This document shows, in pieces, positions 1-40,000 of a stretch of DNA of 40,000 nucleotides. Made by a program: the position numbers and the translations under genes. The DNA is taken from contig DAITSJ010000007.1 of NCBI GenBank assembly GCA_036843405.1, forward strand, positions 45,693 through 85,692. The letters run 5' to 3'. A model generated the notes under the pieces. The model saw nothing but the letters and a program-made list of their open reading frames with translations. It was not told the origin of the DNA and searched no databases. Numbering within the stretch: position 1 is the stretch's first letter; each line of letters begins with the position of its first letter. This DNA is from Porticoccaceae bacterium (GTDB lineage: Bacteria; Pseudomonadota; Gammaproteobacteria; Pseudomonadales; Porticoccaceae).

Positions 1-1
1 G

Positions 2-253
2 GACCAGCAACTGGCCGCCTGCTACCGGAATGCCATCCGGGAGGCCGGCGAGCGCGACGTGGCCAGTATCGCCTTTCCCGCCATCAGTTGCGGCGTTTAT
101 GGCTTTCCCATGGAGCGGGCCGTCGACATAGCCGTGAGCACGGTTGGCGATGCCGTGAAATCCGCCAGCGGCATTGAAAAGGTCGTTTTTTGCTGCTTTG
201 ATGCGGAAATGGCCGAGTGCTATCGGGACGCACTGGCCGATCGGGGGGACTGA
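2..253 (+). CDS. ymdB: Macro-domain protein, C-terminal fragment (YmdB-like ADP-ribose / O-acetyl-ADP-ribose hydrolase); 5' end outside window
   Basis: Frame is open from base 2 (DQQLAACYRNAIREAGERDVASIAFPAISCGVYGFPMERAV...). The IAFPAIS-GVYG-P block and the C-terminal half parallel E. coli YmdB. TGA at 251-253. Confidence 0.8.
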   Translation, partial: DQQLAACYRNAIREAGERDVASIAFPAISCGVYGFPMERAVDIAVSTVGDAVKSASGIEKVVFCCFDAEMAECYRDALADRGD

Positions 254-277
254 CGAGATTGTGATTAGTTGTGAGAG

Positions 278-775
278 ATGGTATCTGGCGCTATGAGTTC
301 TCTTTCATCGAAGGTGCCGGAGGACGCCTATCTCCTCAGTCGCACCGATGCGCTCCATCCCCTGGCGGCTTTTTCCCGCCACGCCTTCGAGCTGGACGGC
401 GATACCTGGCCTTCCGTGGAGCATTACTTCCAGGCCATGAAGTTCCGTGACCGCCGGATCCGCGAGGCCATTCGCGACGCGCCCCACCCCCGGCTGGCCC
501 AGAAGATTGCCCGTCGGCGCTTCTGGAAAATCCGCCGGGACTGGAAAAAACTCCGGCGGGTACTCATGACCCGGGCCACCTATATCAAATGCCTGACCCA
601 CCCCGAGGTGCGGGACGAATTGCTCGCCACCGGCGAACTGACCATCGTCGAGAACAGCCTTTACGACCATTACTGGGGTTGCGGCCGGGATCAGCGGGGG
701 AACAACTATTTCGGCAAAATGCTGATGGATGTGCGCAACCGCCTGCGCGAGGAAAAGGCGCGGCAGGCGGTCTGA
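278..775 (+). CDS. NADAR (DUF1768, YbiA-like) domain protein
   Basis: 165-aa ORF. The blocks DGDTWPSVEHYFQAMKF and YWGCGRDQRGNNYFGKMLMDVRNRL match hallmark blocks of E. coli YbiA. Starts 24 bp after the macro gene. An alternative ATG lies at 293. Confidence 0.85.
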   Translation: MVSGAMSSLSSKVPEDAYLLSRTDALHPLAAFSRHAFELDGDTWPSVEHYFQAMKFRDRRIREAIRDAPHPRLAQKIARRRFWKIRRDWKKLRRVLMTRATYIKCLTHPEVRDELLATGELTIVENSLYDHYWGCGRDQRGNNYFGKMLMDVRNRLREEKARQAV

Positions 776-818
776 GAACGGGCTGTCGCCGGCGGGGGCA
801 ATAACCTCGATTCGACGG

Positions 819-1913
819 TCATTCGGCCGGCTCCTGATTATACACCCTGGGCACCCGCGCCGGCATCCGCGCCAGCAATTCGTAGCCAATGGTGCCTGCC
901 CCGGCCGCCACCTCGTTGACGCTGAGGTGTTCGCCCCACAATTCCACGTCTGAACCGATACCCACGTCGTCCAGGTCGGTGACGTCCACGGTAATCAGGT
1001 CCATGGAAACCCGGCCCGCCAGGGGTGCCCGGTGGCCCGCCACCAGCACCGGTGTGCCCGAGGGCGCGGTGCGGGGATAGCCGTCGCCGTAGCCTGCGGG
1101 GATAGTGGCAATCAGGGAGGAACGTCGGGCCTGCCAGTCGCCGCCGTAGCCCACCCGGTCGCCGGCGGGTATCCGGCGTACGGATATTACCCGGGAACTG
1201 AACGTCATCACCGGCCTCAGCCGGTCCGCCTCGGCGTGTGGCACGGTAAAGGGGGAATTGCCGTAAAGCATGAAACCCGGTCGGTTCCACCGGGCCCGGG
1301 TCGCTTCCCAGGCCAGCAGACCGGGGGAGTTGGCAATACTGAGCGGTGCGCCGAAGGGCCTCGCCAGCTCGCGGAGAAGCTCCACTTGCCGGTGGGTGAA
1401 GGGGTTGTCCAGTTCGTCGGCGCAGGCCAGGTGGGTGGCAAACACGATTTCGTCCTCGACCTTGCCGCTGTCCCGCAGAATCCGGTAAATGTCGGGCACC
1501 GATGCCGGGGTCGCGCCGAGCCGGTGCATGCCGGTATCCACCTTCAACCACACCCGGACCGGCGCCTGCAGCCGCGCCTCCGCTACCGCTTCCGCCTGGA
1601 CGCCGTTCTCCACCATCAGCCAGAAACCGTGGCGTCCCGCCTGCTCCACGTCGGTCCTCGAGAAGGGGCCCTCCAGCAGCAGAACAGGCAGTGCGATACC
1701 GGCCTCGCGCAGCGTCAGGGCCTCGTCCACGGAAGCCACGGCCAGGGCCGGAGCCTGGCTTTCCAGGGCTCTCGCCACGGCCAGGGCACCGTGGCCGTAG
1801 CCGTCGGCCTTGATCACCGCCAGGGTCTGGGAGGCGGGGGCCAGTGACTGGGCGAGGCGGAAGTTGTGGCGCAGGGCATCGAGGTTGATCAGCGCTTGCG
1901 TGGGTCGAGTCAT
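819..1913 (-). CDS. alr: Alanine racemase
   Basis: Track ORF 819..2069 trimmed to the ATG at 1911-1913 (MTRPTQALINLDALRHNF...). AVIKADGYGHG PLP-lysine motif and full-length racemase-like sequence. Confidence 0.9.
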   Translation of the reverse strand: MTRPTQALINLDALRHNFRLAQSLAPASQTLAVIKADGYGHGALAVARALESQAPALAVASVDEALTLREAGIALPVLLLEGPFSRTDVEQAGRHGFWLMVENGVQAEAVAEARLQAPVRVWLKVDTGMHRLGATPASVPDIYRILRDSGKVEDEIVFATHLACADELDNPFTHRQVELLRELARPFGAPLSIANSPGLLAWEATRARWNRPGFMLYGNSPFTVPHAEADRLRPVMTFSSRVISVRRIPAGDRVGYGGDWQARRSSLIATIPAGYGDGYPRTAPSGTPVLVAGHRAPLAGRVSMDLITVDVTDLDDVGIGSDVELWGEHLSVNEVAAGAGTIGYELLARMPARVPRVYNQEPAE

Positions 1914-2131
1914 AATGGCTTCCGGGGCAGTGCGTCGATTATAGGGAAGCGGGTGCTTCCCTGACAATTTGGCATTTCCGGCACCGGTATCGCCGGGCGT
2001 CGCTAAGGTGCTGTCTACGCGGGGTTCCCGGGCCCTGCCACGGCCTGGTTCGATAGTCCCAATGCACATGGTCGCTGGACAATCGATATAATTGTCGCCT
2101 TCGCAGGCATTTACCCGCTAACAGGTTTCAA

Positions 2132-5100
2132 GTGATTCCCATGGCACAGCAGAACACGGACACAGGCACCTGGGACTTCTGGATCGACCGGGGCGGCACC
2201 TTTACCGATATCGTCGCGCGCCGGCCCGACGGCGAACTGGTGACCCACAAGCTGCTTTCCGAGAACCCCCAGCAGTACCGGGACGCGGCCCTGCAGGGTA
2301 TCCGGGTACTGCTGGGTGTGGACGCCGGCGCGCCCATCCCCGCCGAGCGTATCCGCGCCGTCAAAATGGGCACCACCGTCGCCACCAACGCCTTGCTGGA
2401 ACGCAAGGGGGATGCCACGGTGCTGGTGATCACCGAGGGTTTTGGCGACGCCCTGCGCATCGGCTACCAGGCCCGCCCGCGGATTTTCGACCTCCATATC
2501 CGCTTGCCGGAGATGCTCTACAGCCGGGTTGTCGAGGCCCGGGAGCGCCTGAGCGCCCACGGGGAGGTGCTGGCGCCCCTGGACGAGGCAAGGATACGGC
2601 GCGATCTGCAACAGCTCTACCAGCAGGGTTTTCGCGCCCTGGCCATCTGCCTGCTCCACGGTTACCGCTATCCCGACCACGAGCGGGCCATTGCCGCCAT
2701 CGCCCGGGAGACCGGTTTTACCCAGATATCGGTGAGCAGCGAGGCCAGCCCGCTGATGAAGCTGGTGAGCCGGGGGGACACCACCGTGGTGGACGCCTAC
2801 CTCACCCCCATCCTGCGCCGCTATGTGGACCGGGTGGCCGGCGAACTGGGAGACACCCGGCTGATCTTTATGCAATCCCACGGCGGGCTGACGGATGCGC
2901 ATTTTTTCCAGGGCAAGGACGCCATTCTCTCCGGTCCCGCCGGCGGCGTGGTGAGCATGGTCCACACGGCGGGGTTGGCGGGCTTCGATCAGGTCATCGG
3001 CTTCGATATGGGCGGCACCTCCACGGATGTCAGCCATTACGATGGCGAATATGAGCGCACTTTCGAGTCGGAAGTGGCCGGGGCCCGTATCCGTGCCCCC
3101 ATGATGCTGATCCACACCGTCGCCGCCGGCGGCGGTTCCATCCTCCATTTCGACGGTGCCCGCTACCGGGTGGGCCCGGATTCCGCCGGCGCCGATCCCG
3201 GCCCCGCCTGCTACCGCCGGGGCGGCCCCCTGACGGTCACCGACTGCAACCTGATGCTGGGCAGAATCCAGCCGGATTTTTTCCCCCGGGTATTCGGCCC
3301 CGATGCCGACCAGCCCCTGGACAGGGAAGTGGTGCGGGAGAAGTTTGCCGCGCTGGCGGCGCGCATTCACCGGGAGACCGGCGACAGGCGCACCCCGGAG
3401 GAAGTGGCTGAAGGCTTTCTGGCCATTGCCGTGGAGAATATGGCCAACGCCATCAAGCGCATCTCCGTGCAGCGTGGCCACGATATCGCCGGCTATGTGC
3501 TCAACTGCTTTGGCGGCGCCGGCGGCCAGCACGCCTGTGCGGTGGCGGACGCCCTGGGCATGGAATGGGTGCTGCTCCATCCCTACAGCGGCGTACTTTC
3601 CGCCTACGGTATCGGCCTTGCGGATGTGCGGCTGATGCGCCAGCGGGCGGTGGAGGAACCCCTGGGGGACGAGCTGCTACCCCGCCTTCAAGCCCTGCTG
3701 GACGAACTGGCGGAAGACGGCCGCCGGGAGATGGCCGAGCAGCGGGTGACGGCGGAGCATACCCGGGCCGAGCGGCGGTTGCAGGTTAAATACGCCGGCA
3801 GCGACACCGCCCTGACCGTGCCCTTCGACACGGTTGCGGCAATCCGGCAATCCTTCGACGACGCCCACCGCAAGCAGTTTGGCTTTGCCAGCCCCGACAA
3901 GCCCCTGGTTGTGGAGGCGGTGCTGGTGGAAGTGATCGGCGCCAGCGATATCGCCCCGGAAAAGGCGGCGGGTCGGGGTGTTCCCCGGCCCGGCGCGGAT
4001 ATTCCCGCCGTCGCCGACATCGAGCTGGTGATGGCCGGGGAACACCGCCGGGCGCCCGTCCATGATCGCGACCGGCTGCGCCCGGGGGAACGGGTGGCGG
4101 GGCCGGCGATCGTCGTCGAGGCCAACGGCACCCTGGTGGTGGAGCCGGACTGGGAGGCGCGCATGGACCCCTACGGCCAGTTGCTGCTGCACCGGGTGGA
4201 GGCCCTGGCCGGGGGCAGGGCCATCGGCACGACGGTGGACCCGGTGATGCTGGAGATCTTCAACAACCTCTTTATGTCCATCGCCGAGCAGATGGGGGCG
4301 GTGCTGGAGAACACCGCCGTGTCCGTCAACATCAAGGAGCGGCTGGATTTCTCCTGCGCCCTGTTCGACCGGCACGGCGAGCTGGTGGCCAATGCCCCCC
4401 ATGTGCCCGTGCACCTGGGCTCCATGAGCGAGAGCATCAAATCGGTGATCCGCCAGTATGGCGGCAGCATGAAGGAAGGGGACGCCTATATGCTCAACGC
4501 CCCCTACAACGGCGGTACCCATCTGCCGGACATCACCGTGATCAAGCCGGTATTCCAGGGCGGCGAGGTGCCGTTCTACGTGGCCACCCGGGGCCACCAT
4601 GCGGATATCGGCGGCATTACCCCCGGTTCCATGCCGCCCCTGAGCCGCACCGTCGAGGAAGAAGGCGTGCTGATCGACAATATCCAGGTGGTGGACCGGG
4701 GGCGCTTTCTCGAGGGTGAGGTACGATCCCTGCTGGCCGGCGGTCCGTACCCGGCCCGTAATATCGACCAGAATATCGCCGATTTCCACGCCCAGCTCGC
4801 CGCCTGCGAGAAAGGGGTGCAGGAAATCCGTCGCATGGTGGATCACTTCGGCCTGGACGTGGTGCAGGCCTACATGGGCCATGTCCAGGACAACGCCGAG
4901 GAAGCGGTGCGGCGGGTGCTGGACGCCCTCCATGACGGTGACTTTCGCTGCCAGATGGACGACGGCAGCGCCGTCCAGGTCAGCATCCGGGTGGACAGGC
5001 AGCGCCGCCGCGCCACCGTGGATTTCGCCGGCACCAGCCCCCAGCACCCGGGCAACTTCAATGCCCCCGCCGCGGTGTGCAAGGCGGCGGTGCTCTATGT

Positions 5101-5758
5101 TTTCCGCACCCTGGTGGGCGACGACATTCCCCTCAACAGCGGTTGCCTCAAGCCCCTGGATATCCGCATCCCGGCGGGTTCCCTGTTGAACCCGTTGTAT
5201 CCGGCGGCGGTGGTGGCGGGCAACGTGGAAACCTCACAGGTGGTGGTGGACGCCCTCTACGGTGCCCTGGGCACCATGGCCGCCAGCCAGGGCACCATGA
5301 ACAACTTTACCTTCGGCAACCAACGCCACCAGTATTACGAGACCCTTTGCGGCGGCTCCGGCGCCGGGCCGGACTTCGACGGCACCGATGCCGTCCACAC
5401 CCATATGACCAATTCCCGCCTCACCGATCCGGAAGTGCTGGAATGGCGTTTCCCCGTCACCCTGGAACGCTTCGCCATCCGCCGGGGCTCCGGCGGCGCC
5501 GGTCGCCACCGGGGCGGCAACGGCGTGGTGCGCCGCCTGCGCTTCGGGGAAGCCATGACCGCCGGTATTCTCGCCAACCGCCGCAAGGTGCCCCCCTACG
5601 GGCTGGCCGGTGGCGGCAATGGTGCGGTCGGCCGCAATTGGGTGGAACGCGCGGACGGCACCGTCGAGGAACTGGGCAGCCAGGCCGAGGTTCGTGTGGA
5701 CCCCGGGGATGTTTTTGTCATCGAAACACCGGGTGGCGGCGGTTACGGCGAACCCTGA
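2132..5758 (+). CDS. 5-oxoprolinase (ATP-hydrolysing), fused hydantoinase A/B (HyuA-HyuB) type
   Basis: 1208-aa ORF. The N-terminus [21 protein letters not shown] and the two-domain hydantoinase/oxoprolinase architecture are typical. Alternative ATG at 2141. Confidence 0.9.
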
Positions 5759-5779
5759 GGCCTGGCGGTGAGCCGGAGG

Positions 5780-6214
5780 CTATTCGGCCATATTCTGGCC
5801 GGAACCTCCCATTTCCGCCGGTACGTCCCTGAATTTTTCCACCCCGTCGTGAATACGCAGCACAGCCTCCTGATAGTTCACATGAACCCCGGGCTTGAAG
5901 GCAAAGTCCGGTATTGTGGCCGCATAGACATCGGTCAGGTTCCAGGTGGGATGCTCGGTAAAAATATGGCCCCCACAGGTTTTGCACCACTTGCGGTGGC
6001 TCTGCGGTGTCTTGCTGTAACTGCCTATATTGTCGACACCTTCGGTGATGGTTACAGCACTGGGGTTCCACAAGGTAAAGGCGTTGACCGGCCCGGCTGA
6101 CCAGCGTCGACAGGATTCGCAGTGGCAGTACCCCATGGCTGCCGGCTCGCCGGTGACTGTGAATTGCACCGCGCCACAAAAACAACTGCCTTTGCAGGAT
6201 TTATTCGCGCTCAT
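5780..6214 (-). CDS. GFA (glutathione-dependent formaldehyde-activating / CENP-V) family Cys-rich zinc protein
   Basis: Cys pattern GSCFCGAV...CHCESCRR...CKTCGGH. The ATG at 6212-6214 overlaps the upstream gene's TGA (ATGA, 6211-6214). The track's GTG start at 6244 is the alternative. Confidence 0.8.
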   Translation of the reverse strand: MSANKSCKGSCFCGAVQFTVTGEPAAMGYCHCESCRRWSAGPVNAFTLWNPSAVTITEGVDNIGSYSKTPQSHRKWCKTCGGHIFTEHPTWNLTDVYAATIPDFAFKPGVHVNYQEAVLRIHDGVEKFRDVPAEMGGSGQNMAE

Positions 6215-6885
6215 GATAGACCTCGCTGTTGGATTGTCCGGCACTGATGGCCGTGAATGGACTTGTCGGTTTCCGGATCGGGAGTCAGCGTTTCATCGGG
6301 TTCGGTGGAGATAGCCCTGCCAACGGTCAAAGCCTGCCGGAAATTTTCGGCCATGCGCCAACAGGCAAAATCCGGCGCCACGCCCAGGCCGTCCAGGAGT
6401 TTGGTGAAAAACGCACGGGCGGCCGCTGCCGCCGCAATATCAAAAATGTCCCCGTCGTCCAGTCCGGCTGCCTTCAGTGGCACAATATCGTCGGCGTCGA
6501 TGGCTGACGCGTCACGGGCCAGTTTGCGGGCATATCCGATAATGGCCCTGTTCGTATCGTCCAGGGGGCTGTTATCAGTATCGCCTGCTATGGCCAGAAT
6601 TTCCTCCTCGGAAAAAAAGTCGGTGAGTGCCCGGCCATGGGCCAGGGCGCAGGCCGAGTTGCCGAGTTCGTGCGCCACGGCAAAGGTCACCAGCTCGAAG
6701 CGCACCGGGTCCATTGGCCGCTTGATGCCGGACAGCAGCTTTGCCCAAAGCGTCATGATTGCCGGGCGGTGGCTAAAGACCCTCGCATAGTTGGGTACAT
6801 AGCCGTATTTTCCCTGCTGCCGGGCATACATTTCCCGGACTTCTCCCCCGGCATGCGCCGGGGCGATGGTTTCGATAAATGCCAT
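6211..6885 (-). CDS. Carboxymuconolactone decarboxylase / AhpD-like (peroxidase-related) family protein
   Basis: Track ORF 6211..7263 trimmed to the ATG at 6883-6885 (MAFIETIAPAHAGGEVREMYARQQ...), which follows a strong GAGGAGG Shine-Dalgarno. CMD-like core ...VTFAVAHELGNSACALAHG... Confidence 0.75.
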   Translation of the reverse strand: MAFIETIAPAHAGGEVREMYARQQGKYGYVPNYARVFSHRPAIMTLWAKLLSGIKRPMDPVRFELVTFAVAHELGNSACALAHGRALTDFFSEEEILAIAGDTDNSPLDDTNRAIIGYARKLARDASAIDADDIVPLKAAGLDDGDIFDIAAAAAARAFFTKLLDGLGVAPDFACWRMAENFRQALTVGRAISTEPDETLTPDPETDKSIHGHQCRTIQQRGLS

Positions 6886-6905
6886 GCCGGAATCCTCCTC
6901 AGGGG

Positions 6906-7091
6906 TCAGGGTTGTTTTGAAAGCTGTACACACCACAGGGCGGCCATCAGGTAAAAGGCGGTTCGGTGCTGATGTGCGGCCAGGGCCTGACATTTGCCGG
7001 CCCAGCATTGCTGTTTTTCGAGCGGTAACCGGCTGGCCAGTGACTTGCGTTTTTGCATATGGCGCTGGAGATGCTTGTCCCTGGTATCCAT
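6906..7091 (-). CDS. Hypothetical small basic protein (61 aa), uncertain
   Basis: ATG at 7089-7091 (a GTG at 7098-7100 overlaps the upstream TGA). Its TGA is embedded in the GAGGAGG SD of the next gene, so it fills an otherwise empty 211-bp gap in the operon. No recognisable family (MDTRDKHLQRHMQKRKSLASRLPLEKQQCWAGKCQ...). Third-position GC looks weaker than in neighbours. Confidence 0.3.
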   Translation of the reverse strand: MDTRDKHLQRHMQKRKSLASRLPLEKQQCWAGKCQALAAHQHRTAFYLMAALWCVQLSKQP

Positions 7092-7096
7092 AACGA

Positions 7097-8056
7097 TCAC
7101 CTGTCGGTTGTATCCGTTCGGTAGTGGCCGATCTGTACTTCCTCGCCATGATCGGCGTAGTCCCCCGCGGCGCGCCGGGCGCGGAAATCGCCCCAGTTAA
7201 TCCGCCGGTAACGGGCGGGGTTCTGCGCGCCAGTAGTGGCAGGGAGGGGCTGGTAATCGGCACTGTAGGCCGGATTGAAAAAGAACGGGGCGCTGTAGCG
7301 CTCCCGCGCCGGATTGGCGATCACTCGGTGCAAAGCCGCCCGGTAGCGGTCGTTGGACCAGACCTGCACGATATCGCCGATATTGACCACCAGGGCGTCG
7401 GCGCGGGGCGCCACCAGGTGCCAGTTATCTTCCCTGAACACTTCGAGGCCGGGCTGCCTGTCCTGCCAGAGCAGGGTGAGGGCCCCGGCATCGGTATGGT
7501 GGTTGATGCCCAGATGCCCGGAAGTCGGCACGGCAACACCCTCGGGGCGGGTCGGCCGGGGGCACCGGGGGTAGTAGTTCAGGCGCAGGAAGCTGGAGTG
7601 TTGCTGGAAAAAGCGGTCCAGGTCGTTGGCCGCCATACCCAGATTGACGGCAATGGCCGACAGAAGGCGGAACGCCAGTTTTTCGCAGGCACTGTAATAG
7701 GCGGTAACCGCGGGCCTGAAGTCGGGCAGGGCCTGTGGCCATTGCGGTATCAACTGGTTGCCGTCAGCGGGGCCGTAATCGTAGATCTCCTTCCAGTCGC
7801 GGGTGTTCTTGGTCAGTTCCCGGTCATAAAAGCCCCAGGGGTTGGTGGCCGTGCGGGAAAGGGACCGCTTGTCGGCCCGGGGCAGGGCAAAAAAGTGGTG
7901 CATCTGCTCCCGCAATTTCCGGATAACGGGATCGGGGATACCGTGATCCACCACCTGAAAGAACCCCCAGTGCCGGCAGGCCAGATCCAGCCGTTGCAGT
8001 GTCTGCGGCTGGTGCAGGTGGCCGATGGAAATAACGGGGATCTGCTTGCTGTTCAT
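7097..8056 (-). CDS. 2-oxoglutarate/Fe(II)-dependent oxygenase, isopenicillin N synthase / ACC-oxidase-like family
   Basis: Trimmed to the ATG at 8054-8056 (MNSKQIPVISIG...). N-terminal CRHWGFFQVVDHGI, His-x-Asp...His triad (INHHTDAG ... AALHRV) and the RxS 2OG site (RYSAPFF). Starts 11 bp after the upstream gene. Confidence 0.85.
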   Translation of the reverse strand: MNSKQIPVISIGHLHQPQTLQRLDLACRHWGFFQVVDHGIPDPVIRKLREQMHHFFALPRADKRSLSRTATNPWGFYDRELTKNTRDWKEIYDYGPADGNQLIPQWPQALPDFRPAVTAYYSACEKLAFRLLSAIAVNLGMAANDLDRFFQQHSSFLRLNYYPRCPRPTRPEGVAVPTSGHLGINHHTDAGALTLLWQDRQPGLEVFREDNWHLVAPRADALVVNIGDIVQVWSNDRYRAALHRVIANPARERYSAPFFFNPAYSADYQPLPATTGAQNPARYRRINWGDFRARRAAGDYADHGEEVQIGHYRTDTTDR

Positions 8057-8067
8057 GGCGTTCGCCC

Positions 8068-9549
8068 TCAGGCGGTTTTTCTCGGTTGGACCCATTGGGG
8101 CAGCAGTTCCCGCGGCGCAAAGTGCGCCGGTACGCTGACCGGGATGCCGCAACCGGCCAGCTTGTCCGCCAGGGTGGCGTTGTCGAAGGCCTCGAAAACC
8201 TCGCTGCAGCCACCCATATGTTCGCCGCCGATAAAGATCTGCGGAATGGTGGGCGAACCGGTGCGTTGCCCAAGCACGGCGCGGATTTTTCCGCCCCGGT
8301 TATCCTGCTGGTAGGCTACGGAGTCCAGGTCGATGCTGCGGTAGGGGATCGCCAGGCGTTCGAACAGCTTGCGCACCGCCCAGCAGAACTCGCACCATTC
8401 CAGAGCGAACATTACTACCGGCTCTTCGCTGACCACCTGTTCCACAAAAGCAGCCGCCTCCCGGGCCGGTTTCGGTGTGCGGGCGGCCGGCGGTGCGGCC
8501 GGGGTGGTATCAAAGCGATAGTTGGAAGTGGATTCGGAGAGCGCCAGCTCCTCCTCTGTCATGGCTTCGCCGATATCGCCGAACAGTGGGGTGGACAGGT
8601 ACCTTTCGCCGGTATCCGTGAGCATGCAGACAATATTGCTGCCCGGCGCGGCGCGCTCGGCAACCGCCAGGGCGCCGGCCAGGGTGGCGCCGCTGGAGAT
8701 GCCCGCGAAAATCCCCTCCCGCCTGGCCAGTTCACGGGCGAGTCTGAGGGCGTCGTCGCCGGAGACCGGCACGATCTCGTCGACCAGCCCGTCACTGACC
8801 GCATCCTCCGCCAGTGTGGAGATAAAATCCGGGCTCCAGCCCTGCATCAGGTGGGGCCTGAAGTGGGGATGGCTGGCGCTTGGCGAGCCGTCTGTGTTCC
8901 TGGGCTGGGGAATACCACTGCCGAGAATCCGGGAATTGTCCGGTTCGGCCACCACAATCCGGGTTTCCGGGCTGTCCTGTTTCAGGCGACGGGCCACGCC
9001 TTTAAGGGTGCCCCCGGTGCCGAAGCCGGAAACCCAGTAATGGAGGGGCTCGCTCCCGAAATCCCGGAGAATCTCCACGGCCGTGGTACGGCTGTGAATA
9101 TCGGCATTGGCCTCGTTGTCGAACTGCCGGCACAGGAACCAGCCGTGTTTTTTCGCCAGTTCTTCCGCCTTGGCCAGCATGCCGGTGCCTTTTTCGGCGG
9201 CGGGCGTCAGTACCACCCTGGCGCCCAGAAAGCGCAACAGCTTGCGTCGCTCCACGCTGAAGTTCTCCGCCATGGTGACCACCAGGGGATAACCCTTGCG
9301 GGCACAGACCATGGCCAGGCCGATACCGGTATTGCCGCTGGTGGCCTCGATCACCGTCTGTCCCGGCCTGAGCCGGCCGGTTTTCTCCGCGTCCTCGATA
9401 ACCGCCAGGGCCATGCGGTCCTTGATCGACCCCATGGGGTTGAAGGCTTCCACCTTGACATAGACGTTTACGCCCGCCGGAGCCAGTTCGTTGAGTCTCA
9501 CCAGGGGCGTATTGCCGATGGTTTCGAGGATATTGTCGTAGCGTGCCAT
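8068..9549 (-). CDS. Cysteine synthase family (PLP, CysK/CysM fold) fused to a C-terminal glutaredoxin domain
   Basis: 493 aa. TPLVRL...NPMGSIKDR (PLP lysine), TSGNTG, and GISSG with TDTGERYL in the first ~320 aa. A Pro/Ala linker follows, then the Grx fold VVMFALEWCEFCWAV...TIPQIFIGGEHMGG. The CEFC codons are at 8383-8394. Confidence 0.85.
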   Translation of the reverse strand: MARYDNILETIGNTPLVRLNELAPAGVNVYVKVEAFNPMGSIKDRMALAVIEDAEKTGRLRPGQTVIEATSGNTGIGLAMVCARKGYPLVVTMAENFSVERRKLLRFLGARVVLTPAAEKGTGMLAKAEELAKKHGWFLCRQFDNEANADIHSRTTAVEILRDFGSEPLHYWVSGFGTGGTLKGVARRLKQDSPETRIVVAEPDNSRILGSGIPQPRNTDGSPSASHPHFRPHLMQGWSPDFISTLAEDAVSDGLVDEIVPVSGDDALRLARELARREGIFAGISSGATLAGALAVAERAAPGSNIVCMLTDTGERYLSTPLFGDIGEAMTEEELALSESTSNYRFDTTPAAPPAARTPKPAREAAAFVEQVVSEEPVVMFALEWCEFCWAVRKLFERLAIPYRSIDLDSVAYQQDNRGGKIRAVLGQRTGSPTIPQIFIGGEHMGGCSEVFEAFDNATLADKLAGCGIPVSVPAHFAPRELLPQWVQPRKTA

Positions 9550-9673
9550 GGGGGCTCCCGTCTCGTTCCTGATGTTGTCTTCAGGGTGAGAATAGGGTCC
9601 CGGCGATGAAGCCAGCGTTTAAATCACCGTGGTATTTTCCATTTGCCCGGAAACCATCAGGTGGACCCCTTTT

Positions 9674-9699
9674 TCTGCGGTTGTCTGCAAGGGCTGCAA
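9674..9699. promoter_or_regulatory. Three direct (T)CTGC(A/G)(A/G) repeats at 10- and 9-bp spacing in the divergent intergenic region; candidate regulator binding site
   Basis: tTCTGCGGttgTCTGCAAgggCTGCAAa, with core hexamers starting at 9675, 9685 and 9694. A fourth TCTGCA lies at 9751. A TAAAAT -10-like hexamer sits at 9736-9741. Purely sequence-pattern based. Confidence 0.2.
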
Positions 9700-9784
9700 A
9701 CCCTTACGGGATTACCGCTTTCACGCAAGAGGGCGTAAAATACAAACGGTTCTGCATCCGATAGAAACCAAGGGACAGGCTGGG

Positions 9785-12730
9785 ATGGCAGAGGCACAAC
9801 TGGAACTTCGTTTTCTCGGCGACCTGGCGGTGATTCGGGAAGGCGAGGTCTTGCCACTGCCACCATCCCGCAAGACCCGTGCCCTGCTGGCCTACCTGGC
9901 CATGAATCCCCGGCCGTTTCGCCGGGAAACCCTCTGTGAACTGTTGTGGGAAATCCCCGACGATCCGCGAGGCTCCCTGCGCTGGAGCCTGTCCAAGATT
10001 CGCGGGCTGGTGAATACCCGGGACCACGTCCGGATCGTGGCGGACCGCACCTTTGTCCGTTTCGATGACAGCCATGCGGGGATCGACGTCCGGAACCTCT
10101 ACGCGCTGGCCGAAGGCAATCTGCAGGAAACCCCCATAGAGGCGCTGAAGACCGCAGCCGAAGCCTACCAGGGACTTTTCCTCGAGGGCCTGGAACTCAC
10201 CAACTTCTATACCTTTTACGCCTGGTGCGTGGCGGAACGGGAGAGGGTGACCCGGGCCCGGACCCGTATTCTCGAGGCCCTGGTTCAGCGGCTGCAGGAC
10301 ACCCCCGAGCAGGCTCTGGAGTACGCCCGGGCCCTGGTGATCAATTCCCCCTATGAGGAGGCCGCCCAAGCCAAACTGATCCGTCTGCTGGTGGAGTCCA
10401 ATCGCCCCGACGAAGCGCAGCAGCAGTATCAGCTGGGTAAGCGCATGCTGGCGGAAGTCGGTGCGGAGACCTCCGGGGCACTGTTCCGGGCCTTGCGGGG
10501 TGCGCCCGGCAGTTCTGGCGGCAGGGCCGCGGCAAAGCCGGTAGCCCCCCGGCCGGAGCAGCACAGCGATCTGGTGGGTCGGGAAGACGAAATGGGCCGG
10601 CTGACCGCTCTCTATACCCGGGTCAAGGAGCAGCGCAACGCCCGATTTGCCCTGGTCAGTGGCGCCCCGGGTATCGGCAAAAGCCGGGTGCTGGACGCAC
10701 TGGCGGCACTGGGAGAGGAGGACAATGCCAAAGTGATGCGGGCCAGCGCCGTCGAGTCAGGTCGCCTCCGGCCCTTTGCCCTGTGGCTGGAGGCTCTGGC
10801 CGGGACAGTCGGCGACCGCTGGGGCAAACCTTTCACCGATCCGGACAACCGGGAGCAGTTGCTGGCGGATCTGGCGGAACTGGTGGCCCGGGAAACCGCC
10901 AGCGGCCCGGTTATCCTGGTGCTGGATGATTTCCAGTGGTGCGACGAATCCAGTGCCGCCGCCCTGGACCATGTGGCAAGGGCCAACCTTGACCAGCCAC
11001 TGCTGGTGGTTATCGCCGGCCGGGAAAGCGAACTCAGCGACAACACCGCCACCCAGCGAACCTTCCGTTCTCTGCGGGCCGCGGGCCTGATGGAGGAGAT
11101 CCGTCTCGGTCCATTGTCGCAGGAGGCAGTGCTGCAAATTATTGATGATCAGGCGCCGGCAGCCGAATGCCAACGCCTGAGCCGGGAGTGTGGCGGGAAT
11201 CCCCTCATGGCCATTGAGCTTGCCCGGGCCTGCGCTGCCGGGGAGGGCACCGGTTCCCTGGCGCAGCTGATCCGGGAGCGGCTGTCCCGTTTTGATCTCC
11301 AGGCGGTGGACCTTCTGCGCTGGGCGGCGGTGCTGGGGGGCCGTATCCATATCGCCACCCTGGCGGACATCGCGGATATGACACAGGAGACCGTTGGGGA
11401 TGTGTTGGACCAGGCCGTGCAAGAGGCCCTGCTGGTGCCCGTGGATTACGGTTTTCGTTTCTCTCACGACCTGGTGGCCCGCTGTATCTACAATGATATC
11501 TCACCCACCCGGCAACGGGTGATGCACGGCAGGGTGGCCCGGCTGCTGGAAAAGGACACGGCACTGGACCTGGCCCAGGCCGCCGCTCTTGCCCACCATG
11601 CCTGCCTCAGCGGGGAAGCGCCACTCGCGGCCCGGGGCCTGGTGTCCGCCGGACGGCTATGCCTGCGTTTTTTCGCCAACCGGGAGGCGGTCAGCCTGGC
11701 CCGCAAGGGGCTGAGGCTGGCGCAGCAGCTCAACGACGGGGAGCGGGTGTGCCTGACACTGGAACTGGAAGAAATCCTGCTGACCGCGATGCCGCTGGAG
11801 GACTGGGAAAGCGCCGCCAGGCAGTACACCGACCTGGCCGAGCAGGCCCTGGACCATGGCGCCATCCACCACGCCCGGCTCGGCTACTATATGGCCAGCT
11901 ATGTTCGCTGGTATCAGGGTCACTGGCACAGCGCCCGGGAGGATTCCCTGCAGGCGGAACGGGTGGCCCGCGGCGGCAGCGAGGAAGACCGGATCCAGGG
12001 CATGGCGGAGGCGGCCCGATGCCTGGCCATGCTGGAACAGGACCTGCCCCGTGCCGACGCCATGCTGATGGAAGCCCGTGCCCTGGCCCGGCGCCGGGGA
12101 ATCAGCATAGAGGCCATTCCCGCCGCCGGCGGCATGCTGCGTTACCATGAAAACCGCCTTGACGAGGCCGAGGAACTGTTCAAGGAAGCACGCACCCTGG
12201 CCAAAGGCACGGGTAACCACATCGGTGAATTCCAGGCCAATGAGTACCTGGTGATGATCGACTTCGGGCGGGGTCGCTACCGGGCGGCCCTGGCGCGCTG
12301 CGGCGAGTTGATGGAACTGGGAGAGAAACTGCGGGAGGGGAGTGAGGCTCCTTTTGCCCGGGCGATGGAAGGACTGTGCCGTTATGCCCTGGAAGATGAC
12401 AGCCAGGCGCTGGACGCAGCCCTGGACGATCTGCGCAATGCGGATGCCAAGCACCGCCTGGCTTGCGTCCTCAGCCGGGCTGCGTTGCTGGATAACGAGC
12501 GGGGACACTACCGGGCGGCCCGCACCCGGGCGGAGGAGGCCCTGGCCTGCGCCGAGGCCCTGGACAGGGCGACGGAAATCATGCTTGCCCATATCGCCCT
12601 GGCCCAGGCCAACAGGCATGAGCGGGACGAATTGTCCTACCGCCACAGCCTGGCCGGCATCGCCGCCCTGGAGGGTGCCGCCGTGGCCGCCTGGGCGCGG
12701 GAGCGGGCCCGGCAGTTGGTTGAGGGATGA
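9785..12730 (+). CDS. Large transcriptional regulator: OmpR-type winged helix + BTAD (SARP/AfsR-like) N-terminus, AAA/STAND-type ATPase, C-terminal TPR-like helical repeats
   Basis: Trimmed to the ATG at 9785 (MAEAQLELRFLGDLAVIREGEVLPLPPSRKTRALLAYLAMNP...WSLSKIR, then the BTAD helices). Walker A GAPGIGKS at 10661-10684 and Walker B VILVLDDFQWCDE. Long Ala/Leu/Arg-rich helical C-terminal half. Confidence 0.85.
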   Translation: MAEAQLELRFLGDLAVIREGEVLPLPPSRKTRALLAYLAMNPRPFRRETLCELLWEIPDDPRGSLRWSLSKIRGLVNTRDHVRIVADRTFVRFDDSHAGIDVRNLYALAEGNLQETPIEALKTAAEAYQGLFLEGLELTNFYTFYAWCVAERERVTRARTRILEALVQRLQDTPEQALEYARALVINSPYEEAAQAKLIRLLVESNRPDEAQQQYQLGKRMLAEVGAETSGALFRALRGAPGSSGGRAAAKPVAPRPEQHSDLVGREDEMGRLTALYTRVKEQRNARFALVSGAPGIGKSRVLDALAALGEEDNAKVMRASAVESGRLRPFALWLEALAGTVGDRWGKPFTDPDNREQLLADLAELVARETASGPVILVLDDFQWCDESSAAALDHVARANLDQPLLVVIAGRESELSDNTATQRTFRSLRAAGLMEEIRLGPLSQEAVLQIIDDQAPAAECQRLSRECGGNPLMAIELARACAAGEGTGSLAQLIRERLSRFDLQAVDLLRWAAVLGGRIHIATLADIADMTQETVGDVLDQAVQEALLVPVDYGFRFSHDLVARCIYNDISPTRQRVMHGRVARLLEKDTALDLAQAAALAHHACLSGEAPLAARGLVSAGRLCLRFFANREAVSLARKGLRLAQQLNDGERVCLTLELEEILLTAMPLEDWESAARQYTDLAEQALDHGAIHHARLGYYMASYVRWYQGHWHSAREDSLQAERVARGGSEEDRIQGMAEAARCLAMLEQDLPRADAMLMEARALARRRGISIEAIPAAGGMLRYHENRLDEAEELFKEARTLAKGTGNHIGEFQANEYLVMIDFGRGRYRAALARCGELMELGEKLREGSEAPFARAMEGLCRYALEDDSQALDAALDDLRNADAKHRLACVLSRAALLDNERGHYRAARTRAEEALACAEALDRATEIMLAHIALAQANRHERDELSYRHSLAGIAALEGAAVAAWARERARQLVEG

Positions 12731-12734
12731 TGAA

Positions 12735-13265
12735 ATGGTCGATGTGATTGCCGAGCGATGGTTTGACCCGCCTCTGAGACAGGATGATGTCCTGGTCATG
12801 AGCCTGGAAGCCGGAGGCTGCTTTCGCCTCCATAAGATCCACTGGCAGCAGAGCCTGCTGGCCCTGGACGGCAGGAAGTTGATCTGCCATTTTACTGCCC
12901 CCGACCTGGAGTCCGTCCGTATCGCCTTCCGCCAGAACGATGCGGATGCATCCTGTCTCTGGTCCGGCACCGTCCATGTGGGTCCGGATGCGCCGCCGGC
13001 CAATGTGGTCGTTGAACGGCGCTTCGATAAGCCGGTGTCCCTGGCGGAGATCCAGGCCCGGGAAGATGCCAGTGCCTGGTGCCTGGAAATCCGGGGCGTC
13101 AGCTTTACCCGTACTCTATTTTCCCTGGACCGCCGGCGCATGCTCTGCCTCTACCGCGCGCCGGATGCGGAGGCGGTGCGCCAGGCCCAGCGGGAGGCGG
13201 AGATGCCGGTGGAGTGTGTCTGGGCCTTCCAGCCTGTGGGGCCGGGTGACCTGCCCCCTTCCTGA
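12735..13265 (+). CDS. Tandem DUF4242 (SCO4226-like) domain protein
   Basis: ATG at 12735, 4 nt after the regulator stop, with GAGGGA upstream. Two internally homologous halves (VIAERWFDPP...KLICHFTAPDLESVR / VVVERRFDKP...RMLCLYRAPDAEAVR) match the DUF4242 pattern. The rest of the track ORF from 12342 is out-of-frame overlap with the regulator. Confidence 0.7.
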   Translation: MVDVIAERWFDPPLRQDDVLVMSLEAGGCFRLHKIHWQQSLLALDGRKLICHFTAPDLESVRIAFRQNDADASCLWSGTVHVGPDAPPANVVVERRFDKPVSLAEIQAREDASAWCLEIRGVSFTRTLFSLDRRRMLCLYRAPDAEAVRQAQREAEMPVECVWAFQPVGPGDLPPS

Positions 13266-13373
13266 TTACCTCCAAATAACACGGCTGCTCCAACGCGGGC
13301 TTAAACGGTCCGGTTGCATCCTCTGGCTGTCCGGCAATGGCGTCGGCAACAATTCGCAAGAGAGGACGCAACC

Positions 13374-13934
13374 ATGACCGTGCAAACCGTGATCACAGAC
13401 AACGGCGTTAATGTGGAGGCCCTGCTGGTTGCCCGGCAGGCCCTGGCCGAAGCGCCGGAAGCGGCACAATTCCGTTGGCGGGCCAGCTGCGAATGGGTGC
13501 GCGGTACCCATAGCTGTACCGCCGTGGAAGGCTTTTATGGCCTCGGGGAAGAGCAGCGCCACCGCAACACCTTCACTTTTGATGCGGACCATCCGGAGCT
13601 CTTCGCCTCCGACGACCGGGGCGCCACCCCGGTGGAATATGTGCTGGTGGGGCTGGCGGGCTGCCTGACAGCGGGTATCGCCTCGGTGGCCCAGAACCGG
13701 GGTATCCAGCTGCACTCGGTGACGGCCGTGCTGGAGGGCAGCATGGACGTGCAGGGAATTCTGGGCATGGACGCCGATGTGCGCAACGGCTTCGACGATG
13801 TGCGGGTGGTGTTCGAAATAGACGCCGATGCCTCCCGAGCAGACATCGAGGCCCTGGTGGCCCAGTCCCAGAAGCGCTCGGCGGTTTTCGACATCATCAC
13901 CAACCCCACCAATGTGCGGGTGGAGGTCAGGTAA
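13374..13934 (+). CDS. OsmC family peroxiredoxin-like protein
   Basis: ATG at 13374 after AGAGGA. ...ATPVEYVLVGLAGCLTAGIA... is the typical OsmC/Ohr-fold Cys region. 186 aa. Confidence 0.8.
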   Translation: MTVQTVITDNGVNVEALLVARQALAEAPEAAQFRWRASCEWVRGTHSCTAVEGFYGLGEEQRHRNTFTFDADHPELFASDDRGATPVEYVLVGLAGCLTAGIASVAQNRGIQLHSVTAVLEGSMDVQGILGMDADVRNGFDDVRVVFEIDADASRADIEALVAQSQKRSAVFDIITNPTNVRVEVR

Positions 13935-15205
13935 TGACCGTGCGGGAATGCCCACGGGTGGAGGTGGTGGTTATCGGCGCCGGCCACGCCGGCCTGGCCA
14001 TGAGCTGGTGCCTGACGGGGCGGGGCATTGACCACGTGGTACTGGAACGCGGCCAGATCGCCAATGCCTGGCGCCAGGATCGCTGGGACTCCCTGCGGCT
14101 GCTCACCCCCAACTGGCAGTGCCGGCTGCCCGGCTACCGTTATAGCGGCCCCGACCCGGACGGCTTTATGGGCCGGGAGGAGGTGGTGGACTTTATCGCC
14201 GGCTATGCCGCAAACTTCCGGGCGCCGGTGCGCACCGGTGTGACGGTCACGGCTGTCAGTGCTTTCGGCGGCGGCTACCGGGTGAATACCGATTATGGGC
14301 CCTGGGAGTGCCGGGCGCTGGTGATCGCCACCGGCGCCTTTGCCGTGCCCCGTGTGCCGGCCATCGCCGACCGGTTACCGGCAACCATAGAGCAGTACAC
14401 CGCCGGCAATTACCGCAGCCCGGGACAACTTTGCGATGGGCACGTGCTGGTGGTGGGAGGGTCCGCCACTGGAGTGCAACTGGCGGACGAAATCCGGCGC
14501 AGTGGGCGCCAGGTAACCCTGGCGGTTGGGGAGCACGTGCGCCTGCCGCGCTGTTACCGTGGACGGGATATCCAGTGGTGGCTGGACGCCATCGGTGTTC
14601 TGGACGAGCGACACGACCAGGTGGATGACCTCCACCGCGCACGGCGGGTTCCTTCGCCCCAACTCTCGGGCGCGGCGACCCTGGACCTTAACGCCCTCCA
14701 GTCCCGGGGTGTCCGGGTGGTGGGACGGCTGGCGGGGTTCAGCGACGGCAGGGCGCAGTTCTCCGGTGGCCTGCGCAACCACTGTGCACTGGCGGATCTC
14801 AAGATGAACCGCCTGTTCAGGCGCATCGACCAGTGGGCGCAGGCCCACGGGATGGACAATAACCTGCCGCCGCCGGAGGACTTTCCCGCCACCCGGGTGG
14901 ACGACAACCCCCTGCTGACGCTGGACCTGCATCGCCAGGGACTCCGGTCCCTGGTCTGGGCCACCGGGTTCCGCCCGGATTACTCCTGGCTCCGTGTGCC
15001 GGTGCTGGATCGCAAGGGCAACCTGCGCCACCACGGCGGCGTGGTGGCGCCCGGGCTGTACGCACTGGGGCTGCCTTTTATGCGCCGGCGCAGCTCGAGC
15101 TTTATCCACGGCACGGCGAACGACGCCCGGGAATTGTGCGCCCATCTGGTGGATTACCTGGAGAGCGAGTACCGACGGAGTAACTTCGCGGTGTCCATGG
15201 CTTAG
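13934..15205 (+). CDS. NAD(P)/FAD-dependent oxidoreductase, flavin-containing monooxygenase-like (CzcO-type)
   Basis: Two dinucleotide-binding motifs (VVVIGAGHAGLA; VLVVGGSATGVQLA). The start overlaps the OsmC stop (TAATG). Confidence 0.8.
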   Translation: MTVRECPRVEVVVIGAGHAGLAMSWCLTGRGIDHVVLERGQIANAWRQDRWDSLRLLTPNWQCRLPGYRYSGPDPDGFMGREEVVDFIAGYAANFRAPVRTGVTVTAVSAFGGGYRVNTDYGPWECRALVIATGAFAVPRVPAIADRLPATIEQYTAGNYRSPGQLCDGHVLVVGGSATGVQLADEIRRSGRQVTLAVGEHVRLPRCYRGRDIQWWLDAIGVLDERHDQVDDLHRARRVPSPQLSGAATLDLNALQSRGVRVVGRLAGFSDGRAQFSGGLRNHCALADLKMNRLFRRIDQWAQAHGMDNNLPPPEDFPATRVDDNPLLTLDLHRQGLRSLVWATGFRPDYSWLRVPVLDRKGNLRHHGGVVAPGLYALGLPFMRRRSSSFIHGTANDARELCAHLVDYLESEYRRSNFAVSMA

Positions 15206-15239
15206 GGTGCCGCGGTCTTCCCGTTTCTCTGGATACGGG

Positions 15240-16763
15240 TCAGTCCACTGGTTTCAGGCTGCGCAGCAGCGCAGTGATTTCCGGTTCCTCTAGTCCCTCT
15301 GCGCTGTCGACGGCCAGGGCGATCAGCCGGGCTTCGGGGGCACCGCCGAGTAATTTGGTCCAGGCCCGACGCAGGCGGATTCCGGCCTGGGAGGATGCGG
15401 TGCTTCCCGCCACGGCGTAAGTGACATAGAGGTGGCGAACTCTTTGGCTCTTTTGTAACAGTAGCCTGATATGCCGCACCTGCTCGCAGCCGTGGTTGTC
15501 GCAGACATGGCGTTCGCGGCTTGTGCCTGGCATCCAGCCGCCGTGCATGCCAAGGTCGGCTCCCGCGCTGATCTTGGTGCGGGCGTCCGCGGTTTCCCCG
15601 ACAAAGACCGAGAGGGAACGGCTATCTTTCCGGTAACCGGCGAGGGTGGAATTAATATGTTCGCCGGAGATCGCGGGATGCCAGTCGGCAGAAGGCGTTG
15701 TCCGGCGCCAGCCGTTTACGGTTTCCGGCAGTGTCGGCGATGCCGTCAAGGGAATGGCTTCCCCGGGGGAGGGGAGCAGCAGAGGCGCCGATACCACAAC
15801 CAGGGTTGTGGGCACGAGGATTGCGAGGCGCGGGAACCGGGAACGCCTGACCTCTGTCGGGCCGGTAAACGCTTCCTTTTTCAGGTATGCGAATACGGCC
15901 AGCAAGGTGATAAAGAGCAGCCCCAGCGACAACCAGTCGAAATAGACATGACCCGACAGTTCCATCTGGCTGCCGGTGATATAGTCCCAGGCCGCGATAC
16001 CGACGACGCGCAGGCCATTGGCGACAATAGCCAGCGCACCGCTGAACAGGGTCAGCGCGGCAATTTTCCACCAGCGCCGGTATATCAGAAGGGCCAGTAC
16101 CAGCCCGAGAAAGAGCGCCATGAGCAGGTAGTGGAGTCCTGCGCAATCATTGATGACCACATAGCGGTTGGATTCTACAAAAACGGCGAAACCTTCGATG
16201 CGGAAGGGTATTCCGAAAACCCGGGGGAAGGTTGCCAGCATTTCCACCGTCAGGTGTCGCAACGGTATTGTCAGAAAACCGCCCGAAGGCACCAGGAACA
16301 GGAGCAGTGCCAGCATGGGCAGTGCCCGGGTAAAAACCGTCCAGCCCAGGGCCGCCAGGGTCAGTGCCCAGACCATGGCGATCAGCGCAAACTGCCGGCC
16401 CTCGGCGATATTGAGCAGGTCGGCCGCAAGCCAGGCGCCGGCGGCAACCAGGGCGGCAGGAATGGCCCATGGGTTTGTGGCGGGTGCAGCGCCCGTGAAG
16501 TCGCCCCGACGGTGCCAGAGCAGGTAAAGAAAAACCGGCATCACCACCCAGCCATACTGGTAGGTGGCGTTGTTGTCCCAGATGGCCATCATTGCCAAAA
16601 GGCTGTCCGCGTGCGCGGCGATTGTCAGCGCCAGTGCGGCCGCCAACAGGGTCAGCGCGCTACCCCACCCGGCCTGCCCCCGAAAAGGAACAGCGATTGC
16701 GCCCGGTGGGCGGCCTTTTGGCGTTGGACAAACGGCGCTGGCGGGTACTGCGGTCTCGGTCAT
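15240..16763 (-). CDS. Exosortase (EpsH/Xrt family) with fused C-terminal EpsI-family domain
   Basis: 507 aa and polytopic. Carries the exosortase catalytic signature Cys (VINDCAGLHYL), Arg (IVANGLRVVG) and His (LSGHVYFDW). About 190 aa of soluble C-terminal EpsI-like domain (approximately 15243-15806). The ATG overlaps the upstream TGA (ATGA, 16760-16763). Subfamily not determinable by eye. Confidence 0.85.
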   Translation of the reverse strand: MTETAVPASAVCPTPKGRPPGAIAVPFRGQAGWGSALTLLAAALALTIAAHADSLLAMMAIWDNNATYQYGWVVMPVFLYLLWHRRGDFTGAAPATNPWAIPAALVAAGAWLAADLLNIAEGRQFALIAMVWALTLAALGWTVFTRALPMLALLLFLVPSGGFLTIPLRHLTVEMLATFPRVFGIPFRIEGFAVFVESNRYVVINDCAGLHYLLMALFLGLVLALLIYRRWWKIAALTLFSGALAIVANGLRVVGIAAWDYITGSQMELSGHVYFDWLSLGLLFITLLAVFAYLKKEAFTGPTEVRRSRFPRLAILVPTTLVVVSAPLLLPSPGEAIPLTASPTLPETVNGWRRTTPSADWHPAISGEHINSTLAGYRKDSRSLSVFVGETADARTKISAGADLGMHGGWMPGTSRERHVCDNHGCEQVRHIRLLLQKSQRVRHLYVTYAVAGSTASSQAGIRLRRAWTKLLGGAPEARLIALAVDSAEGLEEPEITALLRSLKPVD

Positions 16764-17605
16764 ACCAGTCGTGGTTTATCGTTGCTGCCGCTCTCTGGCA
16801 CTTTATTTGTGCCGGTCGACAGAAAAGGCTGCAACAGCACCCGGTGGAGCCGGTTGTCTCGCGGCTCACGAAAATCCTCGATTCCCAGCACCTGCCTGTT
16901 GCCTTTAACGGTTGCATTTTCCCTGTGAAGGGAACCGAAAATCCGGTCCCAGAGGGTAATTACCAGTGCGAAATTGGTATCTGTTTCGCGTCGGTCCGCG
17001 TAATGGTGAACCACATGGAAGGCGGGGGTTACGACGATATTCCTGAGAGCGCCGTCGAGCCATTGCGGCACTTCGATGTTGGCGTGGGAAAGAACGACCA
17101 CGGCGGTGGCGATCAGGCTGTATAAGAGCACCGCTTCCGGCGGTATGCCCAACAGATAGATCACGGCGAACAGGCCGGCAATACTGAGCATCACTTCCAG
17201 TGGGTGATGGCGTTCGCTGGTGGTGAAATCGATCTCCACGTCCGAGTGATGGACCCGGTGCAGCCGCCAAAGAGCGGGCACGGCGTGCATGAGGCGATGT
17301 TCCCAGTATTTCCAGACATCCAATAGCAAAATACCGGCAACCATGCCGGCAGCCGCGGGTACTCCAAGAAACGTCAGCAGACCCGTTTCCGCCTTCTGGG
17401 CGCCAAGGGCGGCGACCAGGGCCGACAAAGGCACCAGCAGCTTTTGCAGGCCGAACTGGAAACCGAACAGGGCCAGATTGGTGGACCACCTGCCGGTCAC
17501 CGGTTGCAGAGTCGGGCGGCATGGCTTGAGCAGTTCCGCCACTGCCGCCGCTCCGACGATGCCGCAGAAAACAAAGGGCAACAAGCCGGCAAGATAGCCG
17601 AGCAT
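16760..17605 (-). CDS. Fatty acid hydroxylase / sterol desaturase superfamily integral membrane di-iron enzyme
   Basis: 281 aa and hydrophobic. Three histidine boxes: WEHRLMH, LHRVHHS and FHVVHHY. Confidence 0.85.
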   Translation of the reverse strand: MLGYLAGLLPFVFCGIVGAAAVAELLKPCRPTLQPVTGRWSTNLALFGFQFGLQKLLVPLSALVAALGAQKAETGLLTFLGVPAAAGMVAGILLLDVWKYWEHRLMHAVPALWRLHRVHHSDVEIDFTTSERHHPLEVMLSIAGLFAVIYLLGIPPEAVLLYSLIATAVVVLSHANIEVPQWLDGALRNIVVTPAFHVVHHYADRRETDTNFALVITLWDRIFGSLHRENATVKGNRQVLGIEDFREPRDNRLHRVLLQPFLSTGTNKVPESGSNDKPRLV

Positions 17606-17635
17606 CGTCTTTTTACCTGATAGCGGGGGGAGCCG

Positions 17636-17833
17636 TTAGCGCTTACGCTTGACGATCCAGATTCCCGCCACCACTCCGGCTGTCGCCAGGGCCGCCAGGC
17701 CTCCGCCGCTGAACGGGACCACTGTACCCAGGGCGCTGCCCACGACCTGGCCGGCGGGAACACCCAGGGGTGCACTGGCCAGGGCATCGGCGGCCATCAG
17801 GGTGGCCGGGATAATAGCCATCAATCTAAACAT
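17636..17833 (-). CDS. 65-aa secreted mini-protein with a C-terminal exosortase-type (PEP-CTERM/GlyGly-CTERM-like) sorting signal
   Basis: ATG at 17831-17833 preceded by GAGG (gcGAGGtataccATG). Sequence: MFRLMAIIPATLMAADALA/SAPLGVPAGQVVGSALGT/VVPFSGGG-LAALATAGVVAGIWIV-KRKR-stop. Lies 30 nt upstream of the hydroxylase gene. The track ORF extends to 18013 without support. Confidence 0.6.
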   Translation of the reverse strand: MFRLMAIIPATLMAADALASAPLGVPAGQVVGSALGTVVPFSGGGLAALATAGVVAGIWIVKRKR

Positions 17834-18107
17834 GGTATACCTCGCTCTTGTTATCGGTAACGTCGCGGAGTGCGACGCCAGGCACAGGATAGAGCAGCAA
17901 ATTTCAGGCCAATCGAAAAAAGTTAGAGGAAAACAAAAGGTTGGGTGTTTTGGGGTGCGAATTTCCGAATCGGGTGTAAAGAAAGCTGGCAGTATCGAAT
18001 CCGAAACTCCCATAGCTCGGAGCAGGAAGCCGCCGGAGGATTTTCTCGCCAGATCGATGGTCCGGATGCGCGGAAGTCGTGTCCAGCGCAGGACAACGAA
18101 ACTGATC

Positions 18108-18183
18108 GGACACCGTTTCGCCGGACCAATTCCGACGCACCTTCAAATAGAGAGGGATATCGATTTGAGTGCCGGGTTGGTAG
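18108..18183. repeat. Degenerate copy of the structured intergenic repeat also present at 29158-29231
   Basis: cgtttcgccggaccaattccgacgcaccttCAAATAGAgAGGGATATCgATTTGAGTGCCgGGTTggta aligns by eye with attttcgccggtattttcggggcgcgcactCAAATAGAtAGGGATATCtATTTGAGTGCCaGGTTaata. Confidence 0.6.
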
Positions 18184-18243
18184 TACTTATCATCCTGTAA
18201 AATAAATTGGATTTTTACCCACACCCAATAAGGAAAGGAGATA

Positions 18244-18693
18244 ATGCCTATGCCAGGCATCCAACTGACCGACGACATGGTCGAAATGATCAGCCGCGCC
18301 ATCGATACCGACAATGTGATGGTTTTGGCGGTGGTGGATAAAAACAATCGGCCCTCCCTGACTTTCCGGGGAAGCACAGCCGTTTATGGTCCCGACCAGC
18401 TCAGCCTCTGGGTACGCAATGCCGGCGGCGACACCATCCGGGCCATCGAGCACAATCCCCACGTGGCCATGATGTATCGCTCGAAATCCGTGCCGTTTCT
18501 TGAGTTCCGGGGCAGGGCGCGGGTGGTTGCCGACCCTGAAGAGAAAAACCGCGTCTTTGACCTGGCCCATGAGAAAGAACAGCAGGGGGACCCCGAACGC
18601 AAGGGCACCGCTGTCATTATCGACCTGGACAGGGTCAACGGTGTGATCGGTTTCGATGACAACGGCCCGGTCTGGTGCAATATGGAGCGCTGA
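18244..18693 (+). CDS. Pyridoxamine 5'-phosphate oxidase family (FMN-binding split-barrel) protein
   Basis: 149 aa with a strong SD (AAGGAAAGGAGAtaATG). ...RPSLTFRGSTAVYGPDQLSLWVRN...HVAMMYRS...FLEFRGRARVV pattern. Confidence 0.75.
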   Translation: MPMPGIQLTDDMVEMISRAIDTDNVMVLAVVDKNNRPSLTFRGSTAVYGPDQLSLWVRNAGGDTIRAIEHNPHVAMMYRSKSVPFLEFRGRARVVADPEEKNRVFDLAHEKEQQGDPERKGTAVIIDLDRVNGVIGFDDNGPVWCNMER

Positions 18694-18778
18694 GGCGCAC
18701 AGGGATCTGCTGCTGACGATTTCCTCGAGTCCGCCCGGCCATTTGCCTGGGTGAATCGATTCCTCAGGGGCCTGCACA

Positions 18779-18819
18779 AACCTATGAAAAGCAATCAGGC
18801 CAGCAAATGCCTGATTGCT
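18779..18819 (-). terminator. Probable intrinsic terminator of the GMC oxidoreductase gene (possibly bidirectional)
   Basis: Perfect 11-bp stem AGCAATCAGGC / GCCTGATTGCT (18790-18800 / 18809-18819) with an 8-nt loop. On the minus strand it is followed by TTTTCATAGGTTT. Lies 27 nt past the stop. Confidence 0.45.
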
Positions 18820-18845
18820 ATAGTGTTGACGATTTTTGCGGATGT

Positions 18846-20486
18846 TCAGCCGGCCTTGCGCTGTTCCCCGGTGTTTCGGTCTTCCAGGATAAATTGGGCG
18901 GCCCGCCTGCCGGCGGCCATGGCCGGCGCATTGGTGTTGCCGGAGGGCAGTTCCGGGAAAATGGACGTGTCCACCACCCTTAGGCCGTCGACGCCGCGCA
19001 CACGGGTTTGGGGGTCCACCACCGACTCCTGATCGGAGCCCATGCGGCAGGTGCCGGAGACGTGGTAGGCGGTGGCGCCCAACGTCTTGTAGGCCTCGAG
19101 GATCTCGTCGTCGCTCTGTACATCGGGCCCCGGCTGGACCTCTTCGACGATGAAGTCCTTCAGGGCGGGTTGCCCCGCGATCCTGCGGATATAGCGCACC
19201 ATGGCCACGGACGCGGCCTGATCCTCGGGGTCGCTCAGGTAGTTGACCTCGATATGGGGCTGGTCGCCGGCGTCGGCGGAGGTGATATAGAGCTGCCCCT
19301 GCGACCGGGGATGCATGTGGTAGCCGCCGACGGTGAAGCCGGGCTCCTTGTCCAGTTCCGGCCCCTTGGGCCCATTGTGCAGTGACCACAGGCCGACGCC
19401 CAACTGGCAGTCGGGCCGGTCCAGGCCTTCCCGGCTCTTGATGTAGGCGAGCATTTCCTGGGAGCCGTGGGCCAGGGGGCCGCTGCGGGTGACCAGGTAC
19501 CGGAGCAGGTTCCACAGTAATCGCGGTCCCTGGAAAGCGCTGTTGAGGCTGCCCCGGGTAACCCGGTACTGGACCATGAAGTTGCAGTGTTCGCGCAGGT
19601 TCTGGCCCACCTGGGGCAGGTCCGCGACTACCTGTATGCCCGCTTCCTTCAACCGTTCGGCGGGGCCGATGCCGGAGAGCTGGAGCAGCTTGGGCGACTC
19701 GATGGCGCCGCCGCAGAGAATCACCTCCCGGTTGCTCGCGATAGTGTGGCCGGCGCCGCTTTTGTCCCGGACAGCCACGCCCACGGCCCTGGTGCCCTCG
19801 AAGAGAACCCGCTCCACGCGGGTGTCGCTGATCACGGTCAGGTTGGGGCGGGTCATTGCCGGGTGCAGGAAGGCCTTGGCCGCACTCTGCCGGGTACCCT
19901 CCCAGATGGTCCGCGGCTGGTAGCCGGCACCGCCATCGGCGGCGTTGTTGGTGTCGGGCACCCGGGGTGTGCCGGCCTGGTCGCAGGCATCGAGAAAGGC
20001 CTCGCACAGGGACTTGGGTCCGGGCCCGGAGATATCCGGCGGATGGCCGGAGATGCGCAGGGGACCGCCAACGCCGCGCTCTTCCGACTCGCCAAACTCG
20101 TGATGCTCGTTGGCCTTGAAGCAGGGCAGCAGGTCGGCCCAGCTCCAGCCGGCACAACCCAGCTCGCCGGCCCAGCGGTTGTAGTCGCCGGCAAAGCCGC
20201 GGGCGTAAACCAGGCCGTTAATGGAACTGGAACCGCCGATAACATGTCCCTTGAGCCAGGTCTCCTTCGCGCCGCCCGGGCGGTGCACGTCATAGGCCCA
20301 GACGTGGGGATTGCCCGGGGCGAGCAGCTTGCCGATCCCCCGGGGCATATCGATCAGCGGGCTCTTGTCCATGGGGCCGCTCTCGATCACCACGACGGTG
20401 TTGTCCGGGTCCGCCGACAGTTCGCTGGCAAGGACACAGCCGGCGGAACCGGCGCCCACGATAATGTAGTCCGCACTGTCGATCAT
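18846..20486 (-). CDS. GMC family oxidoreductase (choline dehydrogenase-like flavoprotein)
   Basis: 546 aa. N-terminal ADYIIVGAGSAGCVLASELS and the full-length GMC pattern (...GGSSSINGLVY..., C-terminal ...HVSGTCRMG...). SD GGAGA. Confidence 0.9.
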   Translation of the reverse strand: MIDSADYIIVGAGSAGCVLASELSADPDNTVVVIESGPMDKSPLIDMPRGIGKLLAPGNPHVWAYDVHRPGGAKETWLKGHVIGGSSSINGLVYARGFAGDYNRWAGELGCAGWSWADLLPCFKANEHHEFGESEERGVGGPLRISGHPPDISGPGPKSLCEAFLDACDQAGTPRVPDTNNAADGGAGYQPRTIWEGTRQSAAKAFLHPAMTRPNLTVISDTRVERVLFEGTRAVGVAVRDKSGAGHTIASNREVILCGGAIESPKLLQLSGIGPAERLKEAGIQVVADLPQVGQNLREHCNFMVQYRVTRGSLNSAFQGPRLLWNLLRYLVTRSGPLAHGSQEMLAYIKSREGLDRPDCQLGVGLWSLHNGPKGPELDKEPGFTVGGYHMHPRSQGQLYITSADAGDQPHIEVNYLSDPEDQAASVAMVRYIRRIAGQPALKDFIVEEVQPGPDVQSDDEILEAYKTLGATAYHVSGTCRMGSDQESVVDPQTRVRGVDGLRVVDTSIFPELPSGNTNAPAMAAGRRAAQFILEDRNTGEQRKAG

Positions 20487-20554
20487 GCTTTTATTCTCCC
20501 CGGGGTCAATTTTAAGCGCCGGATAGTATCACAGGCTTGCCGGCGTTAAGGGTT

Positions 20555-20977
20555 TCAGGAATTTTTCAGGAAGTGGTCGATGCCCGCCTGGGCACAGTCC
20601 ATGTCCTGTTGCGGCGTGCCGGAGCTCAGGCCAATCCCGCCCACCACGTCGCCGTCCACGGTCACCGGAAGGCCGCCGCCGACCACCATCAGGCGGCCGC
20701 CGATGGCGCTGTTGATGCCGAAGGCCAGGTTGCCGGGTACGCACACGGCGTTGTATTCGTGGGTGGCCTTGCGGGCCGCGGCGGCGGTAAATGCCTTGTC
20801 GATGGCAATGGTGACACTGGTGGTCTTGCCGCCGTCCATGCGCTCGAAAGCGATCAGGTTGCCGGATTCGTCGGTGATGGCGATGCACATGGGTACGCCG
20901 ATTTCCTCCGCCTTGGCGCGGGCACCGGCGATCAGCAACTGGGCGTCGGCCTGGGACAGTCGTTTGATGGTGAGCAT
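20555..20977 (-). CDS. glcG: GlcG/HbpS-like heme-binding protein (DUF336)
   Basis: Trimmed to the ATG at 20975-20977 after AGGAGA (MLTIKRLSQADAQLLIAGARAKAEEIGVPMCIAITDESGNLIAFERMDG...GGGLPV...GGIGLSSG). Confidence 0.85.
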   Translation of the reverse strand: MLTIKRLSQADAQLLIAGARAKAEEIGVPMCIAITDESGNLIAFERMDGGKTTSVTIAIDKAFTAAAARKATHEYNAVCVPGNLAFGINSAIGGRLMVVGGGLPVTVDGDVVGGIGLSSGTPQQDMDCAQAGIDHFLKNS

Positions 20978-21155
20978 GGTGGTTCTCCTGTTTGTTGAAT
21001 GGATTGAGCCGGGCAAAGTGTTGGCCTGTGACGGCGATCCAACCGGTGGTAGAGGGGAAAGTCAGACCCTTTGCCAGCCGTTCGCCCCGGCTTCGCGGCC
21101 AGGGGCCGCTCCCATACCGGTTAAAGCAGGGGTGGAAGCGGCTGCCGGCGAAAGC

Positions 21156-23333
21156 TTATTTTTCCGCGGCGCGTTTCTTGGCCTCCCGGCGCCAGGCGTG
21201 AAGCAACGGTTCGGTGTAACCGCTGGGCTGCTCCCTGCCCTTGAAAACCAGATCCCTGGCCGCCTGGAAGGCGGGCGATTTTTCGTAGTCGTCGGCCATC
21301 GGGTGGTAGTCGGGATCGCCGGCGTTCTGCTGATCCACGACTTTTGCCATGCGCTTGAGGGTTTCCTCCACCTGTTCGGCACTGCAGATGCCGTGGTGCA
21401 GCCAGTTGGCGATGTGCTGGCTGGAGATGCGCAGCGTCGCCCGGTCTTCCATCAGGGCCACGTCGTGGATGTCCGGCACCTTGGAACAGCCCACGCCGTG
21501 CTCGACCCAGCGCACCACATAGCCGAGGATGCCCTGGGCATTGTTGTCCAACTCCTCCTGAATGGCTTCCGGCGAGGGCTTGTCCCCGAGCAGGGGCAGG
21601 GTGATCAGGTCATCCAGGGTCGCCCGCTGCCTGCCCGCCAGTTTCGATTGCACCTCGGCCACGTCCACCTGGTGGTAGTGCATGGCGTGCAGCACGGCGG
21701 CGGTGGGCGAGGGCACCCAGGCACAGTTGGCGCCGGCTTCCGGGTGGTTGTGCTTGGTGGCCAGCATTTCCGCCATGGCGTCGGGCTTGGGCCACATGCC
21801 CTTGCCGATCTGGGCATGGCCCTGGAGGCCGGCGGCGAGGCCAATGTCCACGTTCCAGTCCTCGTAGGCGGCGATCCAGCGCTCCTGTTTCATGGCGTTT
21901 TTGCGCACCACCGGTCCCGCTTCCATGATGCTGTGTATCTCGTCGCCGGTGCGATCGAGAAAACCGGTATTGATAAAGATCACCCGTTCCCTGGCGGCGG
22001 CTATACAGGCCTTGAGGTTGAGGGTGGTGCGCCGCTCCTCGTCCATGATGCCGATTTTCAGGGTGTGGCGGGGCAGTTTGAGGATGTCCTCGATGCGGTC
22101 GAAAAGGGTGTTGGCGAAGGCCACTTCCTCTGGGCCGTGCATTTTGGGTTTGACGATATAAACGCTGCCCGCCCGGGAGTTTTTGGGATCGCCCTCCTTC
22201 TTGTTGAGGTCGTGCAGGGCGCACAGGCTGGTCACCAGGCCGTCGAGCATGCCCTCGGGAATCTCGTCGCCCCGGGCGTCGAGCACGGCGTCGGTGGTCA
22301 TCAGGTGGCCGACGTTGCGCACCAGCAACAGGCTGCGGCCGGGAATGAAAAATGTCTCGCCCTCGGCATTCTTGTAGCGGCGATCGGGCTTGGCGCTGCG
22401 GGTCATCGTCTCGCCGCCCTTGTCGAACGTTGCCTTGAGGTCGCCCTTCATAAGGCCCAGCCAGTTGGTGTAGACCGCCACCTTGTCGTCGGCGTCCACG
22501 GCGGCCACGGAGTCTTCGCAATCCTGGATGGTGGTCAGGGCCGCCTCCAGGAGCACGTCCTTGATGCCGGCGGCATCGTCGCGGCCGATGGGGGCCTCGG
22601 CGTCGATCTGGATTTCGATATGCAGGCCGTGGTGGGTCAGCAAAAGCGCGGAGGGAGACTCTTCGTCGGACTGGTAGCCGGCGAACTGAGCCGGGTCCGC
22701 CAGGCCGGCAGTGCCGTCATCGAAGACTGCCACCAGATTGCCGGATTCGATGCGAAAGCCGGTGGTGTCCGCCCAGCTGCGCTTGTCCGCCAGGGGAGCG
22801 GCGCGATTCAGGAATTCGCGGGCCCTGGCGATGACTTTTTCGCCCCGCACCGGATTATAGTCGCCGGCCTTGCCGGCGCCGTCGGTCTCGGGGATGGCGT
22901 CGGTGCCGTAGAGAGCGTCATAGAGGCTGCCCCAGCGGGCATTGACCGCGTTCAGCGCGAAGCGGTCGTTCATTACCGGCACCACCAGCTGGGGGCCGGC
23001 CAGGGTGGCGATTTCCGGGTCCACGTTGGCGGTGCTGACCCGGAAGTCGGCCACGTCGTCGGCCAGGTAGCCGATATCCTTGAGGAAGGTCTTGTAGGCA
23101 GCCGTGTCCACCAGCCCTGGGTTTTGCCGGTGCCACTGGTCCAGTTGTCGTTGCAACTCTTCCCGCTTTGCCAGCAGTTCCCGGTTGCGAGGCACCAGGT
23201 CGGCAAGGAGCCGGGCAAAGCCCTGCCATACCGATTCCGCGCCCAGCCCGGTTGCGGGAAGGATGGCTTTCTCGATCAGGTCAGCCAGCTGAGGGGCGAC
23301 TTTGAGCCCCGCGCGCTCGATGTGGGTGTCCAT
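21156..23333 (-). CDS. glcB: Malate synthase G
   Basis: 725 aa. Full-length resemblance to GlcB, with a size and N-terminus typical of G-type malate synthases. Confidence 0.92.
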
Positions 23334-23345
23334 GGGTTCTCCTTG

Positions 23346-24635
23346 TCAGGCAGTCTGGGAAAGTTCGGGGTGTTCGGTGTCGATTCGGTACCCGGGGTCC
23401 GCGAGGGCCCTGTCTATCAATTCAATCCAGTGGATCACCGGCAATGTGCTCTCTGTCTGCAGGTGGGTCTGGCAGCCAATGTTGGCGGTGGCAATGATAT
23501 CAGGGTCGCCGCTGGTGAGAGCCTTGAGCTTGTTGGACCGCAGTTGTCTCGACAGTGCCGGTTGCAGGATCGAGTAGGTGCCCGCGGAACCGCAGCAAAG
23601 GTGACTGTCGGGCACCGGCAGGGTGTCGTAGCCGGCGGCGCGAAGCAGCCTTTCCACGGCGCCGGTGATACCCAGGCCGTGTTGCAGTGTACAGGGGGAC
23701 TGAAATGCCACGCGTCCGCGACTTTCGGCGGTGATATTGGCCTGCCGGAGTTTGGCGGTCAGCGTTTTTTCCTCGCGTACCAGCAGCTCGGAAATATCGA
23801 CGGTAAGGTCGGCGATTTTCGCGGCCCTTTCCCGGTAGCGGGTATCCCCGGCCAGGAGCTTGCCGTACTCGACGATATGGCTCCCGCAGCCGGAAGCGGT
23901 GCTTACCACGGCCTCGGCACCGTCCTCGATGGCAGGCCACCAGGCGTCGATATTGCGGCGCATGTCCCGCTCCGCCGCCTCCTGGGCGCCCAGGTGAAAG
24001 CGCAGGGCGCCACAGCAGCCGTCGGCGGGCGTGGCCGCGACGCCGATACCCAGGGCATCCAGGACGCGCGCGGCGGCGGCATTGGTGGCCGGCGAAATGC
24101 CGGGCTGGACACAGCCTTCCGGCATGACCACCCGGCGCTGGCGCTGGTGGTAGGGGCGGTCCAGGTGGTCCTGGCGGGGAGGAATTCTGGTTTTGAGCCT
24201 GCCCGGCGTCAGCGGCCTGAACAACTGGCCGGTGCGCACCAGGGCCGTGAACAACCGGCGCCGGGGCAGCACGGCCGTGAGCAGGCGACGGATCAGGCGC
24301 TGTTGCGGCGGGCGGCCCACCTGCTCGTCAACCACTTCCCGGCCGATATCCAGCAGGCGGTGATAGACCACGCCGGACGGGCAGGTGGTTTCGCAGGCCC
24401 GGCAGGTCAGGCAGCGGTCCAGGTGCAACTGGGTTTTTTCCGTGGCCGTCTCGCCTTCCAGGACGCTCTTGATAAGGTAGATGCGGCCCCGGGGCCCGTC
24501 CAGTTCGTCGCCCAGCAATTGGTAAGTGGGGCAGGTGGCCGTGCAGAAGCCACAGTGCACGCAACTGCGCAAGATGGAGTCCGCTTCCCGGCCCTTGTCC
24601 GTATCGCGAATAAAATCGGCCAGATTTGTCTGCAT
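23346..24635 (-). CDS. glcF: Glycolate oxidase iron-sulfur subunit
   Basis: CVHCGFCTATCPTY and CLTCRACETTCPSGV ferredoxin-type clusters plus C-terminal CCG domains. Confidence 0.9.
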   Translation of the reverse strand: MQTNLADFIRDTDKGREADSILRSCVHCGFCTATCPTYQLLGDELDGPRGRIYLIKSVLEGETATEKTQLHLDRCLTCRACETTCPSGVVYHRLLDIGREVVDEQVGRPPQQRLIRRLLTAVLPRRRLFTALVRTGQLFRPLTPGRLKTRIPPRQDHLDRPYHQRQRRVVMPEGCVQPGISPATNAAAARVLDALGIGVAATPADGCCGALRFHLGAQEAAERDMRRNIDAWWPAIEDGAEAVVSTASGCGSHIVEYGKLLAGDTRYRERAAKIADLTVDISELLVREEKTLTAKLRQANITAESRGRVAFQSPCTLQHGLGITGAVERLLRAAGYDTLPVPDSHLCCGSAGTYSILQPALSRQLRSNKLKALTSGDPDIIATANIGCQTHLQTESTLPVIHWIELIDRALADPGYRIDTEHPELSQTA

Positions 24636-24662
24636 AAAATGGTGCCAGTGCTCGGGTCGCTG

Positions 24663-25730
24663 TCAGAGATCGCGGTACAACCGGCCCGGATTAAAAATCC
24701 CGTCCGGGTCGAATTGTGCTTTCAGGCGCTGATGGAGTGCCATCACCGGTTCCGGCAGGGGCTCGAAAATGTCGGCCCGCTCGCCGCCGCGAAAGAGGGT
24801 GGCATGGCCTCCCGCCTCGCGGGCCAAGAGGCGTACCTCTCTGGCCGGCATGTCGGTGCGCAGCCAGCGCTGGGTGCCGTGCCATTCGAGCAGAATGTCG
24901 GCGGCTTCAATGGGCAAGGCCCCGGTGTTGGCCGGTACCGAAATGCGCCACAGCGGGACATCGCCGTTTCCGAAAAATGCCAGTTGTTGTTCCCGTAAGT
25001 CCCGCCAGAAGCGTTCGCCCTCGCGGTCCTCCAGGATGGTGCCGCCCAGGGTGCGGGCTGCCGTGGCCACTGCCGCTTCGGCGCCGGAGAGCCTGACGGT
25101 GAGTTCGCCACCCTCCCAGGCGGTGGCGGAAACGGGCAGTGGTTGCCGGCGCCAGCGTGTCACCGCTGTCAGCGCCTCTTCCTGGGATAGTGAGAGACGC
25201 AGGCTGGTTTCGCGAATGGGGCGGGGCAGAACCTTGAAGGAGACTTCCAGGACCAGACCCAGTATGCCCATGCTGCCCGCCAGCAGCCGTGAGATATCGT
25301 AGCCGGCGACGTTTTTCATGACCTGGCCGCCAAACTCCATTATCCGGCCCCGGCCGTCCATCAACCGGGTGCCCAGCACAAAATCCCGCAACGGCCCGGC
25401 CTGGGCCCGGCGGGGGCCGGACAAGCCCGCCGCCAGGCAGCCCCCCACGGTGGCGTCCCCGAAACCTGGCGGTTCGAAGGCCAGCATCTGGCCCCGCTCC
25501 GCCAGGGCCGCTTCCAGTTCGGCCAGGGGCGTACCGCAGCGGGCGGTGACAACCAACTCCGTGGGCTCGTAGCCGACGATGCCCCGGTAGTCGCGTGTGT
25601 CGAATAGCTCCCCGGTGGCGGGTTCGCCGTAAAAGTCCTTGCTGCCGCCGCCGCGCAGGCGAAGGCCGGTGCGATTCGCCGAGGCGGCCTGGACAATTTC
25701 CCGCCAGCGCGTGAGTACGGCTTCCATCAA
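24663..25730 (-). CDS. glcE: Glycolate oxidase FAD-binding subunit
   Basis: 355 aa. LRLRGGGSKDFYG motif. The start overlaps the glcD stop (ATGA, 25727-25730). Confidence 0.88.
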   Translation of the reverse strand: MMEAVLTRWREIVQAASANRTGLRLRGGGSKDFYGEPATGELFDTRDYRGIVGYEPTELVVTARCGTPLAELEAALAERGQMLAFEPPGFGDATVGGCLAAGLSGPRRAQAGPLRDFVLGTRLMDGRGRIMEFGGQVMKNVAGYDISRLLAGSMGILGLVLEVSFKVLPRPIRETSLRLSLSQEEALTAVTRWRRQPLPVSATAWEGGELTVRLSGAEAAVATAARTLGGTILEDREGERFWRDLREQQLAFFGNGDVPLWRISVPANTGALPIEAADILLEWHGTQRWLRTDMPAREVRLLAREAGGHATLFRGGERADIFEPLPEPVMALHQRLKAQFDPDGIFNPGRLYRDL

Positions 25731-27211
25731 AACCTCGGCAGTTCCGGAAAGGGCACATTGCCCTTATGGACATGCATGGCGCCATATTCGGCGCAGCGGT
25801 GCAGGCTGGGAATGCCCTTGCCCGGGTTGAGCAGGCCGGCCGGGTCCAGGGCGTTCTTGACGGCGCGGAAGGCGTCCAGGGCATCCTCGCTGTACTGGAC
25901 GCACATCTGGTCGATCTTCTCGGCACCCACGCCGTGCTCGCCGGTAATGGAACCGCCGAACTGCACCGACCGTTCGAGTATTTCGGCGCCGAATGCCTCG
26001 GCCCGTTCCAGTTCCCCGGGCTTGTTGGCATCGAACATGATCAGGGGATGCAGGTTGCCGTCGCCGGCGTGAAAGACGTTGGCGCAGCGCAGGTTGTATT
26101 TTTCCTCCATGGCGTTAATGGCGGTGAGCATTTCCCCCAGATGTTTGCGCGGAATAGTGCCGTCCATGCAGTAGTAGTCCGGGGAAATACGCCCGATGGC
26201 GGGGAAGGCGGCCTTGCGGCCCGCCCAGTACAACAGCCGCTCCTGCTCGTTGCCCGACACTTTCAGGGAGGTGGCGCCGTTTTCTTCCAGCACCGTACGG
26301 ATACGGGCAATTTCCTCGGCCACCTCTTCCTCGGTGCCGTCGGATTCCGCCAGCAGAATGGCGGCGGCCTCCAGGTCGTAGCCGGCGTTCACAAAGGGCT
26401 CAACGGCGGCGGTGGCGGCCTTGTCCATCATTTCCAGCCCCGCCGGGATAATGCCCGCGGCGATGATCGCCGCCACGGCATTGCCGGCCTTGTTGACATC
26501 GTCAAACGAGGCCATCACCACCTGGGCGCAGGGGGGCGTGGGCGTCAGGTTGACGGTCACCTCGGTGACAACCCCGAGCAGGCCCTCTGAGCCGATGCTC
26601 AGGGCCAGCAGATCCAGCCCGGGAGATTCCGGGGCGGTACCGCCCAGGGCCACCGGCGTGCCATCCGCCAGGATCATGCGCACGGACAGGACATTGTGGA
26701 CCGTGAGGCCGTACTTGAGGCAGTGCACACCGCCGGAGTTCTCGGCGACGTTGCCGCCGATGGTGCAGGCAATCTGGGAGGAGGGATCGGGTGCGTAGTA
26801 GAGCCCGTGGGGCGCGGCGGCCTCGGAGATGGCCAGGTTGCGCACGCCCGGCTGAACCACCGCGAGGCGCTGTTCCGGGTCGAGGGACAGGATATCTTTC
26901 ATCCTGGCCAGGGATACCACCACGCCCTGGGCATGGGGCAGCGCACCGCCGGACAGTCCCGTGCCGGCGCCCCGTGGCACCATGGGCACGCCCAGCCGAT
27001 GGCAGGTGCGCAGGACAGCAATAACCTGTTCCTCGTTCTCGGGCAGGACCACGGCCAGCGGCAGTTCGCAGTAGGCCGAGAGCCCGTCGCATTCATAGGG
27101 GCGAAGGTCCTCGACATCGCTCAGGACGCAATGGCGGGGAAGCCGGCGATAAAGCTCGGCAATCAGAGGTTCGCGATCAACCTCGAAGGCGGCATCGTTG
27201 ATAAATGACAT
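25727..27211 (-). CDS. glcD: Glycolate oxidase subunit GlcD (FAD-linked oxidase)
   Basis: 494 aa. PRGAGTGLSGGALP FAD-binding motif and full-length GlcD-like sequence. Confidence 0.92.
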   Translation of the reverse strand: MSFINDAAFEVDREPLIAELYRRLPRHCVLSDVEDLRPYECDGLSAYCELPLAVVLPENEEQVIAVLRTCHRLGVPMVPRGAGTGLSGGALPHAQGVVVSLARMKDILSLDPEQRLAVVQPGVRNLAISEAAAPHGLYYAPDPSSQIACTIGGNVAENSGGVHCLKYGLTVHNVLSVRMILADGTPVALGGTAPESPGLDLLALSIGSEGLLGVVTEVTVNLTPTPPCAQVVMASFDDVNKAGNAVAAIIAAGIIPAGLEMMDKAATAAVEPFVNAGYDLEAAAILLAESDGTEEEVAEEIARIRTVLEENGATSLKVSGNEQERLLYWAGRKAAFPAIGRISPDYYCMDGTIPRKHLGEMLTAINAMEEKYNLRCANVFHAGDGNLHPLIMFDANKPGELERAEAFGAEILERSVQFGGSITGEHGVGAEKIDQMCVQYSEDALDAFRAVKNALDPAGLLNPGKGIPSLHRCAEYGAMHVHKGNVPFPELPRF

Positions 27212-27265
27212 GGGTTCTCTGTGGTCACGCCCCGTCCGGGCTCCGGGGCCGGCTGCAATTAAAAA

Positions 27266-27297
27266 AACTGACTAACTGACAGTTATTTACTTTGCAA
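27266..27297 (+). promoter_or_regulatory. Candidate TetR operator / shared promoter motif upstream of the TetR gene
   Basis: AACTGACtAACTGACAGTTATTTACTTTGCAA. It contains the perfect 13-bp palindrome TAACTGACAGTTA (27273-27285). Related motifs lie at 34836-34861 and 33578-33611 (minus orientation). Confidence 0.35.
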
Positions 27298-27455
27298 TAT
27301 TTCCGCTTTTGGGTCAAGATTAATCCCAATCTTCGAGGCGCTCGGGGGGGAAGCGCGATACCCGCCGCGCCCTCTCCCGTGATAAAGGCCGCAGGGGATG
27401 GGTTCCTCTGAACAAGCGACGTCGTGTTAATCATTTTCCTTTATAAGTTGCAGCG

Positions 27456-28136
27456 ATGAACGAAAAAATAGTCAATCCGAGCCTGCAGGTTACCAGCAAC
27501 AAACAGGGCCAGGCCCTGGGGCGCAAGGGCATGGCCACGCGCAAGCGCCTGATGGACGCCGCCGAGCGCCTGCTCAAGAAGAAGTCTCCCGTTGAGCTCA
27601 CCGCGGTCGCGGTCGCCAAGGAGGCCGGCACTTCCTCCGCCACATTCTATATGTATTTCGACGATATTCGCGACATCCTTTTCTCCCTCAGCGAGCTGGC
27701 CGGCAGCGAGCTGGAGGAGGCCATGGCCGAAATCGACAGGCCGTGGCTGGGCACCGATTACGAGGAGCAGGCCCTGGAGCTGGTGGAGGTTTATTTCCGG
27801 GTCTGGCAGAAGCACCGGGAAGTCCTTCGCTTCCGGAACCTGGAGGCGGATCGCGGTGACAAGACTTTCGACAAGTTGCGCATGGACGCCTATATCCCCG
27901 AGCTCGATTTTCTGGCCAACCGGATCCTCGAAGCTGCCGGCAGCAAGAGCGACATGTCCCGGGGCGATGCCTACAGTCTGGCCAGTGTCCTTCACTCCGG
28001 CCTGGAAAAGCTGGCCTCCCTCAATCCCGGCATTGTCCGCAAGGGCGTGGGGCTGAAACGGCTCAAGGCCGCCCAGGCACGGGTGATCGCCAAAACCATC
28101 GAGAGCTGCCATAAGTGGGGGAGATTGCCCCGCTAG
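27456..28136 (+). CDS. TetR/AcrR family transcriptional regulator
   Basis: 226 aa. N-terminal HTH region RKRLMDAAERLLKKKSPVELTAVAVAKEAGTSSATFYMYF. Confidence 0.85.
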   Translation: MNEKIVNPSLQVTSNKQGQALGRKGMATRKRLMDAAERLLKKKSPVELTAVAVAKEAGTSSATFYMYFDDIRDILFSLSELAGSELEEAMAEIDRPWLGTDYEEQALELVEVYFRVWQKHREVLRFRNLEADRGDKTFDKLRMDAYIPELDFLANRILEAAGSKSDMSRGDAYSLASVLHSGLEKLASLNPGIVRKGVGLKRLKAAQARVIAKTIESCHKWGRLPR

Positions 28137-28249
28137 GCACGGCAATCACTGCCCAATATTCCAACCTTGCGACGTCCCCTCGCGGCGCATAATTGTTAAA
28201 GTGTCAGCTATAGATTTGTGTCTTCCCCAACTGTCAGGAGAGCCCAGCC

Positions 28250-29047
28250 ATGCAGGAATTTCTTCGCTACGAACAGGACGGCGCTGTCGTCACCCTGACC
28301 ATGAACCAGCCGGAAGTGCGCAACGCGCTGACCGGCAACACGGCAGTGGATGAGTTTGTCGCGGCCTGCGAACGCATCACCGCCGACCAGTCGGTGCGGG
28401 TGGTCATCCTTACCGGCGCCGATCCCGTGTTCAGCGCCGGCGGTAACGTCAAGGCCATGGCCCGGTATTTCGAGGAGGACATGGACCCGGCAGCGATCCG
28501 CCACGAATACCGCACCGGTATCCAGCGCCTGGCGCTGGCGGTCTTCGATCTGGAGGTGCCGGTGATCGCCGCGGTCAACGGGGCCGCCATTGGCGCCGGC
28601 AACGACTTGGCCTGCATGTGCGATATCCGTATCGCCTCGGAAAAAGCCAGTTTCGCCGAGAGTTTCGTCAAGCTCGGCATTGTCCCGGGCGACGGCGGCG
28701 CCTGGCTGCTGCCCCGGGCGGTGGGTATGTCGAAAGCGGCGGAAATGGCCTTTACCGGCGACAGGCTCAGTGCCGGGGAAGCCCTGGAATGCGGATTGGT
28801 ATCCCGGGTGGTGCCCCACGGGGAACTGCTGCCCGCGGCCGGGGAACTGGCCGGGCGCATCGCCTGCAATCCCGGCCAGGCCCTGCGCATGGCCAAGCGG
28901 TTGCTGCGGGAAGGCCAGACCTCCACCTACGCTTCCCTGCTGGAAACCTCGGCGGCGTTCCAGTCCGTGGCCCACAAATCCGAGCAGCACCGGGAGGCGG
29001 TAACGGCCTTTGTCGAGAAGCGTAAACCGGTGTTCAAGGACGCATAG
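28250..29047 (+). CDS. Enoyl-CoA hydratase/isomerase (crotonase) family protein
   Basis: 265 aa. VVTLTMNQPEVRNAL...VVILTGADPVFSAGGNVK...AAVNGAAIGAGNDLACMCDIRIA. Confidence 0.88.
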   Translation: MQEFLRYEQDGAVVTLTMNQPEVRNALTGNTAVDEFVAACERITADQSVRVVILTGADPVFSAGGNVKAMARYFEEDMDPAAIRHEYRTGIQRLALAVFDLEVPVIAAVNGAAIGAGNDLACMCDIRIASEKASFAESFVKLGIVPGDGGAWLLPRAVGMSKAAEMAFTGDRLSAGEALECGLVSRVVPHGELLPAAGELAGRIACNPGQALRMAKRLLREGQTSTYASLLETSAAFQSVAHKSEQHREAVTAFVEKRKPVFKDA

Positions 29048-29058
29048 GGCGTACTGCT

Positions 29059-29260
29059 ATTAACCCGGCACGAATTAATGCCGGGTTAATAGGCGGTACA
29101 GGGATGTGCCCCCATTGGCCGCAGGCCAATGCAAGCCCCGAAAATACAAGGAAATTCACATATTTTCGCCGGTATTTTCGGGGCGCGCACTCAAATAGAT
29201 AGGGATATCTATTTGAGTGCCAGGTTAATAGCCCGGCACGAATTATTGTCGGGTTGATAA
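29059..29260. repeat. Composite structured REP/MITE-like element: five hairpins bracketed by two copies of the same palindrome
   Basis: A: 29059-29090, ATTAACCCGGCA/TGCCGGGTTAAT, 12-bp stem. B: 29113-29131, 8-bp stem. C: 29136-29183, CCCCGAAAATAC/GTATTTTCGGGG. D: 29187-29220, GCACTCAAATAGATA/TATCTATTTGAGTGC, 15-bp perfect stem. A': 29225-29260, a degenerate copy of A. The inner part recurs at 18108-18183. Confidence 0.6.
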
Positions 29261-29264
29261 ATTA

Positions 29265-29301
29265 AACAATAAAAAAAGCTTCATTAACCGGATGAGGCTT
29301 T
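29265..29301 (-). terminator. Probable intrinsic terminator of the SDR-ACAD-ACAD-epoxide hydrolase operon
   Basis: Minus-strand RNA reads AAAGCCUCAU-CCGGUUA-AUGAAGCUUU followed by UUUUAUUGUUU. The 10-bp stem has one C/A mismatch. Lies about 64 nt after the stop. Confidence 0.4.
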
Positions 29302-29364
29302 GTTAACAATAGCCTTGGCAGTTCACCTTTCGGAATCAAGATTCCTCGCTGCGCCTGTTCCTGC

Positions 29365-30507
29365 CTACCAGTTGAGCTCCCGCCCCCACTCGCGCAGGTC
29401 CTGAACAAAGAGATCCGGTTCCTGCATGGCGGCGAAGTGTCCGCCCCGGGGCATGGGCGTATAGCGGGTGAGGTTATAGGCCAACTCCACCCGGCTGAGG
29501 GGTGCGGCCGGCATGAGGGCATCCCCCGGGAAGGCCGCATAGGCCGTGGGCGTTTCGCAGCGCTGTCCTTCCGGCAAAATGCCGAGACCGTCCTCGACCA
29601 CGCCCCGGTAGAAACCCAGGGAGCTGGAGAAGCTGTCGGTCATCAGGTAGATCATCGCGTTGGTGATCAGGTCGTCCAGGCCAAACACTTCCTCCAGGTC
29701 CCTGCCGTTCATGTCGGTCCAGTCGTGGAAGCGTTCGAGCATCCAGGCCGCCTGGCCCAGAGGGTTGCCGGCGGTGGCCCAGACCAGTGAGTGGGGTCTT
29801 GTCATATGCAGGTGGCTGTAGGCGCCCAGCTGCTGCTGGGCCGCCTGGCTGGCCTCCAGCCATTCGGTTTCTTCCCGGTTGGCGGGTTCGGCCAGGCTGC
29901 GGAAGGCCAGCATATTGAGGTGGATCCCCGCCAGGTTGTCGCCATGATCCAGGCCCAGCCAGGAGGTGACAATCGCCCCGAAGTCGCCACCCTGGGCGGC
30001 GTAGCGCCTGTAACCCAGGTGGTCGGTCATCAGGCTGTTCCAGAGTTCTGCCGTTTCCCGCTGGCCCATGGGGCCATGGGGTTTGCCGGAAAAACCGTAG
30101 CCGGGCAGGCTCGGGATTACCAGATCAAAGGCATCCTCCGGCCTGCTGCCGTGGCGGGAGGGGTAGGCCAGGGGCTCGATCACCTTCCAGAATTCGTGGT
30201 GGGAGCCCGGCCAGCCGTGGCTGATCAGCAGGGGCTTGCGGCCCCGGGCCTCGCCCGCCACATGGACAAAATGGATGGGCAGGTCGCCGACGACGGCGGT
30301 GTACTGGGGATGGCGGTTCAGGGATTCGGCGGCGGCCTGCCAGTCGTAGGCCGTCACCCAGTGGTTCTGGATTCTCGCCAGAAATGTCCTGTCGCAACCC
30401 AATGACCAGTCCGCGGTGGCCGGCGTCTCCGGCAGGGGGCAGGCTTCGATGCGTTCCAGCAACTGCCGGACATCCGCTTCGCCCCATTGCACGCGGAAGG
30501 GTGTCAT
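29365..30507 (-). CDS. Epoxide hydrolase (microsomal-EH N-terminal domain + alpha/beta hydrolase)
   Basis: 380 aa. IHFVHVAGEARGRKPLLISHGWPGSHHEFWKVIEPL (HGWP oxyanion motif) and the nucleophile region AAQGGDFGA. Confidence 0.88.
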   Translation of the reverse strand: MTPFRVQWGEADVRQLLERIEACPLPETPATADWSLGCDRTFLARIQNHWVTAYDWQAAAESLNRHPQYTAVVGDLPIHFVHVAGEARGRKPLLISHGWPGSHHEFWKVIEPLAYPSRHGSRPEDAFDLVIPSLPGYGFSGKPHGPMGQRETAELWNSLMTDHLGYRRYAAQGGDFGAIVTSWLGLDHGDNLAGIHLNMLAFRSLAEPANREETEWLEASQAAQQQLGAYSHLHMTRPHSLVWATAGNPLGQAAWMLERFHDWTDMNGRDLEEVFGLDDLITNAMIYLMTDSFSSSLGFYRGVVEDGLGILPEGQRCETPTAYAAFPGDALMPAAPLSRVELAYNLTRYTPMPRGGHFAAMQEPDLFVQDLREWGRELNW

Positions 30508-31577
30508 GAATCTTCTCCGTCAGCGGTTGCCGGCGCGGTGATATGGGGCCACAGCTTCTCGCCACCGGCGGCCAGAACTTCCCGTCCCAGGCGCTCGGCC
30601 CACCAGTTTTCGCTGCCGCCCTCGCTGCGCCACTGCCACAGGCGGCGGCTGTAGTAGTGGAGGATGTGTTCGTCGGTGAAACCGATGGCGCCGAAAACCT
30701 GGTGAGCCGCCTCGGCGCCTCGGGTCGCGGCGGGGCCGGTCCGGGCCTTGGCCACGGTGGCGCCCTGGATCGCACGGTTCCTGTCCACCTGGCGGCAGGC
30801 ATAGAGACCCGCCACCCGGGCGGCGGCGGCCTGGGACGCCATTTCGGCAATCATATGCTGGACGGCCTGGAACTTGCCGATGGGCCGGCCGAACTGCTCA
30901 CGGTCGTTGCCGTATTCGACGCAGAGACTCAGCAGCCGATCCAGCAGGCCCGCCATCTGCACTGTGCGCAGGGTGGCAATATGGGGCAACAGGCCCAGTT
31001 CACCCACAAGGTCACCGATCTCGGCGAAATCGATCGGGGTTGCCTTGTGGCACTGGACCCGGCTCGATGGAATCCGGGCCAGGGTGTCCACGGCCGACAG
31101 CTCGAGAGACTGCCGGTCCATGAGGCAGAGATGGGTGGACTGGTTTTGTCGCGCCACCACCAGCAGGTAATCGCATTGCGAAAGCCAGGGCACCAGCGAT
31201 GCCGACCCGGATACCCGGCCGCCTTCATCCAGGGCCATGATCTCTTCGGCCAGGGCCACCGGGCCGTCGGGGATTTCCAGGCCCGCCCGTCCCAGGGCCC
31301 AGGCGGCGATCATGGTCTCCCCCAGGGGTACCGGTGCGGCCCACTCGCCGGCGGTGCGCAGGGCCGGTTCCGCTTCCTCCCAGGTCAGGCCGACGCCGCC
31401 GGCTTCCTCGGGAGCCAGCGCCAGGCGCACACCGATTTCCTCCAGGGCATCCCACAGGGCCCTGTCGAACCGGCCCTGTTCGACCGCGACAATCCGCTCC
31501 CGGTCCACTTCCCGGCTGAATAGCCGCTCCAGCTGTTCGGCGAGTAATTCGCCGATGGTCGTTTCTTCCGTACTCAT
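30504..31577 (-). CDS. Acyl-CoA dehydrogenase family protein, short (beta-like) subunit
   Basis: 357 aa with ACAD C-terminal helices (...AAHQVFGAIGFTDEH...SEGGSENWW...). I cannot find the usual TEPxxGSD FAD-contact motif. Its ATG overlaps the upstream stop and its stop overlaps the EH start (both ATGA). Confidence 0.75.
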   Translation of the reverse strand: MSTEETTIGELLAEQLERLFSREVDRERIVAVEQGRFDRALWDALEEIGVRLALAPEEAGGVGLTWEEAEPALRTAGEWAAPVPLGETMIAAWALGRAGLEIPDGPVALAEEIMALDEGGRVSGSASLVPWLSQCDYLLVVARQNQSTHLCLMDRQSLELSAVDTLARIPSSRVQCHKATPIDFAEIGDLVGELGLLPHIATLRTVQMAGLLDRLLSLCVEYGNDREQFGRPIGKFQAVQHMIAEMASQAAAARVAGLYACRQVDRNRAIQGATVAKARTGPAATRGAEAAHQVFGAIGFTDEHILHYYSRRLWQWRSEGGSENWWAERLGREVLAAGGEKLWPHITAPATADGEDS

Positions 31578-32734
31578 CGTAATCCCAGCCCCTTGGCGAT
31601 AATACCGCGGAGAATTTCCCGTGTGCCGCCACGCAGCGAGTAGGAGGGGACGTTCTGGGTCAGAATGCCCTCCAGTTCGCTGAGCCGGTTACCCTGCTCA
31701 ATGGTGGCGGGCAGGTCGAGCAGGTCCCTGGCAAGGTTGGGGATCTGTTGCTCGTGACTGTTGCCCAGGTCCTTGACCAGCGCCGCTTCCCGGGCGGGCG
31801 TTTTACCCTCGGCCAACTGGCCCAGCACCGACAGGGACATTTCCCGCAGAATCACCAGGTCTGCCACCGTGGCGCCGATCTCGCGGGCGGCCAGTCGATC
31901 GGGCGACCCCCGCTTGTTGATGGCGTCGACCAGTTCGGGCAGAACCGGAAAACAGCTCATAAAGCGGTCCGGCTGACTGCGTTCGAAGGCCAGCTCCGAG
32001 GTGGCCTGCTTCCAGCCGTTGCCTTCCTCGCCGACCAGCATGTCATCGGGAACAAAGGCCTCGTCGAAGAACACCTCGTTAAAATGATTTTCGCCGGTCA
32101 GGTCGCGAATGGGACGGACCTCGATGCCGGGCGTTTTCATGTCGATCAGAAACTGGGACAACCCCTCGTGCTTGACCTTGGTGTCGCCCCCGCCGGTGCG
32201 GAACAGGCCGATCATGTAGTCGCACAAATGGGCGTTGGTGGTCCAGATCTTGGTGCCGGTCAGCAGCCAGCCGCCGTCGGTCCGTACCGCCTTGGCACGG
32301 ATGGAGGCCAGGTCGGAGCCGGAATTGGGTTCGCTCAGGCCGATGCAGAAGGAGGCCTCCCCCCGGGCGATGGCCGGCAAAAAGCGCCGGCGCTGCTCCT
32401 CGGTGCCCAGCCGCAGCAGCAGGGGGCCGCTCTGGCGGTCGCCGAACCAGTGGGCACCCAGGGGCGCACCGGCGGCGAGCATTTCCTCCACCACCACGTG
32501 GCGCTCCAGGTGAGAACGCTCGCCACCGCCGTATTGCGTCGGCCAGGTCATGCCGATCCAGCTCTTGTCGGCGACGGCGCGGCTGAAATCCTTGTCGAAC
32601 CCGGTCCAGGAGTGGCCCACTTTCCAGCCCGACCAGTCCCGGCCTGCCTCCCGGAGGAATTCCCGCACCTGCTCGCGCAGGGGTTCGAGCTCCGGAGGGA
32701 TTTCCAGGGGTTTGAACGTAAATGGCGAGGACAT
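31574..32734 (-). CDS. Acyl-CoA dehydrogenase family protein, long (alpha-like) subunit
   Basis: 386 aa. CIGLSEPNSGSDLASI and GTKIWTTNA motifs. C-terminal RGGTREILRGIIAK. Confidence 0.85.
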   Translation of the reverse strand: MSSPFTFKPLEIPPELEPLREQVREFLREAGRDWSGWKVGHSWTGFDKDFSRAVADKSWIGMTWPTQYGGGERSHLERHVVVEEMLAAGAPLGAHWFGDRQSGPLLLRLGTEEQRRRFLPAIARGEASFCIGLSEPNSGSDLASIRAKAVRTDGGWLLTGTKIWTTNAHLCDYMIGLFRTGGGDTKVKHEGLSQFLIDMKTPGIEVRPIRDLTGENHFNEVFFDEAFVPDDMLVGEEGNGWKQATSELAFERSQPDRFMSCFPVLPELVDAINKRGSPDRLAAREIGATVADLVILREMSLSVLGQLAEGKTPAREAALVKDLGNSHEQQIPNLARDLLDLPATIEQGNRLSELEGILTQNVPSYSLRGGTREILRGIIAKGLGLR

Positions 32735-32791
32735 CGCTTTTCCTTATCTGGTTAAAACACGGCTTGGTTAAACGCGGCTCAGCTTAGCCGC

Positions 32792-33562
32792 CTACATGGC
32801 GATCGTGTACCCGCCGTTAACGGAGAGAACCTGGCCGGTAATGTAGGAAGCCCCTTCGGAGAGCAGGAAGCACACCGGCACAGACACCTCTTCCGGCGTG
32901 GAAAAGCGGCCCATGGCGATCTGCTCGAGGTACTTGTCCCGGAAGCGATCGCTGCGGGCGGTTTCGGTCATGGCGGTTTCCACCAGGCCGAAGCACACGG
33001 CGTTGGCGCGGATACCGAATTTCGCCCACTCACGCGCCGCGGTCATGGTCATGCCGAACATGCCCGATTTGGCGGCGGCGTAGTTGATCTGCCCCAGGCT
33101 GCCCCGGCGACCGGCATCCGAGGAGATAAAGACCATGGCGCCGGGGGCGCTTTCGCCGGCTTTTGCCCGTTCGAGCATGTGGCGGCCCACGGCCTGGGTG
33201 AAATAAAATGAACCGTTCAGGTGCACGTTCATCACCTGTTGCCATTCCTCGGCGGTCATCTTGTGGATCATTGCCGGCCGGCCAATGCCGGCGTTGTTGA
33301 CCAGGCCGTGCACCGCACCGAACCTTTCCACGGCGGCATCGACCGCCCGGCCGGCCAGGGATTCTTCGGCGACGTTGCCGGCAACGGGCAGAAAATCGGC
33401 GCCGTGTTTTTCGGCGATATTGTTCAGGTTGTCCTCGTTGAGGTCCACGCCGACCACCCGGGCGCCGAGTTCCATGGCCAGTTCGCTGATGGCCAGGCCG
33501 ATTCCCTGGCCCGCGCCGGTGACGATGAGGGTGCGTCCTTCTAGGGACATGGGGTTTTTCAT
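32792..33562 (-). CDS. SDR family oxidoreductase (3-oxoacyl/3-hydroxyacyl reductase-like)
   Basis: TGAGQGIG Rossmann motif, NNAG, and a YAAAK catalytic Tyr/Lys. Start chosen at the ATG 33560-33562 (MKNPMSLEG); the ATG at 33548-33550 is also possible. The 33601 start would lie upstream of the predicted promoter -10. Confidence 0.85.
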   Translation of the reverse strand: MKNPMSLEGRTLIVTGAGQGIGLAISELAMELGARVVGVDLNEDNLNNIAEKHGADFLPVAGNVAEESLAGRAVDAAVERFGAVHGLVNNAGIGRPAMIHKMTAEEWQQVMNVHLNGSFYFTQAVGRHMLERAKAGESAPGAMVFISSDAGRRGSLGQINYAAAKSGMFGMTMTAAREWAKFGIRANAVCFGLVETAMTETARSDRFRDKYLEQIAMGRFSTPEEVSVPVCFLLSEGASYITGQVLSVNGGYTIAM

Positions 33563-33577
33563 AACGGGGAGCCCTGG

Positions 33578-33625
33578 TTGCTTTTTGAAGATAACTATCA
33601 TAGTGTCAGTTTTTGTTCCTGTGAA
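33578..33625 (-). promoter_or_regulatory. Candidate sigma70 promoter of the SDR operon with an embedded AACTGAC..AGTTAT motif
   Basis: Minus strand: TTCACA (33620-33625), a 17-nt spacer containing AACTGAC, TATGAT (33597-33602), then AGTTAT and GCAA. It has the same motif order as at 27266-27297. Confidence 0.35.
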
Positions 33626-33696
33626 GGGGCAGCGCGGTCGAGGGCCCTCCCGGGTCGCGAGTATCGGGGTGTGGCATCGGCGTCATTGGGAAGAGG

Positions 33697-33718
33697 GGTG
33701 AGAGTCAGGTGAGAGTCA
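33697..33718 (+). repeat. Perfect 2 x 11-bp tandem duplication GGTGAGAGTCA immediately upstream of the LLM start codon
   Basis: GGTGAGAGTCAGGTGAGAGTCAtATG. It duplicates the purine-rich SD-like GAGAG. Confidence 0.8.
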
Positions 33719-33719
33719 T

Positions 33720-34757
33720 ATGCTGAAGCTGGGTTTGATGTTGAATTATGCGGGCCGGCAGGTTTCGATCCCCATGGATCTGGTCCACGAAGTCGAGCGG
33801 CTGGGTTTCGATTCGGTGTGGGTTTCGGAAGCCTACGGTTCCGATGCGGTTACCGTTGCCACCTGGATACTGGCAAGGACTGAAAAAATACGGGTGGGCA
33901 CGGGCATCATGCAGATGCCGGCCCGCACGCCGGCCATGGCGGCGATGACGGCAATGTCGCTTCACCAGTTGTCGGAAGGACGTTTTATCGCCGGGCTGGG
34001 AGCCTCCGGACCGCAGGTGGTCGAGGGCTGGCACGGGGTGCCCTACGGCAAACCCATTACCCGGACGAAGGAATACGTTGAAATCATGCGTCGCATCTTT
34101 GCCCGCGACAGGCCGGTGGAATTCCAGGGTGAGGTCTACCAATTGCCCGCCCAGGGTCCCAATGCCACGGGCCTGGGCAAGCCCCTTAAATCCATTCTCG
34201 GCGCCGCTCCCGAAATCCCCATCTACACGGCCTCGGTAACACCCGCCGGTATGAGGGCCGCCGCGGAAGTCGCCGACGGCGTTCTGCCAATCTGGATGAG
34301 CCCCGAGAAATTCGACCTGCTGCGCACCAGTCTCGACGAGGGCTTTGCGCACAGTGGCCGTACGCTCGAGAACTTCGATGTGGCACCGGCGGTCAGGGTG
34401 GTCATGGGCGACGATCTCGATGAGTGCCGGTTGCCGGTCAAGCGCGAAATGGCGCTTTATGTCGGCGGCATGGGCTCGCGCAAGAAGAATTTCTACAATG
34501 ATTATTGCCGTCGCATGGGTTACGGGGACGCAGCCCGGGAAATCCAGGAGTGCTTCCTGGGCGGTGACCGGGAGGGTGCTGCCCGGGCGGTTCCCGACGC
34601 GCTCGTTGACGAGACGGCACTGGTGGGGCCCGAAGAGCGAATTCGCGAGCGCGCCGGGGCCTGGAAAGCGGCGGCTCGCCGGAACGAAGTCTCCACCGTT
34701 ATCGTCTCCACCGAACAGCCGGAGGTGTTGTCGATCCTGGTGGATTGCCTGCTGTAA
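33720..34757 (+). CDS. LLM-class (luciferase-like) flavin/F420-type oxidoreductase
   Basis: 345 aa. MLKLGLMLNYAG...ERLGFDSVWVSEAYGSDAVT...GTGIMQMPARTPAMAAMTAMSL...GLGASGPQVVEGWHGVPYGKP is typical of the LLM F420-dependent-type subfamily. Confidence 0.85.
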   Translation: MLKLGLMLNYAGRQVSIPMDLVHEVERLGFDSVWVSEAYGSDAVTVATWILARTEKIRVGTGIMQMPARTPAMAAMTAMSLHQLSEGRFIAGLGASGPQVVEGWHGVPYGKPITRTKEYVEIMRRIFARDRPVEFQGEVYQLPAQGPNATGLGKPLKSILGAAPEIPIYTASVTPAGMRAAAEVADGVLPIWMSPEKFDLLRTSLDEGFAHSGRTLENFDVAPAVRVVMGDDLDECRLPVKREMALYVGGMGSRKKNFYNDYCRRMGYGDAAREIQECFLGGDREGAARAVPDALVDETALVGPEERIRERAGAWKAAARRNEVSTVIVSTEQPEVLSILVDCLL

Positions 34758-34835
34758 CCTTGTACCGGCGCAGGTGCCGGGCGTGCGCCGGGCCCGTCGC
34801 CGGTGTTGCCCGGCAACCCCCATATCGGCTAGTAT

Positions 34836-34861
34836 AACTGACTGGTTGTTATTTATTGCAA
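34836..34861 (+). promoter_or_regulatory. Second copy of the AACTGAC...GTTATTTA.TTGCAA motif, upstream of the crotonase-thiolase-CoA transferase-FadB operon
   Basis: AACTGACtggttGTTATTTAtTGCAA, compared with AACTGAC...aGTTATTTActtTGCAA at 27266-27297. Lies 35 bp before the GTG start at 34896. Confidence 0.3.
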
Positions 34862-34895
34862 AGCCCTGCGGGGCCGATAACCGAGGATATTTCCT

Positions 34896-35675
34896 GTGAG
34901 TGAGCCATCCCGATTCCTGATCACGGAGATGCCGGCGGACCACGATCACGTGCTGGTGGTTACCATCAACCGTCCCCCGGCCAACCCCCTGAACCTGGCG
35001 ATGTTTAACGAACTGGGGAATATTTTCGACAGTATTGCCGAGCGGCGCGAAGTGAGGGCCGTGGTGCTTACCGGCAGCGGCGACCGGATTTTCTGTGCCG
35101 GTGCCGACGTCAAGGAAATCAACAAGCGCACGGTGGAATCCTCTTATGACCGCTCCGTGGTATACCGCCGCTGTTTTGACGCCATCTATCGTTGTCCCGT
35201 GCCGGTGATTGGTGCGGTGAACGGCTCGGCCCTGGGTGCCGGCATGGTGCTTGCGGCCTGCTGCGATATGGTCGTCGCCGCCGAGGGCGCCCGATTCGGG
35301 ATTCCCGAGATCAATGTGGGCACCCTGGGCGGTACCCGCCATGCCGCCGGCATGGTGCCCGAACGGATGATGCGCTATATGGCGCTGACCGGGGACACGC
35401 TCGGCGCGGAGGAGCTTCACCGGGTCGGCAGTATCCTCAAGGTCCTGCCCGCCGGGGAGGTGTTGCCCGAGGCCCTGGCGATCGCCGACGGCATCGCCAG
35501 GAAGGCGCCCAAGATGATGCGCATGATGCGCGAGGCCATGCTCCTGGCCGGTGAGATGCCCGTTTACGAGGGTTATCGCCTCGAGCAGCTTTTTACCAAT
35601 GTCGCGGTGGACCTGTCCGAATCCCGCGAGGCATCCGCCGCCTTTCTCGAAAAGCGGGACCCTGAATTCGACTGA
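34896..35675 (+). CDS. Enoyl-CoA hydratase/isomerase (crotonase) family protein
   Basis: 259 aa. GTG start after GAGGA. VLVVTINRPPANPLN...VVLTGSGDRIFCAGADVKE...GAVNGSALGAGMVLAACCDMVVA. Confidence 0.85.
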   Translation: MSEPSRFLITEMPADHDHVLVVTINRPPANPLNLAMFNELGNIFDSIAERREVRAVVLTGSGDRIFCAGADVKEINKRTVESSYDRSVVYRRCFDAIYRCPVPVIGAVNGSALGAGMVLAACCDMVVAAEGARFGIPEINVGTLGGTRHAAGMVPERMMRYMALTGDTLGAEELHRVGSILKVLPAGEVLPEALAIADGIARKAPKMMRMMREAMLLAGEMPVYEGYRLEQLFTNVAVDLSESREASAAFLEKRDPEFD

Positions 35676-35721
35676 AACCAGGGCGCCGGCTGGCGCCCCG
35701 ACATCCATTGGGATAGTTCTT

Positions 35722-36918
35722 ATGACGAATGACGCAGATATAGTTGCCGTGGCCGCCGTGCGCACCGCCATCGGCGCTTTTGGCGGTACGCTCCGCGATG
35801 TGCCCGCTTACGATCTGGGGGCCGCGGCCATCGGCGCCGCCCTGGAGCGCGCCGGTATCCGGGGCGCCGATGTCGATCAGGTGATCTACGCCAACTGCCG
35901 CCAGGCGGGCAATGGGCCCAATCCGGCCCGGACCGCGGCGGTGCGCGGCGGGGTGTCGCGGTCGGCGCCGGTTTACACCGTCAATATGGCCTGCCCGTCC
36001 GGCATCAAATCCGCCATGCTCGCGTCCCGGGAACTGAGTGCCGGCGATGCCCGGGTTATTGTTGCCGGCGGCATGGAATCCATGAGTACCATGCCCTACC
36101 TGCTCAAGGGAGCCCGCTGGGAAGGCTTTAAGGCCGGCGACAAAACCCTGATGGATTCCTGGAGCGATACCGTCGATCCCCTGTGCGGTTTCGGCATGGG
36201 CATGACCGCCGAAAACCAGGTGGAGAAGCACGGCCTCAGCCGGGCCGAGCAGGACAAATTTGCCCTGCAATCCCAGCAAAAGGCGGCGGCGGCCCGGGAA
36301 GCCGGGCACTTTGCCCGGGAGATAACACCCTTCGCCATTGAGCCCAGCCGAAAGAATCCCGACGGCATCGTTTTCGACCGGGACGAACCATTGCGGCCCA
36401 ACTCGTCCCTGGAATCCCTGGCGAAACTGAAGCCCGCCTTCAAGAAGGACGGCACCGTCACCGCCGGCAATGCCTGCACCATGGGCGATGCCGCCAGTGC
36501 CCTGGTGTTCACTACCCGGGAGCACGCCAGGGCCATGGGCGCCACGCCGCTGTTTTCCGTGGTCTCCTTTGCCGAGACCGCCGTCGATCCGGAGACCATG
36601 GGCGACGGTCCGGCCCACTCCATTCCCCTGGCCCTGGAGCGGGCGGCCATGTCACTGGAGGATATGGATTTCATCGAAGTCAACGAGGCCTTTGCCGCAC
36701 AGATGCTGGCCAATGAACGGGTGCTGAAATGGGACCGCAGCAAGGTCAATGTCTGGGGCGGCGCCATTGCCCTGGGCCATCCCACCGGCTTCAGCGGCGG
36801 GCGGCTGCTGGTAACCCTCGACAACATCCTGCGCAGGGAGGACGGGGAACTGGGCGTGGCCGGTATCTGCGGTGGCGGCGGGGTTACCTGCGCCATGGTG
36901 ATCCGGCGCGAAAGCTGA
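35722..36918 (+). CDS. Acetyl-CoA C-acyltransferase (thiolase)
   Basis: Trimmed to the ATG at 35722 (MTNDADIVAVAAVRTAIGAFGG...). Active-site blocks VNMACPSG, NEAFAAQ, GGAIALGHP and CGGGG. Confidence 0.9.
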   Translation: MTNDADIVAVAAVRTAIGAFGGTLRDVPAYDLGAAAIGAALERAGIRGADVDQVIYANCRQAGNGPNPARTAAVRGGVSRSAPVYTVNMACPSGIKSAMLASRELSAGDARVIVAGGMESMSTMPYLLKGARWEGFKAGDKTLMDSWSDTVDPLCGFGMGMTAENQVEKHGLSRAEQDKFALQSQQKAAAAREAGHFAREITPFAIEPSRKNPDGIVFDRDEPLRPNSSLESLAKLKPAFKKDGTVTAGNACTMGDAASALVFTTREHARAMGATPLFSVVSFAETAVDPETMGDGPAHSIPLALERAAMSLEDMDFIEVNEAFAAQMLANERVLKWDRSKVNVWGGAIALGHPTGFSGGRLLVTLDNILRREDGELGVAGICGGGGVTCAMVIRRES

Positions 36919-36925
36919 GCGCCCC

Positions 36926-38215
36926 GTGTCCGACACCCCCCTGCAATCCTCGGTGAATTTCGCGGCCATAGCCGGCAGACTGCCCCCGGCTCCTGGGGTT
37001 GTCGTGCATTCCGCGTTCGCCCAGCCCGGCTACCTGCTCGAGCGCTTCGCCGATGCTTCGGCGGATTTTGCCGGCGCCACCGTCTATTCCCTGATGCCCA
37101 TGTCGGAACCGGCGTACGGGGCACCGGCGGTGGTCGAAAGCCTGAACCTGGTGACCTTTTTCCCGGGAACGGGCCTGCGCAGGACTGTCAATCAGGGCCT
37201 GGCCACCATCGATCGCCAGAACCTCTCCGATATACCGGGCTTGTTTTCAACGGGGAAGCGGCATGCGGACCTGGTTCTCCTCCAGGTATCCGCTCCCAAC
37301 GCCGACGGCGACGTTTCCCTGGGTATTGCGGTCGATTATCTGCCCGCCGTGCTGGCACAGAAGCCCTTTGTGGTGGCCCAGGTCAATCCGCGCATGCCGT
37401 TTACGGCCGGCGATACCCGCCTCTCCCTGGGGGATATCGACGTCTGCGTGGACGTTGACGAACCCCTGACGGAGTTGCCGGCCAGCGCCGGCGATGCTGT
37501 CGAAAGCGCCATTGCCGATCATGTGGCCGGGCTGGTGGAGGACGGCGATGTGCTCCAGGCCGGCATCGGTTCGCTGCCGGACCTGGTCCTGGCCAGGCTC
37601 GATCATCTCAAGCACCTGGGCGGGCACACCGGTATCATCACGGCGGCCTGGCGCAGGCTGATCGAGGCGGGCGTCGTGGACAACAGCCGCAAAAAGCGCT
37701 TTGCCGGCACCACGGTAACCACAATGGCCGGTGGCGATGCCGGCTTTTACACGTTTCTCGACAACAACCCGGCCATCGAATTTCATGCCTGCGACCAAAC
37801 CCATGGCAGGGAAGTTCTGGCCGCCATCGACGGACTCTGTGCCATCAACAGCGTCCTTCAAATGGACCTCGCCGGCAACGCCAACGCCGAGACGGTCAAC
37901 GGTCGGCGTATCGCGGCTATTGGCGGCCTCGCGGATTTTGCCGGGGGAGCATCCCGGGCCCCGGGTGGTAAAAGCATCATTGCCCTGAGATCCGCTTTCA
38001 GGCAGCGCGACAGCGGGGAACTGGTGAGTAACATGATTCCGCGTCTGGACGGGAACGCCCCCCTTTCACTCGCCAGCGACAGCATCGATTTTGTCGTTAC
38101 CGAATACGGCGTGGCTCCGTTGCGCGGATTGAATGCCGATGCCCGGGCCCGGGCGCTGATCGGCATTGCCCATCCGTCGTTTCGCGACGACCTGTCCCGT
38201 TCTTCGGGTTGTTGA
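36926..38215 (+). CDS. Acetyl-CoA hydrolase/transferase family protein (family I CoA-transferase-like)
   Basis: 429 aa with a GTG start. GxGGxxDF-type motif (AAIGGLADFAGGA) and overall 4-hydroxybutyrate/acetyl-CoA transferase-like sequence. Confidence 0.75.
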   Translation: MSDTPLQSSVNFAAIAGRLPPAPGVVVHSAFAQPGYLLERFADASADFAGATVYSLMPMSEPAYGAPAVVESLNLVTFFPGTGLRRTVNQGLATIDRQNLSDIPGLFSTGKRHADLVLLQVSAPNADGDVSLGIAVDYLPAVLAQKPFVVAQVNPRMPFTAGDTRLSLGDIDVCVDVDEPLTELPASAGDAVESAIADHVAGLVEDGDVLQAGIGSLPDLVLARLDHLKHLGGHTGIITAAWRRLIEAGVVDNSRKKRFAGTTVTTMAGGDAGFYTFLDNNPAIEFHACDQTHGREVLAAIDGLCAINSVLQMDLAGNANAETVNGRRIAAIGGLADFAGGASRAPGGKSIIALRSAFRQRDSGELVSNMIPRLDGNAPLSLASDSIDFVVTEYGVAPLRGLNADARARALIGIAHPSFRDDLSRSSGC

Positions 38216-38267
38216 CCGCCCCGTCGGCGAAGGTCGCAAATACACTCAACGCGTTATCGGATTGATT

Positions 38268-40000
38268 ATGACTACAGCCAACGAAACCTCCCTTGTCAGT
38301 ATTTCCCGCGAAGGCGACATCGCGGTGGTGACGGTGGATTCGCCGCCGGTCAATGCCCTGTCACTGGCGGTGCGCCGGCAACTGGACGCCGCCCTGCGCG
38401 AGGTTATCGACGATGATGACGTGGCCGCCATTGTCCTGATCTGCGAGGGCCGGACGTTTTTTGCCGGCGCCGATATCAAGGAACTGGGCAAGCCGCCGGT
38501 GAGCCCGAAAATCTCCGAGATCGAGAAGGTGCTGGAAGACAGTACCAAGCCCGTAATCGCCGCCATTCACGGCAATGCCCTGGGGGGCGGCCTGGAAATG
38601 GCTCTCGCCTGCCATTACCGCATCGCCACCGAATCGGCCAAATGCGGCCTTACGGAGGTGACCCTGGGAATACTGCCCGGGGCCGGCGGCACCCAGCGTC
38701 TGCCAAGGGTGGTGGGGGTCGCAAAGGCCCTGGACATGATCTGCCACGGCCGGCGCCTGTCTGCGGGGGAGTGTCGGCGCATCGGCCTGCTCGACGATCT
38801 GGTTGAAGACGGTCGCCTGCTCGAGGGGGCACTGGCACTGGCGCAGCGCGTTATCGATGAAGAGCAGCCTCTGCGCCGGGTCCGGGATCGCCAGGAACAC
38901 CTGGCCGAAGTCCGGGACAACCCGGCGATTTTCGATGAATTCAGCAAGGCCAATGCCCGCAAGTTCCGCGGCTATGCGGCGCCGGAGGTCAATATCCGCG
39001 CCGTTGCGGCCAGTGTTGAACTGCCCTTCGAGGAGGGCCTCATACGGGAGAAGGAACTTCTCCAGGAACTGGTCGGCGGTCCCCAGCCGGCGGCCCTGCA
39101 ATACGCTTTCTTTGCCGAGCGGCAGGTCAACAGGATTCCCGACGTACCCGCCGATACGCCGCAAACTCCGATTGACCGCGTGGGGGTGGTGGGAGCCGGT
39201 ACCATGGGTGGCGGCATCGCCATGAATTTCGCCAGCCTGGGCCTGCCGGTGACCGTGCTGGAGACCAGTCGGGAAGCGCTGGACCGGGGGCTCGGTACGG
39301 TCAGGCGCAACTACGAGAGCAGTGCCCGCAAGGGGCGGATCAGTCAGGAACAGGCGGATGCGGCGGTGGCCCGGTTGCAGGGCACGCTGGCCATGGACGA
39401 CCTGGCGGACTGCGACCTGGTAATCGAGGCGGTGTTCGAGGACATGGGTGTGAAGAAGGAAGTTTTCGGTCGCCTGGACAAGGCGGTCAAGGATGATGCC
39501 ATCCTGGCCACCAACACCTCGTTCCTCGACGTCGAGGAAATCGCCTCCGCCACCGGCCGACCCTCCCAGGTGCTGGGGATGCACTTTTTCTCCCCCGCCA
39601 ACATCATGAAACTGGTGGAAGTGGTGCGCACCCCGCAAACCTCGGCCACCACCATCGCCACTGTTCTCGGGCTCGCCAGGAAGGCGGGCAAGATTCCGGT
39701 GCTGGTGGGCAACGGCCACGGTTTTGTCGGCAATCGCATACTCCAGCAGCGCAAGAGCCAGGCCCAGGAAGTGCTGCTGGAAGGCGTCATGCCCTGGGAC
39801 GTGGACCGGGTGCTCACCGATTTTGGCTTTCCCATGGGTCCTTTCGCCATGTCCGATATGGCCGGCCTGGATATCGGCTGGAACCGCGAAACCTCCCGGG
39901 GCGAGACCATTCGCGACCGGCTCTGCGAGCAGGACCGCCGGGGCCAGAAAACAGGGGCCGGCTACTATGACTACGACGACAAACGCAGACCCTCGCCCTC
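38268..40000 (+). CDS. Bifunctional enoyl-CoA hydratase / 3-hydroxyacyl-CoA dehydrogenase (FadB/FadJ-like); 3' end outside window
   Basis: Not in the ORF track because there is no stop in the window; this is my own translation from the ATG at 38268 ([31 protein letters not shown]...). Crotonase block [10 protein letters not shown]...[23 protein letters not shown], then the NAD site [14 protein letters not shown] and [18 protein letters not shown]. Confidence 0.9.

Follow-up and report, generated by a model that had tools for sequence, protein, structure and literature searches.

The acceptor to which exosortases join their substrates has been a question since 2006; it is still unsettled, and it is unclear whether the reaction is transpeptidation in a single step (Haft 2023 preprint). 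The classical XrtA/PEP-CTERM system (EpsH; Haft 2006, PMC1569441) brings together an exosortase whose eight-transmembrane (8-TM) core bears a Cys/Arg/His triad and is fused to an EpsI domain, and substrates that begin with a signal peptide and end in a motif abutting a transmembrane helix, followed by a basic tail, but it is hard to study, with dozens of large glycosylated substrates within big EPS loci. In dedicated one-to-one systems such as JDVT-CTERM/MrtJ (Haft 2023 preprint), the processing enzyme and its single target share an operon, and a neighbourhood of two or three genes is conserved among sporadically distributed taxa. The archaeosortase ArtA is syntenic with PssA and PssD, lipid enzymes that ArtA substrates require in order to be cleaved and anchored to lipid (PMC7157517), and OlsE, which serves as a further comparison below, is given as the headgroup (C4) hydroxylase of ornithine lipids by Holzl 2018 as cited in PMC11631085. 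Here we report a three-gene module of an exosortase, a hydroxylase and a mini-protein that has not yet been described.

The module lies on the minus strand of a 40-kb window (the whole stretch of DNA that was analysed) and encodes, in order, a 65-aa mini-protein, a 281-aa membrane hydroxylase and a 507-aa exosortase-EpsI protein, all three at the places given in a preliminary description of this DNA (Table 1). The details of the layout in that description were likewise borne out by the letters and the ORF coordinates: the mini-ORF, which has also been called as a gene in the MAG copy at NCBI, has its own Shine-Dalgarno sequence and is followed after 30 nt by the hydroxylase gene, whose stop codon overlaps the exosortase start in an ATGA, an arrangement indicating, as far as sequence can tell, translational coupling of the two enzymes. 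A consensus scan found no terminator-like site in the 30-nt spacer; the terminator-like matches that did arise fall within coding sequence and were disregarded. The cassette is bounded, as claimed, by a convergent gene, a flavin-oxidoreductase gene ending at 15205, and by an A/T-richer intergenic region (49.8% GC compared with 64.1% in the window), on whose far side lies a divergent PNPOx-like gene. A consensus scan for sigma-70 promoters detected nothing on the minus strand of this upstream region. A search of the upstream region and the cassette with Rfam gave nothing in the former and a single match overall, to ALIL at 15072-15214, which scored 15.4 bits where the gathering score is 50 (E 0.74) and was taken as chance. 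Genes for oxidoreductases, OsmC, PNPOx, malate synthase and the like surround the cassette in the window, and no EPS locus was found either among them or in the 6-10-kb flanks of relatives; within these bounds, the view of the cassette as an orphan, self-contained system with one tiny substrate holds.

Table 1. Positions of the cassette features in the window
Feature	Position	Strand	Basis
Gene, 65-aa mini-substrate, stop codon included	17636..17833	-	ORF list
Gene, 281-aa membrane di-iron hydroxylase, FA_hydroxylase superfamily	16760..17605	-	PF04116, ORF list
Gene, 507-aa exosortase-EpsI	15240..16763	-	PF09721 + PF11984, ORF list
Shine-Dalgarno GAGG of mini-ORF, 6 nt before ATG at 17833	17840..17843	-	direct reading of letters
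30-nt spacer, mini-ORF stop to hydroxylase start	17606..17635	-	ORF coordinates
ATGA overlap, hydroxylase stop/exosortase start	16760..16763	-	ORF coordinates
410-bp intergenic region upstream of cassette, presumed promoter region	17834..18243	.	GC content
Signal peptide, aa 1-19, ending ALA (AxA)	17777..17833	-	alignment of relatives
Sorting motif VPFSGGG, aa 39-45, presumed exosortase recognition/cleavage site	17699..17719	-	alignment, logo
C-terminal transmembrane helix, aa 46-61, and basic tail KRKR, aa 62-65	17639..17698	-	alignment, logo
His box HRLMH of hydroxylase	17285-17299	-	sequence
His box HRVHH of hydroxylase	17246-17260	-	sequence
His box HVVHH of hydroxylase	17003-17017	-	sequence
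8-TM exosortase core	~15888-16631	-	domain and hydropathy analysis
Catalytic C207	16143-16145	-	alignment
Catalytic R252	16008-16010	-	alignment
Catalytic H272	15948-15950	-	alignment
Periplasmic EpsI domain	~15255-15806	-	PF11984

The three genes are a conserved module and not a chance neighbourhood. A first scan of contigs, with the single exosortase sequence, gave no matches, and an alignment-based scan was needed. In all, the order mini-ORF/hydroxylase/exosortase, with homologous mini-proteins in the same position, recurs in 22 independent loci of Alpha-, Beta- and Gammaproteobacteria, three of the carriers being cultured (Rhodovibrio salinarum DSM 9154, Pelagibius marinus and Polaromonas sp. 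UC242_47). Of 21 loci, 8 encode both enzymes as a single polypeptide of ~770 aa, and in the 13 unfused loci their genes overlap or are separated by at most 16 nt, which agrees with the coupling proposed from the window; fused proteins make up 22 clusters at 50% identity. Because the order recurs in 22 loci and the enzymes are fused in 22 clusters, the arrangement is far beyond chance. Apparent split ORFs in three loci (L016, L019 and L023) were rejected as alternative-frame artefacts of intact fusions. The C-terminus of the hydroxylase and the N-terminus of the exosortase are both predicted from hydropathy to be cytoplasmic, so the topology is consistent with fusion, and an AF2 model of a fusion protein reached a pLDDT of 86.9 and a pTM of 0.77. 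All-against-all comparison of the flanking ORFs of 27 loci revealed no fourth conserved gene. The genomic context of the module is variable and sometimes mobile; since no relatives were found among viral contigs, the module is not phage-borne. A word-indexed search with the exosortase understated the size of the family, returning 16 matches compared with ~60 clusters by exhaustive profile search.

The 507-aa protein belongs to the exosortase/archaeosortase superfamily, as indicated by matches to generic models (PF09721 Exosortase_EpsH, E 2.6e-40, 138.8 bits, cutoff 25.7; TIGR02602, 118.4, cutoff 105.55; TIGR04178, 38.8, cutoff 23) and by the conserved Cys, Arg and His. The signature read earlier as intact (NDCAGL, ANGLRV, SGHVYF) is indeed so, and C207, R252 and H272, which do not vary among 11 relatives, are predicted from hydropathy to lie at the periplasmic ends of helices. 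The fused EpsI-type domain was recovered by PF11984 (DUF3485/EpsI; E 1.7e-11, 44.6 bits, cutoff 26.1) and contains a Cys pair that is also invariant among relatives; with the EpsI model TIGR02914 the window protein scores 30.7, under the cutoff of 42.8, and its R. salinarum orthologue 47.8. Scoring against subtype models indicated that the enzyme is not an ordinary XrtA (TIGR03109): it reaches 180.6 bits where the cutoff is 208, 11 other family members reach 126-163, and the next tier, true XrtA, lies at 244-352. The curated models for XrtB, C, D, N, Q, V and W and for cyanoexosortases all gave scores far under their cutoffs (among others, 103 for XrtW, cutoff 425, and 82 for XrtD, cutoff 400). 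The impression that no exosortase subtype with a partner hydroxylase had been described stood up as well, as we found no NCBIfam subtype model that covers this exosortase and, in the literature, no paper linking exosortases with the FA_hydroxylase family. A sequence search of the PDB returned no exosortase structure. We conclude from these sequence comparisons that the cassette exosortase belongs to an undescribed subtype, a sister group of XrtA.

The mini-protein carries the parts of a generic C-terminal sorting signal, namely a signal peptide, a motif abutting a helix and a basic cluster, as judged from the alignment and a logo of 126 sequences. In the alignment A19 is invariant and A17 nearly so, P40 is nearly invariant, and the order of motif, helix and basic tail is conserved, with a distance from Pro to tail of typically 22 residues and a family tail of RRK. 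The logo reads [ST][AVG]-L-P-I-A-[GS]-G-G-L-L, with variation across the family of the form L-P-[IVL]-x-x-G-G. The near-invariant Pro-Glu-Pro and the model match that define PEP-CTERM are absent from the mini-proteins: 3 of 21 matched TIGR02595 (best E 0.13) and 1 of 21 matched PF07589. The LPIxxGG-type signal thus appears, on sequence grounds, to be a new sorting motif. A profile search returned 151 mini-protein clusters, of which the best 120 of 151 are all 50-134 aa long, in a search that is insensitive to large proteins sharing just the ~30-aa tail. The mature peptides are uncharged, Gly/Leu-rich (xxLG)n repeats of period 4 (predicted mature peptide of R. salinarum, GAAVPLGSQLGSSLGATLGSALGSSLP...), with 0% Lys and 21% Gly, and only Leu, Gly and Pro are conserved in the logo; those expected in three loci (L006, L004 and L027) are about 5-10 residues long. 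At least 90 of 132 mini-proteins have Gly directly after AxA, about a quarter of the members have no N-terminal Gly, and the mature window protein begins with Ser.

The assignment of the 281-aa protein to the fatty acid hydroxylase/sterol desaturase superfamily was upheld by PF04116 (E 1e-29, 104 bits, cutoff 31) and by boxes of the form HX3-4H, HX2-3HH and HX2-3HH. The His of the three boxes are invariant in 16 relatives, in which ten His are invariant altogether (H103, H107, H116, H119, H120, H134, H174, H197, H200 and H201), and the loops that bear them are predicted from hydropathy to be cytoplasmic. The sole notable NCBIfam match is OlsE (NF052566), aligned over nearly the full length; the window hydroxylase scores 85 bits and the tested members, which comprised cassette, fused and stand-alone hydroxylases, 85-97, far from the equivalog cutoff of 475. 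Cassette hydroxylases differ from stand-alone paralogues in their signatures WKYxEHR and ERHHP. A sequence search of the PDB with the hydroxylase gave only marginal similarity to Scs7p (E 0.73).

Our main reading, to which we give a probability of about one half, is that the cassette is an undescribed, self-contained three-part exosortase system in which the peptide is put on a membrane lipid tailored by the hydroxylase. In the mechanism that we infer, the mini-protein would be exported by Sec and its leader removed by signal peptidase; Cys207 of the exosortase, at the periplasmic face, would then cut at the motif and form an acyl-enzyme, which a nucleophilic lipid of the membrane, an amino- or hydroxy-lipid being the most plausible, would resolve. 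The hydroxylase, physically coupled to the exosortase and with its active site predicted to face the cytoplasm, would make or tailor this acceptor, and the end product would be a mini-peptide in the envelope, lipid-linked at its C-terminus. Transfer to a hydroxylated or desaturated lipid, as suggested in the preliminary description, is consistent with the data by analogy, because of the fusion, the homology to OlsE and the precedent of ArtA with PssA/PssD. More tentatively, and as something possible rather than probable, we propose that the hydroxylase makes or tailors the very lipid nucleophile used by the exosortase, which would make the cassette a minimal factory for lipid-linked Gly/Leu-repeat mini-peptides. 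Several observations count against the main reading: the OlsE score of the hydroxylase is far below the cutoff, genes for an acyltransferase or for aminolipid synthesis are missing from the cassette, further substrates may be encoded beyond the flanks searched, both partners are absent within 13 kb in one family member (L012), classical PEP-CTERM proteins are encoded close to the cassette in two loci (L001 and L006) and, with the His boxes predicted to be cytoplasmic and the triad periplasmic, the tailored lipid would have to flip.

The most conservative alternative is that the enzyme is an ordinary XrtA that serves PEP-CTERM proteins encoded elsewhere, the hydroxylase and mini-ORF being coincidental neighbours. 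XrtA is its best-scoring NCBIfam model, and the PEP-CTERM proteins of the two loci just mentioned would fit; however, every tested member falls under the XrtA cutoff with a clean gap to true XrtA, and there are no EPS genes nearby. Since the adjacency is kept and the scores are sub-cutoff, this objection to the cassette fails, and together with the fusions these findings effectively refute it. An unlikely but more substantial possibility is that the hydroxylase acts on the mini-protein itself, on a residue of the anchor or the peptide before or during export, and that the modified peptide is afterwards cut or transferred by the exosortase. This would suit the obligate coupling or fusion of the two enzymes, the lack of a lipid-biosynthesis gene in the cassette and the conserved anchor and tail, which are reachable from the cytoplasmic side, but the His boxes are predicted to lie on the cytoplasmic side of the membrane and the conserved part of the mature peptide on the periplasmic side, and the peptide conserves only Leu, Gly and Pro. 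To our knowledge, characterised enzymes of the FA_hydroxylase superfamily act on lipids, and the nearest named relative of the hydroxylase, OlsE, is a lipid hydroxylase.

Two further proposals give the peptide another fate. We regard it as similarly improbable that the exosortase just frees a glycine-zipper-like peptide (membrane-active, a signal or bacteriocin-like) while the hydroxylase remodels the lipids of the producer for tolerance or insertion. The uncharged Gly/Leu repeats of period 4 do form a glycine-zipper pattern, glycine-zipper and class IIc bacteriocin models gave weak, non-significant matches to the mini-proteins, and the variable, sometimes mobile context would fit such a role. 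However, the shortest mature peptides would be too short for a membrane-spanning zipper, and the Cys/Arg/His triad is that expected of a transpeptidase (Haft 2023 preprint). Nor would a mere tolerance role explain the repeated fusion into one polypeptide. More doubtful still is head-to-tail transpeptidation, in which the N-terminal Gly would resolve the acyl-enzyme to yield cyclic or concatenated (xxLG)n peptides and the hydroxylase would have an accessory role in the membrane. In sortase-type chemistry an N-terminal Gly serves as nucleophile, most mini-proteins would offer one, and without Lys the N-terminus is the only amine of the peptide, but Gly is abundant in the mature region anyway, the members without N-terminal Gly include the window protein, and the obligate hydroxylase partner is left unexplained.

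The module may offer a simple route to what exosortases attach their substrates to, as it shrinks the acceptor problem to an exosortase, its partner and a single peptide of 50-90 aa that has hardly any cargo, and the fusion suggests that a membrane lipid takes part in the reaction. Because the carriers include cultured strains, the product could be identified directly by mass spectrometry. If the hydroxylase does make or tailor the nucleophile, this would be the first bacterial exosortase with a defined acceptor, and the mini-peptide would represent a new class of ribosomally made envelope lipopeptide. The module also defines three families so far labelled only generically: the exosortase subtype, the LPIxxGG-type signal with its mini-proteins, and the hydroxylase clade.

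Compared with the known systems, the cassette shares with XrtA/PEP-CTERM the 8-TM core, triad and fused EpsI domain of the enzyme and the general build of the substrate, but its exosortases score 126-181 bits against the XrtA cutoff of 208, its motif is L-P-I-A-G-G-G and not P-E-P, it lies outside EPS loci, one mini-substrate is co-located with it (in the window and the flanks of relatives) instead of dozens of larger proteins, and its exosortase has an obligate hydroxylase partner or fusion. N-acyl amino acid synthases, which Craig, Cherry and Brady reportedly linked to PEP-CTERM/exosortase loci in 2011, resemble the hydroxylase as lipid or aminolipid enzymes genetically associated with exosortases, but they are acyltransferases, unfused, in large XrtA/EPS loci. 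OlsE, like the cassette hydroxylases, is proteobacterial and of the FA_hydroxylase superfamily, with the same His boxes, whereas no ols genes adjoin the cassette and the score and signatures of its hydroxylases set them apart. The cassette corresponds to a dedicated sorting system in Haft's sense, with the mini-ORF directly upstream of hydroxylase-exosortase in 22 loci, and resembles JDVT-CTERM/MrtJ in its single co-operonic target, sporadic distribution and conserved small neighbourhood; however, its enzyme is an exosortase whereas MrtJ is a CPBP/Rce1-like protease, its target is essentially without a cargo domain, and it has a third component, the hydroxylase. ArtA with PssA/PssD offers a parallel in which a sortase-like member of the exosortase superfamily has genetic links to the membrane-lipid enzymes that provide its anchor lipid; the chemistry proposed there, in which the amine of a lipid resolves a thioester intermediate, is like that suggested here. 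Unlike the cassette, ArtA is archaeal and acts on large S-layer or surface proteins, and its partners, a headgroup synthase and a decarboxylase, are never fused, whereas the partner in the cassette is an oxygenase.

All three minus-strand ORFs of the cassette (see table) lie exactly where the preliminary description had placed them, and its finer points hold as well: the mini-ORF has its own Shine-Dalgarno element (GAGG, 6 nt 5' of the ATG) and ends 30 nt before the hydroxylase ATG, the stop codon of the hydroxylase gene and the start codon of the exosortase gene share an ATGA, and a Pfam match supports the EpsI-type domain fused to the exosortase. The three His boxes of the hydroxylase and the Cys/Arg/His signature of the exosortase are intact, the same residues being invariant across relatives, and the 65-aa ORF is among the genes called in the NCBI metagenome-assembled genome (MAG) that matches the window (GCA_002388905.1). 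The cassette is bounded, as had been noted, by a convergent gene, which proves to encode a flavin oxidoreductase and ends 34 nt from the exosortase stop, and by an A/T-richer upstream spacer of 410 bp (49.8% GC vs 64.1% for the window). No EPS genes occur among its window neighbours, which are unrelated metabolic genes. The surroundings (window regions 9623-12730 and 21156-27271) hold a large BTAD and AAA_16/STAND-type regulator (1035 aa) and, on the other side of the cassette, genes for malate synthase G and a GlcF-like Fe-S subunit, a region that runs on into FAD_binding_4 (GlcD/E-like) genes in the NCBI copy; none of these appears to bear a visible relation to the cassette.

Genes of the cassette in the window
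Gene	Length	Coordinates	Strand	Evidence
Mini-protein	65 aa	17636-17833	minus	ORF
FA_hydroxylase	281 aa	16760-17605	minus	ORF; Pfam FA_hydroxylase, E 1e-29
Exosortase-EpsI	507 aa	15240-16763	minus	ORF; Pfam Exosortase_EpsH, E 2.6e-40; DUF3485/EpsI, E 1.7e-11

Exosortase homologues were looked up in their genomic context, species-representative genomes were scanned with an alignment, and fetched loci were searched by tblastn. All three approaches agreed that this gene order recurs: in 22 independent loci (including the window and one contig known solely by its gene calls) the hydroxylase gene immediately precedes that of the exosortase on its upstream side, and a small ORF directly precedes the hydroxylase in all 22. 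Their hosts are Alphaproteobacteria (Rhodospirillaceae, Rhodovibrio, Pelagibius, Sphingomonadales), Betaproteobacteria (Polaromonas, Rhodoferax, Burkholderiaceae, Casimicrobiaceae, Rhodocyclaceae) and Gammaproteobacteria (Hahella), and three of these hosts are in culture (Rhodovibrio salinarum, Pelagibius marinus and Polaromonas sp. UC242_47). Hydroxylase and exosortase form a single ORF of ~770-780 aa in 8 of 21 loci, and their genes overlap or lie no more than 16 nt apart in the other 13; when 1.84 billion representatives were searched exhaustively by profile, ~60 clusters of the cassette-type exosortase emerged, 22 of them hydroxylase-exosortase-EpsI fusions. An all-against-all comparison of flanking ORFs revealed no further conserved neighbour, and no relatives of the cassette were found on viral contigs. 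The module is thus three-part, translationally coupled or fused, and conserved with its catalytic residues intact, in support of the structural interpretation first offered for it. In our view the exosortase, the hydroxylase and the mini-substrate make up a real, dedicated system (probability about 95%).

The genomic context of the cassette is different in every locus, one copy (L006:1517-15330) is surrounded by resolvase and phage-integrase genes, and GC3 in the window cassette (15240-17833) is 0.69-0.74 vs 0.74-0.86 in adjoining genes, which together suggest a horizontally mobile module. Related exosortases also occur without a hydroxylase. A family-type exosortase-EpsI from an alphaproteobacterial MAG (L012:5974-7545; 36% identity; XrtA score 153.8, below cutoff) has neither hydroxylase nor mini-ORF inside its 13-kb locus, and a sister exosortase-EpsI system (L008:364-2432 and 2584-3174; L024:4902-8224) has a different mini-protein, ending ...GTPVDD[ML]A[ML]LGLAVAALAAGV.VIR.KK; both loci have in common a gene upstream for a conserved secreted protein of ~135 aa and one downstream for a GspH-like pseudopilin.

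Could the cassette enzyme be an ordinary XrtA with chance neighbours? XrtA is its best NCBIfam model, and no other exosortase subtype model scores close for the members tested, but every one of these stays at 126-181 bits, short of the 208-bit cutoff, and true XrtA forms the next tier in the profile search, at 244-352 bits. Together with the recurrent adjacency of the hydroxylase, these scores led us to reject that explanation; the cassette exosortase is a distinct, XrtA-like subtype, whose orthologues carry generic NCBI names ('exosortase/archaeosortase family protein' or 'EpsI'). Two cassettes each have, within 1-2 kb, a gene for a protein with a classical PEP-CTERM-type tail (L001:11279-12007 and L006:3681-4550); one product is a VWA/DUF1194 protein ending LPEPGSMALLGLGLAALGFARRRHS, the other a 289-aa protein ending VPVPATFGLLGVGLFGLGVMKRLRR, and their processor may be either the cassette exosortase or an XrtA encoded elsewhere.

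The 21 syntenic mini-proteins can be aligned and share one layout. A signal peptide that ends in AxA, with Gly as the usual next residue, precedes zero to eight xxLG repeats, the sorting motif, a transmembrane helix and a basic tail, RRK(R/Q). The motif logo from 126 sequences reads [ST]-[AVG]-L(107)-P-I(82)-A(72)-[GS]-G-G(101)-L-L, with typically 22 residues from the Pro to the basic tail. At a median length of ~32 aa (5-10 aa in the shortest, from L006, L004 and L027), the predicted mature part consists of 21% Gly, 20% Leu, 0.0% Lys and ~2% charged residues. None of the curated sorting-signal models recognises the 21 proteins, the PEP-CTERM model matching three at best E 0.13, and on their sequences they qualify as a new substrate family outside PEP-CTERM. 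A profile search retrieved 151 clusters, the best 120 of which are all 50-134 aa, lack a Pfam domain and are labelled 'hypothetical' or spuriously named; the profile spans leader and repeats, and large proteins with just the 30-aa tail in common would escape it, the substrate search having covered protein clusters, the 40-kb window and the 6-10-kb flanks of relatives. Spurious JGI names are attached to six mini-proteins of 55-95 aa (P0288, P0326, P0342, P0350, P0371, P0376), for example 'flavin-dependent dehydrogenase' and 'predicted MFS family arabinose efflux permease'. The protein collection searched has no exact match to the 75-aa mini-protein of R. salinarum, which may lack an annotation or have been called from a different start.

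Whether the hydroxylase is separate or fused, all ten of its conserved histidines are invariant, and the enzyme should therefore be active. Among the NCBIfam models, leaving aside one insignificant match (E 0.082), it is related only to OlsE, the ornithine-lipid headgroup hydroxylase, with which it aligns over nearly full length at 85-97 bits, far below the 475-bit equivalog cutoff and thus outside OlsE proper. Stand-alone paralogues, at ~39% identity, lack a neighbouring exosortase gene and carry other residues at positions specific to the family (AIYLQH and ARFHP vs WKYxEHR and ERHHP in cassette hydroxylases).

Based on hydropathy and the positive-inside rule, the His-bearing loops and C-terminus of the hydroxylase are predicted to be cytoplasmic, as is the exosortase N-terminus, which fits the hydroxylase-then-exosortase order of the fusions, while C207, R252 and H272 of the exosortase probably sit at periplasmic helix ends and the EpsI domain in the periplasm. 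The AF2 model of one fusion protein, P0008, is confident (pLDDT 86.9, pTM 0.77), with disorder only in the linker (263-270). Its EpsI domain (~600-770; window 15255-15806) has as best local Foldseek matches the Eag chaperones SciW/EagT6, followed by MTC28 and PsbP, with probabilities of 0.8-0.87 but E values of only 0.26-0.33 and TM-scores of 0.36-0.40. Eag chaperones bind transmembrane helices of T6SS effectors, a faint hint from the model that EpsI might hold hydrophobic segments in the periplasm.

In the mechanism we propose, the mini-protein would be exported and its leader removed, the exosortase would cut at the motif via a Cys thioester, and the peptide would be handed to a membrane lipid made or tailored by the hydroxylase. 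We give this roughly even odds, and the lipid acceptor suggested in the preliminary description is plausible. The hydroxylase might instead hydroxylate the peptide or its anchor, but its site is predicted to face the cytoplasm whereas the peptide would be periplasmic, making a lipid the more plausible substrate; this is further favoured by the superfamily, all characterised members of which, to our knowledge, act on lipids. An archaeal precedent exists: in Methanosarcina, pssA and pssD lie in synteny with artA, the lipid enzymes PssA/PssD are required for lipidation and cleavage of ArtA substrates in Haloferax, and the ArtA nucleophile is proposed by the authors to be a lipid amine (PMC7157517). 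There are two further rivals to lipid transfer: the exosortase may simply release a membrane-active, glycine-zipper-like peptide, or the conserved N-terminal Gly may drive head-to-tail ligation. At the first mature position (window 17774-17776), at least 90 of 132 mini-proteins have Gly, whose amino group could serve as a nucleophile of the sortase type; the window protein has Ser there.

Full-text literature searches turned up no paper pairing 'exosortase' with 'fatty acid hydroxylase' or 'sterol desaturase', and the six papers with both 'exosortase' and 'hydroxylase' were, by their titles and abstracts, unrelated. We therefore regard as new the exosortase subtype, the sorting signal together with the mini-substrates that carry it, and the enzyme partnership. 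The bacterial exosortase acceptor is a long-standing unanswered question (Haft 2023 preprint), which becomes directly testable here because the substrate is minimal and cultured hosts are available. In build the cassette enzyme resembles XrtA, the classical exosortase of PEP-CTERM/EPS loci, and the cassette works like the dedicated one-to-one sorting systems described by Haft (2023 preprint).

Follow-up and report, generated by a model that had tools for sequence, protein, structure and literature searches.

The ORF at 17636..17833 (-) of the 40 kb stretch of DNA analyzed here (the window) is a real, conserved gene for a 65-residue protein that is little more than a predicted export signal, a short glycine-leucine repeat and a membrane-anchor sorting tail. 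We consider it more likely than not that this mini-protein is the precursor of the single, dedicated substrate of an exosortase encoded two genes downstream, although no experiment exists on any member of the family and no cleavage site is known for any exosortase. Together with a membrane hydroxylase, which is often fused to the exosortase, they appear to form a previously undescribed one-substrate protein-sorting system, and a possible handle on what exosortases attach their substrates to.

The mini-protein gene and its family

The minus strand from 17833 to 17636 reads MFRLMAIIPATLMAADALA|SAPLGVPAGQVVGSALGTV|VPFSGGG|LAALATAGVVAGIWIV|KRKR-TAA, exactly as described in the original prediction. 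The reading frame is open back to 18013 (125 aa), but the ATG at 17833 is the only start preceded by a Shine-Dalgarno sequence, GAGG at 17840..17843 (-), with a 6-nt spacer. An SD-like element was present in front of the aligned start in all 17 family ORFs examined. In support of the reality of the gene, dN/dS was 0.25-0.33 in three close pairs of relatives, with indels in whole repeat units. Contrary to the original prediction that gene callers would probably miss it, the ORF is called as a 65-aa gene in NCBI (GCA_002388905.1), JGI and Logan assemblies, although JGI misnames it a flavin-dependent dehydrogenase.

A single-sequence search with the peptide found only itself, and the family emerged only when we anchored on the exosortase and read the DNA upstream of it. 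A pattern for this kind of tail found no other such ORF in the window, and in 26 loci it matched only copies or homologues of this peptide. A profile of the family was then used in an exhaustive search of 1.84 billion representative proteins, which gave 173 hits at E<=1e-3, with E-values down to 5e-22. Among the 150 best hits, every one carrying the tail is 138 aa or shorter. The few long hits are low-complexity LGxx-repeat proteins that match only the repeat part of the profile and have no tail, and they were rejected as relatives. Thus, the view that the cargo is the peptide itself, as originally proposed, is the natural reading, and the system looks like a dedicated one, even though whole genomes of carriers were not covered.

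Linkage to a membrane hydroxylase and an exosortase

The next genes on the same strand encode a PF04116 protein of the fatty acid hydroxylase / sterol desaturase family (16760..17605 (-), 281 aa) and an exosortase (residues about 39-293) fused to an EpsI/DUF3485 domain (about 320-503; 15240..16763 (-), 507 aa). The hydroxylase stop and the exosortase start overlap as ATGA. A homologous mini-ORF was found directly upstream of the hydroxylase in 18 of 18 related loci that have both enzymes. When we started from peptides instead, a hydroxylase-exosortase-EpsI fusion followed in 4 of 4 further loci. These loci span Alpha-, Beta- and Gammaproteobacteria. Two cultured carriers exist, Polaromonas sp. 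UC242_47 and Pelagibius marinus NBU2595. No other neighbour was conserved. A hydroxylase lies immediately upstream of the exosortase in every locus with enough sequence except two, L012 and L026; of these, L012 is a clade member with neither peptide nor hydroxylase nearby.

The fusion of hydroxylase and exosortase in at least 11 distinct loci argues strongly against coincidental adjacency, and against a rhombosortase as the processing enzyme. It is therefore very unlikely that the mini-protein is a GlyGly-CTERM substrate of a rhombosortase encoded elsewhere, as the SGGG run in front of the helix of this copy might suggest. The GlyGly-CTERM model hit none of 17 and none of 37 members scanned, an invariant Pro, which GlyGly-CTERM lacks, lies upstream of the Gly-Gly, and no rhomboid-family match was found among the window ORFs scanned or the genes called on the related locus L001. 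Rhombosortase is an unrelated serine intramembrane protease, but its substrates likewise have a Gly-rich signature before a helix and a basic tail, and receive a glycerophosphoethanolamine-containing moiety after cleavage (PMC6219818).

Architecture of the precursor

The predicted signal peptide (17777..17833 (-), residues 1-19, MFR / LMAIIPATLMAA / DALA) ends in a predicted signal peptidase I site, ALA|S. In the family alignment, Ala occurs at -1 in 37/37 members and at -3 in 36/37, Gly occurs at +1 in 29/37, and the signal peptide is 19-30 residues long. Kyte-Doolittle hydropathy peaks at the N-terminal h-region (1.8) and at the C-terminal helix (2.1). The putative mature cargo (17720..17776 (-), residues 20-38, SAPLGVPAGQVVGSALGTV) consists of period-4 hydrophobic-Gly-x-x repeats. 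Across the family it varies from 4 to 42 residues (median 27), with 26% Gly, 18% Leu and a Gly-Gly spacing of 4 in 130 of 211 cases. The middle was originally predicted to be charge-free, but this holds for only 18 of 37 members; the family feature is the repeat.

The cargo is followed by the signature VPFSGGG (17699..17719 (-), residues 39-45), which directly abuts the C-terminal transmembrane helix LAALATAGVVAGIWIV (17651..17698 (-), residues 46-61, with small-xxx-small motifs), and by the terminal basic cluster KRKR with the stop TAA (17636..17650 (-)), in which R63 and K64 are nearly invariant. The family consensus of the signature is [LVF]-P-[IFLV]-x-x-G-G, with the conserved Pro mostly 22 residues (range 20-26) before an RRKR-type cluster, so that its original description as a hybrid of PEP-CTERM and GlyGly-CTERM applies to this one copy only. 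As originally predicted, the PEP-CTERM models miss the tail: neither hit the window peptide, TIGR02595 hit 1 of 17 family members at E=0.13, and PF07589 hit 0 of 17 at E<=10. PEP-CTERM, GlyGly-CTERM, PID-CTERM, GVDTG, LPXTG, MYXO-CTERM and Loki-CTERM models gave only scattered sub-threshold hits reflecting the generic helix plus basic tail. Glycine-zipper Pfam families (PF05433, PF13488 and others) gave no significant match either, the best being PF05433 at E=3.8 in 1 of 17 members. Small envelope lipoproteins of the OsmB/YmgG/SlyB type, which probably share the small size and GxxxG periodicity, are anchored N-terminally through a lipobox Cys that is absent here. The Cys in the 'LACAG' of one subgroup is not conserved and is not in lipobox register, and a lipoprotein reading was rejected.

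The helix and basic tail are the best conserved part of the family, better conserved than the cargo. This is unusual for a sorting signal, and would also fit a stable single-pass membrane subunit, pseudo-substrate or regulator of the hydroxylase-exosortase complex, whose real substrates would be lipids and/or canonical PEP-CTERM proteins encoded elsewhere. The small-xxx-small helix-packing motifs and the XrtA-like character of the exosortase are in line with this possibility. Moreover, canonical PEP-CTERM proteins lie near the cassette in two distinct loci (L005, and L031/L032, which are the same place), so the exosortase may not be strictly single-substrate. However, no PEP-CTERM tail occurs in the window, and a subunit would not need a cleavable AxA signal peptide, as predicted here, together with a Pro/Gly-Gly signature at a fixed distance from a terminal basic cluster, which is the tripartite sorting architecture. 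In addition, cargo length varies ten-fold, the peptide gene is present as two tandem paralogues in one locus (L027), and similar tails carry different cargo in L033 and L026. We therefore regard the subunit explanation as possible but unlikely.

The exosortase and its relation to known sorting systems

The enzyme belongs to the exosortase/archaeosortase superfamily, with matches to PF09721 (138.8 bits, cut-off 25.7), TIGR02602 (118.4 bits, cut-off 105.55) and TIGR04178 (38.8 bits, cut-off 23). The catalytic Cys207 (codon 16143..16145 (-)), Arg252 (16008-16010) and His272 (15948-15950) are invariant in 22/22 clade members. XrtA (TIGR03109) was the best-scoring subtype model, but its score, 180.6 bits in the window and 126-163 bits in 5 relatives, was below the cut-off of 208 in all 6 members tested, and XrtW, XrtD, XrtV, XrtC, XrtN, XrtB and XrtK all fell far below their cut-offs. 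Searches of PDB sequences, and a Foldseek search with a good AlphaFold model of the exosortase (pLDDT 83), gave no significant relatives, and in the literature examined we found no defined acceptor. Current Pfam and NCBIfam releases label the proteins only as 'hypothetical protein' and generic 'exosortase'.

The cassette shares with the PEP-CTERM/XrtA (EpsH) system the enzyme superfamily, the Cys/Arg/His triad, a fused EpsI domain as in many XrtA proteins, the tripartite C-terminal signal, and, as far as predicted from sequence, a Sec-type signal peptide and an RpoN promoter-like element. Nevertheless, the Glu and second Pro of the PEP motif are absent, no EPS, PrsK/PrsR or glycosyltransferase genes occur in the window, the enzyme appears to pair with an adjacent mini-substrate rather than with many substrates, and a PF04116 hydroxylase is linked or fused. 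The idea that this is an ordinary member of the exopolysaccharide-associated PEP-CTERM/XrtA system is thus largely refuted. The architecture fits Haft's criteria for a dedicated sorting system (10.1101/2023.06.07.544157). JDVT-CTERM, in which target and processing enzyme are likewise encoded by consecutive genes and the tail is tripartite, differs in having a Rce1/CPBP-like protease, an invariant Cys in the signature, a folded cargo and no hydroxylase.

A possible role of the hydroxylase

The hydroxylase matched PF04116 with 104 bits (cut-off 31), and its 11 His residues (H103/H107, H116/H119/H120, H133/H134, H174 and H197/H200/H201; codons 17003-17299) are invariant in 18/18 hydroxylases. The closest named NCBIfam model is that of OlsE, an ornithine-lipid head-group hydroxylase of the PF04116 family with the same His boxes (NF052566, E about 1e-22 to 1e-26). 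However, the scores of 85.2 bits in the window and 79-92 bits in relatives, against a cut-off of 475, mean that it is not an OlsE equivalog, and nothing identifies its substrate. OlsE acts on an amino-acid lipid, and N-acyl amino acid synthases have been linked to PEP-CTERM/exosortase systems (Craig et al. 2011, as cited in PMC11631085 and PMC9762135). Our literature search found no paper pairing exosortase with fatty acid hydroxylase or sterol desaturase.

In the course of events that we propose, the precursor is exported by Sec, and its signal peptide is cut after ALA19, as inferred from the AxA site. It would then stay anchored N-out/C-in by its C-terminal helix, with KRKR in the cytoplasm. 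A hand-drawn positive-inside topology places Cys207, Arg252 and His272 of the exosortase on loops or helix ends on the periplasmic side, where the enzyme is inferred, by analogy with ArtA and sortase, to recognize the signature at the outer end of the helix and to cleave there through a thioester intermediate. The short peptide, about 19-25 residues here, would be transferred to an acceptor rather than simply released. The hydroxylase would be coupled to this step, and most likely makes or tailors a membrane-lipid acceptor; alternatively, it hydroxylates the hydrophobic peptide itself. The best precedent is archaeosortase A with PssA and PssD (Haloferax, Methanosarcina), a homologous enzyme family in which lipid-metabolism genes are syntenic with the sortase and required for both cleavage and lipid anchoring of PGF-CTERM proteins (PMC7157517). 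There, however, the substrates are large S-layer and surface glycoproteins, the partner enzymes make a head-group amine (archaetidylethanolamine) and not a hydroxyl, no gene fusion is known, and the system is archaeal. Moreover, if the metal site of the hydroxylase faces the cytoplasm, as it should in Scs7p/SCD-type membrane di-iron enzymes, direct hand-over to a periplasmic exosortase triad needs lipid flipping or action before export.

In a more speculative version of this model, which we put forward only tentatively, the pair or fusion would be a two-step lipopeptide machine. The di-iron enzyme would install a hydroxyl on a membrane lipid, possibly an amino-acid lipid, and the exosortase would use that lipid to resolve its thioester intermediate, giving a C-terminally lipid-linked glycine-zipper peptide on the cell envelope. 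This would be the first case in which the acceptor chemistry of a bacterial exosortase can be read from gene fusion, and would define a new class of ribosomal, Sec-exported, exosortase-matured lipopeptides.

Alternatively, the cassette could make a released, RiPP-like or signalling peptide, with the exosortase acting as a hydrolase that frees the peptide from its anchor and the hydroxylase decorating it. The short, variable, repeat-based core, the tandem paralogues and the enzymes encoded immediately downstream are precursor-like features. Additionally, the two hydroxylase-less relatives, L026 and L033, have no hydrophobic-Gly-x-x repeats, as if the hydroxylase went with the repeat cargo, but this rests on two cases and is confounded by lineage. 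We consider this explanation unlikely, as no member of PF04116 appears to be known to act on peptides, the metal site is expected on the cytoplasmic side while the mature peptide is periplasmic, no exporter across the outer membrane is conserved next to the cassette, and ArtA, a relative of exosortase, gives lipid-anchored products (PMC7157517).

A sigma-54 promoter-like element upstream of the mini-protein gene

A sigma-70 promoter and terminator scan, and RNA folding of the peptide-hydroxylase spacer, gave nothing above shuffled sequences. A sigma-54 (RpoN) -24/-12 promoter-like element, TGGCCTGAAATTTGCT, is located at 17896..17911 (-), 62 nt upstream of the peptide ATG; no inverted repeats were found upstream of it in the window. 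Alone, this element is no better than chance in the window (19 matches found, 21.9 expected). However, 13 of 17 related loci have a >=9/11 match 40-110 nt upstream of the peptide start, against about 1% expected per locus, and the element was seen again in 4 independently retrieved loci. This suggests that the cassette may be RpoN-driven, as canonical PEP-CTERM genes are RpoN-dependent (PMC9850573).

The Mini-Gene and Its Neighbors

The minus strand from 17833 to 17636 encodes MFRLMAIIPATLMAADALA-SAPLGVPAGQVVGSALGTV-VPFSGGG-LAALATAGVVAGIWIV-KRKR-stop, exactly as in the original prediction. The reading frame is open back to position 18013, but only the ATG at 17833 is preceded by an SD sequence, GAGG at 17840-17843, with a 6-nt spacer. 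The hydropathy of the encoded protein peaks at the N-terminal core and at the C-terminal helix. Thirty nucleotides downstream, on the same strand, starts a gene of the PF04116 fatty-acid-hydroxylase family (16760..17605, 104 bits). Its stop codon overlaps, as ATGA at 16760-16763, the start of a gene for an exosortase with a fused EpsI/DUF3485 domain (15240..16763).

Contrary to the original prediction that standard gene callers would probably miss it, the 65-aa ORF is called as a gene in the NCBI assembly GCA_002388905.1 (contig DGNJ01000058.1), in a JGI metagenome and in a Logan assembly. JGI names its product "flavin-dependent dehydrogenase". The only trace of a reason for this name is a sub-threshold match of the Gly/Ala/Val-rich segment to the geranylgeranyl reductase model (TIGR02032, E=0.22), so it is a misannotation.

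Conservation and Linkage

When used alone, the peptide retrieved only itself from 5.8 billion clustered proteins. Anchoring the search on the exosortase gave 15 relatives. Two of them (proteins P0011 and P0012) are single polypeptides carrying FA_hydroxylase, exosortase and EpsI. Contig look-ups and a scan of one genome per species gave 22 further loci (designated with L numbers), which come from Alpha-, Beta- and Gammaproteobacteria and include two isolates, Polaromonas sp. UC242_47 and Pelagibius marinus NBU2595. As shown by tblastn, a hydroxylase is encoded immediately upstream of the exosortase in every locus with enough sequence, except L012 and L026. In all 18 loci that have both enzymes, a short ORF lies directly upstream of the hydroxylase gene, and it has an SD sequence, a predicted signal peptide, Gly-rich repeats, a Pro-containing signature, a hydrophobic helix and a terminal RRKR-type cluster. 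No other neighboring gene is conserved. The one clear exception to the synteny is locus L012, where an exosortase-EpsI gene of the same clade (5974-7545; XrtA model 153.8 bits) has neither a hydroxylase gene nor a mini-ORF within 6 kb on either side.

In eight of these loci (L005, at 7755-10070, L015, L016, L017, L019, L020, L021 and L023) the two enzymes are encoded by one ORF. Taking into account also P0011, P0012 and loci L027, L029 and L031, hydroxylase, exosortase and EpsI are fused into one polypeptide of about 716-816 aa in at least 11 distinct loci, mostly Burkholderiales-like and Hahella. In locus L028 the N-terminus of the hydroxylase is called as a separate 142-aa ORF (5356-5784), and the protein P0215 is an 86-aa chimera of a hydroxylase N-terminus with a peptide tail, but both are probably assembly or frameshift artefacts in metagenomic contigs.

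The reverse test also held. A profile of 17 such peptides found 63 clusters, and the four of them that we looked up independently were each followed by a hydroxylase-exosortase-EpsI fusion. In one case, L027, two tandem paralogous peptide genes (5001-5270 and 5318-5569, encoding 89 and 83 aa) lie in front of one fused enzyme, which is a precursor-like gene duplication. Three close pairs of peptide genes gave dN/dS of 0.25-0.33, with indels in whole repeat units. The mini-gene is real and conserved.

Anatomy of the Peptide Family

In the family alignments, the predicted signal peptide has 19-30 residues, with Ala at position -1 in 37/37 members, Ala at -3 in 36/37 and Gly at +1 in 29/37. The segment between the signal-peptide site and the signature has 4-42 residues (median 27), of which 26% are Gly and 18% are Leu. 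Gly-Gly spacing in that segment is 4 in 130 of 211 cases, i.e., it follows the pattern (hydrophobic-Gly-x-x)n. The segment is free of charge in only 18 of 37 members. The signature, [LVF]-P-[IFLV]-x-x-G-G, abuts the helix, and its Pro lies 22 residues before the basic cluster in most members (range 20-26). The best conserved part is the helix, with its small-xxx-small motifs, and the R-R-K tail. As the tail is better conserved than the cargo, the possibility that the mini-protein is a stable membrane subunit or a regulator rather than a substrate remains live.

Specificity of the Tail

To see how specific the tail is, we performed an exhaustive HMMER search of 1.84 billion representative proteins. 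It gave 173 proteins at E<=1e-3 and 70 at E<=1e-10. Among the 150 best hits, every one that covers the tail is 138 aa or shorter, while the few long hits match only the repeat part of the profile and are unrelated low-complexity proteins. None of the 17 or 37 members scanned reaches any Pfam or NCBIfam model. The PEP-CTERM, GlyGly-CTERM, PID-CTERM and other sorting-domain models are absent or give only scattered sub-threshold hits.

This matches Haft's description of a dedicated, one-enzyme-one-target system (10.1101/2023.06.07.544157). However, canonical PEP-CTERM proteins, a VWA-domain protein and a 182-aa protein, are encoded within about 1.2 kb of the cassette in two distinct loci (L005, 11279-12007; L031, 2437-2985, the same place as L032, 277-825). 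Carriers therefore also have ordinary PEP-CTERM substrates, and the exosortase might not be strictly single-substrate.

The Exosortase and the Hydroxylase

The exosortase passes the generic exosortase models. The XrtA model scores 180.6 for the enzyme in the window and 126-163 for its relatives, against a cut-off of 208, and no other named subtype comes close. We consider ordinary PEP-CTERM/XrtA membership to be largely excluded. Cys207, Arg252 and His272 are invariant in 22/22 exosortases. An AlphaFold2 model (pLDDT 83, pTM 0.74) predicts a helical membrane domain, a three-strand insert before Cys207 and a beta-rich EpsI domain. No solved structure appeared to be related to the enzyme by sequence, or by fold at E<=1e-3. 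The best, but non-significant, PDB fold matches of the modeled EpsI domain (15240-16300, residues about 345-503 of the exosortase) are PsbP-like proteins and the Eag/SciW chaperones, which bind transmembrane helices of T6SS effectors (E 0.15-0.3, TM about 0.35-0.40). This is only a lead that EpsI might hold hydrophobic peptide segments.

In the hydroxylase, all eleven His-box histidines are kept in 18/18 members. The nearest named model is OlsE, at 85 bits against a cut-off of 475, so the enzyme is not an OlsE. It has no PDB relative by sequence. Our manual reading of the sequences, based on hydrophobic segments and the positive-inside rule, places the His boxes on the cytoplasmic side and the exosortase triad at the periplasmic ends of helices. 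In this reading the C-terminus of the hydroxylase and the N-terminus of the exosortase are both cytoplasmic, which is consistent with the fusions.

A Sigma-54 Promoter-Like Element

A -24/-12 element, TGGCCTGAAATTTGCT, which was not mentioned in the original prediction, lies at 17896-17911 on the minus strand, 62 nt before the ATG. On its own, it is no better than chance in the window. However, 13 of 17 related loci have a >=9/11 match 40-110 nt upstream of the peptide start, against about 1% expected per locus from the background rate in the same loci, and four independently retrieved loci have one too. Canonical PEP-CTERM genes are known to be RpoN-dependent (PMC9850573). Taken together, these results suggest that the mini-gene is probably sigma-54-driven.

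Putative Function of the Cassette

The mini-gene is strictly linked to the genes, frequently fused to each other, for a hydroxylase and an exosortase with intact catalytic residues, and its sorting-type tail was confined to mini-proteins among the 150 best hits. We infer that the peptide is exported by Sec and cleaved after ALA19, that the exosortase cleaves it at the signature through a Cys207 thioester, and that the resulting hydrophobic peptide of roughly 19-25 residues is transferred to an acceptor. A released RiPP-like peptide is a rival that we also consider live. In the case of the hydroxylase, we favor the supply or tailoring of a lipid acceptor. There are precedents for this: pssA and pssD are syntenic with artA and are required for both the cleavage and the lipidation of ArtA substrates (PMC7157517), and rhombosortase products carry a glycerophosphoethanolamine moiety (PMC6219818).

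The main alternative is that the hydroxylase acts on the peptide itself. There is a hint in favor of that: the two hydroxylase-less relatives found, L033 (310-510 and 571-1284) and L026 (5461-5640, frameshifted, and 5953 onward), have a mini-ORF with a similar tail (VPLEDGG or TPVDD, then a helix, then a basic end) and a sigma-54-like site, but no Gly-x-x-x repeats and no hydroxylase between the peptide and the exosortase, as if the hydroxylase went with the repeat cargo. With n=2 and lineage confounding, this is only a lead.

Exosortases with a tripartite C-terminal signal, including dedicated pairs, are already known. What appears undescribed here is the signature, the mini-substrate, the unmodelled exosortase clade and, above all, the obligatory or fused PF04116 hydroxylase, judging from the absence of any model in Pfam or NCBIfam release 20 and from our finding no paper that pairs exosortase with this hydroxylase family.

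Genomic Context

The window otherwise holds ordinary metabolic genes. No EPS, PrsK/PrsR, type II secretion or rhomboid-family match turned up among the ORFs scanned or among the genes called on locus L001, and the window contains no PEP-CTERM tail. Within the limits of these scans, we consider the peptide being a rhombosortase substrate to be largely excluded.

The G+C content falls to 0.57-0.61 across 16-19 kb (16000-19000), over the cassette and its upstream spacer, against about 0.65 in the flanks. The flanks carry unrelated metabolic genes: OsmC and a flavoprotein on one side, and PNPOx, GMC oxidoreductase, malate synthase G and GlcDEF on the other. This suggests an inserted module and is compatible with a mobile three-gene one. 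About 2.5 kb beyond the exosortase gene lies a gene for a large BTAD + AAA_16 (SARP/STAND-type) regulator (9629-12730, plus strand), which is not a sigma-54 activator and is not conserved next to the cassette elsewhere.
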